Shown: in pieces, positions 1-64,000 of the stretch | How positions within the stretch are numbered: the stretch's first letter is position 1 | How the letters are laid out: the number at the start of each line of letters is the position of its first letter | From: Bacteroidota bacterium | GTDB lineage: Bacteria; Bacteroidota; Bacteroidia; Chitinophagales; JADIYW01 | Direction of reading: 5' to 3' | DNA: 64,000 bases | NCBI GenBank assembly: GCA_016705125.1 | Contig: JADIYW010000002.1 | Location: 147,981-211,980 of the forward strand | Program-made: the position numbers and the translations under genes | Notes under the pieces: generated by a model | Told to the model about the DNA's origin: nothing | Databases searched by the model: none | Seen by the model: the letters and a program-made list of their open reading frames with translations, nothing else

Positions 1-120
1 ATTACCAACTAAATTGCCTGATGCATCGGTTTCGGTTATTTCGTCTTTACTAAAATGAAACTCCTTTTTGCAACTGCTAAAAAGAACAACTAAGATTAAA
101 AATTTGAATAAATGTTGCAT
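1..120 (-). CDS. lipoprotein, N-terminal fragment (gene runs off the left edge of the window)
   Basis: Minus-strand ATG at 118-120 reads MQHLFKFLILVVLFSSCKKEFHFSKDEITETD. This is a hydrophobic signal peptide followed by a lipobox-like SSC. The frame stays open to position 1. Below the ORF-track size cutoff. Confidence 0.45.
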   Translation of the reverse strand, partial: MQHLFKFLILVVLFSSCKKEFHFSKDEITETDASGNLVGN

Positions 121-191
121 GTTTTTATGATTTAAAAGTTAAAAAAATAGTATGGGAAATTTTAATCTCCCATACTTATAATTAGTTATTT

Positions 192-980
192 TTAGTAATA
201 GTATCCATAGTATGAACTTATTTGGTCATTCCACGAACCGTTGAACCAACCCACCCTTCGCCATTGTGTTAAGTCTGAAACAGGTTTTTCATTAATACAA
301 GATGGCAGTTCAAAACCAATAGCTCTTCCGCTAAAGCCACTATCTTGAAACAATATTAAATAAAATGATTTGTTATACCCTGCACTCAATATTTTGATAG
401 AACTTATATTATCATTCGTGCCCGATGGTACTGAGCTTAATGCATACCCCTGCACATTTACTATTCCATTCTGATTCCAATTATCATTAATATTGCTAGA
501 GCCTGGTGTATAATGATTTACAGACATATTACTAGAATTTGGATTAAATATTAGTTGGTTCATCATATCTACATAATTGATATGCCTATAAAACCTAGTA
601 TTTGCATCTTTTACTGTTGTATTACATACCATTTGCCTGTTTTCTTCTGCTTTGCTATTATCCAATTGGTGAGTATGTGCATACTCCACCATTTCATTAT
701 CAAAAAACTCAATTCGGTTATCTGCTGTAAAAAACACTAAACCTTTATCATTTTTATTTAATAGGTTCTCTACAAATTTGGCATCTTTGCCTACAGCTGC
801 AGCTTTTTGTGTTACTTCATCGTAATTTACGGTATATTCATATTCAATACCTTTGTAGGACATTTTTAGCTGATGTTCTACAATACTAGTTTGTGCAAAG
901 TGGGCTTTCTCTTTGCTGCATGAACCCAACATAATAACTGCTACTGCCATTATGCAAATGTAAACGTTAATTTGTTTCAT
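192..980 (-). CDS. secreted lipoprotein of unknown function
   Basis: 262-aa ORF. The N-terminus MKQINVYICIMAVAVIMLGSCSKE is a signal peptide with a lipobox Cys. The C-terminal part (FYLILFQDSGFSGRAIGFEL...WNDQISSY) weakly resembles a beta/gamma-crystallin Greek-key repeat by eye. Confidence 0.6.
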   Translation of the reverse strand: MKQINVYICIMAVAVIMLGSCSKEKAHFAQTSIVEHQLKMSYKGIEYEYTVNYDEVTQKAAAVGKDAKFVENLLNKNDKGLVFFTADNRIEFFDNEMVEYAHTHQLDNSKAEENRQMVCNTTVKDANTRFYRHINYVDMMNQLIFNPNSSNMSVNHYTPGSSNINDNWNQNGIVNVQGYALSSVPSGTNDNISSIKILSAGYNKSFYLILFQDSGFSGRAIGFELPSCINEKPVSDLTQWRRVGWFNGSWNDQISSYYGYYY

Positions 981-1102
981 AAAATATATTTTTGGTTAAT
1001 TAATAGCATCAAAAGTAAAAATTAGTTAATATTGCAGTGTGAAATGCTTGGCTATAAAGTATAGCCATAAAGTATAATTTATAACCTCATAAATACTATA
1101 AT

Positions 1103-1486
1103 ATGACTTATAGCAATATTGGCAGCAAAATTAAATTTGTACGTTCAAAAGTAAGAGACTATACACAAGATTATATGGCGAGCAAATTAGGCATAAGCCA
1201 AAATACCTATTGCAAAATAGAAAATGGGCAAATAAACCCTACTCTGGAAAGACTTGAAGAGATTGCAAATATATTAGAAATTCCTATAGTTGATTTATTG
1301 AGTATTAATGAACATATTGTACTCAATAATTGTATCAACTCGGCCGCTATAGTAAATGGCAATATGATTAATAACGACATTACAAAATTACAATCTATTT
1401 TTAAACAAGAAATAGACGACTTAAAAGCTGATTTCACTATGCAATTTGATACTATTTTAGGTAAAATAAAAAATGGCAAACTGTAA
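1103..1486 (+). CDS. XRE-family helix-turn-helix transcriptional regulator
   Basis: 127-aa ORF. IKFVRSKVRDYTQDYMASKLGISQNTYCKIENGQINPTLERLEEIANIL is a canonical Cro/C1-type HTH. Confidence 0.8.
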   Translation: MTYSNIGSKIKFVRSKVRDYTQDYMASKLGISQNTYCKIENGQINPTLERLEEIANILEIPIVDLLSINEHIVLNNCINSAAIVNGNMINNDITKLQSIFKQEIDDLKADFTMQFDTILGKIKNGKL

Positions 1487-1524
1487 AATTTGCCATTAAC
1501 TATATTTCTATTTTTTAAAAAAAT

Positions 1525-1668
1525 TATTCCTCCTTCAAATTTTCCAACTTCGCCATCGACATCATTTGTTTCATGGTTTTATCCATTCCTTCTACACTTC
1601 CATCCAAAAAATATTACATTTCCCTTACCATGCTCTGCAAAGTTTTTGATAGATTCCGTCCACATACA
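1525..1668 (-). pseudogene. decayed duplicate of the 3-prime end of the SPFH gene (copy of ~2583-2727)
   Basis: Same-orientation near-identical repeat of 2583-2727; the core 1552-1667 matches 2614-2728. On the minus strand it encodes MWTESIKNFAEHGKGNVIF, then loses frame through a 1-nt indel in an A run. Confidence 0.75.
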
Positions 1669-1691
1669 GAACAATTTTGGCCATATGTTCA

Positions 1692-1862
1692 TTATTTTAA
1701 CTGGCCTTTCTTTTTAATCTTTTTAGGCGTAGAAATTTTTACAATCTCTCCAGTTTTTTTATAGTGAGTAATTATGTTACTAATTTGCCTTTTCTCCCAA
1801 TCCTTTAATGGACGTGAGTCAACTACAAAATCTATACCTTCTGGCTCTCTTATTAATCCCAT
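1692..1862 (-). CDS. small hypothetical protein (56 aa, basic C-terminal tail)
   Basis: ATG at 1862 lies 3 nt after the stop of the upstream 174-aa ORF. It reads MGLIREPEGIDFVVDSRPLKDWEKRQISNIITHYKKTGEIVKISTPKKIKKKGQLK and stops at 1692-1694. Below the ORF-track cutoff; supported only by tight coupling. Confidence 0.4.
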   Translation of the reverse strand: MGLIREPEGIDFVVDSRPLKDWEKRQISNIITHYKKTGEIVKISTPKKIKKKGQLK

Positions 1863-1865
1863 AAC

Positions 1866-2390
1866 TCAAATTTTAAAATATTTTTTAATCAATCTTAATG
1901 CTTCCTTAGGAAAAATAACCATTTTGTGGTTACCTACATGAACCGCTCCTAAAGTATTTTCATAATGCTCAATCAATTTAGTTTTTGAAACAAATGAAAC
2001 GAATCCTTCATGTTTTCTGTTCCATGATTCCTTGCACAAAAATGCTACCAAATTACCTGCAACTCCAACATAAATTTTATTTTTCCCCTTATTAAATGGT
2101 GCGCTTTCAATTACATGCATAAATAAATGATCGTTCTCGTCTGAAAAACTAATCAGTCCTTGAATTACGTTTGAATTATCCTTTATTGTCAATTTATAAA
2201 CTTGCCTATTTGATTGATCAAATTCATATTTCCAATCAAATTGCCATCCATTTCCTTTATTAATCGATCTTAGTTCTTCTCGTGAAATCAAAAACAAATC
2301 AGTATCAAAACTATCTCCCGAAAATGCATTCTCTATGCTATTTGTTAATTTGTCAATTTCGATATCAATATTTTGCACCTTTTTTGTCAT
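1866..2390 (-). CDS. GNAT-fold acetyltransferase-like protein (tentative)
   Basis: 174-aa ORF. The segment VGVAGNLVAFLCKES...GFVSFVSKTKLIEHYENTLGA resembles the GNAT beta4-alpha3 acetyl-CoA region and the C-terminal Y-E-x-x-G-F type motif. By eye only. Confidence 0.5.
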   Translation of the reverse strand: MTKKVQNIDIEIDKLTNSIENAFSGDSFDTDLFLISREELRSINKGNGWQFDWKYEFDQSNRQVYKLTIKDNSNVIQGLISFSDENDHLFMHVIESAPFNKGKNKIYVGVAGNLVAFLCKESWNRKHEGFVSFVSKTKLIEHYENTLGAVHVGNHKMVIFPKEALRLIKKYFKI

Positions 2391-2582
2391 TATACAAATT
2401 TACTAATAATCATTGATAATATTGCCCAATTATTTGGTTTTATTATAAGCGTCATAGAGTAATAAAAGAGTAACTTCAAAAAAAATAAAAATTTAAAAGC
2501 CTATATTTTTAAACCAAACCTTTGATTGAAAAAGGTAAACCTTAAGATTTGCCCCTTAAAATATTTAGTATTTTTTTAAATT

Positions 2583-3512
2583 CTATTCTTCCGACTTCAA
2601 ATTTTCTAGTTTGGCCATCGACATCATTTGTTTCATGGTTTTATCCATTCCTTCTACGCTTCCATCCAAAAAGATTACATTTCCCTTACCATGCTCTGCA
2701 AAGTTTTTGATAGATTCCGTCCACATACTAAATAAAATCATAGATGAATCCAAGTTTGCATCTTGCATCATTTTGGCTGCACCCGCCATACCCACAGCTA
2801 CCTCCTCTCTAAACAATGCAATACCCTGTCCACGTAATTGAGCAGCTTCTTTTTCTGCTGCAGCAGATATTTTAATTGCATTTCCTTCGGCCTCTGCCGC
2901 TTTAGTTTTGGTAATCAATAAGGCTTGACCTTCGTTTTCAGCGGCAGCCTTTAAGTTGTTTGAAGCCACTACTTTCGACATTGATTTGATTACTTCTTCA
3001 TCAAAGTTAATATCGTTTAGTTGTAAGTCAATTAAATGATAACCCCAACTTTCAAGTGTTTTATCCAACTGATCTTTCACTTCTTCAACTATATCATGTC
3101 GTAGGGTTAGGACTTCACTTTGCTTTTTAGTGGCTACAAATGCCCTTACACTACCTTCAACCGAACGCACTAATGCCTGCATAAAATTACGGTCGTCAAT
3201 AAATTTAAATGCCACATTTTTAATCGTTTCCTCTGTTTGATCTAGCACTGAATACAATAACATCGCAGTAAAATTTACATTCGCTTGGTCTATTGTAGTT
3301 GCTTGAAATCCCAATTCAGCACTCCTATTTTGAATTGAAATTCTTTTTGAAATCACCTCAATAAAAGGTATTTTCATACTCAAACCTGGTGTTAGAAGTC
3401 TACGATATTTACCAAATATGGTTACTACTGCTACTGTTCCTTGTTGTACGGTTACAAATGTAAGAAACAGAATTACTAGGGCTAAGCCCAAAATCACATA
3501 AAGTCCAATCAT
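2583..3512 (-). CDS. SPFH/band-7 (stomatin/flotillin-like) membrane protein
   Basis: 309 aa. An N-terminal TM helix is followed by VQQGTVAVVTIFGKYRRLLTPGLSMKIPFIE, typical of the SPFH domain, and by an Ala/Glu-rich coiled-coil C-terminal part. Confidence 0.85.
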   Translation of the reverse strand: MIGLYVILGLALVILFLTFVTVQQGTVAVVTIFGKYRRLLTPGLSMKIPFIEVISKRISIQNRSAELGFQATTIDQANVNFTAMLLYSVLDQTEETIKNVAFKFIDDRNFMQALVRSVEGSVRAFVATKKQSEVLTLRHDIVEEVKDQLDKTLESWGYHLIDLQLNDINFDEEVIKSMSKVVASNNLKAAAENEGQALLITKTKAAEAEGNAIKISAAAEKEAAQLRGQGIALFREEVAVGMAGAAKMMQDANLDSSMILFSMWTESIKNFAEHGKGNVIFLDGSVEGMDKTMKQMMSMAKLENLKSEE

Positions 3513-3585
3513 TTTTTAATTATTTTAATTTACAATCAATATTACTACAATTCTTAATACAAAAAAATTCCATTTTGAAAAAAAA

Positions 3586-4068
3586 TTATAAATGTTCGCT
3601 ATCAAAGAAAAGGGGCAATAAATCTTTTACAGTATTAAATATAAAAACAGCCCCACTTTCACCTGATAAAATCAACCTTATATTTTGGTGTTGTTTGAAT
3701 TCTGATTCCAATATCGTTTGCCTACAAATACCACAAGGCGCTACTGGTTGGTCCACTACTGATAAAACCGTGGAAGCCGTAATGGCAATGGTTAATATTT
3801 TATCTTGCGGAAATAATGCAACCACAGCAGCCAAGGCTGTTCGCTCTGCACATAATCCAATTGGATAAGAAGCATTTTCCTGATTACTGCCTTTTATTAT
3901 TTGTCCATTTTCTAATAATACAGCCGCTCCAACCTTAAATTTTGAATAGGGCGAGTGACTGCCTTTTTTTGCATCAAATGCTGAATGAAGCAATATTTGA
4001 TCATCATCTGACAAGTCAGACTTTGAGTTAAAATATTGATATTGTATGTGTAAATTTTTAATTTCCAT
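3586..4068 (-). CDS. cdd: cytidine deaminase
   Basis: 160 aa with the zinc-ligand motifs CAERTA and PCGICRQ of the cytidine/deoxycytidylate deaminase family. Confidence 0.9.
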   Translation of the reverse strand: MEIKNLHIQYQYFNSKSDLSDDDQILLHSAFDAKKGSHSPYSKFKVGAAVLLENGQIIKGSNQENASYPIGLCAERTALAAVVALFPQDKILTIAITASTVLSVVDQPVAPCGICRQTILESEFKQHQNIRLILSGESGAVFIFNTVKDLLPLFFDSEHL

Positions 4069-4131
4069 GATAAATTAGTTAGTAATAAAAATATTCTTTT
4101 TCCAAAAATAAAAAAAGGGGTGTGAATATAA

Positions 4132-4677
4132 TTAAATTTCTTTATTCATTAGCATATAATTCAACCTATACATTCCAATTATAGTTAAGGAATCTCTAAT
4201 CTCGCCATTATGAATCATTTTCATCACTTCATCAATATGTATTTTTTTTATTTCTAACAATTCGGTTTCGTCCCATTTTATTTGAACTGATTTCAAATTC
4301 CTAGCCAGATAGATAATTGCTTTCTCATCTGTCACCGAATTAGAAGTATTAAATTCTGTCAATTTATCCCATTGCTCCGCTTCTAATCCTACTTCCTCCT
4401 GTAATTCTCGCTTGGCTGCATCGAGAGGATTATCATCAACTAATCCTCCTCCTTCCGGAATTTCCCAGCTGTACGCACCCAATGCATACCTATATTGCCC
4501 CACCAACCAAGTATTATTTTCTTCATCCAGTGGAATGATACCAATCGCCAAATTCTTGAAATGGACTGTTCCGTAAATACCATCTGTTCCAGTAGGGGTA
4601 ATTACATCCTCATGACTGACTTTTATCCATTTATTTTCATAAACAGTTGTTTTAGACTTTGTTTTCCAAGGATTCAT
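4132..4677 (-). CDS. NUDIX hydrolase (ADP-ribose pyrophosphatase-like)
   Basis: 181 aa containing the Nudix box GGGLVDDNPLDAAKRELQEEVGL. Confidence 0.85.
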   Translation of the reverse strand: MNPWKTKSKTTVYENKWIKVSHEDVITPTGTDGIYGTVHFKNLAIGIIPLDEENNTWLVGQYRYALGAYSWEIPEGGGLVDDNPLDAAKRELQEEVGLEAEQWDKLTEFNTSNSVTDEKAIIYLARNLKSVQIKWDETELLEIKKIHIDEVMKMIHNGEIRDSLTIIGMYRLNYMLMNKEI

Positions 4678-4681
4678 ATTG

Positions 4682-4751
4682 ATTTGAGAATTCAGATTTA
4701 TGATTTATGATGTAAGATTTGAGAATTCAAATTTAAGATTTGAGATTTGTA
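4682..4751. repeat. tandem heptamer array, 10 units (ATTTGAG consensus on + strand)
   Basis: Read directly: ATTTGAG AATTCAG ATTTATG ATTTATG ATGTAAG ATTTGAG AATTCAA ATTTAAG ATTTGAG ATTTGTA. It begins 5 nt upstream of the NUDIX start codon (4677, minus strand). Confidence 0.8.
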
Positions 4752-4896
4752 ATATTTTAAAACAATCACCTTAAAGCTTCATTTAGTTCAAAAGTATTAA
4801 GAAAAATTAGATTTATTTCAAATCATTTATTATTTAGAAAAAAATAAAATTACTATTTTCACCACTATCTTGCTTAAAACAAAATTTGTTTGGTTT

Positions 4897-5271
4897 TTAT
4901 CCTTGCCCATTATAAATATCCGCCGTTAATTCAAATATATTTCCCTCAGTATCCTTAAGTTTGGCTTTCCATTGGTCTCTATCTTTAAAATAAGAATAAA
5001 TTTCAGGATGCTGGATAATTATTGCGCCCAAACCACTCAACTTCCCAACGATTTCAACTATTTCTTCACTATTTAAAAAGTACGAAATAAAACTGCTAGT
5101 ATTTTCAATCTTTGAATCTAAAATAATTTGTGTATTGCCTAGCGAAAAATAGCTGCATTTATCTAATTCAAATTGAAAATCAAGACCTAAACCTACTGAA
5201 TAAAAATGAGTCGCCCTTTTTAAATCTTTCACTGGAATTCTAACCACATCAATATATTGAATGATACCCAT
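4897..5271 (-). CDS. VOC (glyoxalase/bleomycin-resistance fold) family protein
   Basis: 124 aa. The N-terminal VRIPVKDLKRATHFYSVGLGL and C-terminal KDTEGNIFEL are typical of VOC paired beta-alpha-beta-beta-beta modules. Confidence 0.7.
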   Translation of the reverse strand: MGIIQYIDVVRIPVKDLKRATHFYSVGLGLDFQFELDKCSYFSLGNTQIILDSKIENTSSFISYFLNSEEIVEIVGKLSGLGAIIIQHPEIYSYFKDRDQWKAKLKDTEGNIFELTADIYNGQG

Positions 5272-5284
5272 AAGTCATTTTTTT

Positions 5285-6445
5285 TTACCTAAACAATACT
5301 ATTCTAAACTTTGTACCCTTCCCCACTGCCGACGATTCCACAAATATTTTACCGTGGTGATACGTTTCAATTATCCGCTTACAAAGTGACAAACCAAGTC
5401 CCCAACCACGCTTTTTGGTGCTAAATCCGGGTTGAAACACTGTTTTAAATTTGCTCCTTTCTATCCCCTTTCCCGAATCTATTACATCTATTATGGATTC
5501 ATTATTCGATTCTTTTAATATAATTTTAATTTCCCCCTTGCCATCTATGGCATCTAAAGCATTTTTAAGCAAATTTTCAATTACCCACTCAAACAAGGCC
5601 GAATTTAACATTGCTGTGCCTTCTCCATTCGTTTGATCTTCGAAATAAAATTCCACAAATTTAGATCCTCTTTTGGCAATATAATCCATTGTTTTTTGCA
5701 ACAAATCTGGCAAATTTGTCTCTTGCAAGTCGGGCTTCGATCCAATTTTCGAAAATCGCTCAGCCACCAACTCTAGCCTCGAAATGTCTTTTTCAAAATC
5801 ATCCAACAAAGCCACATCAGCTTCTTCTGTATATCTATCTCTCAATATGTCCACCCAACCATTCATCGAGCTAAGCGGCGTCCCAAGCTGGTGCGCTGTT
5901 TCCTTTGCCATACCTACCCATACTCTATTTTGCTCCGCTCTTTTCGACGAATTATATGCCACATAACCCACCAAAAAAAACAATGACACCAATCCAATCT
6001 GATAAAATGGATACCATTTAATCCTTCTAAGCAAATGCGAATCCTTATAATACAAGTATTGCGGTTCACTGCCTTCATAGGCTATTTTCACAAATCTTTT
6101 TTGCTTTTTCAATCGAGCCAATTGGTGACTAAGGTATTTTTCTTTTGCAATATCTATCGAATCAAAATTTTTCTGCCCAAAAATTTGTCCCGTACTATCT
6201 GCCCAAATTACAGGAATTTGGTCATTCTCCTTTATTAGCTCAAGCGATTTTTCCAATGCCACCAAATCTGTCGAAGTATTTAACACCTCATAGGTATTGG
6301 CCAATTTCTCCACCTTCATTTTCTCTTGGTCCGATATTTCTTCCGCCAATCGTTGAGTATATACCAACGAAAAAACAACTATTACAATTGCAATAAACAA
6401 CAATACTTTTTTAAGTTGATTTCGCTGGGTATAAATATCTGACAT
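5285..6445 (-). CDS. sensor histidine kinase
   Basis: 386 aa with two TM segments, H-box HQLGTPLSSMNGW, N-box NLLKNALDA, and G-boxes DSGKGI and GWGLGLSL. Confidence 0.85.
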   Translation of the reverse strand: MSDIYTQRNQLKKVLLFIAIVIVVFSLVYTQRLAEEISDQEKMKVEKLANTYEVLNTSTDLVALEKSLELIKENDQIPVIWADSTGQIFGQKNFDSIDIAKEKYLSHQLARLKKQKRFVKIAYEGSEPQYLYYKDSHLLRRIKWYPFYQIGLVSLFFLVGYVAYNSSKRAEQNRVWVGMAKETAHQLGTPLSSMNGWVDILRDRYTEEADVALLDDFEKDISRLELVAERFSKIGSKPDLQETNLPDLLQKTMDYIAKRGSKFVEFYFEDQTNGEGTAMLNSALFEWVIENLLKNALDAIDGKGEIKIILKESNNESIIDVIDSGKGIERSKFKTVFQPGFSTKKRGWGLGLSLCKRIIETYHHGKIFVESSAVGKGTKFRIVLFR

Positions 6446-7131
6446 AATTCAAAATAGATTACTTAGTTGCAAACGCAATCAAATCTATAATATTTTGCAC
6501 TAAAAGTAAAGATAAAACAAATATAAAATTTGGAGCTATTCCCGCTTTGCGCTTGTATCCACCCTTTCTGGGTGGTATATCGCTTCAATCGGGGCTAAGG
6601 CATTACCCACCAAAAAATAATTTCTCCCAATTTTACTATTTTAACAAATCACATTTTTTATTGTTATTCATTTTATTTATCATTGCACAAACATTTGTTT
6701 TGAAAATAGTATATGCATATTTTTTACTTGCTATAATTTGCCTTAGTTCATTGGACTTAATATTACATTTTGCTGATTTTGGTAAAAAATCAAATGTCGA
6801 AATAAGTCAAAACAATAATGACGCTTCCTCAGAGGAAAATCAGAATTATGAAAAAGATGGTGAAGAGAAAGATAAAATATTTAATTTTCATACTATCAAA
6901 TTATGTAAATTAAAGGCTAAAAAAACAAAAATCTCCCAATTAAACCAAATAGTTTACGCTCAAAATCACCCTCAAATACTTGATCAACCGCCAAAGATTA
7001 ATTTCAATTCTTAAAGTTTCTTTTTTCAAAAGATTCACTAATTTTTCATCCATAAGTTTTTTTATTGGTTTTTAATTCTAATATCAATTATTAAATTTTC
7101 TTACCAATTATTCAATCAAATATTTTCTGTT

Positions 7132-8739
7132 ATGTCTATAAAATCAAATATTTTCGGCCATTTAAAATCCGATATTCCTGCTGGAATAGTTGTTTTTCTT
7201 GTTGCATTACCCCTTTGTTTGGGCATTTCCTTAGCATCAGGTGCCCCATTTTTCTCTGGTATTATATCAGGTATTATAGGTGGAGTAATAATCGGTTCAC
7301 TTAGTGGTTCAAAACTTAGTGTAAGTGGCCCAGCAGCTGGCTTGGCAGCACTTGTATTAGCTGCAATTCACAATATTGGCGACTTCAATCTTTTCTTATG
7401 TGCAGTGTTGATTGCTGGAATTTTACAAATAATAATTGGTTTGGCCAAATTAGGAGGTATTGCCAATTATTTTCCATCAAGTGTTATCAATGGAATGCTA
7501 ACCAGTATTGGTATTTTAATTATTGCAAAACAAATACCTCACGCTTTTGGTTATGACAAAGAAGAAAACGGGCAACTAACTGAATTAATGCCTTTCGGCG
7601 ATATTCACGAATTGTTTGTACCCTTAAATCATATAGATGTGGGCGTATTCCTAATTTGCATTATTTCCATAATCATTATGGTGGTATGGGAAAAACCATT
7701 CATTAAAAATAGGTTCAAATTTGTACCAGGCGCTTTAGTAGCCGTAATTGTTTCTATCATCATAAACGAAATATTAAAAGCAACCAATAATTCGTTCACA
7801 ATTGTTCAAGATCATCTTGTAAATGTAAAAGTGGCAAGAAGTCCCGCAGAATTTTTTAGTTTTTTTACACTTCCTGATTTTAGAGGATTTTTAGATAGTA
7901 AAGTTATTATTACTGGAATAATGATTGCAATTATTGCATCCTTAGAGACATTACTAAGTATAGAGGCAGTTGACAATCTTGATCCAGAGCGCAATGTAAC
8001 CAATACCAACCGAGAATTGATAGCTCAAGGAATTGGGAATAGTATTGCAGGCTTAATTGGTGGTTTGCCAGTTACAAGTGTTATTGTACGTAGTAGTGCT
8101 AATGTAAATGCAGGAGCAAAAACTAAACTATCTGCAATTTTTCACGGTTTACTTTTATTGGTATGCATTATTCTTATTCCAAGCCTACTGAATAAAATTC
8201 CCCTATCTGCTTTGGCTGCAATTTTATTACTTACTGGGTACAAATTATGTAAACTTGATGTATTTAAAAAAATGATTAAGAATGGAAAATATCAATATAT
8301 CCCTTTCTTTGTTACCGTAATTGTTATTTTGTCTATTGATTTATTTGGTATTTATCCTCCCATAAAAGGAGAAGGTTTATTAATAGGGGTAATGGCAGGT
8401 TTAGTAGCTGCTTTTGGGGCAATCTTGCATGGCAATTTAAAAAATTCACATTATTACCATTCCGATAAAAAAGATGACAATACCCATATTACCTTACATT
8501 TGGCTGAGGAAGTATCGTTCTTAAACAAAGCAAGCATAAGAAAAAAATTGGATGAAATGCCAGAAAATTCATTTGTTGATATTGACGCTACTGACACCGA
8601 ATATATTGATTTTGATGTACTTGAATTAATAAAAGAATTCAAAAACATAAAAGCACCTTTAAAAAACATAAATTGTACCCTAATTAAATTTAAAGAAGAA
8701 TATAAAATGGAGACTTTCCAAGCTGGAAATACTCATTAA
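7132..8739 (+). CDS. SulP-family anion (sulfate/bicarbonate) transporter with C-terminal STAS domain
   Basis: 535 aa and polytopic. It has SulP-type segments (GIPAGIVVFLVALPLCLGISLASG, IAQGIGNSIAGLIGGLPVTSVIVRSSANVNAGAKT) and a soluble STAS-like tail. Confidence 0.9.
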   Translation: MSIKSNIFGHLKSDIPAGIVVFLVALPLCLGISLASGAPFFSGIISGIIGGVIIGSLSGSKLSVSGPAAGLAALVLAAIHNIGDFNLFLCAVLIAGILQIIIGLAKLGGIANYFPSSVINGMLTSIGILIIAKQIPHAFGYDKEENGQLTELMPFGDIHELFVPLNHIDVGVFLICIISIIIMVVWEKPFIKNRFKFVPGALVAVIVSIIINEILKATNNSFTIVQDHLVNVKVARSPAEFFSFFTLPDFRGFLDSKVIITGIMIAIIASLETLLSIEAVDNLDPERNVTNTNRELIAQGIGNSIAGLIGGLPVTSVIVRSSANVNAGAKTKLSAIFHGLLLLVCIILIPSLLNKIPLSALAAILLLTGYKLCKLDVFKKMIKNGKYQYIPFFVTVIVILSIDLFGIYPPIKGEGLLIGVMAGLVAAFGAILHGNLKNSHYYHSDKKDDNTHITLHLAEEVSFLNKASIRKKLDEMPENSFVDIDATDTEYIDFDVLELIKEFKNIKAPLKNINCTLIKFKEEYKMETFQAGNTH

Positions 8740-8756
8740 CAATTAAAAAAACCGCA

Positions 8757-9440
8757 ATGAAAACACATACTAAAGAAACGCAGGACAAATTAACGCCTAG
8801 AATGGCGATGGAAATTTTAAAAGAAGGAAACGGTCGATTTTTAAAAAATTTAAAAACAAACAGAAATTTATTAGAACAAGTAAATGCAACACGTGATGGC
8901 CAATGGCCTTTTGCAACTATTCTGAGTTGTATCGATAGTCGCACCTCTGCCGAGTTGGTTTTTGACCAAGGTTTGGGAGATATTTTTTCGGTTCGAATTG
9001 CAGGAAACATTGTAAATACAGACATTTTAGGCAGTATGGAATTTGCTTGTAAAGTGGCTGGTTCTAAATTAATCGTTGTACTTGGACATACTAAATGTGG
9101 TGCTGTAAAAGGTGCCTGCGACCATGTAGAGATGGGAAATTTAACCGAATTATTGGCAAAACTACAACCTTCCGTTTACCAAGAAAAACAAACCAAAGAA
9201 AATAGAAGTTCGAGTAATGGTGAATTCGTAGAGAATGTAGCCTCTATAAATGTAAAAAGAACGGTGAAAAATATAATTGAAAGAAGTTTTATTTTAGAAA
9301 ATATGGTCGAAAATGGAGAAATTGGTGTTGTGGGCGCAATGTATAATATCGAAACAGGGAAAGTAGAGTTTTATGATGAAGTAATGTTTATTCGAGATGA
9401 GCATAATCCAGATTTTTCTGTGGCACAATTGAGACATTAA
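8757..9440 (+). CDS. beta-class carbonic anhydrase
   Basis: 227 aa with beta-CA zinc ligand motifs SCIDSR and GHTKCGA. Confidence 0.85.
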   Translation: MKTHTKETQDKLTPRMAMEILKEGNGRFLKNLKTNRNLLEQVNATRDGQWPFATILSCIDSRTSAELVFDQGLGDIFSVRIAGNIVNTDILGSMEFACKVAGSKLIVVLGHTKCGAVKGACDHVEMGNLTELLAKLQPSVYQEKQTKENRSSSNGEFVENVASINVKRTVKNIIERSFILENMVENGEIGVVGAMYNIETGKVEFYDEVMFIRDEHNPDFSVAQLRH

Positions 9441-9485
9441 TACAAATTTTACACATTATGGCAATCAAACTAAAAAATTTAACAA

Positions 9486-10130
9486 ATGGAAAAATCATAT
9501 AATAAATTATTAAAAGGCAATAAATTATTTGCAGAAAGCAAATTATTTAATGACCCTGATTATTTTAAAAATTTATCAAAAGGGCAAACTCCTGATTACC
9601 TTTGGATTGGTTGTAGCGACAGCCGTGTGCCTGCCAATGAAATAACAAATACCCAAAGTGGTGAAATATTTGTACACCGCAACATTGCAAATTTAGTAAT
9701 TCATACTGATACTAATTTATTGAGTGTACTCGAATATGCCATAAAATATTTGGAAGTAAAACATATAATTGTTTGTGGACATTATGGTTGTGGTGGCGTG
9801 AAAGCATCAATGACTAATACCTACCATGGTTTTGTAGATAATTGGCTGAGAAACATAAAAGATGTTTACCACAAAAACAAAAGTGAACTTGAAAACATTG
9901 AAGATGAAGAACTGCGAGCCAATAGACTTACAGAATTAAATGTAATAGAGCAGGTTCGAAATTTGGCTAAAACAACTATAGTACAAGAAGCATGGACAAA
10001 AAGACCATTGCACCTTCACGGCTGGGTATATGGATTGGATTCTGGCTTGGTAAAAGATTTGAGCGTTGTCCATGACAACATGGAAGACATAGATAAAATA
10101 TATCAATTCACGTTTCCAACCAAAAATTAA
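9486..10130 (+). CDS. can: beta-class carbonic anhydrase (Can-like)
   Basis: 214 aa with CSDSRVP and GHYGCGG motifs, plus overall similarity in layout to the E. coli Can type. Confidence 0.85.
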   Translation: MEKSYNKLLKGNKLFAESKLFNDPDYFKNLSKGQTPDYLWIGCSDSRVPANEITNTQSGEIFVHRNIANLVIHTDTNLLSVLEYAIKYLEVKHIIVCGHYGCGGVKASMTNTYHGFVDNWLRNIKDVYHKNKSELENIEDEELRANRLTELNVIEQVRNLAKTTIVQEAWTKRPLHLHGWVYGLDSGLVKDLSVVHDNMEDIDKIYQFTFPTKN

Positions 10131-10207
10131 TAAAAATAACTTCTATTCTAATTTTTGTAAAAAATTAGGTATGTAATTTAAAGTACATTACCCTAATTTA
10201 GGTATTG

Positions 10208-10224
10208 TTTAGAATCATTCTAAA
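10208..10224. promoter_or_regulatory. perfect palindrome TTTAGAAT-C-ATTCTAAA upstream of the TonB-dependent receptor (candidate metalloregulator operator)
   Basis: 8-bp arms read directly. It sits immediately upstream of a GATATTTG box resembling the Bacteroidetes -7 TAnnTTTG element, about 28 nt before the receptor start. The AT-rich GAATCATTC core is Fur-box-like. Confidence 0.3.
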
Positions 10225-10251
10225 TAAGATATTTGCACCTGAATTAAAATA

Positions 10252-12945
10252 ATGGTCATGATCATCAACTTTAAATTTTACATTTTTATTTTATTAAGCA
10301 TTTTTGTTTTTAATACAAATTATGCCCAACAAGCAACTATAAGCGGCATTGTACTGAACGAAACAGACGGTAAACCCATGCAAAATGCAATTATTAGTTT
10401 GGATAGAGACAATAAGATAAATACCGACAATAAAGGTTATTTTCAATTTGAAAATGTAAAAATAGGGTCACATCAATTATATATTGATTTTTTAGGCTAT
10501 AAAATTGAAAAAATAGATATAGAGGTAACAACTGAAAATGAGAATATACAATTAGCCAATATTTTTCTAAAAAGTAGTGAAATACAAATTAGTGAGGTCG
10601 TCATTTATGCTACACAAACTAATTATAACCCTAAATATCAAGGGTCCAATATTACCATATCTTCCAAGGAAATAAAACAAATACAACCATTGGGATCTGA
10701 AGAAATTTTAAAACGAGTACCCGGTATAAATGTTTCAGGTGATATGGGTATGTCAAACAGACTAAATGTTGGAATAAGGGGTTCTTATCCACGCCGTTCA
10801 GTCAATTTATTACTTATGGAAGATGGCTCACCTATTGCACCCGCACCTTACCTAGCACCCGAAGCATACTATAATCCGCCTGCAGATAGATTGGATGGAA
10901 TTGAAATTATGAAAGGAGCTGATATATTAGCTTTTGGTAGCAATACAATGTATGGTGCTATAAATTATATTACAAAAAAACCGCCTATTAAACCAACACT
11001 TGGAATCAACCTGTCAGGTGGAAGCAACCAATACCACTCAGAATATATAACTTATGGTGGTACCTGGGACAAAGTAGGCGCTGAGATTCAAGTACTAAAT
11101 AAAAATTTTGGAGGTTTTCAGGACAATTCACAATCTCATATCTTTAATACTACGGCCAAATTATATACTGAATTCAACGCCAAATCCTCGCTTTATGTAA
11201 AACTAAATTATCATCAAGAAAAATCAAAATCAACGTACAGCGCCCTTACTCCATATAGTTTTTTAACGGATGCTAAACAAAATCCATTCGATGCCGACGA
11301 CTTATTTACTAGAAGGTATGCGGTAGATTTAATCTACAATTACAAAATAACCGATAAATTAATCCTTTCTACAAAATTATATGCAAATCAATTTCAGAGA
11401 GATTGGTGGAGACAAGAAAATACGATTATAAAAGCCTCCACTGCTGCTGCATATTTAGGAGAAGATATATATAATGATAGATATGCTTATTTGATTGGTG
11501 AAACATTTGGTGATAATGATTATTTAAGGGTAGGTAAAATCGTAAATGGAAGAGAAAGTACCAGAGCCAGAAATCGGATGTTCAGAGTTGCAGGCCTTAG
11601 TGAGACAATAAAATACAATTATGAAAAAGGAAATTTAATCATGAATATTGAAGGAAATATAAAAGGTCATTGGGAAACGTTCAATAACATAGAATTTATT
11701 AATGATTCGTCTCGATTTGCACGAAGTGGCAAATTAGACAAAGACCAATTTTATAAATTGGGTGCCTATTCTGCTTTTGTAAAAAATAGAATACAAGTAA
11801 AAAATTTAATTATTACTCCATCCTTAAGGTATGAATTTGTAAGAGTGGATGGTTTTGATAGGGTAGCAATTTCTAAAATGACTAATAATAATGGAAGTAA
11901 AAACTTTGGAGGACAAAAAAACACGTATAATAGTTTTATTCCCGGATTAACGGTTGCATATAATTTAAAAGAAGACAATAAACTAAATGTATTTGCTGGT
12001 GTTTACAAAGGCTACACCGCACCAATTGCAGATAATGCATTTCTAACTGTAGATAATGGAGTTGTGAGCACACCAACTGCTGACCAAACCATTAATAGAA
12101 AACCTGAAACAAGTATAAATTTCGAAATTGGAATAAAAGGATTACTATTTGATCAGTTTGCAAATTTTCAAGCAACATATTTCAATAATCACATTAAAAA
12201 CTACTACTCTGCAGGAAGAAATGAAGCATTTCAAACATTGGGTGCTGTAAATATCCAAGGTCTTGAAATGGGATTAAACCTAAACTTACATCAGCTATAT
12301 AATAATCAAAATCATAAATTAACAGTAAATATAGGTGTATCTATTACAAAAGGAAAAATATTAAGTGGTTTATTAAAAGATAGTGATTTACTAAAAGCCA
12401 AACATACAGATGCAACAAAACAAGAACTTATTGATAAAATAAATGGTGAAAGACCGGGATTTGATGTTTATTTTGCTAGTTCCACAGGGCAAGACAGTTT
12501 AATCTCTGGCCAAATGGCTTTAGCTGATTTTGGAAAAATAAAAAGACTAGATTTTGTATTTGGCAAAAACGGCCTAACCAATAATACCGCTCCATACATT
12601 CCATTATATTTGTTAAACTTTGGGTTTAATTACGACTATAAAGGATTTGGAGTTGGAGCAAACATTAATATTGTTGCAAAACAATATACAGATTACTTGA
12701 ACTTTAAAAATGAAACAGCCGAGGGTGCTATTGGGCAATTAAATGCATTTAATACCATTGATTTGAACCTATCCTATTCATTTGAGGCAAATAAAAACAA
12801 GTATTTAAATGGACTTAGATTATTCGTTACCGGAAAGAACATCAGTAACAGAATTTATGAATCATCCAGATTACATAGAGTTTCGTCAGGCATTATGCCC
12901 GCTGGTTTTATACAAATCAATGGTGGCGCTAACTACACCTTTTAA
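10252..12945 (+). CDS. TonB-dependent receptor with N-terminal carboxypeptidase-regulatory-like domain
   Basis: 897 aa with a signal peptide, a CarboxypepD_reg-like segment (ATISGIVLNETDGKPMQNAIISL), a plug (EEILKRVPGINVSGDMG), a long beta-barrel and a terminal aromatic residue (..GGANYTF). Confidence 0.9.
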   Translation: MVMIINFKFYIFILLSIFVFNTNYAQQATISGIVLNETDGKPMQNAIISLDRDNKINTDNKGYFQFENVKIGSHQLYIDFLGYKIEKIDIEVTTENENIQLANIFLKSSEIQISEVVIYATQTNYNPKYQGSNITISSKEIKQIQPLGSEEILKRVPGINVSGDMGMSNRLNVGIRGSYPRRSVNLLLMEDGSPIAPAPYLAPEAYYNPPADRLDGIEIMKGADILAFGSNTMYGAINYITKKPPIKPTLGINLSGGSNQYHSEYITYGGTWDKVGAEIQVLNKNFGGFQDNSQSHIFNTTAKLYTEFNAKSSLYVKLNYHQEKSKSTYSALTPYSFLTDAKQNPFDADDLFTRRYAVDLIYNYKITDKLILSTKLYANQFQRDWWRQENTIIKASTAAAYLGEDIYNDRYAYLIGETFGDNDYLRVGKIVNGRESTRARNRMFRVAGLSETIKYNYEKGNLIMNIEGNIKGHWETFNNIEFINDSSRFARSGKLDKDQFYKLGAYSAFVKNRIQVKNLIITPSLRYEFVRVDGFDRVAISKMTNNNGSKNFGGQKNTYNSFIPGLTVAYNLKEDNKLNVFAGVYKGYTAPIADNAFLTVDNGVVSTPTADQTINRKPETSINFEIGIKGLLFDQFANFQATYFNNHIKNYYSAGRNEAFQTLGAVNIQGLEMGLNLNLHQLYNNQNHKLTVNIGVSITKGKILSGLLKDSDLLKAKHTDATKQELIDKINGERPGFDVYFASSTGQDSLISGQMALADFGKIKRLDFVFGKNGLTNNTAPYIPLYLLNFGFNYDYKGFGVGANINIVAKQYTDYLNFKNETAEGAIGQLNAFNTIDLNLSYSFEANKNKYLNGLRLFVTGKNISNRIYESSRLHRVSSGIMPAGFIQINGGANYTF

Positions 12946-12955
12946 TCAAAAAAAT

Positions 12956-13666
12956 ATGCAATTTAAATTACAAAAAGCAAACGAAAGAGGAACTGCCGAC
13001 CATGGATGGCTGAAGGCAAAACATAGCTTTAGTTTTGCATCCTATTACCATCCCGAAAAAATGAATTTCGGCGCTTTAAGCGTGTTAAACGATGATATTA
13101 TTGCAGGTGGAATGGGATTTGGTATGCACCCACACGACAATATGGAAATTATAACTATACCTCTTGAAGGAGCACTTGAACATAAAGATAGCATTGGAAA
13201 TATTGGCTATATTGAAGCTGGTGATGTACAAGTAATGAGTGCTGGAACGGGAATTAGGCATAGTGAATACAATAAAAATAAAGATAAATTCCTCAAATTA
13301 TTCCAAATATGGATAATGCCAAACGTACGTAATGTCCCACCTCGATATGACCAAATTAGTTTAAACCTTGAAGAAAGACATAATAAATTACAACAAATCA
13401 TTTCGCCTAATAAGAATGAAGATGGCATTTGGATACATCAAAATGCTTGGATACATATTGCAAAATTTGATGCTAATTTACAAACGCAATACACTTTAAA
13501 ATCAAAAGATAATGGAATTTACCTTCTAAATATTAGTGGCGAAATAGGTGTCCTTGATCAATTACTTGAATCTAGGGATGCTATCGCCATTACAAATAAA
13601 GAAGAAATTGAAATAAAGGCAATCACCGATGCAGAATTTTTAATTATAGAAGTGCCTATGATTTAA
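12956..13666 (+). CDS. pirin-family protein
   Basis: Start chosen at the ATG at 12956 (MQFKLQKANERGTADHGWLKAKHSFSFASYY). The cupin metal motif HPHDNMEIITIPLEGALEH is present. The longer track ORF from 12809 overlaps the receptor gene. Confidence 0.85.
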   Translation: MQFKLQKANERGTADHGWLKAKHSFSFASYYHPEKMNFGALSVLNDDIIAGGMGFGMHPHDNMEIITIPLEGALEHKDSIGNIGYIEAGDVQVMSAGTGIRHSEYNKNKDKFLKLFQIWIMPNVRNVPPRYDQISLNLEERHNKLQQIISPNKNEDGIWIHQNAWIHIAKFDANLQTQYTLKSKDNGIYLLNISGEIGVLDQLLESRDAIAITNKEEIEIKAITDAEFLIIEVPMI

Positions 13667-13680
13667 TAACAAATATCATT

Positions 13681-14388
13681 TTATCTATGACAACAATTCA
13701 CCGTTTCATCCATTAATGATGGTGATATATAAGGAATACCAAGGTTCATACCTCGAATAATAAGTAAAATAGCCATTCCCATAATTAAATATGGTGTGAC
13801 AGCATTTATTTTTAATCGAATATTTTGAGATAAAAATTTACCAAAATACATCAACAAAACCATTACCGGAATTGTACCTAAACCAAAACCGAACATCAAA
13901 AGACTACTTTTAAAAACACTTCCGGTGGCAATAGCAGCTGCAATAGCAACATATACCAAACCACAAGGCAAAAACCCATTTAAAATACCAATAAACAAAT
14001 AAGATAAAACTGATTTTTCTGATTTCAAATAAACACCCAATTGGTTTTTTATTTTGCTAGTGAAACGATAAAAAATAGCAAAATTCACTTTCCCAAATCT
14101 TTGATTCAGAAAAAGCAAAAGCAATAAAACACCTGAAAAAATAGATAAAAATTGTTGTATTTTAAAAAATGTAAAAGTACTTCCTATTAATCCAAATAGC
14201 ATTCCAAAAATTGCATAGGAAATAGATCTTCCAATATTGTATAATAAAACAGAAACTAATTTCTCTGCTTGCTGAAATTGATGAATTGGCAACGATAATG
14301 CAATTGGACCACACATGCCAATACAATGAAAACTACCAAATAAACCTATTCCGTATCCTGATAATAAAACAAAAAGCCATTCTTGCAT
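13681..14388 (-). CDS. TauE/SafE-like (DsbD_2-type) membrane protein of the cbb3 maturation cluster
   Basis: 235 aa, polytopic, with an HCIGMCGPI motif. Its start overlaps the FixH stop by 1 nt. Confidence 0.7.
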   Translation of the reverse strand: MQEWLFVLLSGYGIGLFGSFHCIGMCGPIALSLPIHQFQQAEKLVSVLLYNIGRSISYAIFGMLFGLIGSTFTFFKIQQFLSIFSGVLLLLLFLNQRFGKVNFAIFYRFTSKIKNQLGVYLKSEKSVLSYLFIGILNGFLPCGLVYVAIAAAIATGSVFKSSLLMFGFGLGTIPVMVLLMYFGKFLSQNIRLKINAVTPYLIMGMAILLIIRGMNLGIPYISPSLMDETVNCCHR

Positions 14389-14825
14389 TAATCCAAAATC
14401 AATTTTTCGGTTCTATAATACATCGTTTTTTCATTATACCATTCCACTCGAGCTGTAAAAGAACCTTTTCCAAATTTATTCTTTTCAATATTATAAACAC
14501 CTAAACTATCTGGAACAAAAGAAACTCGAATATCTTTACTTTGGTCATCATTTTTAAGAAACTCAATTTTACCGTTATTAAACTTTTGCACCAAATTAAT
14601 TGGCAGTTTAATTGAAATTATTGATTCATTTTGAGTGAAAATTTTCTGATTAGATGCATCATTCAACCTACGAGATGCATCAATCAATAACTGATATTTT
14701 GTTTCTTTTTCATAATAATTATTATCTATTAATTCATTATTCTGTTGAAATGCAATGTAAACCATGCCAAACATTATCAAAACGAATGCAATAATTACTA
14801 ATAATATTTTATGTCCCCAATTCAT
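14388..14825 (-). CDS. ccoH: FixH/CcoH-family protein
   Basis: 145 aa with a single N-terminal TM helix then a beta-rich domain. Its position directly after ccoG is typical of FixH. Confidence 0.7.
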   Translation of the reverse strand: MNWGHKILLVIIAFVLIMFGMVYIAFQQNNELIDNNYYEKETKYQLLIDASRRLNDASNQKIFTQNESIISIKLPINLVQKFNNGKIEFLKNDDQSKDIRVSFVPDSLGVYNIEKNKFGKGSFTARVEWYNEKTMYYRTEKLILD

Positions 14826-14837
14826 GTTTTTTTTTAT

Positions 14838-16241
14838 TTAAATAAATGGCCCTAAAAATTTAGTCTTTATGGTCTGAATTTTTTCACCATCTTTATATAC
14901 TCCTATTTTAATCGATGTACTTCTCTTTTTTATTTCTTTTTTAGGTATTTCAAGAAAAAATGTTCTTTCATTAACGGTTTCACTTTTAAGTACAATTTCT
15001 TTATCACCTACAAGCTTCACCGACCCCTCCAATTCCTCCAATTTTAGGGTGATTGGCACCTTGTATTTTGTTTTATTTATAATTTTAGCATCAAACAAAT
15101 TGCTGAGTTTGTCCTCTCCCACTTCCTGATAAAGTGGTCCTTTAACTCGAGCAATAAATGTATCAATCGTTTTTCGAGTTGCAACTAATGTCATCATAAA
15201 GATAAACAAAATCAACAACAATCCAGTATATGCTTTTATTCTGGCATTAAATACAAACTTTTTTCCAGTTGTTATTTCATTTTCAGAAGCATACCTAATA
15301 AGCCCCTTTTCAAAATGAACTGTTTCCATCACTTCATCACAAGCATCTATACATGCAGTACATCCGACACATTCCATTTGAAGCCCATTTCTAATATCAA
15401 TTCCTGTAGGACAAACCTGAACACATTTCATGCAATTAATACAATCACCTTCTTTTCTTTCTTCATTTTTATGCAATTTACCTCTTGGCTCCCCTCTATT
15501 ATAATCATATGAAATTTGCATGGTATCCTTGTCAAACATTACACCTTGTAAACGTCCATAAGGGCAAATGGTTGTGCAAACTATTTCACGTACAAATGCA
15601 AAAACTCCATAAAAAAGATAGGTAAAAATAATTAACCCCGAAAGTAATCCAATATGTTCAGTTACGGGCTCTTTGATTACCTTAATCACTTCATCAATAC
15701 CTAATACATAAGATAAAAATGTGTGGGCAATTACAAATGAGATAAAAAAGTATATGAAATGCTTAAGGGATTTTTTCAAAATCCATTCCTTTGTCCACTT
15801 ATTGGCGTTTAATTTCTTTTGTTGGCTAGGCGTTCCTTCTATCAACCATTCAATTGGCCGAAAGACAAATTCTAAAAAGACTGTTTGTGGGCAAACCCAC
15901 CCACAAAACAATCTTCCAAAAACCACCGTAAACAAAACAATAAAAACAATAAATGTAATCATTGCTACAGCAAAAATAAAAAAATCTTGTGGCCAAAATA
16001 TCTTTGTAAATAATATAAACTTCCCTTTGGGGACATTAATCATCAGAAAAGGCAATCCATTTACTTTTATAAATGGCATTATAAAAAATATAGCCAAATA
16101 AAAATATGCCAATACTTTACGATAGTTGAACCATTTACCTTTAGGCTTTAAGGCATATACCCAATTGCGCCCACCAGTTTTGTTAACGGTACTTACCCTA
16201 TCTCTATAGGTCTCAGCATGTAATAAATCCTCTTCTTTCAA
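14838..16241 (-). CDS. ccoG: cytochrome c oxidase accessory protein CcoG (4Fe-4S ferredoxin-type)
   Basis: 467 aa with TM helices plus two ferredoxin Cys clusters, CINCMKCVQVCP and CVGCTACIDACD. Confidence 0.9.
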   Translation of the reverse strand: MKEEDLLHAETYRDRVSTVNKTGGRNWVYALKPKGKWFNYRKVLAYFYLAIFFIMPFIKVNGLPFLMINVPKGKFILFTKIFWPQDFFIFAVAMITFIVFIVLFTVVFGRLFCGWVCPQTVFLEFVFRPIEWLIEGTPSQQKKLNANKWTKEWILKKSLKHFIYFFISFVIAHTFLSYVLGIDEVIKVIKEPVTEHIGLLSGLIIFTYLFYGVFAFVREIVCTTICPYGRLQGVMFDKDTMQISYDYNRGEPRGKLHKNEERKEGDCINCMKCVQVCPTGIDIRNGLQMECVGCTACIDACDEVMETVHFEKGLIRYASENEITTGKKFVFNARIKAYTGLLLILFIFMMTLVATRKTIDTFIARVKGPLYQEVGEDKLSNLFDAKIINKTKYKVPITLKLEELEGSVKLVGDKEIVLKSETVNERTFFLEIPKKEIKKRSTSIKIGVYKDGEKIQTIKTKFLGPFI

Positions 16242-16244
16242 TGT

Positions 16245-17396
16245 TTATTCTTTTATATTTAAAGAATCTTTACTTGTATTTCCTGCAGGTGCTTGCTCAG
16301 CATATTTATCACCTTGAGGCTCTTTTCCACCAGCTACATTGGTACCCTTTATTGAATTAATATAACTTGCAATCTCTGCAATTTGATTAGGAGAAAATTG
16401 ATTTTCCCATGCAATCATACCTTTTTCTTGCCAACCATATTTTATAATTTTAAAAATATCCTTGATATCTCCTCCATGAATCCAATAATCATCTGTTAGG
16501 TTAGGCCCAACCCCTCCTTTCATACTCTGTCCATTTGGTCCATGACAAGAGGAACAATAAGCACCAAAAACTGCTCTTCCCTTTGCTATTTCGCTACTGC
16601 CAAGCATTACAACGGTGTTTTCATCTACGGAATTGCCTTCCTTGCTTAACATTGCAGCCTTCTCTATTTCTGCTTGTTCCATCTCAGCATTAAATTCTTC
16701 AATTTGTAATGGTGCCGATTTACTTATGTGGTAAACATATAAATAAACTATTGCAAACAAAATTGAAGCAAGAAATCCAAATTTAAACCAAGGCGGTGTT
16801 ATATTATCCAATTCTCTGATTCCATCATAATTATGTCCAGTATCGATAGTATCCTCTTCATCTAATGCTTTAAAATTATTCGCCTTACGCCATTGAAGGG
16901 CAAGCCAACTTTCTTTTGCTACTTCCTTTGAACTTTCTGTTTTTGGTTTTGCAATATTTAGCAATTTGTTTATTTGTCCTAAAAAATAAACCATTATCAA
17001 AATCTCCAAAACAATTATACTTATTATGCAATATGTAATAAAACTTGTGGAGCTTGCTGGCGCAGTATTGGCAGCTACTTGTGCATTTGCGATTTGAGAA
17101 AAACTAAATAGCAATAAAAAAGTTCCAATACCCTTTCCTAAGTCTTTGCTTTTCTGACCTATATTCCATTTAACCATCGACAAATAGGTATTCGCCAATA
17201 AAAACAATGGTAACAGCAAAATAAATGCTATCGCTATTAAAGTTGAATTCATATCCCAACTGCCACCAGAAGTTGCTGCTGTAGTATTGGCAAGCTCCCC
17301 TTGTGCAATAAGAAAAGAAGGTGTGAAAATTGTTGCCATAATGGCAACAATTTTCTTTAAATTATTTATCCTCATTTGCTTTATTTTAATTGTCAT
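16245..17396 (-). CDS. ccoP: cbb3-type cytochrome c oxidase subunit III-like (CcoP, mono-haem, extended N-terminus)
   Basis: 383 aa with a FixP N-terminal signature (HNYDGIRELDNITPPWF) and one CxxCH site (CSSCH). It has an extra N-terminal membrane region. Confidence 0.8.
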   Translation of the reverse strand: MTIKIKQMRINNLKKIVAIMATIFTPSFLIAQGELANTTAATSGGSWDMNSTLIAIAFILLLPLFLLANTYLSMVKWNIGQKSKDLGKGIGTFLLLFSFSQIANAQVAANTAPASSTSFITYCIISIIVLEILIMVYFLGQINKLLNIAKPKTESSKEVAKESWLALQWRKANNFKALDEEDTIDTGHNYDGIRELDNITPPWFKFGFLASILFAIVYLYVYHISKSAPLQIEEFNAEMEQAEIEKAAMLSKEGNSVDENTVVMLGSSEIAKGRAVFGAYCSSCHGPNGQSMKGGVGPNLTDDYWIHGGDIKDIFKIIKYGWQEKGMIAWENQFSPNQIAEIASYINSIKGTNVAGGKEPQGDKYAEQAPAGNTSKDSLNIKE

Positions 17397-17550
17397 CTAA
17401 TGGAAGATTTTCAATCCTCTTTAATTCATTTCTGTCAATACTATATATCCAAAGTGTGGCTATAATAAAAAATGCCACAAACATAACCAAGGAAATTAAT
17501 GGGTAAATACCCACCCCTGTAATTTGTTCCAAATACGTTGAAAATTTCAT
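17386..17550 (-). CDS. ccoQ: CcoQ/FixQ-like small membrane subunit
   Basis: 54-aa ORF not in the track: MKFSTYLEQITGVGIYPLISLVMFVAFFIIATLWIYSIDRNELKRIENLPLDDN. It has a single TM helix, lies between ccoNO and ccoP, and overlaps the ccoP start by 11 nt. Confidence 0.65.
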   Translation of the reverse strand: MKFSTYLEQITGVGIYPLISLVMFVAFFIIATLWIYSIDRNELKRIENLPLDDN

Positions 17551-17555
17551 AATAA

Positions 17556-19685
17556 TTAATTTTGTGTTTTACCTTCTAATTTAATATCTGTCCCTAACCT
17601 TTGCAAATAAGCTATGATCGCTATGATTTCTTTATTACTCACAATCTCAATATCATTCTTTTTCAAATCCTCGGTAATAGATTTGGCTTGCTTTTCTAAA
17701 TCTGCGTTAGCAATGGCTTCATACCCTTTTGGATATGGCACGCCAATCATACGCATTGCATGAATTTTTGAATTGGTACTTGCCATATCAATTTCCTTTT
17801 CATATAAAAATGGATAAGGAGGCATTACTGACCCAGGTGCCATTGCACTTGGTTCAATCATGTGATTAAAATGCCATGAATTGCCATACTTACCACCAAT
17901 TCTCGCCAAATCAGGGCCAGTACGCTTACTTCCCCATTGGAAAGGGTGATCGTAAACAAATTCTCCTGCCTTTGAATATTCACCGTACCTGCTTACTTCG
18001 TACCTAAATGGTCGAATCATTTGTGAATGGCAATTATAACATCCCTCTCGTATATAAATATCCCTGCCTTGCAATTCCAATGGTGTGTATGGTTTTACCG
18101 ATGTTATTGTAGGTATATTCTCTTTAACCAAAAAGGTAGGAATCAATTCGATTATACCACCCAATGCCACCACTATCAAACTTAATACAAGCAATAATAT
18201 TGGTTTTCTCTCAATAAAACTATGCCAAATTGAAGACGCTGGTGCTTTATAAGCCTTCACTAATGCTGGAGCTTCGGCTTCTTCAGTTGCCAAAAATTGA
18301 CCAGACTTAGCTGTTTTAACTAAATTATAAACCATTATAATAACACCTACCAAATAAATAGTACCACCCAAGGCACGTAGTATATAAAAAGGAACTACGG
18401 TTTGCACGATATCTATAAATTGATATTGTAATTGTCCCTCAGGCGTAAATGCCTTCATCAGAAAATAAGATCGAAAAGCACTCCAATACATAGGAACTGC
18501 ATAAAGGATAATACCCAAAGTGCCTATCCAAAAATGCGTAGCTGCCAATTTTTTAGAGAATAAATTCGTTTTAAATAATTTTGGAAACAACCAATACATC
18601 ATTCCAAATGTTAAAAAACCATTCCACCCCAAGGCGCCTATATGCACGTGTGCTATTGTCCAATCACTATAATGTGAAATAGCATTTACATTTTTCAAAG
18701 ACAACATTGGCCCTTCAAATGTAGACATACCATAGCAAGTAACAGCAACGACAAAAAATTTCAAAATAGGATCTTCACGCACTTTATCCCAAGCTCCTCT
18801 TAAAGTAAAAAGTCCATTTAGCATTCCACCCCAACTAGGCAAAAGAAGCATGATTGAAAAAACGGTACCCAAAGACTGCGCCCAATCTGGCAAAGCTGTA
18901 TATAATAAATGGTGAGGACCTGCCCAAATATAAAGAAAAATCAAACTCCAAAAGTGCACAATACTTAATCGATATGAATAAACAGGACGATTAGCAGCCT
19001 TCGGTAGAAAATAATACATTAATCCCAAATAGGGTGTTGTTAAAAAGAATGCCACCGCATTATGACCATACCACCATTGCACCAATGCATCTTGTACGCC
19101 GGCATACATAGAGTAACTTTTCATAAATGAAACCGGAATCTCCATTGAATTAACAATATGTAACATGGCAACAGTTACCCAAGAGGCTATAAAAAACCAA
19201 ATGGCTACATATAAATGACGCTCCCTACGGGTAAGGATAGTTCCAAACATGTTGATACCAAAAACCACCCAAATAAGGGTAATTAAAATATCAATAGGCC
19301 ATTCCAATTCAGCATATTCCTTTCCGGTGGTGAATCCCATTAGAAGCGAAACTGCGGCACATACAATGATAAATTGCCAACCCCAAAAATGAATGCTTCC
19401 TAATGTTTTATTCCACATCGGGGTTTTTAGTAACCATGGGATTGCATAATAAACTGCAGTAAAAATACCATTCCCCACAAATGCAAAAATAACTGCATTG
19501 GTATGTACTGGTCGTAATCTTCCAAATGCGAGATGAGGAAAATATTCACTCAAATTTAGCACCGGAAACGCCAATTGAAATGCCGCAATAACACCTAGCA
19601 ACATACCAACTACTCCCCAAAATATACATGCAATTGCAAAATATTTTGGGAGCTTGTTGTCGTAATAAAATTTTTCTATACTCAT
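17556..19685 (-). CDS. ccoNO: cbb3-type cytochrome c oxidase, fused subunits I and II (CcoN-CcoO)
   Basis: 709 aa. The N-terminal ~470 aa is a haem-copper oxidase subunit I with conserved His-rich helices. The C-terminal part carries the CcoO haem c site CYNCHSQMIRPF. Confidence 0.95.
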   Translation of the reverse strand: MSIEKFYYDNKLPKYFAIACIFWGVVGMLLGVIAAFQLAFPVLNLSEYFPHLAFGRLRPVHTNAVIFAFVGNGIFTAVYYAIPWLLKTPMWNKTLGSIHFWGWQFIIVCAAVSLLMGFTTGKEYAELEWPIDILITLIWVVFGINMFGTILTRRERHLYVAIWFFIASWVTVAMLHIVNSMEIPVSFMKSYSMYAGVQDALVQWWYGHNAVAFFLTTPYLGLMYYFLPKAANRPVYSYRLSIVHFWSLIFLYIWAGPHHLLYTALPDWAQSLGTVFSIMLLLPSWGGMLNGLFTLRGAWDKVREDPILKFFVVAVTCYGMSTFEGPMLSLKNVNAISHYSDWTIAHVHIGALGWNGFLTFGMMYWLFPKLFKTNLFSKKLAATHFWIGTLGIILYAVPMYWSAFRSYFLMKAFTPEGQLQYQFIDIVQTVVPFYILRALGGTIYLVGVIIMVYNLVKTAKSGQFLATEEAEAPALVKAYKAPASSIWHSFIERKPILLLVLSLIVVALGGIIELIPTFLVKENIPTITSVKPYTPLELQGRDIYIREGCYNCHSQMIRPFRYEVSRYGEYSKAGEFVYDHPFQWGSKRTGPDLARIGGKYGNSWHFNHMIEPSAMAPGSVMPPYPFLYEKEIDMASTNSKIHAMRMIGVPYPKGYEAIANADLEKQAKSITEDLKKNDIEIVSNKEIIAIIAYLQRLGTDIKLEGKTQN

Positions 19686-19840
19686 AAATTATTGTTTTTA
19701 TTCTTATCTTCAAATAAAATTCTCTGGCTAGGACTTTCTGTGTCATCAAATTGTCCATCATTTACACTCCAAAAAAATGCCACTAAAAAACCACCTGCTA
19801 TACAAATACTAATGCATAATAATAGAATTATAACTGCCAT
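19682..19840 (-). CDS. ccoS: cbb3 oxidase maturation protein CcoS
   Basis: 52-aa ORF not in the track: MAVIILLLCISICIAGGFLVAFFWSVNDGQFDDTESPSQRILFEDKNKNNNL. The FxW-x4-GQFDD pattern is the CcoS/FixS signature. Its stop overlaps the ccoNO ATG (ATGA). Confidence 0.8.
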   Translation of the reverse strand: MAVIILLLCISICIAGGFLVAFFWSVNDGQFDDTESPSQRILFEDKNKNNNL

Positions 19841-19850
19841 TTTTTTTTAA

Positions 19851-20267
19851 TTAAGCCTGATCTAAAAAATATTTAATAATGTCTTTGGTTGTCACAATTC
19901 CCTTTAATTCTTGGCCTTCAACTACAGGCAATGCATGAAAATTCGCATTTGCAAACACCTCAGCAATTTCTAAAATAGAGTCTGTTGTTTCTACTACCAC
20001 AGGATTTTGTGTCATTAAATGACCTAATGTTAATGAATCTAATATTGCATCTAACCCTCCATCTTGATTATCATACAAAGTATTAATTGATAAGCGATTA
20101 ATATCAGAACTGCTTATAATTCCTACTATCTCATTACCTCGCATAATTGGAAGATGATGAATGTTTTCGGATTTAAAAATACCTGCAACTGTCCTCAAAT
20201 CAGCTGTTTCTAAAATTGAATGCACATTTTTTGTCATAATGTGGCTAACTGGCTCCCTCTTTTTCAT
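19851..20267 (-). CDS. CBS domain-pair protein
   Basis: 138 aa forming two CBS repeats (HHLPIMRGNEIVGIISSSDI and HALPVVEGQELKGIVTTKDI). Confidence 0.85.
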   Translation of the reverse strand: MKKREPVSHIMTKNVHSILETADLRTVAGIFKSENIHHLPIMRGNEIVGIISSSDINRLSINTLYDNQDGGLDAILDSLTLGHLMTQNPVVVETTDSILEIAEVFANANFHALPVVEGQELKGIVTTKDIIKYFLDQA

Positions 20268-20300
20268 ATTGATTTTAATTAATTAATTTAAAAATTTTAT

Positions 20301-22712
20301 CTATTTTAGTTTACATTTTTTAGCAAAAAATTCAGACATTCCATAAGTAATAAATATTATAGTAATGGAACTTAATGGCATTAAGATTGCAGCAATCATA
20401 GGAGAAAGGACGCCTTGCATTGCATATTTTAGACCAATAAGATTATACACCACTGAAATTAAAAAACTAAAAATAATTATTTTTCTGCCAATTGTTGCAA
20501 ATCGAATGAAATCAACCAAATTATTTAATTTGGTTGCATCTATTACACCATCACTTGCAGGAGTAAAATTATTATTGGTATCTGATACCACTATTCCAAT
20601 ATCACTCTGCTTTAAAGCTCCCGCGTCATTTAGTCCATCACCTACCATCATTACTATTTCATTATTCATTTGCAATTTTTGAATATATTGCAACTTTTCT
20701 TCTGGACTTTGATTGAAATAAACAGCACTTTCTTTTCCGAACAATTTTTCAATGTTTATCAATTCATTTGCATTATCTCCAGAAATTAAAGAAACTGAAA
20801 ATTGTTGCTTTAGCCTTTGTATTAGCTTATCCATTCCATTTCGGTATTTGTTGCTGATTACAAAATCGCCAATAATTTTTCCATCTATAGAAACAACCAC
20901 TTTAGTACCTGATTTATTTACATCAAATGACCCTCCAACAAAACTAGGAGAACCCAATTTTATATGACATTCATCTATCCAACCTTCTATCCCATTTCCT
21001 TCTATTTCTTTAAAATGATTCACAAATGACAATCCCTTCTCATTCAAATAACTAAGAACCATCTTACTGGCAGGATGTGCCGAATGCTGCAATAAAGAAG
21101 CTAGTTGATGCCTCCTTTCTGCACTCAAAACAGTACCAATATATCGAACATCTGAATCTGAATTTTGAGTAAGGGTACCTGTTTTGTCAAAAACAATATG
21201 CTTTATTTTGGAAAGAGATTCAATTATTTCAGGTGATTTGAGATAAAATTTATTCAACCCAAATATTCTAACAATATTTCCATAAGTAAAATTAGTAGAA
21301 AGCAAAAGGGCACAAGGACAAGCAACTATTAAAACACTGGTAATTGCGTTCCACATCAATTGCTCCTTACCATTTAAATACCAATAAAAACCTGCTAAAA
21401 AACCAACAAATAAGACGAAATAGGTGAAATATTTCCCTATGATATCAAAATTACTTTCTTTTATTCCTTTATCTTTACTAAAAACTGGATTATTCCATAA
21501 ATTGGTAAGGTAACTTTGTGAAACTTCCTTTACAACCAACAATTCTAAAATTCCACCTATTTGTCTGCCGCCAGCATAAACCAACTCTCCAACATTTAAA
21601 GCAATTGGCAAACTTTCGCCACTCACAAAACTATAATCAATTTTTGCTTTTCCTTTCGATAAAATCGCATCCACAGGAATAATTTCGTTTGAATGAATTT
21701 GTATAATATCACCTTCTTTAATATCAGAAATCTCGACGGGTATAATTATATTATCTTTGATTACATTTAAAGCAATTGGGAAAAATGATTTATAATCTCT
21801 ATCAAAAGCTATTGTTTGATATGTACGAGATTGCAACCATCTACCAATTAACATAAAAAAGACTATGCCACTTAAACTATCCAAATATCCATTGCTTATT
21901 CCATTTGAAATTTCATAAATGCTTCTTAAAAAAGTAATAACTAGCGCTATGGAAACTGGCAAATCTATATTTATATATTTATTTTTTAAGCCATTCCATG
22001 CAGAAACAAAAAATTCGGATGCAGCATAAAATAAAACTGGAATGGATAGCAACAAACTAAACACTTTGAAAAAAATAGAAATTTTTGGCTCTATTAATTT
22101 AGAAAAATCTAAATATTCTGCCAAACTCATCATCATGATATTTCCAAAACAAAAACCAGCTAATCCAATTTTATACCACCTTGAACGGTCAGTTTTTGGC
22201 CTGGCATTCGAGGAAAGATCATTTAAACTTAAATAGGGCTCATAACCAATATTTGCAAGCGTTTCTACCAATTGTCTTAAAGAAATATCTTTGCTATTAA
22301 ATGCTATAAAGACTTCTTTTTTAGTAAAATTAACCCTACTTGAAATTATACCTGGCATTATCTTATATAAATTTTCCAAAAGCCAAAGACAGCTACTACA
22401 GTGTATTTGTGGCAGGTAAAAAGTTATATGGGTTTGTCCATCTGATTGAAAATCAATTAATTTATGCTGAATTTCCACATTTTCAAGAAAGTCGTATTTG
22501 TCCTTTCTACTTTCTCTCTTTTGTACCTGCCCAGGAAACTTATTTAATGCATAATAATCACATAATTCATTCTCATTCAATAATTCATATACGGATTTAC
22601 ATCCATGACAACAAAAATATTTCTCCCCAACACTTACATTTTGTGTTGTACATAAATCGCCACAGTGATAGCAATTTACAACTGGCTTAGAAATATTTTG
22701 TTTGTTTGCCAT
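20301..22712 (-). CDS. ccoI: heavy-metal (copper) translocating P-type ATPase, CcoI/FixI-like
   Basis: 803 aa with an N-terminal Cys-rich metal-binding region (CYHCGDLC, CCHGC), TM CPC motif, phosphorylation site DKTGTLT and hinge GDGLNDAGAL. Confidence 0.9.
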   Translation of the reverse strand: MANKQNISKPVVNCYHCGDLCTTQNVSVGEKYFCCHGCKSVYELLNENELCDYYALNKFPGQVQKRESRKDKYDFLENVEIQHKLIDFQSDGQTHITFYLPQIHCSSCLWLLENLYKIMPGIISSRVNFTKKEVFIAFNSKDISLRQLVETLANIGYEPYLSLNDLSSNARPKTDRSRWYKIGLAGFCFGNIMMMSLAEYLDFSKLIEPKISIFFKVFSLLLSIPVLFYAASEFFVSAWNGLKNKYINIDLPVSIALVITFLRSIYEISNGISNGYLDSLSGIVFFMLIGRWLQSRTYQTIAFDRDYKSFFPIALNVIKDNIIIPVEISDIKEGDIIQIHSNEIIPVDAILSKGKAKIDYSFVSGESLPIALNVGELVYAGGRQIGGILELLVVKEVSQSYLTNLWNNPVFSKDKGIKESNFDIIGKYFTYFVLFVGFLAGFYWYLNGKEQLMWNAITSVLIVACPCALLLSTNFTYGNIVRIFGLNKFYLKSPEIIESLSKIKHIVFDKTGTLTQNSDSDVRYIGTVLSAERRHQLASLLQHSAHPASKMVLSYLNEKGLSFVNHFKEIEGNGIEGWIDECHIKLGSPSFVGGSFDVNKSGTKVVVSIDGKIIGDFVISNKYRNGMDKLIQRLKQQFSVSLISGDNANELINIEKLFGKESAVYFNQSPEEKLQYIQKLQMNNEIVMMVGDGLNDAGALKQSDIGIVVSDTNNNFTPASDGVIDATKLNNLVDFIRFATIGRKIIIFSFLISVVYNLIGLKYAMQGVLSPMIAAILMPLSSITIIFITYGMSEFFAKKCKLK

Positions 22713-22718
22713 TATAAA

Positions 22719-23162
22719 TTAAACATGTTTTATTGTCAAAACTGGACATGTTGCACCTCGCAAAACCGACTCAGCAACACTGCCCATGAGCAATCGTCCC
22801 AAACCCTTTCTACCATGAGTACCCATCACAATTAAATCAAACCCATCTTTCTTTTGTGTATTTACAATAAATTCCGCTGGATCGTTATCTAATTCAATTT
22901 TATAAACAATATTGTATTCTGGATAAAGACTCCTAATCGCTTTTAGCTTTTGTTCCAAGGCGTCTTCTGTCGTTTTTCTTATTTCATCGGACTTTACATC
23001 ATAGTAGGTAAACCCATTAGGGTCAATAAAATAGGGCAACTGAATAATGTGTAAAAGGGTTATCTCAGTATCATTGTCAGCCATTTTCAAGGCAAATAAT
23101 AAGGACTCTTCCGCATTTTTAGAAAAGTCGTAGGGACAAAGTATTTTGCTAAATTTTTTCAT
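22719..23162 (-). CDS. universal stress protein (UspA family)
   Basis: Start taken at MKKFSKILCPYDFS. The C-terminal GTHGRKGLGRLLMGSVAESV is the Usp ATP-binding motif. Confidence 0.85.
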   Translation of the reverse strand: MKKFSKILCPYDFSKNAEESLLFALKMADNDTEITLLHIIQLPYFIDPNGFTYYDVKSDEIRKTTEDALEQKLKAIRSLYPEYNIVYKIELDNDPAEFIVNTQKKDGFDLIVMGTHGRKGLGRLLMGSVAESVLRGATCPVLTIKHV

Positions 23163-23230
23163 ATTGTATTTATTTTTAATTAAAACCAAATAATATTAAT
23201 ATCCTTTTATCTTTTTTTATTGCTAACAAA

Positions 23231-23665
23231 TCATTCATTTTTTAGAAAAAACTTACCTGAGTCTAATTTCTCATTAAAATCTCCTATTGTATTATTTTCT
23301 ATCATGTGAATTAATCTTTTTTTTATTTCCTTAAATTCAAAATGGACAGGGCAAGGATTTTTTTCAGAACAAGCTTTTAAACCCAAAACACAATCTGAAT
23401 ACAATTTATCACCATCCATTGCTTTTACTATATCAGAAATACTAATTTTAAAATCCCTTTCCGTCATATAAAACCCTCCATTTGGCCCTTTAATTGACTG
23501 TACTAACCTCTTGCGTCCTAATTCCTGCATTATTTTTGCAATAAAATGTTCCGGAGAATCCGTTCCCTTTGCTATTTCCTTTACTCCTACCCTTGTTTCT
23601 TCCTTTGATTTTTGAGCCACAAAAATCATCGCTTTAATCGCATATTCACAAGTTTTAGAAAACAT
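23231..23665 (-). CDS. Rrf2-family transcriptional regulator
   Basis: 144 aa. The N-terminal MFSKTCEYAIKAMIFVAQ is a winged-helix region and there are three spaced Cys (C..C.....C) typical of Fe-S Rrf2 regulators. Confidence 0.9.
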   Translation of the reverse strand: MFSKTCEYAIKAMIFVAQKSKEETRVGVKEIAKGTDSPEHFIAKIMQELGRKRLVQSIKGPNGGFYMTERDFKISISDIVKAMDGDKLYSDCVLGLKACSEKNPCPVHFEFKEIKKRLIHMIENNTIGDFNEKLDSGKFFLKNE

Positions 23666-23958
23666 CTATCCGTCCATTTTTATTTACGATTCAAATATAA
23701 ATCTAATATTTTAAAATTAAAAGAGTTTATTATCTTTTATTATCCACAATTTAAAAATACATGACCATCATCATCATATATCGCTAATCTTCAATTATTT
23801 ACAAAAAATTAAAAAATTGGAGTAATTACTATTTAATAATAAATAAAAGTTGGAACTTATGCTTCAACAAAAAATATTAAACAACAAATAGTAAATCCTA
23901 CAAAAAATTAAAAAATTAACTAAAAACCAATTTTATCCTTATTTTTAGCAAAAATTAA

Positions 23959-24573
23959 ATGAAATTAAAAATGAAAAAATTTATTTTACTTTTACTACTT
24001 GTTTCATCAAAGACCGTTTTTGCCCAAACAAACTATATGGATGAAATTGTAAGTGAATCATGCGATTGTATTGAACATATTTCAAAAGAATTAGACTCCG
24101 AAACCTATACCATGCAATTGGGACTTTGTATGATAAAAGCCTCTATGCCCTACAAAAAGCAATTGAAAAAAGACCATAATATAAACCTAGATAATATAAT
24201 TAAAGACGCTGAAAAATTAGGCGAAGTAATAGGCGTTCAATTGGCTCTAACCTGTCCAGAAGCCCTAATGTTTGCAACTGAACAAATTGAAGGAACTGAA
24301 GATAAAGATAACGAAGGAATGTTTATTATTGGAACTATAACTAAAGTAGAAACAGAACAATTTGTTGTATTTACATTAAAAGATGGAATGGGAAAATCGG
24401 CTAAATACTATTGGATTTATGGAATTGAAACTGATGAGGATTTAGTAGCTATTTATAAAGATTTAATTGGAGAAAAAGTAAATCTAGATTATGAAATGGT
24501 AGATATTTTTGATCCAAAAATTGGAGAATATCGGTCTTGCAATGTTATTACGGCTTTTGCATTTGTAAACTAA
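23959..24573 (+). CDS. secreted hypothetical protein
   Basis: 204-aa ORF with a signal peptide (KKFILLLLLVSSKTVFAQ). No recognisable catalytic motif. Confidence 0.55.
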   Translation: MKLKMKKFILLLLLVSSKTVFAQTNYMDEIVSESCDCIEHISKELDSETYTMQLGLCMIKASMPYKKQLKKDHNINLDNIIKDAEKLGEVIGVQLALTCPEALMFATEQIEGTEDKDNEGMFIIGTITKVETEQFVVFTLKDGMGKSAKYYWIYGIETDEDLVAIYKDLIGEKVNLDYEMVDIFDPKIGEYRSCNVITAFAFVN

Positions 24574-24584
24574 AAAAATTAAAT

Positions 24585-25631
24585 ATGATAACAGCAAAAG
24601 GATATGCAACCCACTCCCCTTCTGACAAATTAAAACCTTGGAATTTCGAAAGGAGAGAAATTGGACCAAATGATGTAAAAATAGAAATTTTATTTTCAGG
24701 GGTTTGCCATTCAGATATCCATCAAGCGCGAAGCGAATGGTTTCCAGGCATTTACCCTATGGTGCCTGGCCATGAAATAGTAGGAAGAATAACCGAAATT
24801 GGTTCTGCAATTACTAAATTTAAAATAAATCAATTGGCGGGAGTTGGTTGTATGGTAGATTCATGCCAACAATGCAATAATTGCCAAAAAGGTTTTGAGC
24901 AGTTCTGCGAAGTAGGAAAAACAGTTTTCACCTATAATTCATTGGAAAAAGACGGAAAAACACCCACTTACGGGGGTTATTCTAATATAATTGTGGTAAA
25001 CGAAAATTTTGTTTTGAGTGTTTCTGACAAATTGCCACTCGAGGGCGTTGCTCCTTTATTATGCGCCGGAATTACGACTTACTCCCCAATTCGGAAATGG
25101 AATATTGGAAAAGGACACAAAGTGGCAGTACTCGGTTTGGGTGGATTAGGACACATGGCCGTAAAATTTGCGGTTGCTTTTGGAGCTGAAGTAAGTGTTT
25201 TAAGCACTTCTCCAGACAAAGAACAAGATGCTTATAAACTTGGAGCACATAATTTTTACCATACAAAAGATGAAGAGCAAGTAAAACAACTTACAAACCA
25301 ATTCGATTTTATAATCGATACGGTTTCGGCAGCGCATAATTACGATATGTACCTAAAAATGTTGGCCGCAAATGGTGTTCAAATTTTAGTTGGAATTCCA
25401 TCTACGCCAATTCAATTCAGCGGGTTTTCGCTACTTACTAACGGTCGAAGTATTTCTGCATCTTCCATCGGAGGTATTCCTGAAACACAAGAAATGCTAG
25501 ATTTTTGTGCATTACATAATATCGTTTCGGATATAGAACTAATAAATATAAATTATATCAACGAAGCATACGAAAGAGTTCTGAAAAGCGATGTAAAATA
25601 TAGATTTGTAATCGATTGCAGCACATTATAG
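24585..25631 (+). CDS. zinc-dependent NAD(P) alcohol dehydrogenase (cinnamyl-alcohol dehydrogenase/YahK-like)
   Basis: Start at MITAKGYATHS, with zinc motif GVCHSDIH, structural-zinc Cys cluster CQQCNNCQKGFEQFC and Rossmann motif GLGGLGH. Confidence 0.9.
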   Translation: MITAKGYATHSPSDKLKPWNFERREIGPNDVKIEILFSGVCHSDIHQARSEWFPGIYPMVPGHEIVGRITEIGSAITKFKINQLAGVGCMVDSCQQCNNCQKGFEQFCEVGKTVFTYNSLEKDGKTPTYGGYSNIIVVNENFVLSVSDKLPLEGVAPLLCAGITTYSPIRKWNIGKGHKVAVLGLGGLGHMAVKFAVAFGAEVSVLSTSPDKEQDAYKLGAHNFYHTKDEEQVKQLTNQFDFIIDTVSAAHNYDMYLKMLAANGVQILVGIPSTPIQFSGFSLLTNGRSISASSIGGIPETQEMLDFCALHNIVSDIELININYINEAYERVLKSDVKYRFVIDCSTL

Positions 25632-25987
25632 ACTCGTAGAGTCGAGATTTTTAGATTTTAGACTTTTTTAGTTATTAAGTTAGTGAGTTATTGATTATTG
25701 GCTTATTTTTTTATTCATCATTAAAAATTCAACATTCTTAAAGTCTTGTTTCTTGACTCTTGGTTCCATCCAACATTCCAAAAGTCTTGGTTCTTAACTC
25801 TTCTTTCTATTAAACATTAAAAATTAAGCATTCAACATTTTACTTGTCTTGATTCTTTTTTCTAAAAATCTTGTCTCTATTCAAAATTAAGCATTTAACA
25901 TTAACCATTAATATTGCTGTTATTTTTTTGCTAAACAAAAAATGAATTCATTAATTATTGCTATTTTTGTACAAATAATATACATTT

Positions 25988-27106
25988 ATGACAAAGTTAA
26001 ACCCAACTATTGTTTGGATTTTAAGAGGAATTATTGCTTTCCTATTCGTATTTTCTGCCATATCCAAACTATTTCCTATTGAGGCATTTGAGAAACAATT
26101 GGTCGATTTAAAAATCACTAATTGGTGTTTAGCACCAGCACTGGCAAGAGCTATCATCGCATGGGAATTATTCTTGGGCCTCTGTTTTTTGCAAAATCAC
26201 TTCTTCAAAAAGTTTATTATTCCATTAACCGTTGGTTTATTGGTCGCCTTTTGTATTCATCTGGGATACCAAATATTTTTATACGGAAATGAAGGAAATT
26301 GTGGCTGTATGGGACAATTAATACCTATGACGCCATTGCAAGCCATTATAAAAAACATTATTGCGCTTATATTAATTGGTATAATTTACTTAAATACACC
26401 AAACAAAAAAAACAGTCTTCACCGATATCCTACTATCATTTTAATCATTTGCTATGTATTTATTTTTGGATATTTCCAATCTGTTTGTTGCTGCGATACA
26501 ACCCCAATTTTGCCTTCAAATTGGACAAATACAAATACTGACACTACAAATACTTTAATAGACAATCAAACAATTAGCACCAACGACACCGCACGAACAT
26601 TAGTTAATCAACCAGCTACCATTAAAACTAAAAAAGACTCAACCAAAAAAAATACACCAGTTAATACACCAATTAGCACACCAAGTATTCCAAAAACTGT
26701 TTCTGTATTTGCCCCTTATACTCAATTTAGTGGTGGAAAAACGGTAAATTTAGATGAAGGAAAAAAATTAGTTTGTGTATTTAATACCATGTGCGACCAT
26801 TGTATGGATGCGGCTAAAAAAATAACTGATTTGGCAAAAACAACAAAAACGCCTCCAGTTTATGTTTTATTTTGGAGCGAAAACAATTCCAAGGGCGAAA
26901 AATTAGAAAAAGAGATAGAAGAATTTTACAAATATGCTGGAAATAGTTACCCATATACTGTAATTGAAACACCTGCATTCTTTAGGTTATTGGGTAATGC
27001 ACCATCGCCACCAAGAATCGCCGTTTTGTCGGAAGGCAATGTAGTTGGAGATTTTTCAGAAGAAAGTTTGACAAAGGACGCACTTACAAGAGCATACAAT
27101 TTTTAA
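25988..27106 (+). CDS. MauE/DoxX-like membrane domain fused to a thioredoxin-like (CxxC) domain
   Basis: 372 aa. The N-terminal half has 4-5 TM helices (ILRGIIAFLFVFSAISKL), followed by a Thr/Pro/Asn-rich linker and a C-terminal domain with CDHC in a TlpA-like context. Confidence 0.6.
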   Translation: MTKLNPTIVWILRGIIAFLFVFSAISKLFPIEAFEKQLVDLKITNWCLAPALARAIIAWELFLGLCFLQNHFFKKFIIPLTVGLLVAFCIHLGYQIFLYGNEGNCGCMGQLIPMTPLQAIIKNIIALILIGIIYLNTPNKKNSLHRYPTIILIICYVFIFGYFQSVCCCDTTPILPSNWTNTNTDTTNTLIDNQTISTNDTARTLVNQPATIKTKKDSTKKNTPVNTPISTPSIPKTVSVFAPYTQFSGGKTVNLDEGKKLVCVFNTMCDHCMDAAKKITDLAKTTKTPPVYVLFWSENNSKGEKLEKEIEEFYKYAGNSYPYTVIETPAFFRLLGNAPSPPRIAVLSEGNVVGDFSEESLTKDALTRAYNF

Positions 27107-27114
27107 TTAAATAC

Positions 27115-28296
27115 ATGAATTATACATCATTAAAAGAATTAATTGAAATTGATTCACCAACAGGATTCACCCATATTGCAGCTGAATATTGTTTCAATTA
27201 TTTAAAAAATTTAGGTTTTAACCCTACCTATACCATTAAAGGTGCAGTAAAATGCAGTTTGGGTGAAAATCCAACGCTTTGTATTGCAGGGCATTTAGAT
27301 ACTTTAGGCGCTATTATAAGTTCAATTAATGGTGATGGAACTTTATCCATTTCGCTTCTTGGTGGACTTTCGATGAATATGGCCGAAGGTGAGTATTGCC
27401 GAATCCATACCCACGAAGGTCGAATTTATACTGGCACGCTCTTGCTCAACAATCCTTCTGCACATGCCAATAAAGATTTGGATTCGACGAAAAGGAATAT
27501 TGAATCCATGCATATCAGGTTAGATGAATTGGTAGAAAACAAAAATGATGTTTTAAAATTAGGCATTCAAGTTGGCGATATTATTGCATTTGACACCCGA
27601 TATCAGGAATTAGAAAGCGGTTTTATAAAATCGAGGTATTTAGATAATAAAGCAGGTTGTTTTGTATTATTTGAAATAGCTGAAAGGGCAAAAAAAATGG
27701 AAAAATCATTTCCTGTGGAGTTGTTTTTTTCTAATTATGAAGAAGTTGGACATGGCGCATCAGGTGGATTTGCGCCAACAATTAAAGACATGTTGGTGAT
27801 TGATATGGGCGTAGTTGGCCATAATGTAGAGGGCAAGGAAACTGCTTGTTCTATTTGTGCAAAGGACAGTACCGGCCCTTATGACTATAATTTTAGAAAA
27901 GAATTGGTAGAGTTGTGCCGAAAAAACAATATCCCATACAATGTCGATATTTATCCATTTTATGGAAGCGATGGAAGTGCAGCACTTCGGGCTGGCAACC
28001 AATTTAGAGTAGCATTAATTGGAATGGGAGTTGCAGCATCTCATGGCGTGGAGCGCACCCACAAAAAAGGCATTGAAGCAACACTTGATTTGTGTATGGC
28101 TTATATTGAGGGGTTGCATTTTGCCGAAAGACGCGGGGGGGGGGGGGGGGGGCGGGGGGGTGAACCCCCCTACTTACAAAATAATTTAAACTACAAAATC
28201 CCCAACAACAATTCAGCAGGTCTCGCAATTACTGCCTTATTGCCATTTATAACTATTGGTCTTTCTATCAAAATTGGATTTTCAATCATTATATAA
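27115..28296 (+). CDS. M42-family metallo-aminopeptidase; the last ~50 codons are probably read-through across a poly-G tract
   Basis: M42 hallmarks are present (IEIDSPTGFT, AGHLDTLG, DNKAGC, NYEEVGHGA). Recognisable similarity ends near 28130. The ORF then crosses G17-C-G7 (giving RRGGGGGGRGG) and overlaps the convergent ArsC-family gene. Confidence 0.8.
   Translation: MNYTSLKELIEIDSPTGFTHIAAEYCFNYLKNLGFNPTYTIKGAVKCSLGENPTLCIAGHLDTLGAIISSINGDGTLSISLLGGLSMNMAEGEYCRIHTHEGRIYTGTLLLNNPSAHANKDLDSTKRNIESMHIRLDELVENKNDVLKLGIQVGDIIAFDTRYQELESGFIKSRYLDNKAGCFVLFEIAERAKKMEKSFPVELFFSNYEEVGHGASGGFAPTIKDMLVIDMGVVGHNVEGKETACSICAKDSTGPYDYNFRKELVELCRKNNIPYNVDIYPFYGSDGSAALRAGNQFRVALIGMGVAASHGVERTHKKGIEATLDLCMAYIEGLHFAERRGGGGGGRGGEPPYLQNNLNYKIPNNNSAGLAITALLPFITIGLSIKIGFSIII
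28136..28160 (+). repeat. homopolymeric tract G17-C-G7, followed by TGAA-C6
   Basis: Counted directly: G at 28136-28152, C at 28153, G at 28154-28160, then TGAA and C at 28165-28170. The G7/C6 pair can form a hairpin. It lies between convergent genes. Confidence 0.95.
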
Positions 28297-28532
28297 ATCC
28301 ATTCTGAGTCGGTAAAAATTTTGCCTTTATATTTTTCGATAAATACGGTTTCCTTTTTACGAATCAAATCGATTGGCTTTATCCCTAATTTTTCTAAAAC
28401 AATTTTTAATTCCTCGTGTGTAGGAATTTCTTGTAAATAAGCTTTTATTTCAAATGCTTGTCCACTTTCTTCTAGCAATTGTATGGCGCTTCTACTTTTG
28501 CCACACCTTGAATTGTGATATACTTGAATCAT
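28191..28532 (-). CDS. ArsC/Spx-family protein (YffB-like)
   Basis: 113 aa. The N-terminal [14 protein letters not shown] has the ArsC-family CxxS redox motif in a thioredoxin-like fold context. Confidence 0.85.
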   Translation of the reverse strand: MIQVYHNSRCGKSRSAIQLLEESGQAFEIKAYLQEIPTHEELKIVLEKLGIKPIDLIRKKETVFIEKYKGKIFTDSEWIYIMIENPILIERPIVINGNKAVIARPAELLLGIL

Positions 28533-29612
28533 TATTTATGTAATAAAAATGCTTTAATAAATCCATTTAAATCTCCATCTAAAACTGCCTGCGGATTGGA
28601 TGTTTCAAACCCTGTTCGGGCATCTTTCACCAATTTATAAGGATGAAGAACGTAATTGCGAATCTGTGAACCCCATTCATTTTTCATTTTAGTTCCTTCT
28701 ATTTGGTCTCTTGCCGCATTTCTTTTCTGCACCTCCAAATCATACAACTTCGACTTCAGCATTTTCATGGCTGTTTCCCTATTCTGAATTTGCGAACGCT
28801 CTTGTTGGCACTCACAAGTAATACCGGTTGGAAGATGCCTTACCCTTACGGCCGATTCTGTTCTATTTACGTGCTGTCCACCTGCACCACTTGCTCTAAA
28901 TGTGTCCCATTCAATATCGGCAGGATTTACAGTTATTTCAATTGTATCATCTATTTCAGGCCAAACAAAAACGGAGGCAAAGGAAGTATGCCTTTTTCCA
29001 TTACTATCGAATGGTGAAATACGAACTAAGCGGTGCACTCCATTTTCAGACTTTAACATGCCATAAACAAATTCGCCATCTATTTCTAATGTAATTGATT
29101 TTATACCTGCCACATCGCCATCAGTCCGCTCCAATTCTCTTACTTTGTGTCCGTTTTTTTCGCCCCACATAATATACATACGCATAAGCATGGCTGCCCA
29201 ATCGCAACTCTCGGTACCACCCGCGCCTGAATTAATAGTCAAAATTACTGAAAGTCCATCTTCCTCACCATTCAATGTAGATTTATACTCCAGTTCTTCT
29301 ACTTCATCAGCAGCAATTCTGTATGTAGTTTCTAAATCTTCCTCGGTAGCCTCACCCATTTCAAAAAATTCTTTCATTATTTGTAACTCGTCATATTTAT
29401 TCTGACAGTCTTTAAATAATTGAACCCAATGTTTATTGGCTTTTATTTCTTTTAAAATGGCTTGTGCCTTTAACTGATCATTCCAAAAATCGGAAGAAAG
29501 GGTTTTGGCTTCATCATCTTTTATTTTTTCTACTCTATTATCGTAGTCAAAGATACCTCCGCAAGGAGGTGACACTGTCGGTAAGTGTTTTGTGCTGTTC
29601 GTTTGTAATCAT
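28532..29612 (-). CDS. prfB: peptide chain release factor 2, with programmed +1 frameshift
   Basis: The ATG at 29612 reads [21 protein letters not shown] then TGA within GGAGG TAT CTT TGA C (minus strand, ~29547-29552). The +1 frame continues DYDNRVEKI...SGAGGQHVN (GGQ motif) to 28532. Confidence 0.95.
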
Positions 29613-29815
29613 GCACAAATATATAAAATTGAAATTCAAAAAATTGGAATTTACATTAGGTTAACCCGTTTTGCACAAAAAAACAGTAAGTTTTATACAA
29701 TGGATTAAATTTAACTCAAAATAACTTTATCTTTGGAGTGGTGAATAAAATGTCGCATAACTTTGGAGAAAAATAAACTCGTAAAGTATTTAAAAACATT
29801 TTACAGGCAAATAGT

Positions 29816-30673
29816 ATGAAAATTAAAGAATTTTTTGGAAAAACAGGCATTTTAGGCGCAATACTTGGAATGATAATTATTGTTGCAGGGTTTTTATTTT
29901 TACTCAATGTTTTTTTTGTTACCTATACCATGCATGGGCAAACAGTTACCGTGCCTAATATCGAAGGACTTTCGATAAAAGAAGCAAAAAACAAATTGAA
30001 TAATGCAGGCCTAGAATTTATGATAGCCGATTCAACCTACAAAAACGATTTGCCTCCAGGACAAGTTTTAGACCAAAGTCCAAAAAAAGGAGCGACAGTC
30101 AAAAAATTTAGAAAAATTTACCTTACTGTTTCAAGTGTATCTGCTGAACCAGTAAAAATGCCTAACTTAATTGACAATTCAAGGAGACAAGCAATTATTA
30201 TCCTTGAAAGCTATGGACTTAAATTAGGAAAAGAAAATTATGTTCCAGACATAGCAAAGGATGCAGTAAGAGGTATGTATTTAAATGGAAAAGAAATTAA
30301 AGAAGGCAGCATTGTACTTAAGGGCTCAGTAATAGATTTGGATTTGGGTGATGGAATTGGTGATACAAAAGTAGATGTGCCCGATTTACTCGGAGCTACT
30401 TTAATGGAAGCACTTGCCGTATTGGATGCTTATGGATTACAACCAGGCATAATCTCCACGCAGGGCGAAATAACTGACTCATTAAGTTCATTCATATATT
30501 ATCAACAACCAGAATATGGTACTGCTTACAAATTGGCACCAGGCGATCCAGTGAATTTATTTATAATGCAAGACCAACCAGACCTTGAAACCATTCAGGA
30601 TATAGGAGCAGTAGAAAAATCAGAAATTGAAGAGATAAATAATAATCAGAAGAAAGAAGGGAATAAGCAATAA
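29816..30673 (+). CDS. PASTA domain-containing membrane protein
   Basis: 285 aa with an N-terminal TM helix then three PASTA-like repeats (e.g. TVPNIEGLSIKEAKNKLNNAGLEF). Confidence 0.8.
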   Translation: MKIKEFFGKTGILGAILGMIIIVAGFLFLLNVFFVTYTMHGQTVTVPNIEGLSIKEAKNKLNNAGLEFMIADSTYKNDLPPGQVLDQSPKKGATVKKFRKIYLTVSSVSAEPVKMPNLIDNSRRQAIIILESYGLKLGKENYVPDIAKDAVRGMYLNGKEIKEGSIVLKGSVIDLDLGDGIGDTKVDVPDLLGATLMEALAVLDAYGLQPGIISTQGEITDSLSSFIYYQQPEYGTAYKLAPGDPVNLFIMQDQPDLETIQDIGAVEKSEIEEINNNQKKEGNKQ

Positions 30674-30688
30674 AAGTAAAGAACAACT

Positions 30689-32557
30689 ATGAAAAAAATT
30701 TATATCTCCTGTTTCCTGCTTTTTATAATGTTAAAAGGATTTTCGCAAGATGAACAATTAGTTCCTTTAAATTCAAATGCAAAATTAGAATTTAATCAAA
30801 AGAAAGGAAACTTGACAAATGTTAGTCAGCGACAAAATGCCCTTTTAAGCTTGCCTTTTATCGAAGATTTTAATTATGATGGTCCATATCCTGACATCAA
30901 TCTTTGGCAAGATTCATTAGTGTATATAAATAATACTTATCCAATTAATCCTCCCTCTTTAGGTGTGGCAACATTTGATGGGTTAAATGCAACTGGCAAC
31001 CAATATTCTTTATTAAATGTAGCCGGACCAGCAGATTATTTAACTGTTCAACCCCTTGCTCTTGGAGGTTTAACCGAAGACAGTTTGGTATTTATCAGTT
31101 TTTTTTACCAACCAATGGGTTTGGGTCAAAAACCTGAAGCTGGAAAAGATTATTTAAAACTCGAATTTCTAAATCAATCTGCGCAGTGGATAGAAAAATG
31201 GAGTGTAACCGGCGATAGTTCAAGAGATTTTAGACAGGAATTTGTAAAAATTACTAATGATTACTTATACGATGGATTTCAGTTTAGATTCAGAAATATT
31301 GCTCAACTAAGTGGCAATAACGACCATTTTCATTTAGACTATGTTGTGGTTGACAAAAACAGAGATACCACATCTGATAAATCACCAAAAGACATGGCTT
31401 TTCAATCGGGCCCAATAAGTTTGCTGAAAAATTATTTTGCCATGCCTTATTTTCATTTCGATACATCGGAATTGACACAAATACACCAAACTTCCATTAG
31501 AAATAATTTCACCAATGCCACTACCGACTTCCTAGATAATTTTGAAGCTAAAGAATTAAAAACGAATACTGTTTTCCAAACGTATTTAGGTACATCAGCC
31601 GACTTGGGTCCATTAAGTAATAATATTTCCAATTACCCGAGAATTGACATACCTGATAATTTAAGTGGCGACACCATCATAATCAGGTTAACGCATAATT
31701 ATGCCGTATCTGCTGAGGTTGGCTCAGATCCGAAAATTATAGCCAATAATACTATTATAAAAGACCAAATATTTAGCAACTATTTCGCTTATGATGATGC
31801 GTCAGCCGAAAGAGGATACCGATTAGCAAGTGTTGCCGGAGCAAAAATAGCCACTAGATTTGTAGCCAATAAATTAGACTCTTTGCAAGGGATAAAAGTA
31901 CATTTTGCCAATCTAAATACAGACAATAAAAATGGATTACTTTCGGTAATTGTTTGGAAAAAAATAGGCCCTGAGGAAGAAATTTTATATCAGGAAGATT
32001 TATTGAGATTAGATGATTTCAGAAAAATAAACGGCTTGGATGCGGTTAATGATTTTTCATTTTATGATTTAAAACCTCAATACATTAAAAATGGTACTTC
32101 CAAAATTGTAGTTGAAGGGGAATTTTTTATTGGTCTTTTGTTTACAGATAGAGATAAATGGACAATCGGGTATGATTTGAATACAAATGGCTCGGCCAAC
32201 CAATTTTATAATGTAGGAAATGGATGGAATCCAACTCAATTTGCTGGCTCTTTGCTTTTAAATCCCTTGATGGGTGAACCATTGCCATGGGAATTAACTC
32301 CGGTGGTGAATACTCCAAATAAATCCTTAGAAATCAAAGTATTCCCTAATCCGACGCATAATGTTTTCTTTGTAAAAGGCATTTTAAATACTTCTCAAAT
32401 CAATATCCATAATTTAAATGGTCAATTGATGCAAACAAATACATTGAATACCGATGGACAAATTTTACTCAATGACCTTGCAAAAGGCATTTATTTTATA
32501 AATATAATCGACTTAATTAGCAATGCAAGTGGCGTTTCTAAATTGATAGTGGAATAA
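30689..32557 (+). CDS. secreted protein with T9SS C-terminal sorting domain
   Basis: 622 aa with a signal peptide. The C-terminal ~80 aa (IKVFPNPTHNVFFV...LAKGIYFINI...KLIVE) matches the Por/T9SS CTD pattern. Confidence 0.75.
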   Translation: MKKIYISCFLLFIMLKGFSQDEQLVPLNSNAKLEFNQKKGNLTNVSQRQNALLSLPFIEDFNYDGPYPDINLWQDSLVYINNTYPINPPSLGVATFDGLNATGNQYSLLNVAGPADYLTVQPLALGGLTEDSLVFISFFYQPMGLGQKPEAGKDYLKLEFLNQSAQWIEKWSVTGDSSRDFRQEFVKITNDYLYDGFQFRFRNIAQLSGNNDHFHLDYVVVDKNRDTTSDKSPKDMAFQSGPISLLKNYFAMPYFHFDTSELTQIHQTSIRNNFTNATTDFLDNFEAKELKTNTVFQTYLGTSADLGPLSNNISNYPRIDIPDNLSGDTIIIRLTHNYAVSAEVGSDPKIIANNTIIKDQIFSNYFAYDDASAERGYRLASVAGAKIATRFVANKLDSLQGIKVHFANLNTDNKNGLLSVIVWKKIGPEEEILYQEDLLRLDDFRKINGLDAVNDFSFYDLKPQYIKNGTSKIVVEGEFFIGLLFTDRDKWTIGYDLNTNGSANQFYNVGNGWNPTQFAGSLLLNPLMGEPLPWELTPVVNTPNKSLEIKVFPNPTHNVFFVKGILNTSQINIHNLNGQLMQTNTLNTDGQILLNDLAKGIYFINIIDLISNASGVSKLIVE

Positions 32558-32681
32558 AAATGGAGAATGGATATTAGATAAAAACTCCTTTTTGAATTAG
32601 TATTTTCCATTTTTTAGCTTCACCACATTATAATTCTACTTTAGTAGGCAATAAAATTTATTTTTATACTACTTTATGATT

Positions 32682-32963
32682 TTACCATTTTAAAGTTTTG
32701 TAAATGAATGGTTTTCTTGTCGAATACATTATTTCTATACTGTCACCAATTTGATAATTATCCTTTATAGATGTCGATCCTTTAAATTTAGTATCCTTGC
32801 TATAATAATTAAAAAATGCCCGCTGACTTCCTTTGCCTTGATATCCAAATTTATATATTCTTACTAGTTGAATTTTACCATATTTTGAATATTCTTTTTC
32901 TTCTTCTTGTCCTATAATTTTATAAAAATTTAACACCACTAAACCACAACTAGATAAAAGCAT
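32682..32963 (-). CDS. small hypothetical protein (start uncertain; the track ORF starts at a GTG upstream of a poly-C/Pro tract)
   Basis: The ATG at 32963 gives MLLSSCGLVVLNFYK. The longer ORF from GTG 33026 reads through C23 as eight prolines. No recognisable domain. Confidence 0.35.
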   Translation of the reverse strand: MLLSSCGLVVLNFYKIIGQEEEKEYSKYGKIQLVRIYKFGYQGKGSQRAFFNYYSKDTKFKGSTSIKDNYQIGDSIEIMYSTRKPFIYKTLKW

Positions 32964-32985
32964 TATAAAACAGGTTTTCGAGAGA

Positions 32986-33008
32986 GGGGGGGGGGGGGGG
33001 GGGGGGGG
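32986..33008 (+). repeat. homopolymeric G23 tract
   Basis: Counted directly as 23 consecutive G at 32986-33008. It lies at the junction of two small minus-strand ORFs. Confidence 0.95.
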
Positions 33009-33022
33009 TAAGCTAATAGAAA

Positions 33023-33301
33023 TCACAGCATTAATTGAAATATAAAAATTAAAAAAAACTTTCTCTTCTGCCTTATTGATAATTTTGTATATTTTATATC
33101 CCTATAAAGATCGTCATTTTTAAAAAAAAATTCTAAAATCTTTAAGATAATTATAACACACAATCCCCATGAAATCATAATTAAAATAAAAAAAAATAAG
33201 CCTATGTTTTCATTTAATGAAAATATTCTTATCAATTCAAACAGTATAAAAATTAACAATACTGAAGTTAAAATTATGGTTATGTTTTTTAGTATTCTCA
33301 T
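33023..33301 (-). CDS. small membrane protein, hypothetical
   Basis: 92-aa ORF with two or three hydrophobic helices. No motif recognised; coding status is unproven. Confidence 0.4.
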   Translation of the reverse strand: MRILKNITIILTSVLLIFILFELIRIFSLNENIGLFFFILIMISWGLCVIIILKILEFFFKNDDLYRDIKYTKLSIRQKRKFFLIFIFQLML

Positions 33302-33382
33302 TCAAAAAAATAAATTAAATGTGCTTACCTTACAATAAACATCAATTAATTTTAGTTTTACCAAATTTTATTTAATAAAATA

Positions 33383-33871
33383 CTAAAGGGCTTCCAAAGC
33401 CGCCTTATAGTTTGGTTCGATAGTGATTTCTGGTACTTGTTCAGTATATAAAACGGTTCCATCTTCATCGGCTACAATAATGCATCTACTTAATAATCCA
33501 ACCAATGGGCCATCAACTATTTCTAAAGAAGAGAAATCATCTGTTCTAAATGCTGAAAGTGTTTCAACATTTTCAATGCCCTCTGCTCCACAAAATCGGG
33601 AAAGCGCAAAAGGCAAATCCTTTGAAATAGATAAAACAACTGTGTTCTCCAAATTGGCAGCATCTTTATTAAACTGTTTAACTGACATTGCACAAATCCC
33701 AGTATCAATACTCGGAAATATATTTAACACTATTCTTTTTCCTTTATAATCACTTATTTTCTTCTCTCCTAAAGTGTTTGCTATAAGCAAAGAATCTGCC
33801 AATTTTGATCCAATTGCAGGCAATGCGCTTTTTGTATGAATTTCATTTCCTTTTAGTGTAATTGTAGCCAT
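33383..33871 (-). CDS. tpx: thiol peroxidase (Tpx, atypical 2-Cys peroxiredoxin)
   Basis: 162 aa. IFPSIDTGICAMSVKQF carries the peroxidatic Cys and LPFALSRFCGAEG the resolving Cys; these are Tpx signatures. Confidence 0.9.
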   Translation of the reverse strand: MATITLKGNEIHTKSALPAIGSKLADSLLIANTLGEKKISDYKGKRIVLNIFPSIDTGICAMSVKQFNKDAANLENTVVLSISKDLPFALSRFCGAEGIENVETLSAFRTDDFSSLEIVDGPLVGLLSRCIIVADEDGTVLYTEQVPEITIEPNYKAALEAL

Positions 33872-34115
33872 TTCTTTTTTTTTTGATAAAGATAATTTTT
33901 TTGTACATTCTATTGATGAAAAAAAATTATTTTTTTTCTTAAAATACTACTTTCATTATTTTTAAATGGAATATATTTCGGCGCCCGGTGGATCTGGCGT
34001 ATGCCACCCCCCGTTCTGAAAACCTTTAAAAAAAATCAAAATTGGCCATATAAAATTTATTATGATTTTAAATAATTGATTTGTAAAATCAATTAATTTT
34101 CTAATTTAAAATTTT

Positions 34116-34622
34116 TTAAAAATGATTCATTCTTTCATTTAGGCTTATTCGTCCGTTAAGCTTACCCAACTTAATTGTATAACTAATAACAGGCGACAAA
34201 GGTTTATTCTTTAAATCTACTTTTTTTACAATTGTAGGCTTTGCCATTTGTACCGTATAATTCACTTGAATATTGACTTGTTGAATTGGCAATTGCTGTT
34301 TTACAGGTAATTTGAAATGGATATTTATTTTTTGCTGTGTAGAAACTTTTACGCCATGGTTATTTTGTGGTGCAAATTTCAATAAGCCTACCACTCTCGA
34401 TGCTTCTTCATCACATCCAAAACCGATGCCTTTATTATTTCTTACATCCAATACTTTTCCATCAAAATCAACTCTGTACGAAATATAAACAGTGCCTTCA
34501 ATCTCTTTTTCTAAAGCCAATTTGGGATAGATTAAATTTTCCTGAATAAATTTCTGCAATGCCAATTTTCCGCCCGGATATTGTGGTTTTATTACAAATT
34601 CTTGCTTATCTCTTCTTTTCAT
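34116..34622 (-). CDS. TonB C-terminal-domain (energy transducer TonB-like) protein
   Basis: 168 aa. PQYPGGKLALQKFIQENLIYPKLALEKEIEGTVYISYRVDFDGKV is the TonB_C fold signature. Confidence 0.7.
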   Translation of the reverse strand: MKRRDKQEFVIKPQYPGGKLALQKFIQENLIYPKLALEKEIEGTVYISYRVDFDGKVLDVRNNKGIGFGCDEEASRVVGLLKFAPQNNHGVKVSTQQKINIHFKLPVKQQLPIQQVNIQVNYTVQMAKPTIVKKVDLKNKPLSPVISYTIKLGKLNGRISLNERMNHF

Positions 34623-34631
34623 TTTTTATTT

Positions 34632-37600
34632 TTATTTCAATACCACTACTTTTCCTACTACACTTTCCGTTTTGGATTTTTCTATTTTTAATAAATAAGT
34701 GCCTACAGCCAATTTACCGTTATTTAGAAAAGAAAAATCATTGATTCCATTATCTATAGCTTGTGTAAAAGTGTTGATTAACTTTCCATCGATTCCATAA
34801 AAATAAATATTTGCCTCAAATGGGTTGTTTAATTTGGAAATCAATTGCCATCCCCGTAATTCCAAACCACCATTTTGAATATTATTTACTGCGGAAAGGG
34901 TATAATCAACCGTTTGCAAACCAACATATACTAATGAATCATTTGTGGTGCGATACCACAATTTATAATACATCAATTTATCCAATCGATCGCTAACTGA
35001 ATCAATAGCACTATAGTTAGTATTTACTCCATTAATATTAGTAGCCAAAACACTATCGAATGGAATGTAATTAATATCATCCAAGGAATAAGTAGTTATG
35101 TATTTTACCACCTGGTTTTCTTTGGCAGAGGTCCAAGATAAAACAGATTGGTTTGAAGTATTTTTAACCGCATCAAAAGCAATTATTTGGGTGGAATCCA
35201 ATAATGCAATATCTATTTTGTTGCCTACAATATAATACTCACCAAAATCGCTGGTTTCAAACTCTACAAAATAACCATCCAAATAAGGTATTATTTCTAC
35301 CTCATTCTCATTCAATAAAAGATAATCCGAGAATGCATTATTGGTCAAATCCAAATCTGTATTCAATCCATTATATTTTAACACAACCAAATCACCGGGT
35401 CTATTTATGCCCTTATCTGAGTTATTTAGGGCAAAATATTCGTCGTTTTTAAAAAATAATCTGACCTTATAATTTCCAGTTAATTCATTTTCAGGCCAAA
35501 CGAAAAATCTACGTGGCAATAATCTCCTATTTTTAAAAATGCTTATTTCATTTGTTTCATTCGTTAATAAACCCATTTCTAAAGTACCCAATTGCTGCCC
35601 ATCATTATAAAAGGAACCAATTAATTGTCCATTTTTTCTATAATCAACCCAGCCCTCGCTATTGGAAACTACCGAAACGAAGGTTGAATCTTTTTCTACT
35701 ATCGAATCCAAAAATTCAGTAATAAATAAATCATCAATTGCCATTCCTTCTCTTGTCTCTGCTATATCACTTTTAAATCTAAGTCTTATCATATATTTAG
35801 ACTTATCAGTAATTCCGTTTAAATTAATTTTTTGGCTTACCACCTGCCAAGGAAGGCTATCCAAATCCCAAACTGCACTGTCTTGAATGTTTTCGTACCA
35901 ATTATACCCTGAACCTATAGCACCCAATCTGCCCCAAGTATTGCCATCTAAAGAAGATTCCGCCACTACGTAATCATAAAGACCTTGTCCGATTTCACCA
36001 GTTTCTATATTTTGGTAGGTATTAAAATTGATAATTGGTTGTGTTAAAGCAGAGAAATTATAACAACCTAAGTAAAGCGTTGTTTCCTCATTATTTTTAT
36101 ATTTCTCTCTCAAATTGGTTACCCAAGCCTTATTCCCTTGACCACTCAAATAAATTTTATTCTTATTTGGTATGCCCCACTCCCATTTGGTTTCACCTCC
36201 TGCATCTGAAATTAGATTACCATTATTGGATTCAAAATTTTCGTAATAAGGAAAATTTGAAACGGAATTCAATACATTTACTTCGTACAAAATAGTATCA
36301 TTAAATGCGGCTAAATCTCCAGGATTACTTGTCCAAACTTTTATTTTGTAAATACCTGGCAGACTCAAATCGGCATTTTGGGAAAAAGTGAATGCAAAAG
36401 TATCTTGAGGCAATAGGGTTTGAGTAAATACCTGACTTACTATAGGACCATCATTTATTGAATATTTTAATGCAAAATTTCCATTAGAATAAATATCATT
36501 ATTTTTTCCCTTTAAGCTAATTATATAATTGGTGCCACCGCCACAAATAAAACGGTTATAACTTATTCCTTCAATTCCAATATCTCTTCCGGCATTATAC
36601 AATTTTATATCATCAATGGAATAACCACCAGTTTGATTTGTAAAAAGCGCCTTTTTACTTGTATTGAATGAAAACCTTATCTGACTAGAAGCGCTAAAAT
36701 TAGAAGCGCTATCAGTAATTAGCATTTTTGAAATATTTAATCCCTGAAATGATTTAAATAATGCCTTAGGACCCTTATTGGCAAAAATATCAAATACTTT
36801 TATCCAGTTATCTGTTTCTTTTCCTCTGACATAAATAAAATCTAATGCTGTAAGTTCATTGTGGCTTAAAGCTGAAAAATCGAGATAAATTAGCGAATCA
36901 GCATAATTACTTAAATTCAAATTTAATATCAAATTATTTTCAGTTGGCACAACAGCCAAAGAATTATCAAAAGTAGCTCCCTTTTTTCCACTACTTGCAA
37001 AAAAATCGCTCTCGCCAACTCTGAACCTGCCCCCAAACTTATCGGTTGTATAATCCCATTCATCATTATCCAAAACCCTAAATGCATTATCCGTTATTCC
37101 ACATTTGGGCATATCTTCGAATCCTTCAAAATAGGGCAAGACGGCTGGATTATGCGCTAATTGGTATAAAACGCCTTTAAGGGTATCATTATTTTTATTC
37201 CCATCTGAAGTTAAATTAGTAGTTAAAGTATATGGATAATTTCCAATTGCCGACAAATTAGATGTACCAACAAATTGAACATCTTTTGTACTATCAGGAG
37301 CAATAGAATCCAAAATAGAAGCATTAAAGTTAGCTCCATTAATATTTAAATTAACGCCAATGTTTGCCACTTTTGTATTGCCGAAATTTTTAATTCTAGC
37401 CGTAAAATTAGTAGTAGCTGTTAAGGCTGTTGATGTATTCAGTCGGCCGCCAAATGGCGCAATTAATCCTACAACGCCTACATCATTTGGCACAGGACAA
37501 ATGCCAGGGTTTGGAGTTCCAAATATAGCATCAGCCCGCGGACTTTCTTTTCCATTTGTAACGGAAATAATGGAAAACAGGCTAGTAATGCCATTTTGCA

Positions 37601-39887
37601 AATTACTCACCCTATAAAAATTGGTGTCTGTTGTTCCAACTTGAACATAGCCCGTATCCTTATACATCAATATTTTAAATGTGGCATTTGGTTCGTCTTG
37701 CCAACTCAAATTAACAGTTCTATCACATGAAGTGGCAGTCAATCCAGTAGGTAATTTTACCACTGCAAATGACTGAATCGTCATAGTGGTGCCATCACTT
37801 ATTCTTATTTTAGCAGTTTCTGTAATTGTTGGATCAATTGGCCAGCTCAAATAACTTTGGGTTGGTGGAATATTAGTAGCCAAAACAGACCAATTCGCTC
37901 CATCGTCTTTTGAATATTCAATGGTTAAATTCCCAGTGCCTACCGCCTCGAACCTAATATACAAACTTGACCCAAGAGCATTAAAAGCTACTCTTTCATC
38001 AGGCATAGGATTCGTTATTTCAATATTGCTTGCCTCCACCCACTTTACTAATGCATACTCTTGTGGCCCAAAAGGAATTGATTTTCCTTTAATAATTATA
38101 GAATAATTTCCCGCAATTGGATTATCAATCGTTATTTGTTCAATATTATTTAGTGAATCACGACCGCGAACAGCTATATCATCATAATTTTTTCCCAAAA
38201 CCCAAGGCAAAACCGTTTGACCATTAGGATCCAAAATCTCCAAATCCAAATCATTCACCAATATTTTTGTTGCTGGAAGTGTAGTTGCTGGATCATTCCA
38301 AGCAATCATTACCTTAAGTGTCTTTGCGCCACTTGGAACACTTAAACCAACAATATTAGTTTGCCCATTATTGATTGTTCCCAATTCATAATCATTGGAA
38401 ACCAAGGCTTTTAATGCTTTATTTGCATTTACTCTTCCAAATCCATGACGATAATCTGGACCAGAAAAGCCCAAATCGAAGGCTGTATTGCACAATAATG
38501 CTTTAATTAAACTAGATTTTGGATAGGCTCCTGCGTGATCTTTTTTATACTGTTCCTGCATTAAACCAACAATCCCTGCAATCATTGGAGATGCAAAGGA
38601 AGAACCAAAATATTTGGTAAAACTATTATACCTTCTTAATCCGAATACATTATATCCAAGTGCCACTATTTCTGGCTTCAACCTGCCATCATAAGTTGGC
38701 CCCACCGAACTAGTGATATGCACATCAACAGCATCTACTAATCCGACATCAATAATATTTTTTGCCCCCTGAAAGCCAGGTACAACACTTCCGCCTGTGC
38801 CACAACCAGTAAATGAATTTCCTACCGAAAAAATATGCGTTACATACTCATTATCTTTTGCTATTTTGTCTAATTCACTTGTTTCGGTTACATATAATCC
38901 AGGTGGTTCGGAGCAATTATATGGTACGGAAAAAATACCCAAATAATAAGAGTGATTAGTTACGCTTAATTGACTATTTACTATTCCTGCCCTTAGTTCT
39001 GACAAAATATCTCCTCTAAAATCCCATGAATAAAGCATTGATTTAGGTGCCATTCCTTTACTGTATTCACTAAATATTCCGCCACCATTAATCATTCCTG
39101 CTACACCTGTAGCATGTGTATTGGTTGCCAAATCGGAATCTAACTTATCATTATTGAATATTCGTTGTTCAAAATCTAAATGCGGCCCAACAGTAGATTC
39201 ATCCCATTGTCCAATATTTATACCCTGCCCCAATAATCCAAAACCACTTGGTCCTTTATATTGAACAGCATTAACCCTATTTTGACCAATTCCACTGCCT
39301 AATAATGGCGTTGGGTAATTTAATTTGGGAGAAATATACCGAACAAAAGGCATTAAAGCCAATTCCTCTACTTGTTCTTTGCTAATAAAAACACTAAACT
39401 GTTTAAAATCAGCTTTAAATCCATCTAATTCAATTCCTTTTGAAGCTAGATATTGGGTTATTTCATTTTCGGTCAAATCTCCAATAAAACTCACCAAGAC
39501 CTTTTCCTTTTCCTGATTATTTATGGCAAATATACTCGTACTATTTTCAGGTTTTAAAAAAGTGTTTATCTTAGATTGATAAGCTAACCGACCAATTTTG
39601 AAGCTATTATTTGGTAGTAATTGTTTAAAAAAATCATCTGTACTACTTACCAAAAAAATACCATCGCCAAGGTAGGCTTCTTTATTTAATTCAAGCGGAA
39701 ATTGAATATTTAAATCTGCTGTTTTAATTGCAAAATAAGTTTTGCCTTTAAAGGAATATAAATCTGCATCACTTACTGCACTGGATCTAAACGAAGCATC
39801 GTTAAATTCCAAAAAATCTACCCTATCTTGAGCATTTATTTTAAAAAACCCAGCAAAAATTACAAGTACAAGTAAAAATGATTTCAT
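34632..39887 (-). CDS. giant S8 (subtilisin-like) serine peptidase with T9SS C-terminal sorting domain
   Basis: 1751 aa with a signal peptide, catalytic-triad contexts GQWDES (Asp), THATGVAGM (His) and GSSFASPMIAGIVGL (Ser), a long beta-rich extension and a CTD-like tail (GTYLLKIEK...GKVVVLK). Confidence 0.85.
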   Translation of the reverse strand: MKSFLLVLVIFAGFFKINAQDRVDFLEFNDASFRSSAVSDADLYSFKGKTYFAIKTADLNIQFPLELNKEAYLGDGIFLVSSTDDFFKQLLPNNSFKIGRLAYQSKINTFLKPENSTSIFAINNQEKEKVLVSFIGDLTENEITQYLASKGIELDGFKADFKQFSVFISKEQVEELALMPFVRYISPKLNYPTPLLGSGIGQNRVNAVQYKGPSGFGLLGQGINIGQWDESTVGPHLDFEQRIFNNDKLDSDLATNTHATGVAGMINGGGIFSEYSKGMAPKSMLYSWDFRGDILSELRAGIVNSQLSVTNHSYYLGIFSVPYNCSEPPGLYVTETSELDKIAKDNEYVTHIFSVGNSFTGCGTGGSVVPGFQGAKNIIDVGLVDAVDVHITSSVGPTYDGRLKPEIVALGYNVFGLRRYNSFTKYFGSSFASPMIAGIVGLMQEQYKKDHAGAYPKSSLIKALLCNTAFDLGFSGPDYRHGFGRVNANKALKALVSNDYELGTINNGQTNIVGLSVPSGAKTLKVMIAWNDPATTLPATKILVNDLDLEILDPNGQTVLPWVLGKNYDDIAVRGRDSLNNIEQITIDNPIAGNYSIIIKGKSIPFGPQEYALVKWVEASNIEITNPMPDERVAFNALGSSLYIRFEAVGTGNLTIEYSKDDGANWSVLATNIPPTQSYLSWPIDPTITETAKIRISDGTTMTIQSFAVVKLPTGLTATSCDRTVNLSWQDEPNATFKILMYKDTGYVQVGTTDTNFYRVSNLQNGITSLFSIISVTNGKESPRADAIFGTPNPGICPVPNDVGVVGLIAPFGGRLNTSTALTATTNFTARIKNFGNTKVANIGVNLNINGANFNASILDSIAPDSTKDVQFVGTSNLSAIGNYPYTLTTNLTSDGNKNNDTLKGVLYQLAHNPAVLPYFEGFEDMPKCGITDNAFRVLDNDEWDYTTDKFGGRFRVGESDFFASSGKKGATFDNSLAVVPTENNLILNLNLSNYADSLIYLDFSALSHNELTALDFIYVRGKETDNWIKVFDIFANKGPKALFKSFQGLNISKMLITDSASNFSASSQIRFSFNTSKKALFTNQTGGYSIDDIKLYNAGRDIGIEGISYNRFICGGGTNYIISLKGKNNDIYSNGNFALKYSINDGPIVSQVFTQTLLPQDTFAFTFSQNADLSLPGIYKIKVWTSNPGDLAAFNDTILYEVNVLNSVSNFPYYENFESNNGNLISDAGGETKWEWGIPNKNKIYLSGQGNKAWVTNLREKYKNNEETTLYLGCYNFSALTQPIINFNTYQNIETGEIGQGLYDYVVAESSLDGNTWGRLGAIGSGYNWYENIQDSAVWDLDSLPWQVVSQKINLNGITDKSKYMIRLRFKSDIAETREGMAIDDLFITEFLDSIVEKDSTFVSVVSNSEGWVDYRKNGQLIGSFYNDGQQLGTLEMGLLTNETNEISIFKNRRLLPRRFFVWPENELTGNYKVRLFFKNDEYFALNNSDKGINRPGDLVVLKYNGLNTDLDLTNNAFSDYLLLNENEVEIIPYLDGYFVEFETSDFGEYYIVGNKIDIALLDSTQIIAFDAVKNTSNQSVLSWTSAKENQVVKYITTYSLDDINYIPFDSVLATNINGVNTNYSAIDSVSDRLDKLMYYKLWYRTTNDSLVYVGLQTVDYTLSAVNNIQNGGLELRGWQLISKLNNPFEANIYFYGIDGKLINTFTQAIDNGINDFSFLNNGKLAVGTYLLKIEKSKTESVVGKVVVLK

Positions 39888-39942
39888 AATTTTAATTTAT
39901 AGTACTAATTTAATACTTTTAAAATTAAAAATCAAAGAAAAA

Positions 39943-42326
39943 CTAAAATTCCACTATTGTTGCACCATCACCTCCAAATCTACTGTCTTCAGCATAAAAC
40001 TTGCTTACTCCATTATAGCCCTTCAAATAACTATAAACCATTTGCTTTAACACTCCTGTTCCCTTTCCATGAATGATTTTTACTCTACCAAATCCATACA
40101 TCAATGCATCGTCCAGAAAAGACTCTAAAGCCTGCATTGCAGTGTCTTTAAACAATCCTCTTATATCTAATTCGTGGTTAAATGCTGCCTTCTCTTCAAT
40201 GGTTTTTGAGGTATTATAAACCTTTTGTGGTGCTACCGTATTTTTTACAACTTTAGTCAATTTTTCTAATTTCACTTGTGTATTTAGGTTTCCAAAAGCC
40301 ACAATTGCTATATTTTTCCTTATTTCATTTACTCTTCCTACCTCAAGGCCAGCATCTAAATTTACAAAATCACCTACTTGTATCGGATCATCAGTAAATT
40401 GCAATGCCTCAACAGCTGCTGTATCAGCCAAACCATCTTCCAGTTGATTTCTATTTAAATCAACGAATTTTCTGATTTCATCAAATTTTTGTTTTTTATG
40501 CTCACTTTCCCTGAACTCACGCATCATTTTTTCCAATTTTCTATTGGCTTCATTGTAATCTTCCAATTTCTTTTCCGCATAAGCTTTTATAATCTTCTTT
40601 TTTTCCTTTTCTAAATCCTTTTTTAATACATCGTATTGCTTTTTTATTTCGTCCAACTGAGTCTCCTTGGATTGTGCATTTTTTCTTATTCCTTTTAAAT
40701 ATTGCTTTTCATTCTGAATTTCAGTTAGTGTAATCTCCAAATCCTTCTTTTGTTCTGAAATTTTTGACTTTGCAAGCGTCAAAACTGCGCTAGGCAAGCC
40801 ACTATTCCGAGCTACTTCGAATGTAAATGAACTACCTGGCGAACCAATATTAAGTTGAAAAAGCGGTTTTAAACTTTTTAAATCGAATGCCATAGCGCCA
40901 TTAAAAAATCCTTCGGTAACGGAGGCAAACACTTTCAAATTGGAATAATGTGTGGTTACAATTCCTGTAATTTCTTTTTTGTTTAGTTCCTCCAAAACAG
41001 CCTCTGCCAATGCTCCTCCAAGCGATGGATCGGTACCGGCGCCCATTTCGTCAATGCCAAAAGGGTATCCTTGTCTCCATTTTGAAGAAAATAATGCATG
41101 TTTTTCAAGTGAGAACTATAGGTACTTAAATCATTTTCTACTGATTGTTGATCACCAATATCGATAAAAAATTTCGAAAAAAGTCGCATCTCCGAAGCCT
41201 CATCCGCTGGAATAGGCATACCAATTTGAAGCATCAACTGAGCCAAAAATAATGATTTTAAAGCAATGGATTTACCACCAGCATTGGGGCCACTTATTAT
41301 CAAAACCCTATACTTCGCATCAAAATTTAAACTCGATGGCACTGTCGGTTTTTTGCTTTTTGTATGGTGAATATATAAAACAGGATGCACTAGATTGCGC
41401 AATTGAATTTTGCCACTTTGCGTCAATTTTGGAATTTTACAATCCAATTGATTGGACAAACTCGCTTTGGCTCGGCTAAAATCGAAATAGCCCATAAATT
41501 GTCCATATTCCTCAATATCATCAACATACAAACCAACAAAACGACCTAATTCTTTTAAAATCCGTTCAATTTCTCTTCGCTCCGCTACTTGCAATTCCGC
41601 TATTTCATTATTAATAAAAATAGTTTCTTGCGGTTCAATAAATGTGATACTTCCATTAGAAGACTCATCTTGAAAAATGCCCGCCACTTGTCGTTTAAAT
41701 GTTGCCTTAATTGACAAAACCCTTCTTCCATTTCTTATCGTTTCTTCACTTTCAGCAAGCATGTCCTTTTGCTTTAGTGTGCGTACCATTTTTCGAAAAA
41801 TAGACAAACTTTCCTGCTCCTTTGCCCGTATTTCATTTCTAATTTTACGCAACTCAGGACTGCAAGATTCATTTATATTTTGCGTTTCAATGTCAATTAC
41901 CCTTTCAATTTCCTTTTTTATTTCTTGTTGATAGCCAACTGTCTTTATTTTTTTTACAAAAATGTCGAATGTGCCTTTTTGTTCGGCATTGGAAGCAATC
42001 TTTTTTAAAATCTCGATAGCTTCTGCCAAAAAATAAATTTCGATAAATGCATTTATGGATAAAAAAGCTTGCTCTACTTTCAATAATTGAATTTCTGATG
42101 CTAGTTGCTTAAATCCTCTATGCGGAAACTGAACGGATAAATTAATCATTTGCCCAAGTTCGGCAACCCATTTCAATTCCTGTTCTAAATCGCCTAATTT
42201 TTCATAAAAAAAAGGATTTTCGGCACTTGCCTGTCCAATTTCACCCTGACATCTATTTTTCAGCAGTGAAAGAATAAAATCAAAATCTGTTTTTTGAAAA
42301 AAATTGTTTGGAAAAAAAATGGGCAT
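39943..42326 (-). pseudogene. mutS2: endonuclease MutS2, split by a single-base frameshift as assembled
   Basis: Two ORFs (40983-42326 and 39943-41046) together make MutS2, with Walker A GPNAGGKS, DEMGAGTDP in the second frame, and a C-terminal Smr domain (ELDIRG...IIHGKGTGVLK). The frame changes at the A4 run at 41059-41062 (T4 on the coding strand). Confidence 0.85.
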
Positions 42327-42338
42327 CTTTGAAAAGTG

Positions 42339-42373
42339 ATTTGAGATTTGAGAATTCAGATTTGAGAATTGAA
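42339..42373. repeat. tandem heptamer array, 5 units, same family as 4682-4751
   Basis: Read directly: ATTTGAG ATTTGAG AATTCAG ATTTGAG AATTGAA. It starts 13 nt upstream of the mutS2 start codon (42326, minus strand). Confidence 0.8.
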
Positions 42374-42451
42374 AATAGTTATTTTGTAAGCCCTCGATTC
42401 TATTATAATTAAAAATTAAACTTTTTTATAATTCATTGCTAAATTGTATTA

Positions 42452-42853
42452 TTATCTTACAATCCAATTTTCAATATCAATTCCTAATAAATTTTGAAAA
42501 TCTTTCTTATTTTCAGTTACTAATATTAGTTTATTTTCAATTGCGGTAACACCAATCAACAAATCAAATTCGTCATTTTGAGGTTTGCCGATTTTGTTTA
42601 AACGAACTTTTTCTTCCGCATATTTCTTTATTGAACCATAAATCGGGACAATTACAATTCCCTTCAAAAAAACATCAACGGCTTTATGAGATTTATCTTT
42701 ATCTTTACTATTTTCCGCACCAAATCTCAACTCCAAAACAGTTACCTCCGAAATGTAGCAATTTTCTAAGCCTTTTTCTTTTAGAATTTTATCCATTTCA
42801 AATTTCCCTCTAAGAAAATGAACACATATATTTGTATCTAACAAATATTTCAT
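42452..42853 (-). CDS. vapC: PIN-domain ribonuclease toxin VapC
   Basis: 133 aa. The N-terminal MKYLLDTNICVHFLRG carries the first acidic residue and the later acidic positions are typical of PIN. Its start overlaps the upstream stop by 1 nt (TAATG). Confidence 0.85.
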   Translation of the reverse strand: MKYLLDTNICVHFLRGKFEMDKILKEKGLENCYISEVTVLELRFGAENSKDKDKSHKAVDVFLKGIVIVPIYGSIKKYAEEKVRLNKIGKPQNDEFDLLIGVTAIENKLILVTENKKDFQNLLGIDIENWIVR

Positions 42854-43092
42854 TAAAATAAAAGTTCCTTACTTCTGAATTTTCTACTTGCTTTAATTTC
42901 AGCTATTATTTCGTCAGATGTTTTTTCTTTTGAGAACGATCCAAAGGATTTGTAGAAATTAAATTCTTTACTCTTTTTTTCTGCTTTTATGGATTTTGTT
43001 AATTTTTCAATTAATAAAAGTTTACTCGAGGAATTTAAACTTTCAAATAATCCAAAATTATTATCTATTATATTTTTATCAGCAAAAGTCAT
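42853..43092 (-). CDS. putative antitoxin partner of VapC
   Basis: 79-aa ORF translationally coupled to vapC. Assigned by position only; no fold recognised. Confidence 0.55.
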   Translation of the reverse strand: MTFADKNIIDNNFGLFESLNSSSKLLLIEKLTKSIKAEKKSKEFNFYKSFGSFSKEKTSDEIIAEIKASRKFRSKELLF

Positions 43093-43191
43093 TTAAAATA
43101 ATTTAAATCAAATATATGAAAAATTTCTAGCCTTGCAATTTTTTTTGTTTTGAAATTCTGCCAACTTCATTCAGTACCTAAACTACTCACT

Positions 43192-44199
43192 TCAAATTGC
43201 CAAAAATACATCCGAGTTATAAAACTTAGATAAGCGCGTTCTGATTCTTTCCTCCAAAAAGCCTTCTTTTTTCAATTTTTCAATTAAAGGTAAAGCAATT
43301 ATTGATGCTTCCACTTTTATTTTTTCTCTGTCAATATTTAATCCCTGCAAAAATTCTGGAATTTTCTTGTCTCCATTTTGTTCAAAAAAGTGATCCACTG
43401 CAATTTCTGCTATTTCACGTACTTTCCCATCTTTTTTAAGTTCTTCCCAAATATCCTCGATAATTGGTAAAAAGGCAGTAGCTTGCTTTGGAGAAATGAA
43501 TTTTGCCATTTGACTTACTTCAATATCCTCTAACTTATCCCATGCAGCGCTTGCCATTTTTTCAATATTCTCATCCGACAGTTGTTCTTGCATAAAGCTC
43601 TCGCTTTGACTTAATGTTTTTTGAAGATTTGATTTCAAAAACTTCTTTACGTTTTTATCTATTCCATCTTCAATCCCCGACAAAGCACCGCCCAAAAGTC
43701 CGGAACCAATCTTAAATAAAGAAGACCCTGTTATCTTGGATGCTGGTCCATCTTCTGAATTCATAAAATTCTTGATTCCATTATATAATGTATTTGAAAT
43801 CATTTCGGCATAAAATGGATTGTTTACTGCCCGCTTTATCAAATCAGCACGCAAATCCTTTAAAGCGACCACTTTTTTTACAATTTTATCAAAATTTTTC
43901 TTCGATAAATAATCCTTTACGGCATATTCGCTTTCCAAAGCTTCTTTATGAAACCTTCCATATAAATCAATAAAATACTCCTTTTCTTCTTTGGTCAATT
44001 TAATTTCTTTTAAATTCCTATCCAAAGCATCCATTATAGTTTGCTTTTGAACAATATCTTTTACCTTTTTCTTGGTTAAATGCGCCCAAAGTGCATCAAT
44101 TTCGCCATTCATTCCCGAAATTAGATTTGCTCCCTCCCATTGTTGCAACTCAAAAGCCACATGCGCATCGAGTATTTTTTTTCCTATTTCTGCAGTCAT
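43192..44199 (-). CDS. conserved-looking hypothetical protein (helical)
   Basis: 335-aa uninterrupted ORF with ordinary composition. No motif recognised. Confidence 0.6.
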   Translation of the reverse strand: MTAEIGKKILDAHVAFELQQWEGANLISGMNGEIDALWAHLTKKKVKDIVQKQTIMDALDRNLKEIKLTKEEKEYFIDLYGRFHKEALESEYAVKDYLSKKNFDKIVKKVVALKDLRADLIKRAVNNPFYAEMISNTLYNGIKNFMNSEDGPASKITGSSLFKIGSGLLGGALSGIEDGIDKNVKKFLKSNLQKTLSQSESFMQEQLSDENIEKMASAAWDKLEDIEVSQMAKFISPKQATAFLPIIEDIWEELKKDGKVREIAEIAVDHFFEQNGDKKIPEFLQGLNIDREKIKVEASIIALPLIEKLKKEGFLEERIRTRLSKFYNSDVFLAI

Positions 44200-44305
44200 T
44201 TTATATTTTTTAGATTTTTTAGAATATTGACAATAATTTTTTACACAAACCTAATAGATTCAATTTAGAATATCTAAATTTGCACTTTATTTTTTAGCAA
44301 TAATT

Positions 44306-46235
44306 ATGAGTATAGTTAATATTACTTTTCCTGATGGAGCCATCAAATCTTTTCAAAGCGGTATTTCTGCTATGGAAATTGCAAAACAATTGAGCAATAG
44401 TTTGGCAAAAAAAATTATTTCATGTAAAGTAAATGGCGAAGTTTGGGATACCACCCGACCAATAATAACCGACTCGAGTATACAATTGCTAACTTGGAAT
44501 GAAGCAGATGCTCAAAAAACATTTTGGCACAGTTCTGCCCATTTATTAGCTGAAGCACTTGAAATATTGTATCCTGGGGTAAAATTTGGAATTGGGCCTG
44601 CTATTGAAAAGGGGTTTTACTATGATGTGGATTTAGGCGACAATGTTATCTCGAGCAATGATTTTGCCAATATTGAAAAGAAAATGAAAGAATTGGCAGC
44701 TCGAAATGTAACATTCGACCGCAAAGAAGTAAGTAAAGCAGATGCCATTGCCTATTTTACAGAAAAAAAAGATGAGTATAAACTTGAATTGCTTGAAGGT
44801 TTGAAGGACGGCGAAATTACTTTTTACACACAGGGAAATTTTACAGATTTATGTCGTGGACCACACATTCCTGATACAGGCGCAATAAAATCGATTAAAT
44901 TATTAAAAATAGCAGGTGCTTATTGGAAAGGCGATGAAAAAAGGAAACAATTAACCCGTATTTATGGCATTACATTTCCCAACCAACAAGAATTAGATGA
45001 TTATTTAGTTTTTTTAGAAGAAGCTCAAAACGAGATCACCGCAAGCTAGGAAAAGAACTAGGCTTGTTTACTTTTTCTGAAAAGTAGGTATGGGTTTACC
45101 CTTATGGCTTCCAAATGGTACTTTTATAAGAGAAACCATGATGGATTTTCTTAAAAAGGAACAAATTAAGCGAGGCTATAAGCCAGTAATTACACCACAT
45201 ATCGGTAAAAAAGATTTATATGTAACCTCAGGCCACTATGCAAAGTATGGCAAAGACAGTTTTCAACCTATTTTAACGCCTGAAGAAGGAGAAGAATATT
45301 TTTTAAAACCTATGAACTGTCCGCACCATTGCGAAATATACAAAACTGTTCCGAAATCCTATAAAGAACTACCTTATAGAGTAGCCGAATTCGGTACAGT
45401 ATATAGGTATGAACAAAGTGGCGAATTGCATGGTTTAACAAGAGTAAGAGGATTTACACAGGATGATGCACATTTATTTTGTACTCCCGACCAACTGAAA
45501 GATGAATTTAAATCCGTAATTGAGTTAATTCAATTTGTGCTTGGTAAAATGGGATTTAATAATTTTACTGCTCAAATTTCTTTGCGTGACCCTGATAATA
45601 AAGATAAATATATCGGTTCGGACGAAAATTGGGCTAAAGCCGAAAATGCAATTATTGAGGCTGCTACAGAAATGGGCTTATCTACCGTGACTGAATTGGG
45701 CGAAGCAGCGTTTTATGGTCCCAAACTCGATTTCATGGTCAAAGATGCAATTGGCAGGTCGTGGCAATTGGGTACCGTTCAAGTAGATTACAACTTACCC
45801 GAACGATTTGAGCTGGAATATATAGGTGCGGATAATGAAAAACATAGACCAGTAATGATTCATAGAGCGCCATTTGGTTCGATGGAGCGATTCATTGCTA
45901 TATTAATTGAAAACTGTGCCGGTAATTTTCCTTTATGGCTTGCGCCCAAACAATTAGCCATTTTGCCAATAAGCGAAAAATTTATTCCTTATTGTGAATC
46001 AATAGCTAGTGAATTTGAAAAAGCAGGTATTAGAGCTACTATAGACATAAGAAATGAAAAAATAGGCAAAAAAATCAGGGACGAGGAAGTGGCTAAAACC
46101 CCTTATATGATTGTAATTGGCGAGAAAGAAGAACAAAATAAACAGGTTGCAGTAAGAAGACATGGAAAAGGAGATTTGGGAGTGATGGAAACTTCAGATT
46201 TTTTACATATTTTTGAGGCAGAATTAAATAATTAA
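44306..46235 (+). pseudogene. thrS: threonine--tRNA ligase, interrupted by two single-base frameshifts as assembled (probably intact in vivo)
   Basis: The TGS N-terminus (MSIVNITFPDGAIKSF) and class II catalytic/anticodon domains lie in two ORFs. The linking [18 protein letters not shown] motif is readable only in the third frame, between A4 runs at 45027-45030 and 45080-45083. Confidence 0.9.
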
Positions 46236-46247
46236 AAAACAAAAGAT

Positions 46248-46804
46248 TTGGCATTACAAAGAAAACCGTTTATCCCTCGCGGTCCAAGAAGGGAAGCAGA
46301 ACACCGAATTAATAACTTTATTATGGCACCCGAGGTGAGGGTGGTTGGTGACGATATGGAATCGACCGTAATGAGACTAGCTGACGCATTACAACTTGCC
46401 AAAGAAAGAGAAGTGGATTTGGTTGAAATTAATTCTAGCTCCAACCCACCAATTTGTAGATTAACTGAATACAATAAGTTTCTTTACGAAAAGAAAAAGA
46501 AAGAAAAAGAAATTAAAGCTAAAGCTGCAAAAACAGTTTTAAAAGAAATTCGGTTTACACCTAATACGGACGACCACGACTTGGATTTCAAGAAAAAACA
46601 TGCAATAAAATTCCTTGAAGAAGGGGCAAAAGTGAAAATATACGTCCAATTTAAAGGAAGAGCTATTGTATTTAAAGAAAGAGGAGAATTGCTTTTGTTA
46701 CAATTTTCAAAAAGTTTAGAGGATTGGGGTCAACTTGAATCCTTGCCAAACTTGGAAGGAAAAAGGATGATTGCGTTCCTTGTGCCTAAGAAAAGAAAGC
46801 TTAG
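46248..46804 (+). pseudogene. infC: translation initiation factor IF-3; the stop is lost by a frameshift as assembled, so the ORF runs into rpmI
   Basis: It has a TTG start and IF-3 N- and C-domains ([14 protein letters not shown]..., [17 protein letters not shown]...). Adding one A to the A4 run at 46091-shifted position 46791-46794 gives ...VPKKKKA then TAG at 46802-46804. As assembled, the frame continues to 47114. Confidence 0.8.
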
Positions 46805-46855
46805 ACCTTTAAAAATCCCAATGTGGATAAATACCTGTTTCTTAACAGAAATTTT

Positions 46856-46888
46856 TTTGTTGCAAAAAGGATATTATTCCTATCTTTG
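46856..46888 (+). promoter_or_regulatory. Bacteroidetes-type promoter (TTTG -33 / TATCTTTG -7) for rpmI-rplT
   Basis: TTTG at 46856-46859 and TATCTTTG at 46881-46888 match the published Bacteroidetes sigma-A consensus TTTG-N19-21-TAnnTTTG. The -7 box ends 29 nt upstream of the rpmI ATG. Confidence 0.45.
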
Positions 46889-46916
46889 CACGCTCATTGT
46901 AAAAAGTGATACGATT

Positions 46917-47114
46917 ATGCCAAAAATGAAAACAAATTCCAGTGCTAAGAAAAGATTCACAGTAACTGGTTCAGGAAAGATAAAAAGAGCTAAAGCTTAT
47001 AAAAGACATATCTTGACAAAGAAAACGACAGAACAAAAAAGAAGGCTTACAAAAGCTGGATTTGTTGACAAGACGGATCTTTTCAATGTAAAGAAAATGC
47101 TTGTTTTAAATTAA
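46917..47114 (+). CDS. rpmI: 50S ribosomal protein L35
   Basis: 65 aa: [36 protein letters not shown], a classic L35. Confidence 0.9.
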
Positions 47115-47143
47115 ATTAATAAAAAGTACTAAGATTATAAATT

Positions 47144-47487
47144 ATGCCAAGGTCGGTAAATCACGTAGCATCAAGAGCCAGAAGAAAGAAAATTCTTAAA
47201 TTGGCTAAAGGATATTTTTTGAGTAGAAAAAATGTATGGTCTGTAGCAAAAAATGCAGTCGAAAAGGATTAGCATACGCCTATAGCGGACGTAAGCAAAA
47301 AAAGAGAATCTACAGAGGAATCTGGATTACTCGTATCAATGCAGCTGTTAGACCACATGGATTGAGCTATTCAGTTTTCATCAATAAATTATTGAATGCC
47401 AATATATTGTTGAACAGAAAAGTATTAGCTGATTTGGCTTTACACAATCCTGCTACATTTGCAGAAATAGTAAATAAAGTAAAGTAA
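47144..47487 (+). pseudogene. rplT: 50S ribosomal protein L20, one single-base frameshift as assembled (probably intact in vivo)
   Basis: The ATG at 47144 gives [25 protein letters not shown]...AKNAVEK, then a premature TAG. The rest ([14 protein letters not shown]...) is in the next frame (track ORF 47236-47487). The frame changes at the A4 run at 47262-47265. Confidence 0.85.
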
Positions 47488-47510
47488 GACTTTAAATATA
47501 GATTAAAAAA

Positions 47511-47539
47511 AGACTTTCCGAAAGGAAGGTCTTTTTTTT
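47511..47539 (+). terminator. rho-independent terminator after rplT (potentially bidirectional)
   Basis: AGACTTTCC-GAAA-GGAAGGTCT hairpin (9 bp with one G-U pair) followed by T8 and preceded by A6. It lies between convergent rplT and the 47569-48996 gene. Confidence 0.7.
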
Positions 47540-47568
47540 GTTCTAAAATCAATGAATAGTTAATCAGC

Positions 47569-48996
47569 CTATACAAAATACTTTTTATAAAAATCCATTG
47601 CATTTTTATAAAAAATCTTATCAATTATTTCTTTTGGTGTATAATCAAACCAAAGATGCTTTTTGTATTGTTTATTTTCTAGATAATCCTTTAGATCTTG
47701 TTGTAACTTAGGCAATTCGGATGCCGACGAATAAGGATCAATATGCGTAATTGTGCCATCATAATCACTTCCAAAAGCAATTATATCCCAACCCGATTTT
47801 TCTCCTACCGCTTGAACCAACTGAAATACATTATCCAAAAACAATTGTGCATAAGCCTTTCTTTGTTTCATTGAATCAGTAATGGTCGACAATTCCTTTA
47901 TTAAATCAATCCCTCCCAAATTGCCCTTATCCATCATTATGCCTATTAAGCCCTCAGAATCGTGTATAATCCGAGCTTCTTCATCAGAAATATTTATACT
48001 CCATTTAAATAAACGGGAAGTTTTTGCTTTTGCCATTATATCATTTTCCCTAACAGAGGAATCTAAGGTTTTAAATCCATTTGCGCAGGCATGACTACTT
48101 ATTATCGGTATTTTATTATTTGGATTTATATAATTATGATTTTCAATAAAGGCATAATATTCCTTACGCGATTCGACACTCATGTGTTTGGTATCAATTA
48201 AAATACGCTTCCCATTTCTGGTACTTAACAATTCCCGTATTACATGCCATCCTGCCTCAGTTATCCCTTTGTTTTTCCCTCTATTTTGATTCACCAATCC
48301 ATTAATTGGCCGTTTAAAACTAGTAGCATGACCGGCAAGATGATTCCAAAAGTGATGCGAAAGGTTTATGGTAAATGGAGGGAATTCCCAATTTTTAACT
48401 ATTTGAATATTATCTGTCAACTGTTTATGAAGAGCTTCCTTTGAAAGAGCATCTGTTTCTGGCGCGCCAGTATCAAAAACATGTGTGCCCTCAATAGTAA
48501 TAATTCCAATAAAGGTATTATCCTTTTCTAAGGCTTTTTGTAGCTCATTATTATTATTTACAATTACAAATTCATTCTTCCCATCAGGACTTTTCCCTTG
48601 TTGGTTTTTGACATAATTGTATTCTTTATTTAATTCTTCGAAATATTTATAATGTTTTTTTTGCTCTTTAATGCAATCAGCACTATAACCAGTTACTACT
48701 GATTGAGTAATATTTATTTTATTCTTACCAAGTAATGCCGTTGGGACATTGCGTAGGTGCAAAAAACCACGCTCGGTTGGATATAAGGAAATGTGAAAAA
48801 CACGCACATTACCGGCCACCATATTATCTAAATTACATTGTGACTCTTTGGAAATATTAAGTGTTAAATCATTTATTGACTTAGCAAATTTATTCTCTAT
48901 AACATGTTCAATCTTTTCCCACATATTTGCCTTGGGATTTGGAAATCCAGAATTAAAAGATTTTAAATTTGGATGACAATGTAAATCGATAATCAT
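47569..48996 (-). CDS. M19 (renal/membrane dipeptidase)-like peptidase
   Basis: 475 aa with IIDLHCH at the N-terminus, ISSHACANG, EGLIGIMMD and FGSDYDGT segments in the order expected for peptidase family M19. By eye only. Confidence 0.55.
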   Translation of the reverse strand: MIIDLHCHPNLKSFNSGFPNPKANMWEKIEHVIENKFAKSINDLTLNISKESQCNLDNMVAGNVRVFHISLYPTERGFLHLRNVPTALLGKNKINITQSVVTGYSADCIKEQKKHYKYFEELNKEYNYVKNQQGKSPDGKNEFVIVNNNNELQKALEKDNTFIGIITIEGTHVFDTGAPETDALSKEALHKQLTDNIQIVKNWEFPPFTINLSHHFWNHLAGHATSFKRPINGLVNQNRGKNKGITEAGWHVIRELLSTRNGKRILIDTKHMSVESRKEYYAFIENHNYINPNNKIPIISSHACANGFKTLDSSVRENDIMAKAKTSRLFKWSINISDEEARIIHDSEGLIGIMMDKGNLGGIDLIKELSTITDSMKQRKAYAQLFLDNVFQLVQAVGEKSGWDIIAFGSDYDGTITHIDPYSSASELPKLQQDLKDYLENKQYKKHLWFDYTPKEIIDKIFYKNAMDFYKKYFV

Positions 48997-48997
48997 T

Positions 48998-50405
48998 TTA
49001 TTTAATCAATTTTTTATTTAAGGTAATAAATTTATCAGCAGCCTCTATTTCAAAGGCCATTTCTAGTAGTTTTCGCTCCTCTCCTAGCATTGATGCAAAC
49101 TGAACGCCAATAGGCAATCCGTTTTTACTTATTCCTAAAGGTAAAGAAATAGCGGGTGCTCCAGTGATATTTTGCGTTGTTGTAAAATTTACGTAACTAT
49201 TCAACTTCATTATTACATCGATGGTATCTTCCTCGGTACCAAAATGACCAATCAAAGGTGCTGGGTGCGATAGCGTAGGACTAAGCAATAAATCATATTT
49301 TTCGAATAGTTTATTATAGTCATGTGTATGATTTTTTAAATTGCGAATGCTGCTTGCCGCACGAAAGGAAATAAGTGGAAAAAAGCCGCCTAATTGCTTG
49401 GTAAACTTTGCAGTTTTGAAATGATTAAATTTTAATCCATTGATTGCATACTCTGAAATCATCGTTGCAAAGGATAAAAAAGACCAATACACCATAAAAT
49501 CTCTTGTGATTTTATGTTCAAATGGATTGTTTATATATTCCACTTTATGACCAAATGATTCGCATAATTTGCCCGTTTCTAAGACAGCATTTGTAACATC
49601 ATTATCACTCTCAATACCTGTTGAAGATTTGGTAAACATCCCAATTCTTACTCTTTTTTTGTTGGCATTTTCCACCAATCCAATTGGCAAAAGACTAGAG
49701 TTATAATGTTGCTTTTCTAGTCCAGAAATAAAACTTGCGCTATCACGCACCGTTCTACTCACTATCCCATCTTGCGCAATATCTATTGGCACTAATTGCG
49801 ATGCGGATATAATATTTCTTCCACGTGAAGGCTTTAAGCCAACCAAACCACAACATGCAGCTGGGATCCTTATGGAACCGCCGCCGTCAGAAGCATGGGC
49901 GAAAGGTACCACGCCTGCAGCAACTAATGCCGCTGCGCCAGCTGATGAACCACCTGTTGAATGATCTAAATTCCAAGGATTTCTGGTTTCACCGTGTTGT
50001 AATGTTTCGCCACAAGGCAATAAACCAAATTCAGAAGTACTGCTTTTGCCAAGGATTATACTGCCCGTTATAGCTAAAAACTGGTCAACAATTTTGTCAT
50101 TTTTTTTGGCTTCTACTATTTTATAAGCACTCGAACCCTTGAGGGTCGGCATACCTTTTACATCATTTAAGTCTCTTTATAAAAGTAGGCACACCTGCAA
50201 ATATTCCCGTTTGCTTTGTTTTCGAATTTTCCTTAGCTGCGGGAAAATCATCATATACAATTGCATTTATTATTGGATCAATATTTTTTGCCCTTTCAAT
50301 AGCACATTCCACAGCCTCTTGTGCAGAAAATTCTTTCTTTTGAATCTTTTCTGCAATAGCTGTAGCGTCCAAATCTCCTAAAATACCAATACCAAATGTG
50401 TCCAT
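48998..50405 (-). pseudogene. amidase-signature family amidase, split by a 1-nt insertion as assembled
   Basis: The amidase signature GGSSAGAAALVAAGVVPFAHASDGGGSIRIPAACCGLVGLKPSRGR is in ORF 48998-50152; the N-terminal 80 aa is in ORF 50163-50405. Removing one base near 50174 restores GVPTFIKDLNDVKGMPTLKGS, with the conserved KD. Confidence 0.8.
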
Positions 50406-50412
50406 TTTTTTT
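50361..50412. repeat. direct repeat copy 1 (amidase 5-prime end, about 51 bp)
   Basis: TGTAGCGTCCAAATCTCCTAAAATACCAATACC[A]AA[T]GTGTC[C]ATTTTTTT matches 52837-52888 with 3 mismatches. Confidence 0.85.
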
Positions 50413-50450
50413 ATTAATTAAATTATTTCTAAAAATACGTAAAAACTTAA

Positions 50451-51464
50451 AGTATTTTAATTTATTTTATTGGCAATAAAAAAACTACTCATTTCAATAA
50501 AACGATTTATCAAAATATTTTAAAATTAAAACCAATACTCGGCATCAAAAAAACACTTAAATATATTGGAATATCATATCAACAATACCATCAACTAAAA
50601 CAACCAAAAAAGTGTAAGCTATCTGTATTTAAACAATGCCTAATTCAACATCCAAACCAATTACACCAACAAGAAGTAGACATTATTCTACAATACTGTA
50701 CAAATCCAAAATACCAATTTTGGAAACTTATATCCATTTTTCATCAAATCAGACGAGACCGAACCGCATTCTTTAGCCTGCGTACTTTTTATAAATATGC
50801 CAACGCTGCTGGATTCAGAAGACAAAAAATACCCACACAACGAAAAAATCATACCATCGGAATCAGAGCTGGCAAACCACTCGAAATACTGCATGTAGAC
50901 ACCACCATTTTAAGGTTACTCGACCACTCCAAAGCATTTATCCACCTCATTCAAGACAATTTCTCTCGAGCAATTCTCGGTGTAATTGTATCTCAAAAGT
51001 GCCTAGCCCAAAATACGTTCGATAATATCACCCAAGTTTATGAAAAACACTTAAAAGACAAAATCGATTTTAACCCAATTATTATCACCGACGATGGTTC
51101 GGAAAACAAAGGCGAATTCAAAGAATTTACCCAAAAAGCGCTCGACCCATTACTGATACATAAAATTGCTCAATCCATCCATTTTCACTTTTCCAATTCG
51201 ATGATTGAAAATGCCAACAAACAACTGAAATACTGTTTTTTGTATCACCAAAAAATTGAAGACTTTGAGCATTTATTGCCCTTTGTTCAAAAAGCAATTG
51301 AAGATTTCAATAATCGACCCCACGGTGTGCTTAATGGTTTTACTCCAATGGAAGTGCTAAATGGACAATTGCCCCTCAAAATAGACTATTCAGAACAATT
51401 AGCCATTGCGAAAGCCAATAGAATAGCATTAAACAGAAAAATAAAAACTTGTTGTGTCATTTAG
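50451..51464 (+). mobile_element. DDE (rve/integrase-core) transposase reading frame without a canonical start codon
   Basis: The frame is open for ~338 codons and has an HTH-like LGIKKTLKYIGISYQQYHQL. Catalytic contexts are LHVDTT, IITDDGSEN and MIENANKQLK...FNNRPHG (D, D, E spacing of an integrase core). The only in-frame ATG is at 51201. Confidence 0.7.
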
Positions 51465-51683
51465 CACCCTATTTAAACCAATCTGAATACAAAAAATACA
51501 AAAACAAGCGGTATTGCTAATAAGTTAATTCCAAATCAAGCATTACAACCCAAATACAATCTTATAACAAAAGATTTGTTTTTGTTTTGACCAACCCATT
51601 TTCTCCAACTTTTCTCAAACCGCCAAAACACCTTATTTTATTCATTTGTCCGACATTTCGGACACTTTTTTATAATTTGGTCA

Positions 51684-51725
51684 TGCACGTTGCACTGCAC
51701 GTTGCAATGCACTTTGCACTGCACG
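51684..51725. repeat. 12-nt tandem repeat TGCACGTTGCAC x3.5
   Basis: Read directly: TGCACGTTGCAC TGCACGTTGCAA TGCACTTTGCAC TGCACG. It lies about 220 bp downstream of the transposase stop. Confidence 0.85.
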
Positions 51726-51754
51726 GGGCTAGTTTGGGTTATAGATTATATTGG

Positions 51755-52294
51755 TCAGCAACTGTAATTCTCTTTGAAATTACCTAAATTAATATCATTC
51801 AAATTAAAAATTAATCCTTTGTTTTTTAGAAATATATCTCTTGAAGACAATCCTATCAACATAAGAAGGGAAGTAAAACAAGTACATTGTATATCTTCAT
51901 CTTCATCAATATTATTAAAAACTAGAAATAACAATGAAACAATTTTAACGTTTTTTGTTCCAAAATAAGCTGCTGATAAACCAGAAATACAGGTCAATCT
52001 TAAATCGAAATCGCTTTCAATATCTTTTATGTTTTTTAAGGCAAAATCTAAATATACATCTTTTTGTATTTTCAAACCAAACAATATACCATAGATTGCT
52101 ATTCTTTTATTTCATTTCTTTGATCCTCTAAAAACCTGCGTAAACATGTTCAACCATTTAACATCACTTATTATTTCCTTGTAAATAAGATCATAAAGAT
52201 ATGAATATAGTTCACTCTCATTTAATCTAATTTCATTTATATATTGGAGAATTTCTTCTTTTTTGTCCATTTTATTATCTTTTCGTTTTAACAT
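51755..52294 (-). pseudogene. hypothetical gene interrupted by one in-frame TGA (52112-52114)
   Basis: Track ORFs 52112-52294 and 51755-52084 are in the same frame. The 27 nt between them has no other stop (...FRGSKK * NKRIAIYGILFGLKIQ...). No domain recognised. Confidence 0.4.
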
Positions 52295-52836
52295 CTATCT
52301 TATCTCCATATTTATTAGCAGCTCTTTGCAATGCTCCATAAACTGAATCATATTGCTTTTGTAAGTTACTTCTTAGTTCTTTAGCTTCGATACCCCCCTC
52401 CTTAAAGTGACCTTTATTAATTCTTCTTCTAACTGTTTAATTCTTCTATTTAATCCTTTCATGTGTATAGAAATATCATTTAAATGATCCCAAATTTTTC
52501 CATGTTTAAAATTGGATTACAGCCAAATCTCCCCAATCTGGCGCAAGTATGCAGCATTGCTATGTGTGTTGGCGTACTTGTGTCTTATATTTTCTACCAT
52601 GTAACTAATATTGGATCTATTTGTATTATTTCTATCATTCCTTTTTCTCCACTTTAATATTGTTTTGCACAACTATACAACCGACTAAGCAAAACTTATG
52701 AAATATAACTTTTCATTATCATTAAATTTATATTTTCTGATCATTTTTCTTACAAATATAACCAAAATTTGCTTTATTATACCGCACAAGTACTCTATGC
52801 TTTTGGGCTTTGCTGCATACTCCTTGCGCAAGTTTG

Positions 52837-52888
52837 GTGTAGCGTCCAAATCTCCTAAAATACCAATACCGAAAGTGTCTATTTTTTT
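52837..52888. repeat. direct repeat copy 2 (orphan copy of the amidase 5-prime end)
   Basis: On the minus strand it encodes (GTG)KKIDTFGIGILGDLDAT, identical to the amidase N-terminus except I/M, then diverges. It differs from copy 1 at 3 positions, all third codon positions. Confidence 0.85.
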
Positions 52889-52934
52889 CACCTTTTAGTT
52901 TATTTCCAAATAGGCAAAAAAATAAATTTCACTC

Positions 52935-54569
52935 TTAATACTCCGAAATAGTTTTGTCTTGTGGAAATTTGATAGAATAAACCAATTTTATCTTCTTTGA
53001 TTCATTTGGTTTTAGCGTAATATTCCACAGTAATTTTCCATAATCCTCTGTATATTGAGCGCCATCATATTCAAGCAATTCTACTTCTATTTCCTTTTGT
53101 TTTGAGATAGGAACTTGGTCAAGTATCTCAATTTCTACGTTTGTAGTTTTGTTATTTCTGATAATCGTTTCCCAGGCATAGGTTTCTTTTTTATTTTGGC
53201 CTATGATTTTAGATGATGTTTTGTCAACCAGTTTGGTGCGTTTTACAACCACTTTATCATCTTTACCCAAGCTTAGTAATAAGGTATCACCTGAAGTATT
53301 TGGATTTATTGCAACTTGCCCCACATACATATCCTCGAAAAAGATATTTGCATTTCCTGCCAATAAATTATACTTGCCATAATCTGTTATTTTTGCCAAT
53401 AAAAAAGCGGCTGGGTCAAGCTTTGGCACTACATGATATTTATAAGTTGCTGGCACTTCAAAAGTTTTTATACCCACAATATGCTCTTTTCCGTCCGATG
53501 GAATAGTTTGAGTAATATCTATTTCAAATTCAACGTTTATATCATTTTCTTTTACATTTACACCATAATCAAATGCATCAATACCTTCTCTATATGGCTC
53601 ATTCACACCATCACCATCTCTACCCAAGTCCATCGCCATATTCGATTTTTCCATCATTTGCATTGGTTTTTTGGGAGCTGGATCATAACTATTCAAAGGT
53701 GCATAATAAGTAAAATCTACAAATTTTGGATTCATTATTGGCCTATTATTGTCTCTTGTGGGATTTCCAGTGCTAAGTGTAATTTTTGCATCTCTCCAAT
53801 CGAAACCGGTACTTTGGTAAATCTTACCTTTATAATCTAGATTAACAGGTTTATTTGTATTCTCTACTTTTATGTCATACATTGGTGTCCATCCGGCAGA
53901 TGCTACCAAATAGGAACACTTCAAGTTGAGCGCTCCTCCAGTTTCACTATATACACTTAACACTAATTCTTTTACAGGAGTAGATTGTTTATTGTTTAAC
54001 TCATTATATTGTCCTTGATATTTTTCTCTTTTCAACCGCAGTATTCGTTCATTTTTAGACAATTCAAAAAGTTCCTTTTTAATCTCCATCGCTCGTTTCC
54101 TATATACATCAGTTAATTCTATTAGCTCATCTGGAATCAAGCCTTCTTCTTCACTTCCTAATTTATTATTAACATTAAGCAATGCTAATTCCCCCGTATA
54201 AACCGATTTTTGTTCCAACAACCAAGCTATTTCATCATCAATTTCTTGCAGACTATCTTTCATTTTTTTTGCAGCTAAATCATTGTTCACTTCTTGCTTC
54301 GAAAAATAATTAACACGTGTAGTAGCCGACAATAATGAGGCATTTCCCTTTACACCCACTTGCAAACTTGCTTCTTGCATGTTCATTGATACATTAGATA
54401 TCACAATTTCAGAGTTGCCTTTTGGAATAGAAACATTAGCTGTTCTATTTTCCTTGGCCAAAACTCGGTAAACTGTTACAGACACCAATTTGGAGTCTGT
54501 CAATATTTCACCACCAATTAATTGCGTAATGCACAAACATGCAAGTAAGCAGACAAATATTTTTTTCAT
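52935..54569 (-). CDS. DUF4139/DUF4140-type (MuiA-like) secreted protein
   Basis: 544 aa with a signal peptide, an N-terminal VSVTVYRVLAKENRTANVSIPKGNSEIVISNVS pattern and a central coiled coil typical of this family. By eye. Confidence 0.65.
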   Translation of the reverse strand: MKKIFVCLLACLCITQLIGGEILTDSKLVSVTVYRVLAKENRTANVSIPKGNSEIVISNVSMNMQEASLQVGVKGNASLLSATTRVNYFSKQEVNNDLAAKKMKDSLQEIDDEIAWLLEQKSVYTGELALLNVNNKLGSEEEGLIPDELIELTDVYRKRAMEIKKELFELSKNERILRLKREKYQGQYNELNNKQSTPVKELVLSVYSETGGALNLKCSYLVASAGWTPMYDIKVENTNKPVNLDYKGKIYQSTGFDWRDAKITLSTGNPTRDNNRPIMNPKFVDFTYYAPLNSYDPAPKKPMQMMEKSNMAMDLGRDGDGVNEPYREGIDAFDYGVNVKENDINVEFEIDITQTIPSDGKEHIVGIKTFEVPATYKYHVVPKLDPAAFLLAKITDYGKYNLLAGNANIFFEDMYVGQVAINPNTSGDTLLLSLGKDDKVVVKRTKLVDKTSSKIIGQNKKETYAWETIIRNNKTTNVEIEILDQVPISKQKEIEVELLEYDGAQYTEDYGKLLWNITLKPNESKKIKLVYSIKFPQDKTISEY

Positions 54570-54652
54570 TGTTGTATTTTAATTAGCCAAATTAATCAGA
54601 ATTTCATTGTTTGTAATTACTTAAGTTGTTAAAAATTCTTTTCTTTAAAATT

Positions 54653-55704
54653 CTAATAAATGAATCTACTTTTTAATTGCTGGTTCAACCATCTTCCAAC
54701 TGGAATTTCGACAAAAAAAGTAATGCATGTAGCCATTAAAATTACTATAGGTAAGGCAACCAAACTTGCCTGCCAAAGGTTGAAACTACAATGTTTTTCC
54801 AAATAAGGAATAATCAAATCGATACTGAAAAATTGGTGAATAAGATATAAAGCAAACGATATTTTGCCAAGGAATAGAGTGATATCATTTACAATAAAAT
54901 TCAATTTATTGTTTACAAAAAGCAAAAACAAAACAAAATAGAACACAAGCATTCCCAAATATTGATCCCACGAAATAAAGGGCTGCCATCTATCGGTATT
55001 ATCGAGCAATAAAAGTTGAATTACAAAACCGAAAAGCAGGAACACATAATTGGAAATTATTTTTTTTTTTCATTTCCGTTTTTTATTTGATAAAAAAATA
55101 TGCCAGCTAAGAACAATGGCAAATGGTTAAATAAAGGGAAAAAATATTTTATGTTTTGAAATAGATTTGGATAATTTATTGGCAAAATAATTTCATAGCA
55201 CAGTAAAACAAACATTGACAAAAATGCGACAATACTGAAATATTTAATTAACCTCGCTTTAAAAACGAGTAACATCAAAAAGTAAAAAAGAAGTTCAATA
55301 ATCATCGTCCAATATGGGCCATCGAGGTCGGGAATTTTGAAATAATATTGCAGCATGGTCATATTTGGAAGGTATTGTGCAAAACTTATTTGATCTATTG
55401 TAATCACATTATATGCCATTTTTAAAATTATTTGCCCAATAAAAGTAATGGTTACACAAGTCCAATAGGTTGGAAAAAGTCTTGTAAACCGATTAATAAC
55501 AAACTCCCTACCTGAAGAAACCTTGTTTAGTGTCATAAAAATGACAAAACCACTGATGATGAAAAACAAATCGACACCAGTAATGCCTAAATTAAAACCC
55601 AAGTTGGCTTCAGGTTTTTCCATTGTATAATGAAAAAAAATCACCAACATGGCAGCTAAGCCGCGCAATGCATCTAGTTCTTTGTATCTAAATGATTTAT
55701 CCAA
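54653..55704 (-). pseudogene. acyltransferase-3 family membrane O-acyltransferase, split at an 11-nt homopolymer
   Basis: The N-terminal ORF (55057-55704) starts with the LDALRGLAAMLVIFFH signature. The C-terminal ORF (54653-55045) continues the TM helices. The frame changes at T11 (55060-55070; A11 = KKK on the coding strand). Confidence 0.75.
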
Positions 55705-55774
55705 TTATTTGTAAGCTATAAAGTAGCCTTGTAAACATAATAATATAAAAGCAAAAAATAAAATTCAAAAAAAT

Positions 55775-55960
55775 CTATTTCTTCAACCTATCCTTAAAAA
55801 TTTTCTCAAACTTGTCTATTTTGGGTTGTATCACCATTTGGCAATAGCCTTGGCTTTTGTTATTATTGAAATAGTCTTGGTGGTAATCTTCTGCTTTATA
55901 AAAAATAGTAAATGGTTCCAATTGGGTTACGATGGGCGAATCATATAACACTTTATTTAT
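55775..55960 (-). pseudogene. msrA: 3-prime remnant of peptide-methionine (S)-S-oxide reductase msrA
   Basis: The minus strand reads INKVLYDSPIVTQLEPFTIFYKAEDYHQDYFNNNKSQGYCQMVIQPKIDKFEKIFKDRLKK*. This is the conserved MsrA C-terminus (FYxAEDYHQ[DQ]Y). No start or catalytic GCFWG region is present, and it abuts the stop of the 55971 gene. Confidence 0.8.
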
Positions 55961-55970
55961 AATATTTTTT

Positions 55971-56603
55971 TTAGTGCGAATCTAAATCAACAAAATTATT
56001 TTCCGCTTGTAACCATTCTGCTTGTAAAAAAAATGGAATATTTTGTTGCTCACAAGCTCTTACAGTATGTCCAGTGCCACCGCCTTTTGGGTTTTCTAAA
56101 TTGATATAAAAAATAGCTGCTGTCGCGGGTAGAAATCCATTTGCCTTTGAGCCATAAACTTTCAATACATCACGTATCAAAAGTTTAGCATTTTCGGCAG
56201 CCCGATTTTTAATGCCTTTCATATAGCAATCTGTAAGGAATTTGTACGTTGGTGTTGCTTCTATGGTTTTGTCCACCAAAAACTGCAATTCATCCGTTGG
56301 TAAATCTTCCAAACTAATCATTCTTGCGTGTTGTATTAATCTCTTTTTTCCCATCCCTGTGGCTGGCAGTACATATTCTAATCTGGTAGGGTCTACTAGT
56401 GCTATACCTTTTGCAAATGCTTCATCGCTGCCAGTGGCATTGCCAGTTCTAAATATACACCTTGGATATTTTGTAGCTAATTGTTGTGCTAATGCAATTA
56501 ATTTTGGCGCATCGGATTCTGCCAATTTTCGCGTGCCTTCTAATAATATTATTTCATTAGAAGACGATGTAAGATTTACAGTAAATTCTTTAAAACTCAT
56601 CAT
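55971..56603 (-). CDS. SLOG-fold (DprA/YpsA-like Rossmannoid) protein, function unknown
   Basis: Start placed at ATG 56603, 4 nt after the AAA+ gene stop. The glycine-rich loop RTGNATGSDEAFAKG fits the GxAxGxDxxA type of DprA/YpsA, and there is a C-terminal GGTGHTVRACEQQNIPFF. By eye only. Confidence 0.5.
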   Translation of the reverse strand: MMSFKEFTVNLTSSSNEIILLEGTRKLAESDAPKLIALAQQLATKYPRCIFRTGNATGSDEAFAKGIALVDPTRLEYVLPATGMGKKRLIQHARMISLEDLPTDELQFLVDKTIEATPTYKFLTDCYMKGIKNRAAENAKLLIRDVLKVYGSKANGFLPATAAIFYINLENPKGGGTGHTVRACEQQNIPFFLQAEWLQAENNFVDLDSH

Positions 56604-56607
56604 AATT

Positions 56608-58281
56608 TTATTTTTTAAACCCAATACTATTCAGTAAATTTTTATTAAAATTTTCTTGTTTGCAAGTATCCTTGTACCAGTTTATATCTGGGTGTATGCC
56701 ATGTATAACTTGGTGCATTGTGGCTTTGCGTACTATGTTTTGTATTACACCACCGCTAAAATCATAGGCATTGGCAAGCTGTAGCAAATCTTCGTCATTC
56801 AATTGTTTTAATAATGAACGATATATTTTAAAACGGGTATCAATGGTTGGAATATTCAATTCCAATTTAAATAAAAAACGTCTATCAAAAGCATTATCAA
56901 TATTATCAATTAAGTTGGTTGTAGCCATCAAAATACCTTTAAAATCTTCCATTTCTTGTAGTATAATATTTTGAATTTCATTCTCTGTTTGTGCGGTATT
57001 TGATGAGCTGCTATCTTTACGTTTATTGATAACGCCATCTGCCTCATTAAAGAAAAGTATTGGAATATTATCTTGCGTTTTCATGTATTTATAATAGTCA
57101 TCAAAAAGTTTTTTTATTATTTTTTGCGATTCGCCAAACCACATACTTTTTAAATTACTTATATCTACTCTATAAATATTGCGTTGTGTTTGCTTTGCCA
57201 TCTGATAAACCGTTTCTGTTTTTCCTGTACCTGGTTTTCCATGAAGCAATATAGTTATACCACTTGGCATATTATTTTCTTTTAAACGATTGGATATGCA
57301 TTTAAATTTTTCTTCTTGTAGTAAGTTTTGTATAAAATCAATCGTTTTAAAATCATCGGTATTGTAAAAAAGAGATTTATCCTTAATTTCGTTTGCTAAA
57401 ATAATATTTTTCTCCCCTTTGTCTTTTGCGCTGCCAACGCAAATCATACTTGCATCATCACCAAACAAATACTCCGCACCATTTTTGGTGAGTTCAATGT
57501 CTACATCATTTCTCCAATTGTGTGGTTTTACTATTAATATTTCTAATTTGAAAAGCGTTGTTGTATTAAAGTCTCTTAAAATAGCTCTTTTTAAATCATG
57601 AAAATGGCTTCCCTTTTCCCAAAAAATTTCATCTAAAATAATATTTAAATTTATATCGTAATCTCCTTTATAATAACTAACCACAACATACAATAAAAAT
57701 AATTTAAGCTCAAAAGTTAGTTCTAACGATAATAATTTATTTGCAAAAAATATATGTTTATTGATTTCTAATAAATCAGTTATTTCTTCCCAAGCCTCAT
57801 CAAAACTTATTTCCTTTTCTACGTATTGATCCAACAATTTTTGGATTTCAGCAAGTAATGAAATATTAGAATCAATGGGTGCTTCTTTCTTTGGTTCGGT
57901 ATTATTTAAAATAGATTTTATAATGTCTTTTTTAAAAAGGTAGCTAAATTGTTCCCTTTTTAGTGTATGTCTATCATAGTTTAAGGCAATCAGTTTTTTC
58001 TGTAATAAAATACGTATTGATGGTTCGTGTTTAAGCAGTTCAATGGGAGTGCAATCTAAATGATAAGCTATATCTTTAATATCAAAACTACAACTATTTT
58101 CAAAGAACTTTGAAAACATAATGGCAAACATCAAAGCTTCTTCTGATGTGCAATTGTATTTATCTTTTACTGGTTTGCAAAGTTTTTTGATTTGCAAGGA
58201 ATCAAACGCTTCCAGTTTTTTATCTTTTGTTTGTTTAAATATTTCAATAATGGAGTGCAAAATAATGTTTTCTTTTTTCAT
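56608..58281 (-). CDS. AAA+ ATPase (classical AAA clade module) with a large uncharacterised N-terminal domain
   Basis: 557 aa with Walker A LLHGKPGTGKT, Walker B ILFFNEADG and second region of homology ATTNLIDNIDNAFDRRF. The first ~320 aa have no recognisable motif. Confidence 0.85.
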   Translation of the reverse strand: MKKENIILHSIIEIFKQTKDKKLEAFDSLQIKKLCKPVKDKYNCTSEEALMFAIMFSKFFENSCSFDIKDIAYHLDCTPIELLKHEPSIRILLQKKLIALNYDRHTLKREQFSYLFKKDIIKSILNNTEPKKEAPIDSNISLLAEIQKLLDQYVEKEISFDEAWEEITDLLEINKHIFFANKLLSLELTFELKLFLLYVVVSYYKGDYDINLNIILDEIFWEKGSHFHDLKRAILRDFNTTTLFKLEILIVKPHNWRNDVDIELTKNGAEYLFGDDASMICVGSAKDKGEKNIILANEIKDKSLFYNTDDFKTIDFIQNLLQEEKFKCISNRLKENNMPSGITILLHGKPGTGKTETVYQMAKQTQRNIYRVDISNLKSMWFGESQKIIKKLFDDYYKYMKTQDNIPILFFNEADGVINKRKDSSSSNTAQTENEIQNIILQEMEDFKGILMATTNLIDNIDNAFDRRFLFKLELNIPTIDTRFKIYRSLLKQLNDEDLLQLANAYDFSGGVIQNIVRKATMHQVIHGIHPDINWYKDTCKQENFNKNLLNSIGFKK

Positions 58282-58723
58282 AATGTATAGTGTTTTAGGA
58301 TTAAAAAATGCTTAAAATGTTAATGTTCATAATTAACAAGTAGAAAATAATCAAATGCTACGACAAAAAATGTCGTATATAATTAAATTAAAAAGACCTA
58401 TTGATCATTAGGTATTTTTAAACAGAATATAACTGTTTTGATATTGGTATCGCGACTTAATACAACTAATTCCCTTTGTTATAATGCAAAGATACAAAGC
58501 CAAACTGATAAAATCAAGTATACAAAATATTGACAATCAATCAATTGTGATTTTATAAAAAAAATAAAATCTGAAAACAACAAACTTTTAGTTTGCATAC
58601 TTTTTGAAGTAGCGTCGCCAACGCTTTTATAATGGCTCAATGCCAATTCTCTTGGGATGTTGTTGTTTTTTGTAAATTAAAAATTGAAAAAAAAGAAAAC
58701 AAAAATATCCTTTTTATAAAAAA

Positions 58724-60664
58724 TTAAACTGCTTTCGTTGTCCAGTGTTTCCAAATAATAACCATTGCCATAGTGTCTAATTGGCAATAATTAAGTAATT
58801 CTTGTTTTAATCTTTCTCTTCTGTTAGCATCTGTTTTGCCTTTGCCAAAGAGCATTTCCTGATAGGCACGCATGGCTCCGCTGCCTTCTTTCACGGTTTC
58901 ATAATTCTCAGCCGTTTCAAATTCTAATTCGTCCCAACGGTTTTTTAAGGTTTCGTACGGACTTAAAATATTTCCGTTTTCATCTTGCTTGAAATATTGT
59001 TTAAAGTAAGGAACATCGTGCAGGTATTTATTGAAATTCCAGGTTGCTGGTAAAGTCTTTTTAATAGACGTTCTGCCTTTCATGTATGGATGAAAATAAT
59101 GCTTTAGCGTGAGCGCATTCATATCAATTAATCTACCTAGTCTTGGATTCGCTTTTTTATCACTTTCTTTTGTAATATTAAACAACCAAGTTTTTAGTTT
59201 TTCATTTCTATAACCATTTACATAATTATCTGGATTTTCTAGTTGTTCTAAGATTTTTCTAAGTACAGTATTTTCATGAGTCGCCCACATTAATGGTGTT
59301 CCTGTTTCACCGATTTGTTTCATCAAGCTTTCTGCAAATCTAAAATTCGGGAAAGTCGTTTCTGTATTTATCCATTCTGAATGTATTGGAGCATCACCAA
59401 GCTTTTCGATGGCATGACAACTCCACTGAAACGCTATGGTTTCATAAGGTCGCATACCTTTGTGGTGCGGAATGGCGCATGTCAGCGTTTCAAAGTCTAT
59501 GAAATGCAAAGGATATTTCCAACCAGACAATTCATCGCTCAACTCTTCAGAAAAATATTCTGTTCCGTTTTTTGTGTTTTCATATTGTATAATTTGTCTT
59601 TCGTTTCTTGAACCAACTTCGCCTTTTGTCGTTACAAAATCTGTAATGTCGTAATCAAAAATGGATAATGCTTTTTCTGATTTTAGTTTGACATTAACCA
59701 ATGGTTCACTAGTTCCACCAATGGTGCCACCGTAATATAATTCTGAGATATGATTTTTTGTATATGCTCTTTTTCCTAAACATTGAAAGTAACCATCTTT
59801 GTTTTTGTCATCCGGATTTTTGAACTCACAGGCAAAACATTTTTTAGAAATTAAATCCTTAATTATTGGAGCTTCTTCTTTGTTTAAGTACCTAAGATAA
59901 AGTGCTGTTCTTTTTTTTATATCTTCCATCATCTTATCTACATCATCATTGACATTCAAAGTTTGCAGAATGCTCTTGTTATTTTCCCAAAGTTCTTTTT
60001 CCTTTCCTTGTTGAGTAAAAGTAACTTCAATGGAATTAAAATCACCTATTTTTATTCTATCCGTAATCTCAAACCAAGAAGCTAAATTTTCTATTTGTGT
60101 AGCATTAGATTTATTCGGCATTAATAAATTTGCTTCAACGGTAAAACTTGGAAATGATGTTTCATGCTCTTTTAAAAATTCGCTTAACACCAATTTTTGA
60201 TAAGCAACATCTTCAATGTATTCTTTTAATTTTTTCTTTTGAGTAGTGCTTTTATCTTCATCTTCCTCTACCGTTTCGTGCGATTTTGCTTTTACTTCTA
60301 ATATTTGAAAATGGTTGTTGGTTTTGATTAAAACATCAATTCTAATCAACATTTGCCCAGTAGAAATAGCCGGTTCAAACAAGATTATTTTCTCATTTTC
60401 AAAGAGTAATTTTTCTGTTTGTTCAATAGCTTGTTTTGAATTTCTATCTGATGTGATTTCTTTACACACATATCCATTTTCTCTAGCATATTGCTCATAC
60501 ATTACAGTAGCCATTTTACCAACTATGTAACCGCCTTCTGCTAATATTTGCAGGAATTCATTTTCTTCATTTGAATTAGGATATTTCGCTTTTTTATATA
60601 GCAGTTTCTGTGGACAATCAGAAGCTAATTTAAAGTCGGATTTGGAAAGTGTTGGATTAGCCAT
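58724..60664 (-). CDS. DUF2779-type protein: N-terminal PD-(D/E)xK (RecB/Cas4-like) nuclease plus C-terminal DEDD-like exonuclease fold
   Basis: 646 aa. The N-terminal LSKSDFKLASDCPQKLLYKK and RIDVLIK...ILEVKAKS give a D...E-x-K motif. There is a central Cys cluster (CFACEF...FQCLGK), then C-terminal HFIDFETL...IAFQWSCH and YCQLDT motifs. Confidence 0.7.
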   Translation of the reverse strand: MANPTLSKSDFKLASDCPQKLLYKKAKYPNSNEENEFLQILAEGGYIVGKMATVMYEQYARENGYVCKEITSDRNSKQAIEQTEKLLFENEKIILFEPAISTGQMLIRIDVLIKTNNHFQILEVKAKSHETVEEDEDKSTTQKKKLKEYIEDVAYQKLVLSEFLKEHETSFPSFTVEANLLMPNKSNATQIENLASWFEITDRIKIGDFNSIEVTFTQQGKEKELWENNKSILQTLNVNDDVDKMMEDIKKRTALYLRYLNKEEAPIIKDLISKKCFACEFKNPDDKNKDGYFQCLGKRAYTKNHISELYYGGTIGGTSEPLVNVKLKSEKALSIFDYDITDFVTTKGEVGSRNERQIIQYENTKNGTEYFSEELSDELSGWKYPLHFIDFETLTCAIPHHKGMRPYETIAFQWSCHAIEKLGDAPIHSEWINTETTFPNFRFAESLMKQIGETGTPLMWATHENTVLRKILEQLENPDNYVNGYRNEKLKTWLFNITKESDKKANPRLGRLIDMNALTLKHYFHPYMKGRTSIKKTLPATWNFNKYLHDVPYFKQYFKQDENGNILSPYETLKNRWDELEFETAENYETVKEGSGAMRAYQEMLFGKGKTDANRRERLKQELLNYCQLDTMAMVIIWKHWTTKAV

Positions 60665-61127
60665 TTTGTTGTTTTTGTTGTTGAGTTAAATAATATTTTT
60701 CTGCAGCGTTTAAATTTTCAATGCCACCTTTTAGATTTATTTTATCTAATATTTCATCGGTGTTGTAATGCAACAAATCTCCATAGGCTTGTATAAAAGC
60801 TTCATCTGTTACTGTTAAATTTTTTGAATTATTAAGCGCAGCTAAATAGGCAAATAAATTGTCGTTGTTATCATCTGCTTTAAAGGAATCTGCTTCTATG
60901 AGTTTGCTATTGGTAAGCAATGTTTGAAATGGAGCGATAATATAAATGCCAACTTCACATTCCTGTATTAATTCAATAATTGCGGAAGTAGCAGCATTTA
61001 AAAAAAGCAGTACAGCACCTTTGTCATCCAAAATAATTTTGTTGTAATGCTGCAAGGCAAGTTGCACATGAAACTCTCCGAGCTGTTTGCGTTTTGGATT
61101 ATTTAAGAATAGAATAAAATGGTGCAT
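60657..61127 (-). CDS. hypothetical protein, member of the mcrBC-DUF2779 operon
   Basis: 156-aa ORF, 8 nt after mcrC, overlapping the DUF2779 gene start by 8 nt. No motif recognised. Confidence 0.5.
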   Translation of the reverse strand: MHHFILFLNNPKRKQLGEFHVQLALQHYNKIILDDKGAVLLFLNAATSAIIELIQECEVGIYIIAPFQTLLTNSKLIEADSFKADDNNDNLFAYLAALNNSKNLTVTDEAFIQAYGDLLHYNTDEILDKINLKGGIENLNAAEKYYLTQQQKQQNG

Positions 61128-61135
61128 GTAATTTT

Positions 61136-62572
61136 TTATTTTTCAGTAGTTTGAATTTTAAATATCTCATCGAATTTTTTAAATAAATTAGCTTCTATGT
61201 TATTTACATTTTCGGATATTATTGGTAGGTTATAAGCATTAATTTTTATTGGCTTTTCTTTATTTTTATCAAAAAGATCTGTAATCTCAAAATTTGCTTC
61301 ATCTTTCATTTGTTCAGCACATTTAGGATAAAAAAGCATAAAATCTTTTACATCTTTTCTTATGGCGTAACTTGCCATTTGATACATGTCTAATTGCGAA
61401 ATTCCTTTCTTTTTGTTGTTTTTATCAAATGAATCTTGTTTTCTGATTTTATATTTTGTATCAATAATGTATTTAATATTTTTTACTTCACACTCTATAT
61501 CTGTTTTTAAACTAAAAACATTTTCTAAGTTTCCATTAATTACTGTAGTTGCTAATTTAATTTCACTATTTTGAGTAGTTAAATGTTTCTGGTTATTCTC
61601 AATTAAATAATTATCCAGCATTGTTGAGATAAAACCTTCAAATATTTTTTCCATTGGTAAAAGAAAACAAAAATTGTCTGAATTATAACTATCATTATTG
61701 AAGGTTTGCTGTTCCAATATCATTTTACACCAATAAAGAATTTCTTTGTATTCTGAAAATAAATCACTGATTTGTATGCGTTCTATTTCCTGTATGGTAC
61801 AAACACGATCTTCTACTTCATCCAGAATAAAAACGATATTATCGAGTTTTGAGATAGATGTATTTTTTGCTTTATGTTTCAAAACTCTAGTAACATATTT
61901 AATAACTTGATTTACTTTATTGTCATACACAAATGGCTCATATACACAGTCTATCTGGTGCCAGTTTCCGTTAGAAAGCCCATGATTTATATAAGCCGGA
62001 AAATTAATTCTACCTTTCGGCGATTGCAAAATTTCTTCCACTTCTTCGTAACGACTGAATGGTTTTTGGCTCACTGCATCTTCAATTAATGTGGCGATAT
62101 AATAAATCAAAAACTCTGGAAAATCTTCTATGGAAATATTATCTAAAGTAGTATTATTTACACGAGCAGGCAGCCAGTCACAATGTTTAAGCCAAAAGAA
62201 AATATGTTGCAACCAATTGTTTTTGTCTGTAGGTTGAATCTCTCCATTTTTTTTATAAAATATCTTTGGATATATTTCGATTATCTTTTCGCCATGTTGG
62301 ATGAACCCAATGTAATTATTTGGTTTTATTGACTTTCTGTCTAAAGAAACAAATCGTTGTTTAGATTTTTTGACATCACCAATTTCTTCCTCATCTTCAA
62401 CATTTTCTTCGGTTTCTTTGTTTATCTGATTATAAAAATTATTATCAGTTGGTTTTGAAATCAACGTATTCCAAACTGTTTCAAGTATAGTTTCTAATTC
62501 ATCTACATTACCTATTGTAATTGAGTCAATATTTTTGTGTTCAAATAATATTATGTGATTGCTTTCTGACAT
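61136..62572 (-). CDS. mcrC: McrC-like restriction endonuclease subunit
   Basis: 478 aa, immediately (2 nt) downstream of the McrB-like gene. The C-terminal nuclease core has IIDTKYK (the D-x-K of PD-(D/E)xK), as in McrC. Confidence 0.75.
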   Translation of the reverse strand: MSESNHIILFEHKNIDSITIGNVDELETILETVWNTLISKPTDNNFYNQINKETEENVEDEEEIGDVKKSKQRFVSLDRKSIKPNNYIGFIQHGEKIIEIYPKIFYKKNGEIQPTDKNNWLQHIFFWLKHCDWLPARVNNTTLDNISIEDFPEFLIYYIATLIEDAVSQKPFSRYEEVEEILQSPKGRINFPAYINHGLSNGNWHQIDCVYEPFVYDNKVNQVIKYVTRVLKHKAKNTSISKLDNIVFILDEVEDRVCTIQEIERIQISDLFSEYKEILYWCKMILEQQTFNNDSYNSDNFCFLLPMEKIFEGFISTMLDNYLIENNQKHLTTQNSEIKLATTVINGNLENVFSLKTDIECEVKNIKYIIDTKYKIRKQDSFDKNNKKKGISQLDMYQMASYAIRKDVKDFMLFYPKCAEQMKDEANFEITDLFDKNKEKPIKINAYNLPIISENVNNIEANLFKKFDEIFKIQTTEK

Positions 62573-62574
62573 TG

Positions 62575-64000
62575 TTAAGAATTAATTTGGTCTTCAGTTT
62601 TTGTTTCTTTAATATCACTTGATGTTGGTAACATTTTTCCAATAAACTCTTTAAATAAACCTTCTTTATCTTTAGGAATAACCTTGGTAACCAATTCCGT
62701 ATTGTTATTAAAATATTCCATCAATAAAGGAAAAACTTTGAGTTTCATTACTTTATCAGTATCCAAATCTTTCATAAAAAATGCATGTCCTATTTGGAAA
62801 TCAGCACTTTTGTTTCCTATTTTTTTATCTGTTATGTTTGTATTTATTGCTTTTAATAAATCAGCATCTTTAGGATTTAATCCATCAATATCGTATTTTG
62901 GTGGCATTGGTTCAAACTCAAATCTTCTTCTTAAAGCAATATCAATTAAGGCAATTGATTTATCAGCGGTGTTCATAGTGCCGATTAAATACAAGTTGGA
63001 AGGAACACCAAATGATTCGCCATTTGGTAAGCTAATAATCAATTCATTTTCTGCTCCAATTCTTTTGTCGTCTTCCAGCAAAGTAATTAGTTCTCCAAAT
63101 ACACGAGAAATATTTGCACGGTTGATTTCATCAATGATGAGTACATAATTCTTATCCAAATTATTGTAAGCCGTTTTACACATACGATAAAATATACCAT
63201 AGTTTTGTTTGAATGTTAGTTGAGCGTCATTAGCTATATTAGGTTTTAACCCAATTACAAAATCTTCATAAGTGTAGTTTTGATGAAAAGTTACAAATTC
63301 TATTTGGTTGGCATCTAGTGCAGTGTCATTGAAAGATAGTGTTTTATTGCCAGCAAATTCTTTATATTTTTCTACAATTTTTTCTCTATCTGTTTTTTCT
63401 TCATTGCTTGTAATCTTTTTATTGCTATTTGTATTTTCAATTATTTTAACAGCAAGTTCTATAGTATTGTACGTTTTACCAGTTCCTGGAGGACCGTATA
63501 GTATGGTGTTGAGTGCTTTTTTTAACTCAATTGAAATTATTTTTCCTTTTAAATTAACTGTATCTGAACTTAATTTACTAATATTATTTTCATATTCAAT
63601 TTTAACTTTATCACGTAATTGTATCCATTTTAATAAATCTGGTATAAAATCTTTATAATTTGGATTACTTATATCCATCAGTTTTATTATTATTAAATTC
63701 TTGTTTAAGCCATACTCTATCAATTTATCTTTGACTTCATTTGGATTTTTATGTCCGTTGCCAACATTCATTTTCCCATTTTCCAATAATGTAACTTGAT
63801 TCCCTTCCGAAATAAAATTATTGTCATCAACTGTATATTGTATTATGTGATTTTTCTTATCTCTAGGCTGTCTTCTTACCCAAATTTTATTTTCATTAGA
63901 ATCAAATTTAATTAAATATAGTATGTCTTCATTAGTTTTAAATGTGTAAATATTTTCTTGAATTTCAACAAGTATAAAATCCTTGATGTTAGTATTGAGC
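62575..64000 (-). CDS. mcrB: McrB-like AAA+ GTPase restriction subunit (5-prime end beyond the window)
   Basis: Walker A LYGPPGTGKT, Walker B LIIDEINRANISRVFGE and McrB signature GTMNTADKSIALIDIALRRRFEF. The frame upstream of the track start (TTG at 63786) stays open to position 64000, so the N-terminal DNA-binding region is truncated by the window edge. Confidence 0.85.
   Translation of the reverse strand, partial: LNTNIKDFILVEIQENIYTFKTNEDILYLIKFDSNENKIWVRRQPRDKKNHIIQYTVDDNNFISEGNQVTLLENGKMNVGNGHKNPNEVKDKLIEYGLNKNLIIIKLMDISNPNYKDFIPDLLKWIQLRDKVKIEYENNISKLSSDTVNLKGKIISIELKKALNTILYGPPGTGKTYNTIELAVKIIENTNSNKKITSNEEKTDREKIVEKYKEFAGNKTLSFNDTALDANQIEFVTFHQNYTYEDFVIGLKPNIANDAQLTFKQNYGIFYRMCKTAYNNLDKNYVLIIDEINRANISRVFGELITLLEDDKRIGAENELIISLPNGESFGVPSNLYLIGTMNTADKSIALIDIALRRRFEFEPMPPKYDIDGLNPKDADLLKAINTNITDKKIGNKSADFQIGHAFFMKDLDTDKVMKLKVFPLLMEYFNNNTELVTKVIPKDKEGLFKEFIGKMLPTSSDIKETKTEDQINS

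Follow-up and report, generated by a model that had tools for sequence, protein, structure and literature searches.

Two adjacent genes of a Bacteroidota bacterium, one for an AAA ATPase and one for a small SLOG protein, raise the question of whether they constitute a defence system of their own or belong to something larger. They lie in a stretch of DNA of 64,000 nucleotides (GCA_016705125.1 JADIYW010000002.1:147981-211980), called the window here, and a first-pass annotation had described them as a two-gene module. The account favoured here, to which about an even chance can be given, is that they make up the last operon of a WYL-controlled accessory island with a role in defence. It is the uncharacterised cargo that is new, the WYL regulatory scheme being already known: two sizeable families without assigned function, the winged-helix AAA proteins of about 555 aa and the minimal DprA-like proteins of about 200 aa, are both tied to WYL regulators, and these ssDNA sensors stand at the junction of phage defence and the response to DNA damage. 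The features of the locus are collected in Table 1.

Table 1. Features of the locus, in positions of the window.
Feature	Position	Strand	Description	Basis
msrA 3' remnant	55775..55939	-	54 codons and stop; right-hand direct repeat of the island, directly downstream of gene 2	
Gene 2	55971..56603	-	210-aa single-domain DprA-like SLOG protein	AlphaFold, Foldseek, phrog_768
Gene 1	56608..58281	-	557 aa; two N-terminal winged-helix domains, then classical AAA ATPase	ORF and PF00004
AAA module of gene 1	56857..57252	-	aa 344-475; Walker A GKPGTGKT, pore loop KSMWFGES, Walker B FFNEAD, sensor-1 TTN, arginine fingers RR	
First winged-helix domain of gene 1	57901..58149	-	about aa 45-127	AlphaFold model, Foldseek, N-terminal profile
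Promoter segment	58230..58589	-	takes in the opening ~50 nt of gene 1; a second copy heads the first operon of the island	
TATTTT box	58344..58349	-	9 nt downstream of the palindrome, 62 nt ahead of the gene 1 ATG	spacing
19-bp palindrome TACGACATTTTTTGTCGTA	58359..58377	-	predicted operator of a WYL-type regulator	upstream of gene 1
DUF2779 protein	58724..60664	-	646 aa; Cas4-like PD-(D/E)XK domain and RNase H-like predicted 3'-5' exonuclease	PF11074, E 7e-26
p156	60657..61127	-	small protein; overlaps the DUF2779 start by 8 nt	
McrC	61136..62572	-	inside the island's first operon	PF10117, E 9e-63; gene order in L173-L176
McrB	62575..64000	-	frame open to the window end; 493 aa in L173	AAA_5 and NCBIfam McrB

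The two proteins and the named systems they resemble

The reading frame of gene 1 was recovered as first annotated, with GKPGTGKT, ILFFNEAD and ATTNLIDNIDNAFDRRF all present. Judged by its sequence, the protein can be assigned to the classical AAA ATPases, as had been proposed, since Pfam AAA (PF00004) matches residues 344-475 above the gathering score (E 5.4e-24, 85.5 bits against a cutoff of 21.2) and Walker A, the catalytic Walker B glutamate, sensor 1 and the SRH arginines are in place. Among 33 aligned members of the family the invariant positions comprise Walker A (G351-T355), Walker B (N412-E413), N456 of sensor 1 and R467/R468; an asparagine, N412, takes the place of the Walker B aspartate, and all 33 members carry NE instead of DE, so the ATPase kinetics of gene 1 may be unusual. 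Walker A, pore loop, sensor 1 and twin arginine fingers are shared with Cdc48/p97, PAN and FtsH, NCBIfam models for PAN, CdvC, CDC48 and FtsH match at 1e-16 to 1e-18, and the pore loop K-S-M-W-F-G-E-S resembles the D2 loop of p97. Unlike the Cdc48/p97-type unfoldases, gene 1 has a single AAA ring module, winged-helix N-terminal domains, NE in Walker B and no protease partner.

The region of about 320 aa ahead of the AAA module, rightly described as unannotated, contains two winged-helix domains in an AlphaFold model of residues 1-330 (pLDDT 84.7). Foldseek returned weak matches of this region to MarR-type wHTH proteins (E about 0.04), and its profile matched the Lrs14-like regulator 6cmv (E 5e-4, positions 56-127). 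Full-length relatives of about 555 aa, termed AAA555, run to thousands of members; more than 7,800 of 8,000 scored candidate sequences matched the AAA555 profile at E <= 0.001, many of which may share the generic AAA domain alone. Searches of the literature turned up neither a description of the AAA555 family nor one of any module joining WYL and AAA.

Gene 2 starts, as stated earlier, at an ATG 4 nt past the stop codon of gene 1 (56608-56610), giving 210 aa from position 56603; a start at a TTG further upstream (56624) would lengthen it to 217 aa. Its glycine-rich loops, TGNATGSDEAFAKG and GGTGHTVRAC, were confirmed and are the most conserved blocks among about 259 homologues. AlphaFold models the protein as one domain (pLDDT 92.6). 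The Foldseek matches of this model in the PDB include DprA of H. pylori (E 1.9e-5) and ShosA (8zva, E 2.7e-4), also MCP, LOG and PpnN, and those in BFVD are phage DprA-like proteins of about 200 aa (TM 0.62-0.70, E down to 4.6e-11). At the profile level, phrog_768, a curated family named 'DprA-like DNA recombination-mediator protein', matches residues 23-192 (E 2.4e-9). Predicted fold and family profile together place gene 2 in the DprA-like branch of the SLOG superfamily, where the first-pass annotation had put it by eye. No direct match was found in Pfam, NCBIfam or PADLOC, nor any relative when the family profile was compared with PDB sequences; a plasmid homologue of 27% identity (tblastn E 1e-6) passes both PF02481 and PF18306. 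The family of these minimal proteins of about 200 aa comprises 678 clusters at 50% identity. In phage genomes, tblastn found a homologue of neither gene.

With DprA and phrog_768, gene 2 shares the Rossmann-type SLOG fold and the motif order GTR, G-x-x-G-S-D, RD-x-x-K-x-x-G and GGTGHT. It is nevertheless not a canonical three-domain bacterial DprA: its single domain corresponds to the core alone, without the N-terminal SAM-like and C-terminal winged-helix domains, PF02481 does not match directly above cutoff, and the gene is set in WYL-linked islands, not among competence genes.

The statement that the pair fits no named defence system holds, neither gene matching any PADLOC model above the generic AAA level. 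SLOG domains work in Thoeris and in Shosta. Thoeris was rejected, as there is no TIR or SIR2 in gene 1, gene 2 or their neighbours and no PADLOC Thoeris match. Like gene 2, ShosA of Shosta (ShosTA) is a DprA-like SLOG protein found in a defence setting, but it has 308 aa against 210, no ShosT phosphoribosyltransferase lies near gene 2, PADLOC gives no match, and the fold similarity to 8zva is the sole link, so Shosta was rejected too. The best PADLOC and NCBIfam match of the AAA module of gene 1 is IetA/IteA of IetAS (2e-26 and 2e-23); the match is, however, restricted to the generic AAA part, which is preceded by about 110 profile positions in the IetA models as against about 320 aa in gene 1. 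As NF042959 scores 83 bits against an equivalog cutoff of 510 and no protease gene, that of IetS included, is present in the island, IetAS was rejected as well.

The island and the palindrome that heads its operons

In sister contigs 98% identical to the window, the genes belong to an accessory island of about 12.5 kb inserted at the 3' end of msrB-msrA and flanked by repeats (about 180 bp) of the msrA 3' end; no integrase was found among the island genes of L173-L176. The first operon consists of promoter/operator, X247, p165, p154, p383, McrB, McrC, p156 and DUF2779, and the second, the last of the island, of promoter/operator, AAA (gene 1) and SLOG (gene 2). That the island had truncated msrA is correct in so far as a remnant lies beside gene 2, matching PF01625 positions 122-153 of 153 (E 1.2e-8), but a simple truncation it is not: the sister contigs retain an intact msrB-msrA at the far end of the island, and the remnant is a duplicate of its 3' end (86% identity to L173). 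The location beside McrBC, with McrC (PF10117) and McrB upstream, was correctly recognised, and the McrBC cassette is present or absent among close relatives.

The earlier opinion that no effector is visible had overlooked the neighbouring DUF2779 gene, whose product combines a Cas4-like PD-(D/E)XK domain with a predicted 3'-5' exonuclease, is encoded in one operon with AAA and SLOG in the related loci L083 and L001, and is likely the nuclease of the set. DUF2779 has been placed among 3'-5' exonucleases with a DUF83 domain (PMC3985635). Its conserved partner in the window lineage and L083 is p156 (96% identity to L082, 46% to L083 7784-8260). SLOG or DUF2779 genes are frameshifted in several sister contigs through gene decay or assembly error, the SLOG gene in several of them next to an intact AAA gene.

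Both operons of the island begin with the same promoter and palindrome, the promoter segment ahead of gene 1 being 84% identical over 363 nt to L173 4891-5250 and L082 275-634. The palindrome TACGACATTTTTTGTCGTA has its sole match in the 64-kb window at this site, with 0.075 expected, and it is placed where a -33 element would be, ahead of a TATTTT box that is likely the Bacteroidota -7 promoter element. The distance of 9 nt between the two is common to the window, L001, L002 and L083, and in front of the L002 WYL gene an equal distance separates the palindrome from TACCTT. In the form TACGwCAT-N3-ATGwCGTA the palindrome stands ahead of AAA genes in six lineages (window, L001, L002, L081/82, L083, L091), ahead of the WYL genes of L001 (2611) and L002 (880) and ahead of a second AAA gene (AAA357) in L001; its position matrix also recovered sites on which it had not been trained, namely those of the L001 WYL gene, L001 AAA357 and the L091 AAA gene. 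In distant WYL-SLOG pairs operator-like palindromes were not convincing. The palindrome also matches the hairpin pattern of a terminator, but it was rejected as an intrinsic terminator because it lies about 350 nt past the DUF2779 stop and precedes WYL genes; the conservation of the sequence and of the fixed TATTTT spacing across lineages, and the loss of pairing in L083 and L091, also spoke against that reading. The region has no match in Rfam. As to the first reading of the locus as a whole, its island setting and domains stood, while the conserved palindromic operator and the link to a WYL regulator had escaped it. The operator offers a handle for defining the regulon in Chitinophagales and makes it possible to test directly if a protein unfoldase contributes to immunity or repair centred on DNA.

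Partners of the two genes among relatives

In loci sampled around the 80 closest relatives of each gene, with crude ORF calling and family profiles built from few seed sequences, gene 1 was found in 2 of the 80 anchored on gene 2 (78 lacked it) and gene 2 in 1 of the 80 anchored on gene 1 (79 lacked it), and the supposed conserved two-gene module was not borne out. Adjacency of AAA and SLOG is limited to one narrow Chitinophagales lineage, where the sister contigs of the species cluster retain the pair. In relatives at 54-64% identity (L001, L002, L091, L093) the gene next after AAA is X247, a 247-aa gene that is not SLOG: it stands between AAA and SLOG in L001 and L002 and is the sole downstream gene on the short contigs of L091 and L093. 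X247 of L001 was considered as a SLOG paralogue and rejected (BLASTP E 10), the seeming link being a fused or read-through ORF in L002. The two genes share an operon but, on the account favoured here, make up no self-contained two-component system: rather than a stand-alone pair they would be separate pieces of cargo in a variable island, and it is the two-gene reading that is partly supported. Tight gene spacing within a defence island can mimic a "system" when the real conserved unit is a regulator with interchangeable cargo.

The partners conserved with gene 1 are a WYL regulator and nucleases, not SLOG. A gene of HTH-WYL-WCX architecture occurs in 37 of the 80 AAA-anchored loci and in 24 of the 41 that span at least 9 kb, the other 17 of these long loci having none within reach; its commonest position, in 16 loci, is directly downstream of the AAA gene and co-directional with it. 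Such a gene was also seen in L001, L002, L083-L090, L177 and L178, and cultured bacteria that carry AAA-WYL include Segatella hominis HDD12 and Chryseobacterium balustinum KC_1863. WYL genes were seen paired with SLOG, too, in loci whose retrieved sequence showed no AAA555 gene (L003, L045, L057, L067, L072), and there is a single WCX-SLOG fusion (P0400). L083 has a WYL gene followed by AAA-p158-DUF2779-SLOG; DUF2779 is present in 10 of the 41 long AAA loci, and PDDEXK_4, DEDDh exonuclease, GmrSD and metallophosphoesterase genes are recurrent near AAA relatives. Genes of GmrSD/DUF262, type I restriction-modification, ParE, AbiE and LeoA type recur nearby, and repair genes, too, are found next to AAA relatives: AddAB (L130, L134), UDG, NT5C, two DNA polymerase III alpha-like proteins and a DnaB_C/RadA-like gene. 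The neighbours of gene 2 relatives are highly varied (VIT/VWA, WYL, RtcB, RlaP, IMS, Cas1, Fic and others), and no single partner stands out on either side.

This arrangement agrees with that of the WYL-regulated operons of BrxR, CapW, PafBC, DriD and DdaA in that the HTH-WYL-WCX gene adjoins the cargo in relatives, a palindrome just upstream of the -7 box is common to regulator (L001, L002) and cargo promoters, and the cargo mixes defence and repair genes. It differs in its uncharacterised cargo families (wHTH-AAA, minimal DprA-like, DUF2779, X247 and others) and in that the regulator is not encoded in this island. As no WYL gene is present in the 64-kb window or in the island of the sister contigs, regulation in this genome rests on the operator, and a WYL regulator is proposed to control the gene 1-gene 2 operon because in relatives the same palindrome precedes the adjacent HTH-WYL-WCX gene.

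A proposed mechanism and its rivals

WYL regulators sense ssDNA and control DNA-damage and defence genes alike (PMC11662680, PMC12392091), those characterised as responding to it being PafBC, DriD, CapW and DdaA. The island seems to be switched on by an ssDNA-sensing regulator of this type, which in this genome would have to be encoded outside the island, and expression of the operon would rise with the amount of ssDNA, when phages or plasmids replicate or once DNA has been damaged. With its Cdc48-like AAA module (intact WFG pore loop, catalytic glutamate, arginine fingers), gene 1 would act as a hexameric protein unfoldase, which its winged-helix domains may target to DNA or to a DNA-bound protein. 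Gene 2, whose relatives DprA and ShosA bind DNA (for ShosA see PMC11961720), may bind ssDNA or a nucleotide and mark or protect ssDNA; as cargo it would be tied to WYL regulators independently of gene 1 and would have joined the transcript of the AAA gene within this lineage. The DUF2779 nuclease is the candidate executor against replication intermediates of foreign DNA.

The choice between defence and host DNA repair is a close one. With housekeeping repair genes among the AAA neighbours, a part in the damage response has about as much support as one in defence, and a tentative alternative is an SOS-independent damage response in which ssDNA activates WYL, the DprA-like protein loads or stabilises RecA, AAA strips stalled or cross-linked proteins, and DUF2779, UDG, NT5C and other nucleases clean the lesions. 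PafBC, DriD and DdaA indeed regulate DNA-damage regulons (PMC11662680, PMC12392091), DprA and ShosA act in recombination (PMC11961720), and this proposal would account for AddAB, UDG, NT5C and the DnaB_C/RadA-like and DNA polymerase III alpha-like genes near AAA relatives and for the IMS-family polymerase, RtcB and RlaP beside SLOG relatives. It agrees less well with a repeat-flanked accessory island whose cassette content varies between close relatives, with McrBC within an operator-driven operon, with the restriction, ParE, AbiE and LeoA-type genes that recur nearby, and with the patchy distribution and frequent frameshifts of the family; defence directed at foreign-DNA replication intermediates is the favoured role.

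A defence system made up of AAA and SLOG alone, in which the former senses infection through its N-terminal domain and the latter serves as effector or signal receptor, now appears improbable. The 4-nt spacing in a single operon, the defence-island setting beside McrBC, the action of SLOG domains in Thoeris and Shosta and the retention of the pair within the species cluster all speak for it, but so rare an adjacency, X247 in the place of SLOG in near relatives, frameshifted SLOG genes beside an intact AAA gene and the independent link of each gene to WYL regulators speak against it. Just as improbable is a chiefly regulatory AAA protein, a partner of WYL that for example remodels the regulator or removes it from DNA to set or reset the switch, with SLOG and the rest as interchangeable cargo. 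The adjacent, co-directional AAA-WYL order would suit such a task, as would the modelled winged-helix domains, which suggest targeting to DNA or to the regulator, and a cargo that varies widely around a constant AAA-WYL core; yet AAA persists without an adjacent WYL gene in the window lineage, and in many of the long loci no WYL gene is within reach.

The island may also be read more broadly, as a speculation that would sooner prove wrong than right: the winged-helix AAA protein and the WYL regulator would form a conserved core, shared by thousands of Bacteroidota and other bacteria, of a widespread ssDNA-triggered system not yet described, with a Cdc48-like unfoldase acting on DNA-bound proteins and swappable cargo (DUF2779, PDDEXK_4, DEDDh, GmrSD, DprA-like SLOG, X247) providing the nucleic-acid chemistry, and in the variant of the window the minimal DprA-like protein would be the co-transcribed partner of the unfoldase. 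On replicons of isolates, AAA-WYL is found beside DUF262 genes, LeoA-type GTPases and a PD-(D/E)XK nuclease.

The two encoded proteins

Both open reading frames proposed by the first-pass annotation, an AAA gene (gene 1, AAA555 family) and a SLOG gene (gene 2), were confirmed on the minus strand, and all the sequence motifs quoted there were found in them. Four nucleotides separate the gene 1 stop codon from the gene 2 ATG.

Coordinates of the gene pair and related features (L-numbers are loci or contigs fetched around relatives)
Feature	Sequence	Position	Strand	Remark
Gene 1	window	56608-58281	minus	ORF, 557 aa
Gene 2	window	55971-56603	minus	ORF, 210 aa from ATG; 217 aa if upstream TTG used
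McrC	window			upstream of the pair; Pfam/NCBIfam-type profile match
McrB	window	62575-64000		upstream of the pair; Pfam/NCBIfam-type profile match; frame open up to window end
msrA 3' fragment	window	55775-55939		54 codons, after gene 2; PF01625 positions 122-153 of 153, E 1.2e-8
Palindrome TACGACATTTTTTGTCGTA	window	58359-58377		upstream of gene 1
Promoter-segment duplicate	L173; L082	4891-5250; 275-634		head of first operon, before X247
msrB-msrA fusion, intact	L173	3270-4331		repeat part 4149-4329; other island end, beyond window end
X247	L001; L002; L082	7237-7980; 7236-8612; 718-1461		also L091, L093
AAA family, ~357 aa	L001; L002; L067; L025	4094-5167; 4040-5113; 8574-9614; 3181		

Residues 344-475 of gene 1 match Pfam AAA (E 5.4e-24, 85.5 bits, cutoff 21.2). 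The best named relatives are IetA/IteA, PAN, CdvC, CDC48 and FtsH, all far under the family cutoffs (for IteA, 83 bits versus 510). The family is large (>7,800 scored matches) and conserved full-length, as members with 33-38% identity still span the entire protein. Walker A, the KSMWFGES pore loop, E413, sensor 1 and R467/R468 are kept, and in the Walker B motif FFNEAD (AAA module 56857-57252) the usual aspartate is replaced by N412, invariant in 33 of 33 aligned members, with the catalytic glutamate retained. The pore loop and arginine fingers suggest that gene 1 encodes a hexameric unfoldase. Its N-terminal 330 residues are modelled as helical bundles and small hairpins (pLDDT 84.7); the sole structural matches are weak, to MarR-type winged-helix proteins (E about 0.04), and the profile of the region matches an Lrs14-like winged-helix regulator (E 5e-4). 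We read the region as two winged-helix units.

Gene 2 had no match in Pfam, NCBIfam or PADLOC. Its homologues, about 259 proteins of some 200 aa and none of them annotated, come from Bacteroidota, Verrucomicrobiota, Lentisphaerota, Desulfobacterota and other phyla; 678 family members were found when all 1.84 billion cluster representatives were scanned. Four blocks are invariant in the family alignment: LLEGTR, FRTGNAxGSDxxFA, RDxxKVxG and GGTGHTxR. The AlphaFold model based on this alignment is of high confidence (pLDDT 92.6, pTM 0.89). It matches H. pylori DprA (E 1.9e-5) and ShosA (2.7e-4) in the PDB, followed by molybdenum-cofactor carrier proteins, LOG and PpnN, and, in the set of viral models, phage "DprA-like" proteins of ~200 aa (TM 0.62-0.70, E to 4.6e-11). 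By sequence, gene 2 matches phrog_768, "DprA-like DNA recombination-mediator protein" (E 2.4e-9). A tblastn search found a protein of 196 aa on a Miltoncostaea plasmid (27% identity, E 1e-6), and this homologue passes the Pfam models DNA_processg_A and SLOG cluster4. Because structure, phrog_768 and tblastn matches agree, the by-eye assignment was right in placing gene 2 with the DprA-like SLOG proteins. Canonical DprA has three domains, whereas gene 2 consists of the core domain alone and is therefore not a canonical DprA. By analogy with DprA and with ShosA, which provides the DNA-binding basis (PMC11961720), it may bind ssDNA or a nucleotide.

A predicted operator before gene 1

The 19-bp palindrome upstream of gene 1 is followed 9 nt downstream by a TATTTT box, and the ATG lies 62 nt beyond the box. 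The strict pattern occurs once in the 64-kb window against 0.075 sites expected, and it is also present before the AAA genes of L001, L002, L081/82 and L083 and before the gene for a WYL-type regulator in L002. A position matrix built from the strict-pattern sites recovers three untrained ones, before the L001 WYL gene, the second, divergent AAA gene of L001 and the L091 AAA gene; no match was obtained in shuffled windows. A simple scan tags the palindrome as terminator-like; against a terminator stand its position, its sequence conservation, the fixed TATTTT spacing and the pairing broken in L083 and L091, all of which argue for a predicted protein-binding site. For WYL regulators, which sense ssDNA, it has been described that one site serves both the promoter of the regulator itself and that of its cargo (PMC11662680, PMC12392091); the same pattern is seen in these loci.

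The segment 58230-58589 (promoter, operator and ~50 nt from the start of the AAA gene) is duplicated with 84% identity, which looks like the trace of a past rearrangement. Just upstream of the operator lies a near-perfect 34-bp palindrome, TTAAAAATACCTAATGATCAATAGGTCTTTTTAA (minus strand, 58388-58421), kept in both promoter copies of the window lineage and not seen in L001, L002 or L083.

Neighbourhoods of the two families

It had been proposed that AAA and SLOG form a two-gene module. The 80 closest relatives of each gene were taken as locus sets, genomic for gene 2 and metagenomic for gene 1, with ORFs called mechanically and family profiles made from few seed sequences. A gene 1 homologue was found near gene 2 relatives in two loci (L001 and L002), each with a 247-aa gene, X247, in between, and SLOG near gene 1 relatives in one (L092, identical to the window); in L091 and L093 (63-64% identity) X247 comes after the AAA gene. 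The sister contigs often have the SLOG frame broken where the AAA gene is intact, though these apparent frameshifts may be assembly errors. On these counts the two genes do not make up a conserved module. X247 is uncharacterised and had no family match. It stands after the AAA gene in the next relatives, and in L002 its frame continues into SLOG, which gives one ORF of 458 aa.

Among the 80 loci of gene 1 relatives, 37 carry an HTH-WYL-WCX regulator gene (24 of the 41 of at least 9 kb), most commonly directly downstream and co-directional (16 loci), otherwise divergent upstream. DUF2779 is present in 10 of the 41 long loci, PDDEXK_4, DEDDh exonuclease, GmrSD/DUF262 and metallophosphoesterase also recur, and UDG, NT5C, AddAB and type I restriction genes are occasional. 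Two isolate replicons give the same picture: in Segatella hominis the WYL gene is adjoined by AAA, HAD and PD-(D/E)XK genes, and a Chryseobacterium balustinum plasmid carries the row exonuclease, DUF262, DUF262, AAA, WYL, GTPase, LeoA. In L083 a WYL gene precedes a single operon, AAA-p158-DUF2779-SLOG; these four families are also present in the window, in another order and with p156 as the small protein. DUF2779, a predicted 3'-5' exonuclease with a Cas4-like domain (PMC3985635), would be the nuclease of the set. AddB-/AddA-like helicase-nuclease genes directly adjoin AAA555 relatives in L130 (111-6067) and L134 (11490-17335), a possible sign of involvement in the processing of double-strand breaks.

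Of the 80 loci of gene 2 relatives, 8 have a WYL gene nearby. WYL and SLOG are directly paired in L003, L045, L057, L067 and L072, where no AAA555 gene was detected within the fetched locus, and in one relative, P0400, a WCX domain is fused to SLOG. Each family is thus linked to WYL genes independently of the other, as cargo in its own right. SLOG is also found in VIT/VWA clusters and, on the Microscilla plasmid pSD15, as the last gene of a Metallophos-Metallophos-SLOG operon (L171 5387-7540) adjoining the relaxase and MobC genes of the plasmid. In the Verrucomicrobiota/Pseudomonadota loci L024, L046, L055, L069 and L077 SLOG adjoins a ~757-aa VIT/VWA protein, whose gene lies directly upstream in four (p157-VIT/VWA-SLOG); a ~157-aa protein is present in 4 of the 5. 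This is a separate recurrent SLOG context. Another AAA family, with shorter proteins (~357 aa, weak STAND/NACHT-like matches), also recurs near SLOG, directly downstream of it in L067 and with its own operator copy in L001.

The accessory island

Sister contigs L173-L175, 98% identical to the window, run past its end. Their order is the intact msrB-msrA, operator copy 1 with the duplicated 360-bp promoter segment including the AAA 5' end, X247, p165, p154, p383, McrB, McrC, p156, DUF2779, operator copy 2, AAA, SLOG, the msrA 3' remnant and an acyltransferase gene. The remnant is an 86%-identical duplicate of the 3' end of the msrB-msrA fusion gene, so that direct repeats of about 180 bp flank an island of about 12.5 kb, in which neither an integrase nor a WYL gene was found in L173-L175. 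No WYL gene was seen in the window either. In a relative whose AAA protein is 85% identical, the island occupies the same site and McrBC's place is taken by a second p412-family gene, which indicates cassette turnover.

We read the AAA-SLOG operon as one of the outputs of a WYL-type switch that probably responds to ssDNA; the operon is housed in an accessory island which mixes restriction (McrBC) with uncharacterised nucleic-acid enzymes. The evidence fits both defence and DNA repair; we lean to defence in view of the accessory nature of the island, the turnover of its cassettes and the presence of McrBC and GmrSD in the same operator-driven or neighbouring operons.

McrB has 493 aa in the sister contigs, its N-terminal DNA-binding part being lost at the window end. 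The acyltransferase gene (54653-55704; ORFs of 215 and 130 aa) and an amidase gene (48998-50405; 384 and 80 aa) are split in the window and intact in the sister contigs (351 and 471 aa), either by real frameshifts or by assembly errors. Relative to L173 the window carries a ~2.4-kb insertion (50446-52833) bounded by a ~88-bp duplication (L173 20905-20992 matches the window twice). The insertion includes a transposase-like fragment (51201-51464) and repeats the amidase N-terminus (52685-52891).

Follow-up and report, generated by a model that had tools for sequence, protein, structure and literature searches.

The McrBC locus at the end of the window (the whole 64,000-nucleotide stretch of Bacteroidota DNA that was analysed) is best explained, with slightly better than even confidence, as a modular same-strand defence island, or superoperon, in which an ATPase–nuclease cassette not previously described encloses a canonical type IV module. 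We are considerably more confident in one part of this explanation, namely that p156 and DUF2779, the two genes that follow McrC, belong to the ATPase cassette and that McrBC is a facultative module nested within it. The frame would combine the DUF2779 dual nuclease with a Cdc48-type AAA+ ATPase (AAA557), the two usually being joined by p156 and the DprA-like p217.

Four genes were packed on the minus strand: a McrB-like GTPase (62575..64000, its frame open past the window edge), McrC (61136..62572, starting 2 nt after McrB), p156 (60657..61127) and a DUF2779 protein of the long form with 646 aa (58724..60664). Their coordinates in the ORF list agreed with the original prediction, and so did their spacings, gaps of 2 nt and 8 nt followed by an overlap of 8 nt. 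The four-gene array proposed there was nevertheless too short. At least four further same-strand genes lie upstream of McrB, as read from contigs L114 and L115, and two more minus-strand genes follow directly downstream of DUF2779, namely AAA557 (56608..58281) and p217 (55971..56624, overlapping the AAA557 stop by 17 nt). The array in the window lineage is larger than four genes, and the island reaches about 5 kb past the window edge. AAA557 and p217, which had been missed, were the most informative neighbours. Scans for promoters and terminators carried no information at this locus; the promoter scan, which excludes Bacteroidota-type promoters, returned 46 promoter-like sites versus 48.5 expected.

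The identification of McrBC was right. McrB matched AAA_5 at 7.8e-20 and, partially, the NCBIfam McrB model at 1.1e-40, and its translation contains GPPGTGKT, LIIDEINR and MNTADKS (NxxD type). McrC, a PD-(D/E)xK endonuclease containing IIDTKYK, matched PF10117 at 9.1e-63 across profile positions 1-318 of 318. The N-terminal domain of McrB had been described as cut off by the window edge. Extension through public contig L114 (99.2% identical) placed the start codon 19 codons past the edge (MATIKTFFKKINESLNTIK, running into LNTNIK...), and the full-length protein has 493 aa, of which only these 19 residues are missing from the window. The N-terminal region thus has about 155 of its residues inside the window; the whole region, about 175 aa ahead of the AAA_5 motor, matched no Pfam domain and no known DNA-binding domain. 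The sequence shows McrB to be complete as an NxxD-type GTPase, with an N-terminal domain of its own, and McrC to retain its PD-(D/E)xK core.

DUF2779 matched PF11074 at 7.3e-26, and a sequence search found no relative with a solved structure. In an alignment of 21 DUF2779 sequences, the Cas4-type four-cysteine set (C17, C276, C279 and C295) is invariant, as are D110 and E123 of a D...ExK motif whose K125 is nearly so, Q156, and the DEDDy set D390, E392, D514, Y626 and D630. This conservation supports the earlier dual-nuclease description, with a putative N-terminal Cas4-like PD-(D/E)xK nuclease and a putative C-terminal DEDDy (RNase H-fold) 3'-5' exonuclease domain, and the window protein retains all Cas4-type and DEDDy catalytic residues. 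Two interchangeable forms occur in the clade, a long one of about 650 aa and a short one of about 485 aa. Short-form island homologs matched RNase_H_2 (3.6e-5) and Cas_Cas4 (0.0022), the latter below the cut-off.

The profile search returned no family match for p156, its weak hit to DUF6576 (E 0.0016) being below the cut-off, and a search of 1.84 billion representatives gave only seven relatives; a word-index search gave two near-identical ones. The family is rare, and no relative is annotated. The N-terminal domain of p156 is ferredoxin-like (beta-alpha-beta-beta-alpha-beta), and its C-terminal part is helical and carries an invariant D-x2-LDK...L...EK motif. Structure comparison, suggested in the original prediction, was carried out with an AF2 model (pLDDT 66), whose top PDB match by Foldseek, PstA/PII-like, was not significant (E 6e-3). 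A solitary p156 homolog in L059 adjoins a DDE transposase.

AAA557 (557 aa) combines an N-terminal part of 335 aa, whose fold was unmatched, with an AAA+ module of the classical clade (Cdc48/p97/Msp1-like) at its C-terminus. The protein matched PF00004 at 5.4e-24, and its best PDB matches were Cdc48/p97/AFG2 (5e-25, AAA module only). The best defence hits were IetA in PADLOC (2e-26) and IteA in NCBIfam (2.2e-23, 83 bits versus a cut-off of 510), a likeness at domain level only, within residues 330-529. The p217 protein (217 aa) has invariant LLEGxR, FRxGNAxGxDxxF and GGTGHT motifs in its family alignment, and all six family members (6/6) matched phrog_768, 'DprA-like DNA recombination-mediator protein', with a best E of 7.3e-15. 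These matches point to a DprA-like, SLOG-type Rossmannoid protein; p217 had no Pfam match and no PDB match by sequence, and its single-sequence AF2 model (pLDDT 40) was unusable. AAA557, p156 and p217 gave no match to any characterised system.

Eleven distinct loci made up the close-clade sample. Most of them come from metagenomic data on related Bacteroidota, and with so small a sample shared ancestry could mimic functional linkage. Six of the 11 carry McrBC, which comes in two versions that are not orthologous, and in four others a PD-(D/E)xK nuclease pair occupies the same place. The minimal form is AAA–p153–DUF2779–p217 in L054, without McrBC, where p153 is a 51%-identical homolog of p156. 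L118 shares the chromosomal site of L054 (Usp–PIN–melibiase flank) and has McrBC inserted (AAA–McrB–McrC–107aa–PDDEXK_3–p157–DUF2779–p217); an IS200-type Y1 transposase adjoins the island there. A second site (Lon ... Fic–ADH flank) is shared by L119 (AAA–fam8–p217–NT5C–McrB–McrC–109aa–DUF2779) and L051, in which AAA and p217 are pseudogenised and McrC, not alignable to that of the window (E 0.58), belongs to a non-orthologous McrBC and overlaps DUF2779 by 8 nt. In L058 (AAA–p144–NT5C–fam22–fam8–McrB–McrC–103aa–DUF2779), the p156 homolog p144 adjoins AAA557, three genes away from McrBC. DUF2779 orthologs 70-87% identical were found without McrBC in L001, L049, L062 and L063 (fam8–fam15–DUF2779) and in L052 (AAA–213aa–220aa–DUF2779). 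L114 reads fam14_247–165aa–fam8–fam15–McrB–McrC–p156, where the contig ends, and L115, which shares the chromosomal locus of the window, reads fam14_247–fam22–169aa–fam8–McrB–McrC–p154–DUF2779(short)–AAA557. The p156 homologs of L118 and L115 lie directly upstream of DUF2779. AAA557 is intact in L001, L049, L052, L054, L058, L115, L118 and L119. In this clade DUF2779 is constantly partnered by AAA557, not by McrBC.

The alternative cargo, fam15, is a nuclease and matched PDDEXK_4. In PADLOC, whose use was also suggested in the original prediction, fam15 matched candidate PDC-S26 and AAA557 matched IetA through its AAA module only. Defence genes flanked the island in L001 (GmrSD twice and a UDG-like gene) and L049 (type III CRISPR-Cas), and flanks elsewhere also held PIN, Fic, WYL and HipA-linked genes.

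The association of McrBC with DUF2779 was no one-off, since it recurred in L115, L118, L119, L058 and L051 and in the unrelated L128/L137, and because it recurs in independent loci the arrangement is not due to chance. The expected co-occurrence held from the McrC side: every McrC relative of 47-87% identity with a readable neighbourhood belonged to an island of this type and had a DUF2779 gene 0-1.5 kb downstream, and the window-type McrBC subclade was found inside the island only (5/5 distinct loci). The sole relative examined at 39% identity (L121) was a stand-alone McrBC. From the DUF2779 side it failed, for among 114 distant loci (88 of them with 4 kb or more of flanking sequence to one side) McrBC lay within 10 kb in one lineage only, L128/L137, whose 30%-identical DUF2779 is part of an SbcCD–DUF2779–Mrr–McrBC array.

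Comparison with the 97%-identical strain L115 revealed local replacement. Between flanks of 92-98% identity, only the DUF2779 ORF is exchanged, its counterpart being a short form with 26% identity to it; homology stops 6 nt before the start and returns 34 nt after the stop. The McrB N-terminal region could not be aligned at the DNA level to that of L115 McrB, which is otherwise 92% identical, indicating a swapped domain, and p217 and fam15 are each present in one strain and missing from the other. Such turnover is typical of defence genes. Repeat A (364 bp; 58230..58589, minus strand), delineated by self-blastn and alignment, corresponds to the AAA557 upstream region plus its first 52 nt, and a second copy, 84% identical, lies past the window edge upstream of the first island gene (247-aa family). 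The repeat contains an invariant TATCTTTG at 58494-58487, a palindrome ACCTAaTGATCAaTAGGT at about 58412-58395 and a hairpin TACGACATTTTTTGTCGTA at 58377-58359, flagged as terminator-like by a terminator scan. Repeat A may act as a shared promoter and leader. The array head appears to carry an AAA557 5'-end remnant with its upstream region, the order having been permuted so that AAA557–p217 now follow DUF2779.

The original prediction regarded McrB, McrC, p156 and DUF2779 as one extended type IV machine in which p156 and DUF2779 process McrC-cleaved DNA. We consider this unlikely, even though the tight spacing in the window, the McrC/DUF2779 overlap in L051, the nearness to DUF2779 of all readable McrC relatives of at least 47% identity and the array of the unrelated L128/L137 lineage are in its favour. 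McrC also seems to co-diverge with AAA557, with identities of 47-55% and 47-58%, respectively, among the window, L118, L119 and L058; confinement of the McrBC subclade to the island together with this co-divergence fits a tighter coupling than facultative cargo. However, the p156–DUF2779 pair of L054 and the DUF2779 orthologs of five other loci stand without McrBC, L051 carries a non-orthologous one, p156 of L058 is separated from it, and a 103-109-aa family or PDDEXK_3 intervenes between McrC and DUF2779 in L118, L119 and L058. The single McrBC lineage among the distant DUF2779 loci and the stand-alone pair in L121 also argue against p156 and DUF2779 being extensions of McrBC.

Pure co-location, with DUF2779 as a housekeeping DNA-end or repair nuclease beside a defence hotspot and no unit beyond McrBC, has a small but appreciable chance of being correct. 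With 1886 hits, the DUF2779 family is widespread; it has no island genes nearby in streamlined freshwater Actinobacteria and Pseudanabaena, and is quasi-essential in the minimal Mycoplasma JCVI-syn3.0, which argues for a housekeeping nuclease role and against defence; long-form DUF2779 is also more conserved than AAA557 in the same loci (65-87% versus 46-67%), and the interval between the two varies strongly in content. Yet the AAA...DUF2779 block occurs at differing sites and flanks, whereas a fixed housekeeping anchor would not move; the precise DUF2779 swap would be unusual for a housekeeping gene, the very rare p156 family tracks DUF2779 and AAA557, and AAA557 and p217 decay jointly in L051. 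Very unlikely, in our view, is that the block is a present or past integrative element at the msrAB 3' end, its genes sharing a vehicle and not a pathway. Repeat B' (153 bp; 55774..55925, minus strand) is 92% identical to the msrAB 3' end just upstream of the island (copy B; L114 4172-4324), and these direct repeats flank the island of about 12.5 kb, whose chromosomal site differs among related genomes; the transposases of L118 and L059 agree with mobility. Against this, neither the window nor L114 or L115 has a gene for an integrase or recombinase in the block, no tRNA lies near it, IMG/VR holds no AAA557 relative, and L115 is without both repeat B' and p217, so that the repeat may mark a local indel only.

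Under the preferred explanation of a nested island, the minimal version would be the four-gene cassette AAA–p156–DUF2779–p217, with McrBC, the PD-(D/E)xK pair (fam8 + fam15) or both as interchangeable nuclease modules between ATPase and DUF2779, and with an NT5C nucleotidase and small acidic proteins sometimes added. McrBC would act as a self-sufficient modification-dependent endonuclease, and AAA557/p156/DUF2779/p217 as a separate ATPase–nuclease defence unit; that this cassette is an anti-phage system in its own right is favoured a little above even. DUF2779 may degrade DNA ends both ways, 5'-3' through its Cas4-like domain and 3'-5' through its DEDDy domain, and where co-resident may finish fragments made by McrBC or fam15. 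It is possible but doubtful that a direct functional hand-off links McrBC to DUF2779; such clean-up would be an opportunistic synergy, comparable to that of RecBCD/AddAB after restriction, and not an obligate complex.

Among known systems, the window module resembles canonical McrBC (E. coli K-12 type, NxxD branch) in its AAA_5 GTPase McrB with GPPGTGKT, DEINR and MNTADKS, its full-length PF10117 McrC with a D...DxK core and the 2-nt gene distance. It differs in its strain-variable McrB N-terminal region of about 175 aa, which matches no known DNA-binding domain, and in being nested in a larger conserved array. RecBCD/AddAB and Cas4/DEDDh trimming in CRISPR adaptation pair a RecB/Cas4-type nuclease with an exonuclease of opposite polarity on DNA ends. 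DUF2779 may be analogous, although, unlike RecBCD/AddAB, it is without a helicase domain and, unlike the adaptation systems, without adjacent Cas1/Cas2, L049 alone having a neighbouring type III CRISPR-Cas effector locus. With the UU173 family (PF11074), for example MMSYN1_0389 of JCVI-syn3.0, it shares Cas4-like PD-(D/E)xK and DEDD(y) domains, a two-domain architecture predicted in published family analyses (PMC3985635, PMC13621843). The Mycoplasma protein, however, has two Cas4-type cysteines and the window DUF2779 all four; the latter scores 25 bits versus a cut-off of 225 in the UU173 NCBIfam model, and its clade is set in a defence island where long and short forms interchange. IetAS (Gao et al. 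2020) is similar in that the AAA module of AAA557 has IetA/IteA as its best PADLOC/NCBIfam defence hits, but no IetS protease lies near AAA557, whose N-terminal 335 aa are unrelated. Type II CoCoNuT superoperons, where a pair of conserved components encloses ancillary defence genes of the same direction (Bell et al. 2024, PMC11090510), share with our island the nested same-orientation organisation of a McrBC-related locus. The profile searches, the means by which coiled coils too were looked for, gave no match here to a coiled-coil, HEPN, CARF or RtcR family; the window McrB has the NxxD motif where the CoCoNuT branch has NxD, and the framing genes are AAA557 and DUF2779.

The locus is best read as a defence island in which a canonical McrBC module is housed by an ATPase–nuclease cassette that has not been described before. 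The original prediction had joined McrB, McrC, a 156-aa protein (p156) and a DUF2779 protein into one extended type IV restriction machine. The four ORFs were found on the minus strand where predicted (62575 to beyond 63999, 61136-62572, 60657-61127 and 58724-60664, respectively), with spacings of a 2-nt gap, an 8-nt gap and an 8-nt overlap, and every motif quoted for them was present (GPPGTGKT, MNTADKS, IIDTKYK, RIDVL...ILEVKAK, FIDFET and YCQLDT). McrB was recognized by AAA_5 (7.8e-20) and, in a partial match that did not attain the equivalog cut-off of 637 bits, by the NCBIfam McrB model (1.1e-40). McrC, which begins 2 nt past McrB, matched PF10117 over profile positions 1-318 of 318 (9.1e-63), and both proposed identities thus stand. 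In the McrB translation GPPGTGKT and MNTADKS are accompanied by LIIDEINR, and the N-T-A-D of the signature conforms to NxxD; McrC has the PD-(D/E)xK core TD...IIDTKYK. The McrB GTPase and the immediately downstream McrC by which a McrBC type IV restriction system is recognized from sequence are both present, indicating that this NxxD-branch module is canonical and complete. By itself this McrBC is ordinary and, on its own, a putative modification-dependent endonuclease.

The N-terminal domain of McrB had been described as cut off by the window edge, but just 19 aa are missing. In L114, the contig of a near-identical strain (public MAG GCA_016719345.1, 99.2% identical), the start codon lies only 19 codons outside the edge, so McrB is a protein of 493 aa whose N-terminal region falls nearly entirely within the window. 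About 175 aa precede Walker A, including the 19 aa outside the window, and a Pfam scan of this region gave no match; McrB relatives have ScoMcrA_N (weak), DUF8425 or DUF8426 at the N-terminus. The ORF listing gives McrB as 403 aa with a TTG start (62575-63786), a mechanical start rather than the gene start, as the frame is open to the edge. In L114 (8459-11438) a 1-nt insertion frameshifts McrB and McrC is split near its 3′ end; the window copies are intact.

The DUF2779 protein matched PF11074 at 7.3e-26 (91.3 bits against a gathering cut-off of 23.3), and scored 25.4 bits with the NCBIfam UU173 model, below its curated cut-off of 225. In an alignment of 21 sequences (23-87% identity), the Cas4-type cysteine set C17, C276, C279 and C295 was invariant, as were D110 and E123 of the PD-(D/E)xK triad (K125 nearly so), Q156, and the DEDDy set D390, E392, D514, Y626 and D630. 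The Cas4 and DEDD roles of these residues were assigned by sequence, following PMC13621843. A fusion of a Cas4-like nuclease and a DEDD exonuclease has been predicted for the family (PMC3985635, PMC13621843), in agreement with the dual nuclease that the original prediction had recognized; from these residues both nuclease domains appear to have intact catalytic sets, and the cysteine cluster is full. A profile search of PDB sequences with DUF2779 found no relative. The family is a widespread, uncharacterised dual nuclease that is quasi-essential in the minimal Mycoplasma cell, and no genomic partners are described for it in the family analyses PMC3985635 and PMC13621843.

Past DUF2779, after a 442-nt gap and on the same strand, lie two further genes. 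AAA557 (56608-58281, minus strand) is a 557-aa protein with a classical-clade AAA+ module (PF00004, 5.4e-24), for which Cdc48, p97 and AFG2 are the closest matches of known structure; 335 residues of unknown fold precede the module. The profile match indicates a classical-clade AAA+ motor. The next gene (p217, 55971-56624, minus strand) encodes a 217-aa protein and shares 17 nt with the end of AAA557, stop codon included. All six p217 family members matched phrog_768, a phage family annotated as DprA-like (best E 7.3e-15, residues 30-199), and they share the glycine-rich motifs FRxGNAxGxDxxF and GGTGHT. We place p217 in the DprA-like family from these matches, which do not imply DprA function. 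Pfam scans and a PDB sequence profile search of p217 gave no match, and its single-sequence structure model (pLDDT 40) was unusable.

The 156-aa protein had been called unrecognisable, and family scans indeed gave nothing above threshold. The family is very rare: a search of 1.84 billion representatives recovered 7 relatives. Three of the four relatives with readable context lie beside AAA557 and/or DUF2779; of the others, one is in a phage-like contig and one is by a transposase at a contig end. The N-terminal domain of p156 is modelled as ferredoxin-like (AF2 pLDDT 66; Foldseek matches generic, none at E <= 0.001), and a confident fold was obtained for only two of the four cassette proteins. 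On the phage-like contig (L055-L057) the p156 homolog, 42% identical, stands alone; the genes around it encode PKD-domain proteins, a 993-aa metallophosphatase and numerous small proteins of unknown kind. A 135-aa ORF near the homolog has a weak DUF6576 match, and the same weak match occurs in the p156 C-terminus (E 0.0016). Searches of 50,697 phage genomes by tblastn with p156 and p217 gave no match, and an IMG/VR search with AAA557 found no relative.

Additional genes precede McrB beyond the window edge, all on the McrB strand. L114 and L115, the contigs of near-identical strains, have a 247-aa-family gene (fam14_247), a lipoprotein-like ORF and the acidic ~155-aa fam8, to which L115 adds the small acidic fam22 and L114 adds fam15. 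The nuclease-type fam15 (383 aa) gave matches to PDDEXK_4 and, in PADLOC, to the candidate PDC-S26. The lipoprotein-like ORF (~165 aa; L114 6201-6698, L115 7064-7573) has a signal peptide ending in LGGC in an otherwise cytoplasmic array. Pfam gave no match for the AAA557 N-terminus, fam8, fam14, fam22 or the 103-aa family, and when small families of the island, including p156, fam8, fam22 and the 103-aa family, were compared by hhalign, no pair attained a probability of 50, so distant paralogy of p156 and fam8 was dropped as an explanation.

We gathered DUF2779 relatives at 48 loci in reference genomes, 53 in metagenomes and 20 in viral contigs, and scanned all ORFs with profiles of every gene of the island. 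The close clade comprised long forms of at least 60% identity together with short forms from islands of this type, giving 11 distinct loci, a small and phylogenetically narrow sample. The window completed with L114 reads fam14_247–165aa–fam8–fam15–McrB–McrC–p156–DUF2779–AAA557–p217, and L115 reads fam14_247–fam22–169aa–fam8–McrB–McrC–p154–DUF2779(short)–AAA557, p154 being a p156 homolog, as are p157, p153 and p144 below. McrBC was also found in L118 (AAA–McrB–McrC–107aa–PDDEXK_3–p157–DUF2779–p217), L119 (AAA–fam8–p217–NT5C–McrB–McrC–109aa–DUF2779(short)), L058 (AAA–p144–NT5C–fam22–fam8–McrB–McrC–103aa–DUF2779) and L051 (AAA(pseudogene)–p217(pseudogene)–NT5C–McrB′–McrC′–DUF2779). The remaining orders were AAA–p153–DUF2779(short)–p217 in L054, the minimal form of the cassette; AAA–fam14_247–p217–fam8–fam15–DUF2779 in L001; AAA–fam14_247–fam22–fam8–fam15–DUF2779 in L049; p217(opposite strand)–AAA–213aa–220aa–DUF2779 in L052; and fam8–fam15–DUF2779 in the short contigs L062 and L063. 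The AAA ATPase was found at every close-clade locus where the contig extends far enough. McrBC was present in 6/11 loci and fam8–fam15 in 5/11, the window with L114 having both.

These orders bear directly on the extended-McrBC reading. The linkage recurs in other genomes, so the juxtaposition in the window is not a chance one; an obligate association of p156 and DUF2779 with McrBC did not hold, as L054, L001, L049, L052, L062 and L063 have no McrBC. The converse association was firmer within a small sample: McrBC of the window subclade (47-87% McrC identity; the window, L115, L118, L119 and L058) always lies near DUF2779. McrC relatives at 87, 55, 53 and 49% identity were all within the island, and the sole 39%-identical relative examined (L121, Saprospiraceae) belongs to a stand-alone McrBC without DUF2779. 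Pairwise identities among the window, L118, L119 and L058 were 47-55% for McrC and 47-58% for AAA557. This comparable divergence suggests that the window-type McrBC lineage has probably long resided in the island and was lost in L054, L001 and L049. A three-gene McrBC like that of LlaI/BsuMI, with p156 supplying the third subunit, was rejected because p156 occurs without McrBC and McrB has its own N-terminal domain.

Two pairs of loci differ in their nested modules. The chromosome downstream (Usp–PIN–melibiase) is common to L054 and L118, and L118 differs by a McrB–McrC–107aa–PDDEXK_3 block between the ATPase and the p156 homolog. L051 and L119 have alike flanks (Lon ... Fic–ADH–NTP-transferase); L119 has the window-type McrBC, and the L051 McrB is 31% identical to that of the window, with a McrC unalignable to the window's (E 0.58). 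L051 is the sole locus with a non-orthologous McrBC, and its AAA557 and p217 genes (1947-3921) are fragmented into several ORFs as pseudogenes.

The distant DUF2779 set comprised 114 loci of at most ~50% identity, 88 of which had one flank of 4 kb or longer. A profile scan of ORFs in these 114 loci found no AAA557, p156 or p217, and McrBC was near DUF2779 in two, representing a single lineage (L128/L137). The high-GC IMG/VR contig L137 (46-18243) has an unrelated defence island with a 30%-identical DUF2779, ordered HATPase_c_3–AAA_13–SbcD–SbcC–DUF2779–Mrr (HARE-HTH)–McrB–McrC–ADP-ribosylglycohydrolase–REase-ARP. Here the 16-nt spacing from SbcC to the DUF2779 start hints that DUF2779 may be linked to the processing of DNA ends.

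Comparison of near-identical strains revealed rapid turnover. The window and L115 are 92-98% identical in DNA, broken at three places: the DUF2779 ORF, the McrB N-terminal domain and p217. The DUF2779 break extends from 6 nt before the start to 34 nt past the stop, an ORF-for-ORF swap of the 646-aa protein of the window (58724-60664) for a 488-aa short form in L115 (11906-13372) with 26% identity; L054 and L119 likewise have the short form. In addition, fam15 is present in L114 and absent from L115. The breaks between the window and L115 are, judged from the alignments, signs of a fast-evolving defence locus. The L114 contig stops within the island just past p156, which suggests an assembly break at the variable DUF2779 gene. 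Chromosomal sites of the island also vary between genomes. It adjoins two GmrSD copies and a UDG-like gene in L001, in L049 DUF2779 is followed directly downstream (8842-16015) by CARF Card1, Cas10, RAMPs and Csx19 of a type III CRISPR-Cas effector locus, and neighbours at other loci include PIN, Fic, WYL and HipA-linked genes.

Two repeats mark the island. Repeat A (364 bp, window 58589-58230) comprises the AAA557 upstream region and its first 52 nt, and a second copy, 84% identical, directly precedes the 247-aa gene that heads the array (L114 4890-5249, L115 5487-5846), where the start codon and 17 codons can still be read as a remnant of the ATPase gene. The TATCTTTG motif, a palindrome and a hairpin are invariant in both copies. 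Repeat A is a putative shared promoter and leader, or may be a regulatory RNA; a scan for sigma-70 promoters and terminators showed no enrichment and was uninformative on it. Since other loci are ordered AAA–247–...–DUF2779, the window lineage represents a permutation, probably made by duplication then deletion. Just past p217, at 55925-55774, 153 bp of the msrAB 3′ end recur at 92% identity; the other copy (L114 4172-4324) belongs to the msrAB gene upstream of the array. These direct repeats bracket the ~12.5-kb island, and the second copy is absent from L115 together with p217. No integrase was seen in the bracketed block, and no tRNA or Rfam families were found across the 64-kb window.

Elsewhere in the window, an Acyl_transf_3-type acyltransferase (54653-55704, minus strand) is split into two ORFs of 215 aa and 130 aa in different frames; strain L115, 97.5% identical, has a single intact gene of 351 aa, and the split is an apparent frameshift, reflecting either an assembly error or a pseudogene. 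Downstream of a DUF4139-type gene lie two directly repeated 51-bp segments (52838-52888 and 50361-50411, 94% identical, 2.4 kb apart), and a very large ORF of 1751 aa occupies 34632-39887 (minus strand) in mid-window.

We consider it likely that p156 and DUF2779 belong to the ATPase cassette, and that AAA557–p156–DUF2779–p217 would form a separate ATPase–nuclease unit; a defensive role for this unit is favoured with modest confidence. DUF2779 may then degrade the ends made by whichever endonuclease module is nested in the island, although a direct hand-off from McrBC to DUF2779 seems doubtful. More speculatively, the four genes might constitute an undescribed anti-phage system in which AAA557 would be an unfoldase-like ATPase of the Cdc48 type, p156 an adaptor with a ferredoxin fold, DUF2779 the Cas4/DEDDy nuclease effector, acting with dual polarity, and p217 a DprA/SLOG-type sensor of ssDNA or nucleotides. 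Such a system could act as a docking frame for endonuclease modules, with McrBC or fam8/fam15 making the first cut in modified invader DNA, DUF2779 destroying the ends, and the long and short nucleases being exchanged, perhaps against phage inhibitors; we hold this full scheme only tentatively.

What is new is the fixed partnership of DUF2779, in one Bacteroidota clade, with a Cdc48-type AAA+ ATPase, the small protein of a rare family and the DprA-like p217, and the repeated housing of type IV restriction or PD-(D/E)xK modules by the AAA/DUF2779 frame. This provides the first testable biological context for DUF2779, and a compact four-gene candidate system of the L054 type is now to hand for phage challenge. 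The natural presence/absence pairs (L054 and L118, L051 and L119, the window and L115) bear on whether nested restriction modules cooperate with a downstream end-degrading nuclease. If they do, a bacterial restriction cut would be coupled to dedicated exonucleolytic clearance that is independent of RecBCD/AddAB.

Among known systems, IetAS resembles the island at the domain level only: AAA557 scores 83 bits against the IetA equivalog cut-off of 510, and the island has no protease gene and thus lacks the partner IetS, so membership was rejected. Membership in Menshen (NsnABC) was likewise set aside, as DUF2779 gives only a 74-residue partial match to NsnC (E 1e-4) and matches to NsnA and NsnB were not found. 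The CoCoNuT branch of McrBC, as defined in PMC11090510, is characterized by an NxD signature, a coiled-coil and tandem nucleases, whereas the McrB of the window has NxxD and falls outside that branch. The nested same-direction arrangement of the island nevertheless resembles the superoperons around type II CoCoNuTs (PMC11090510).
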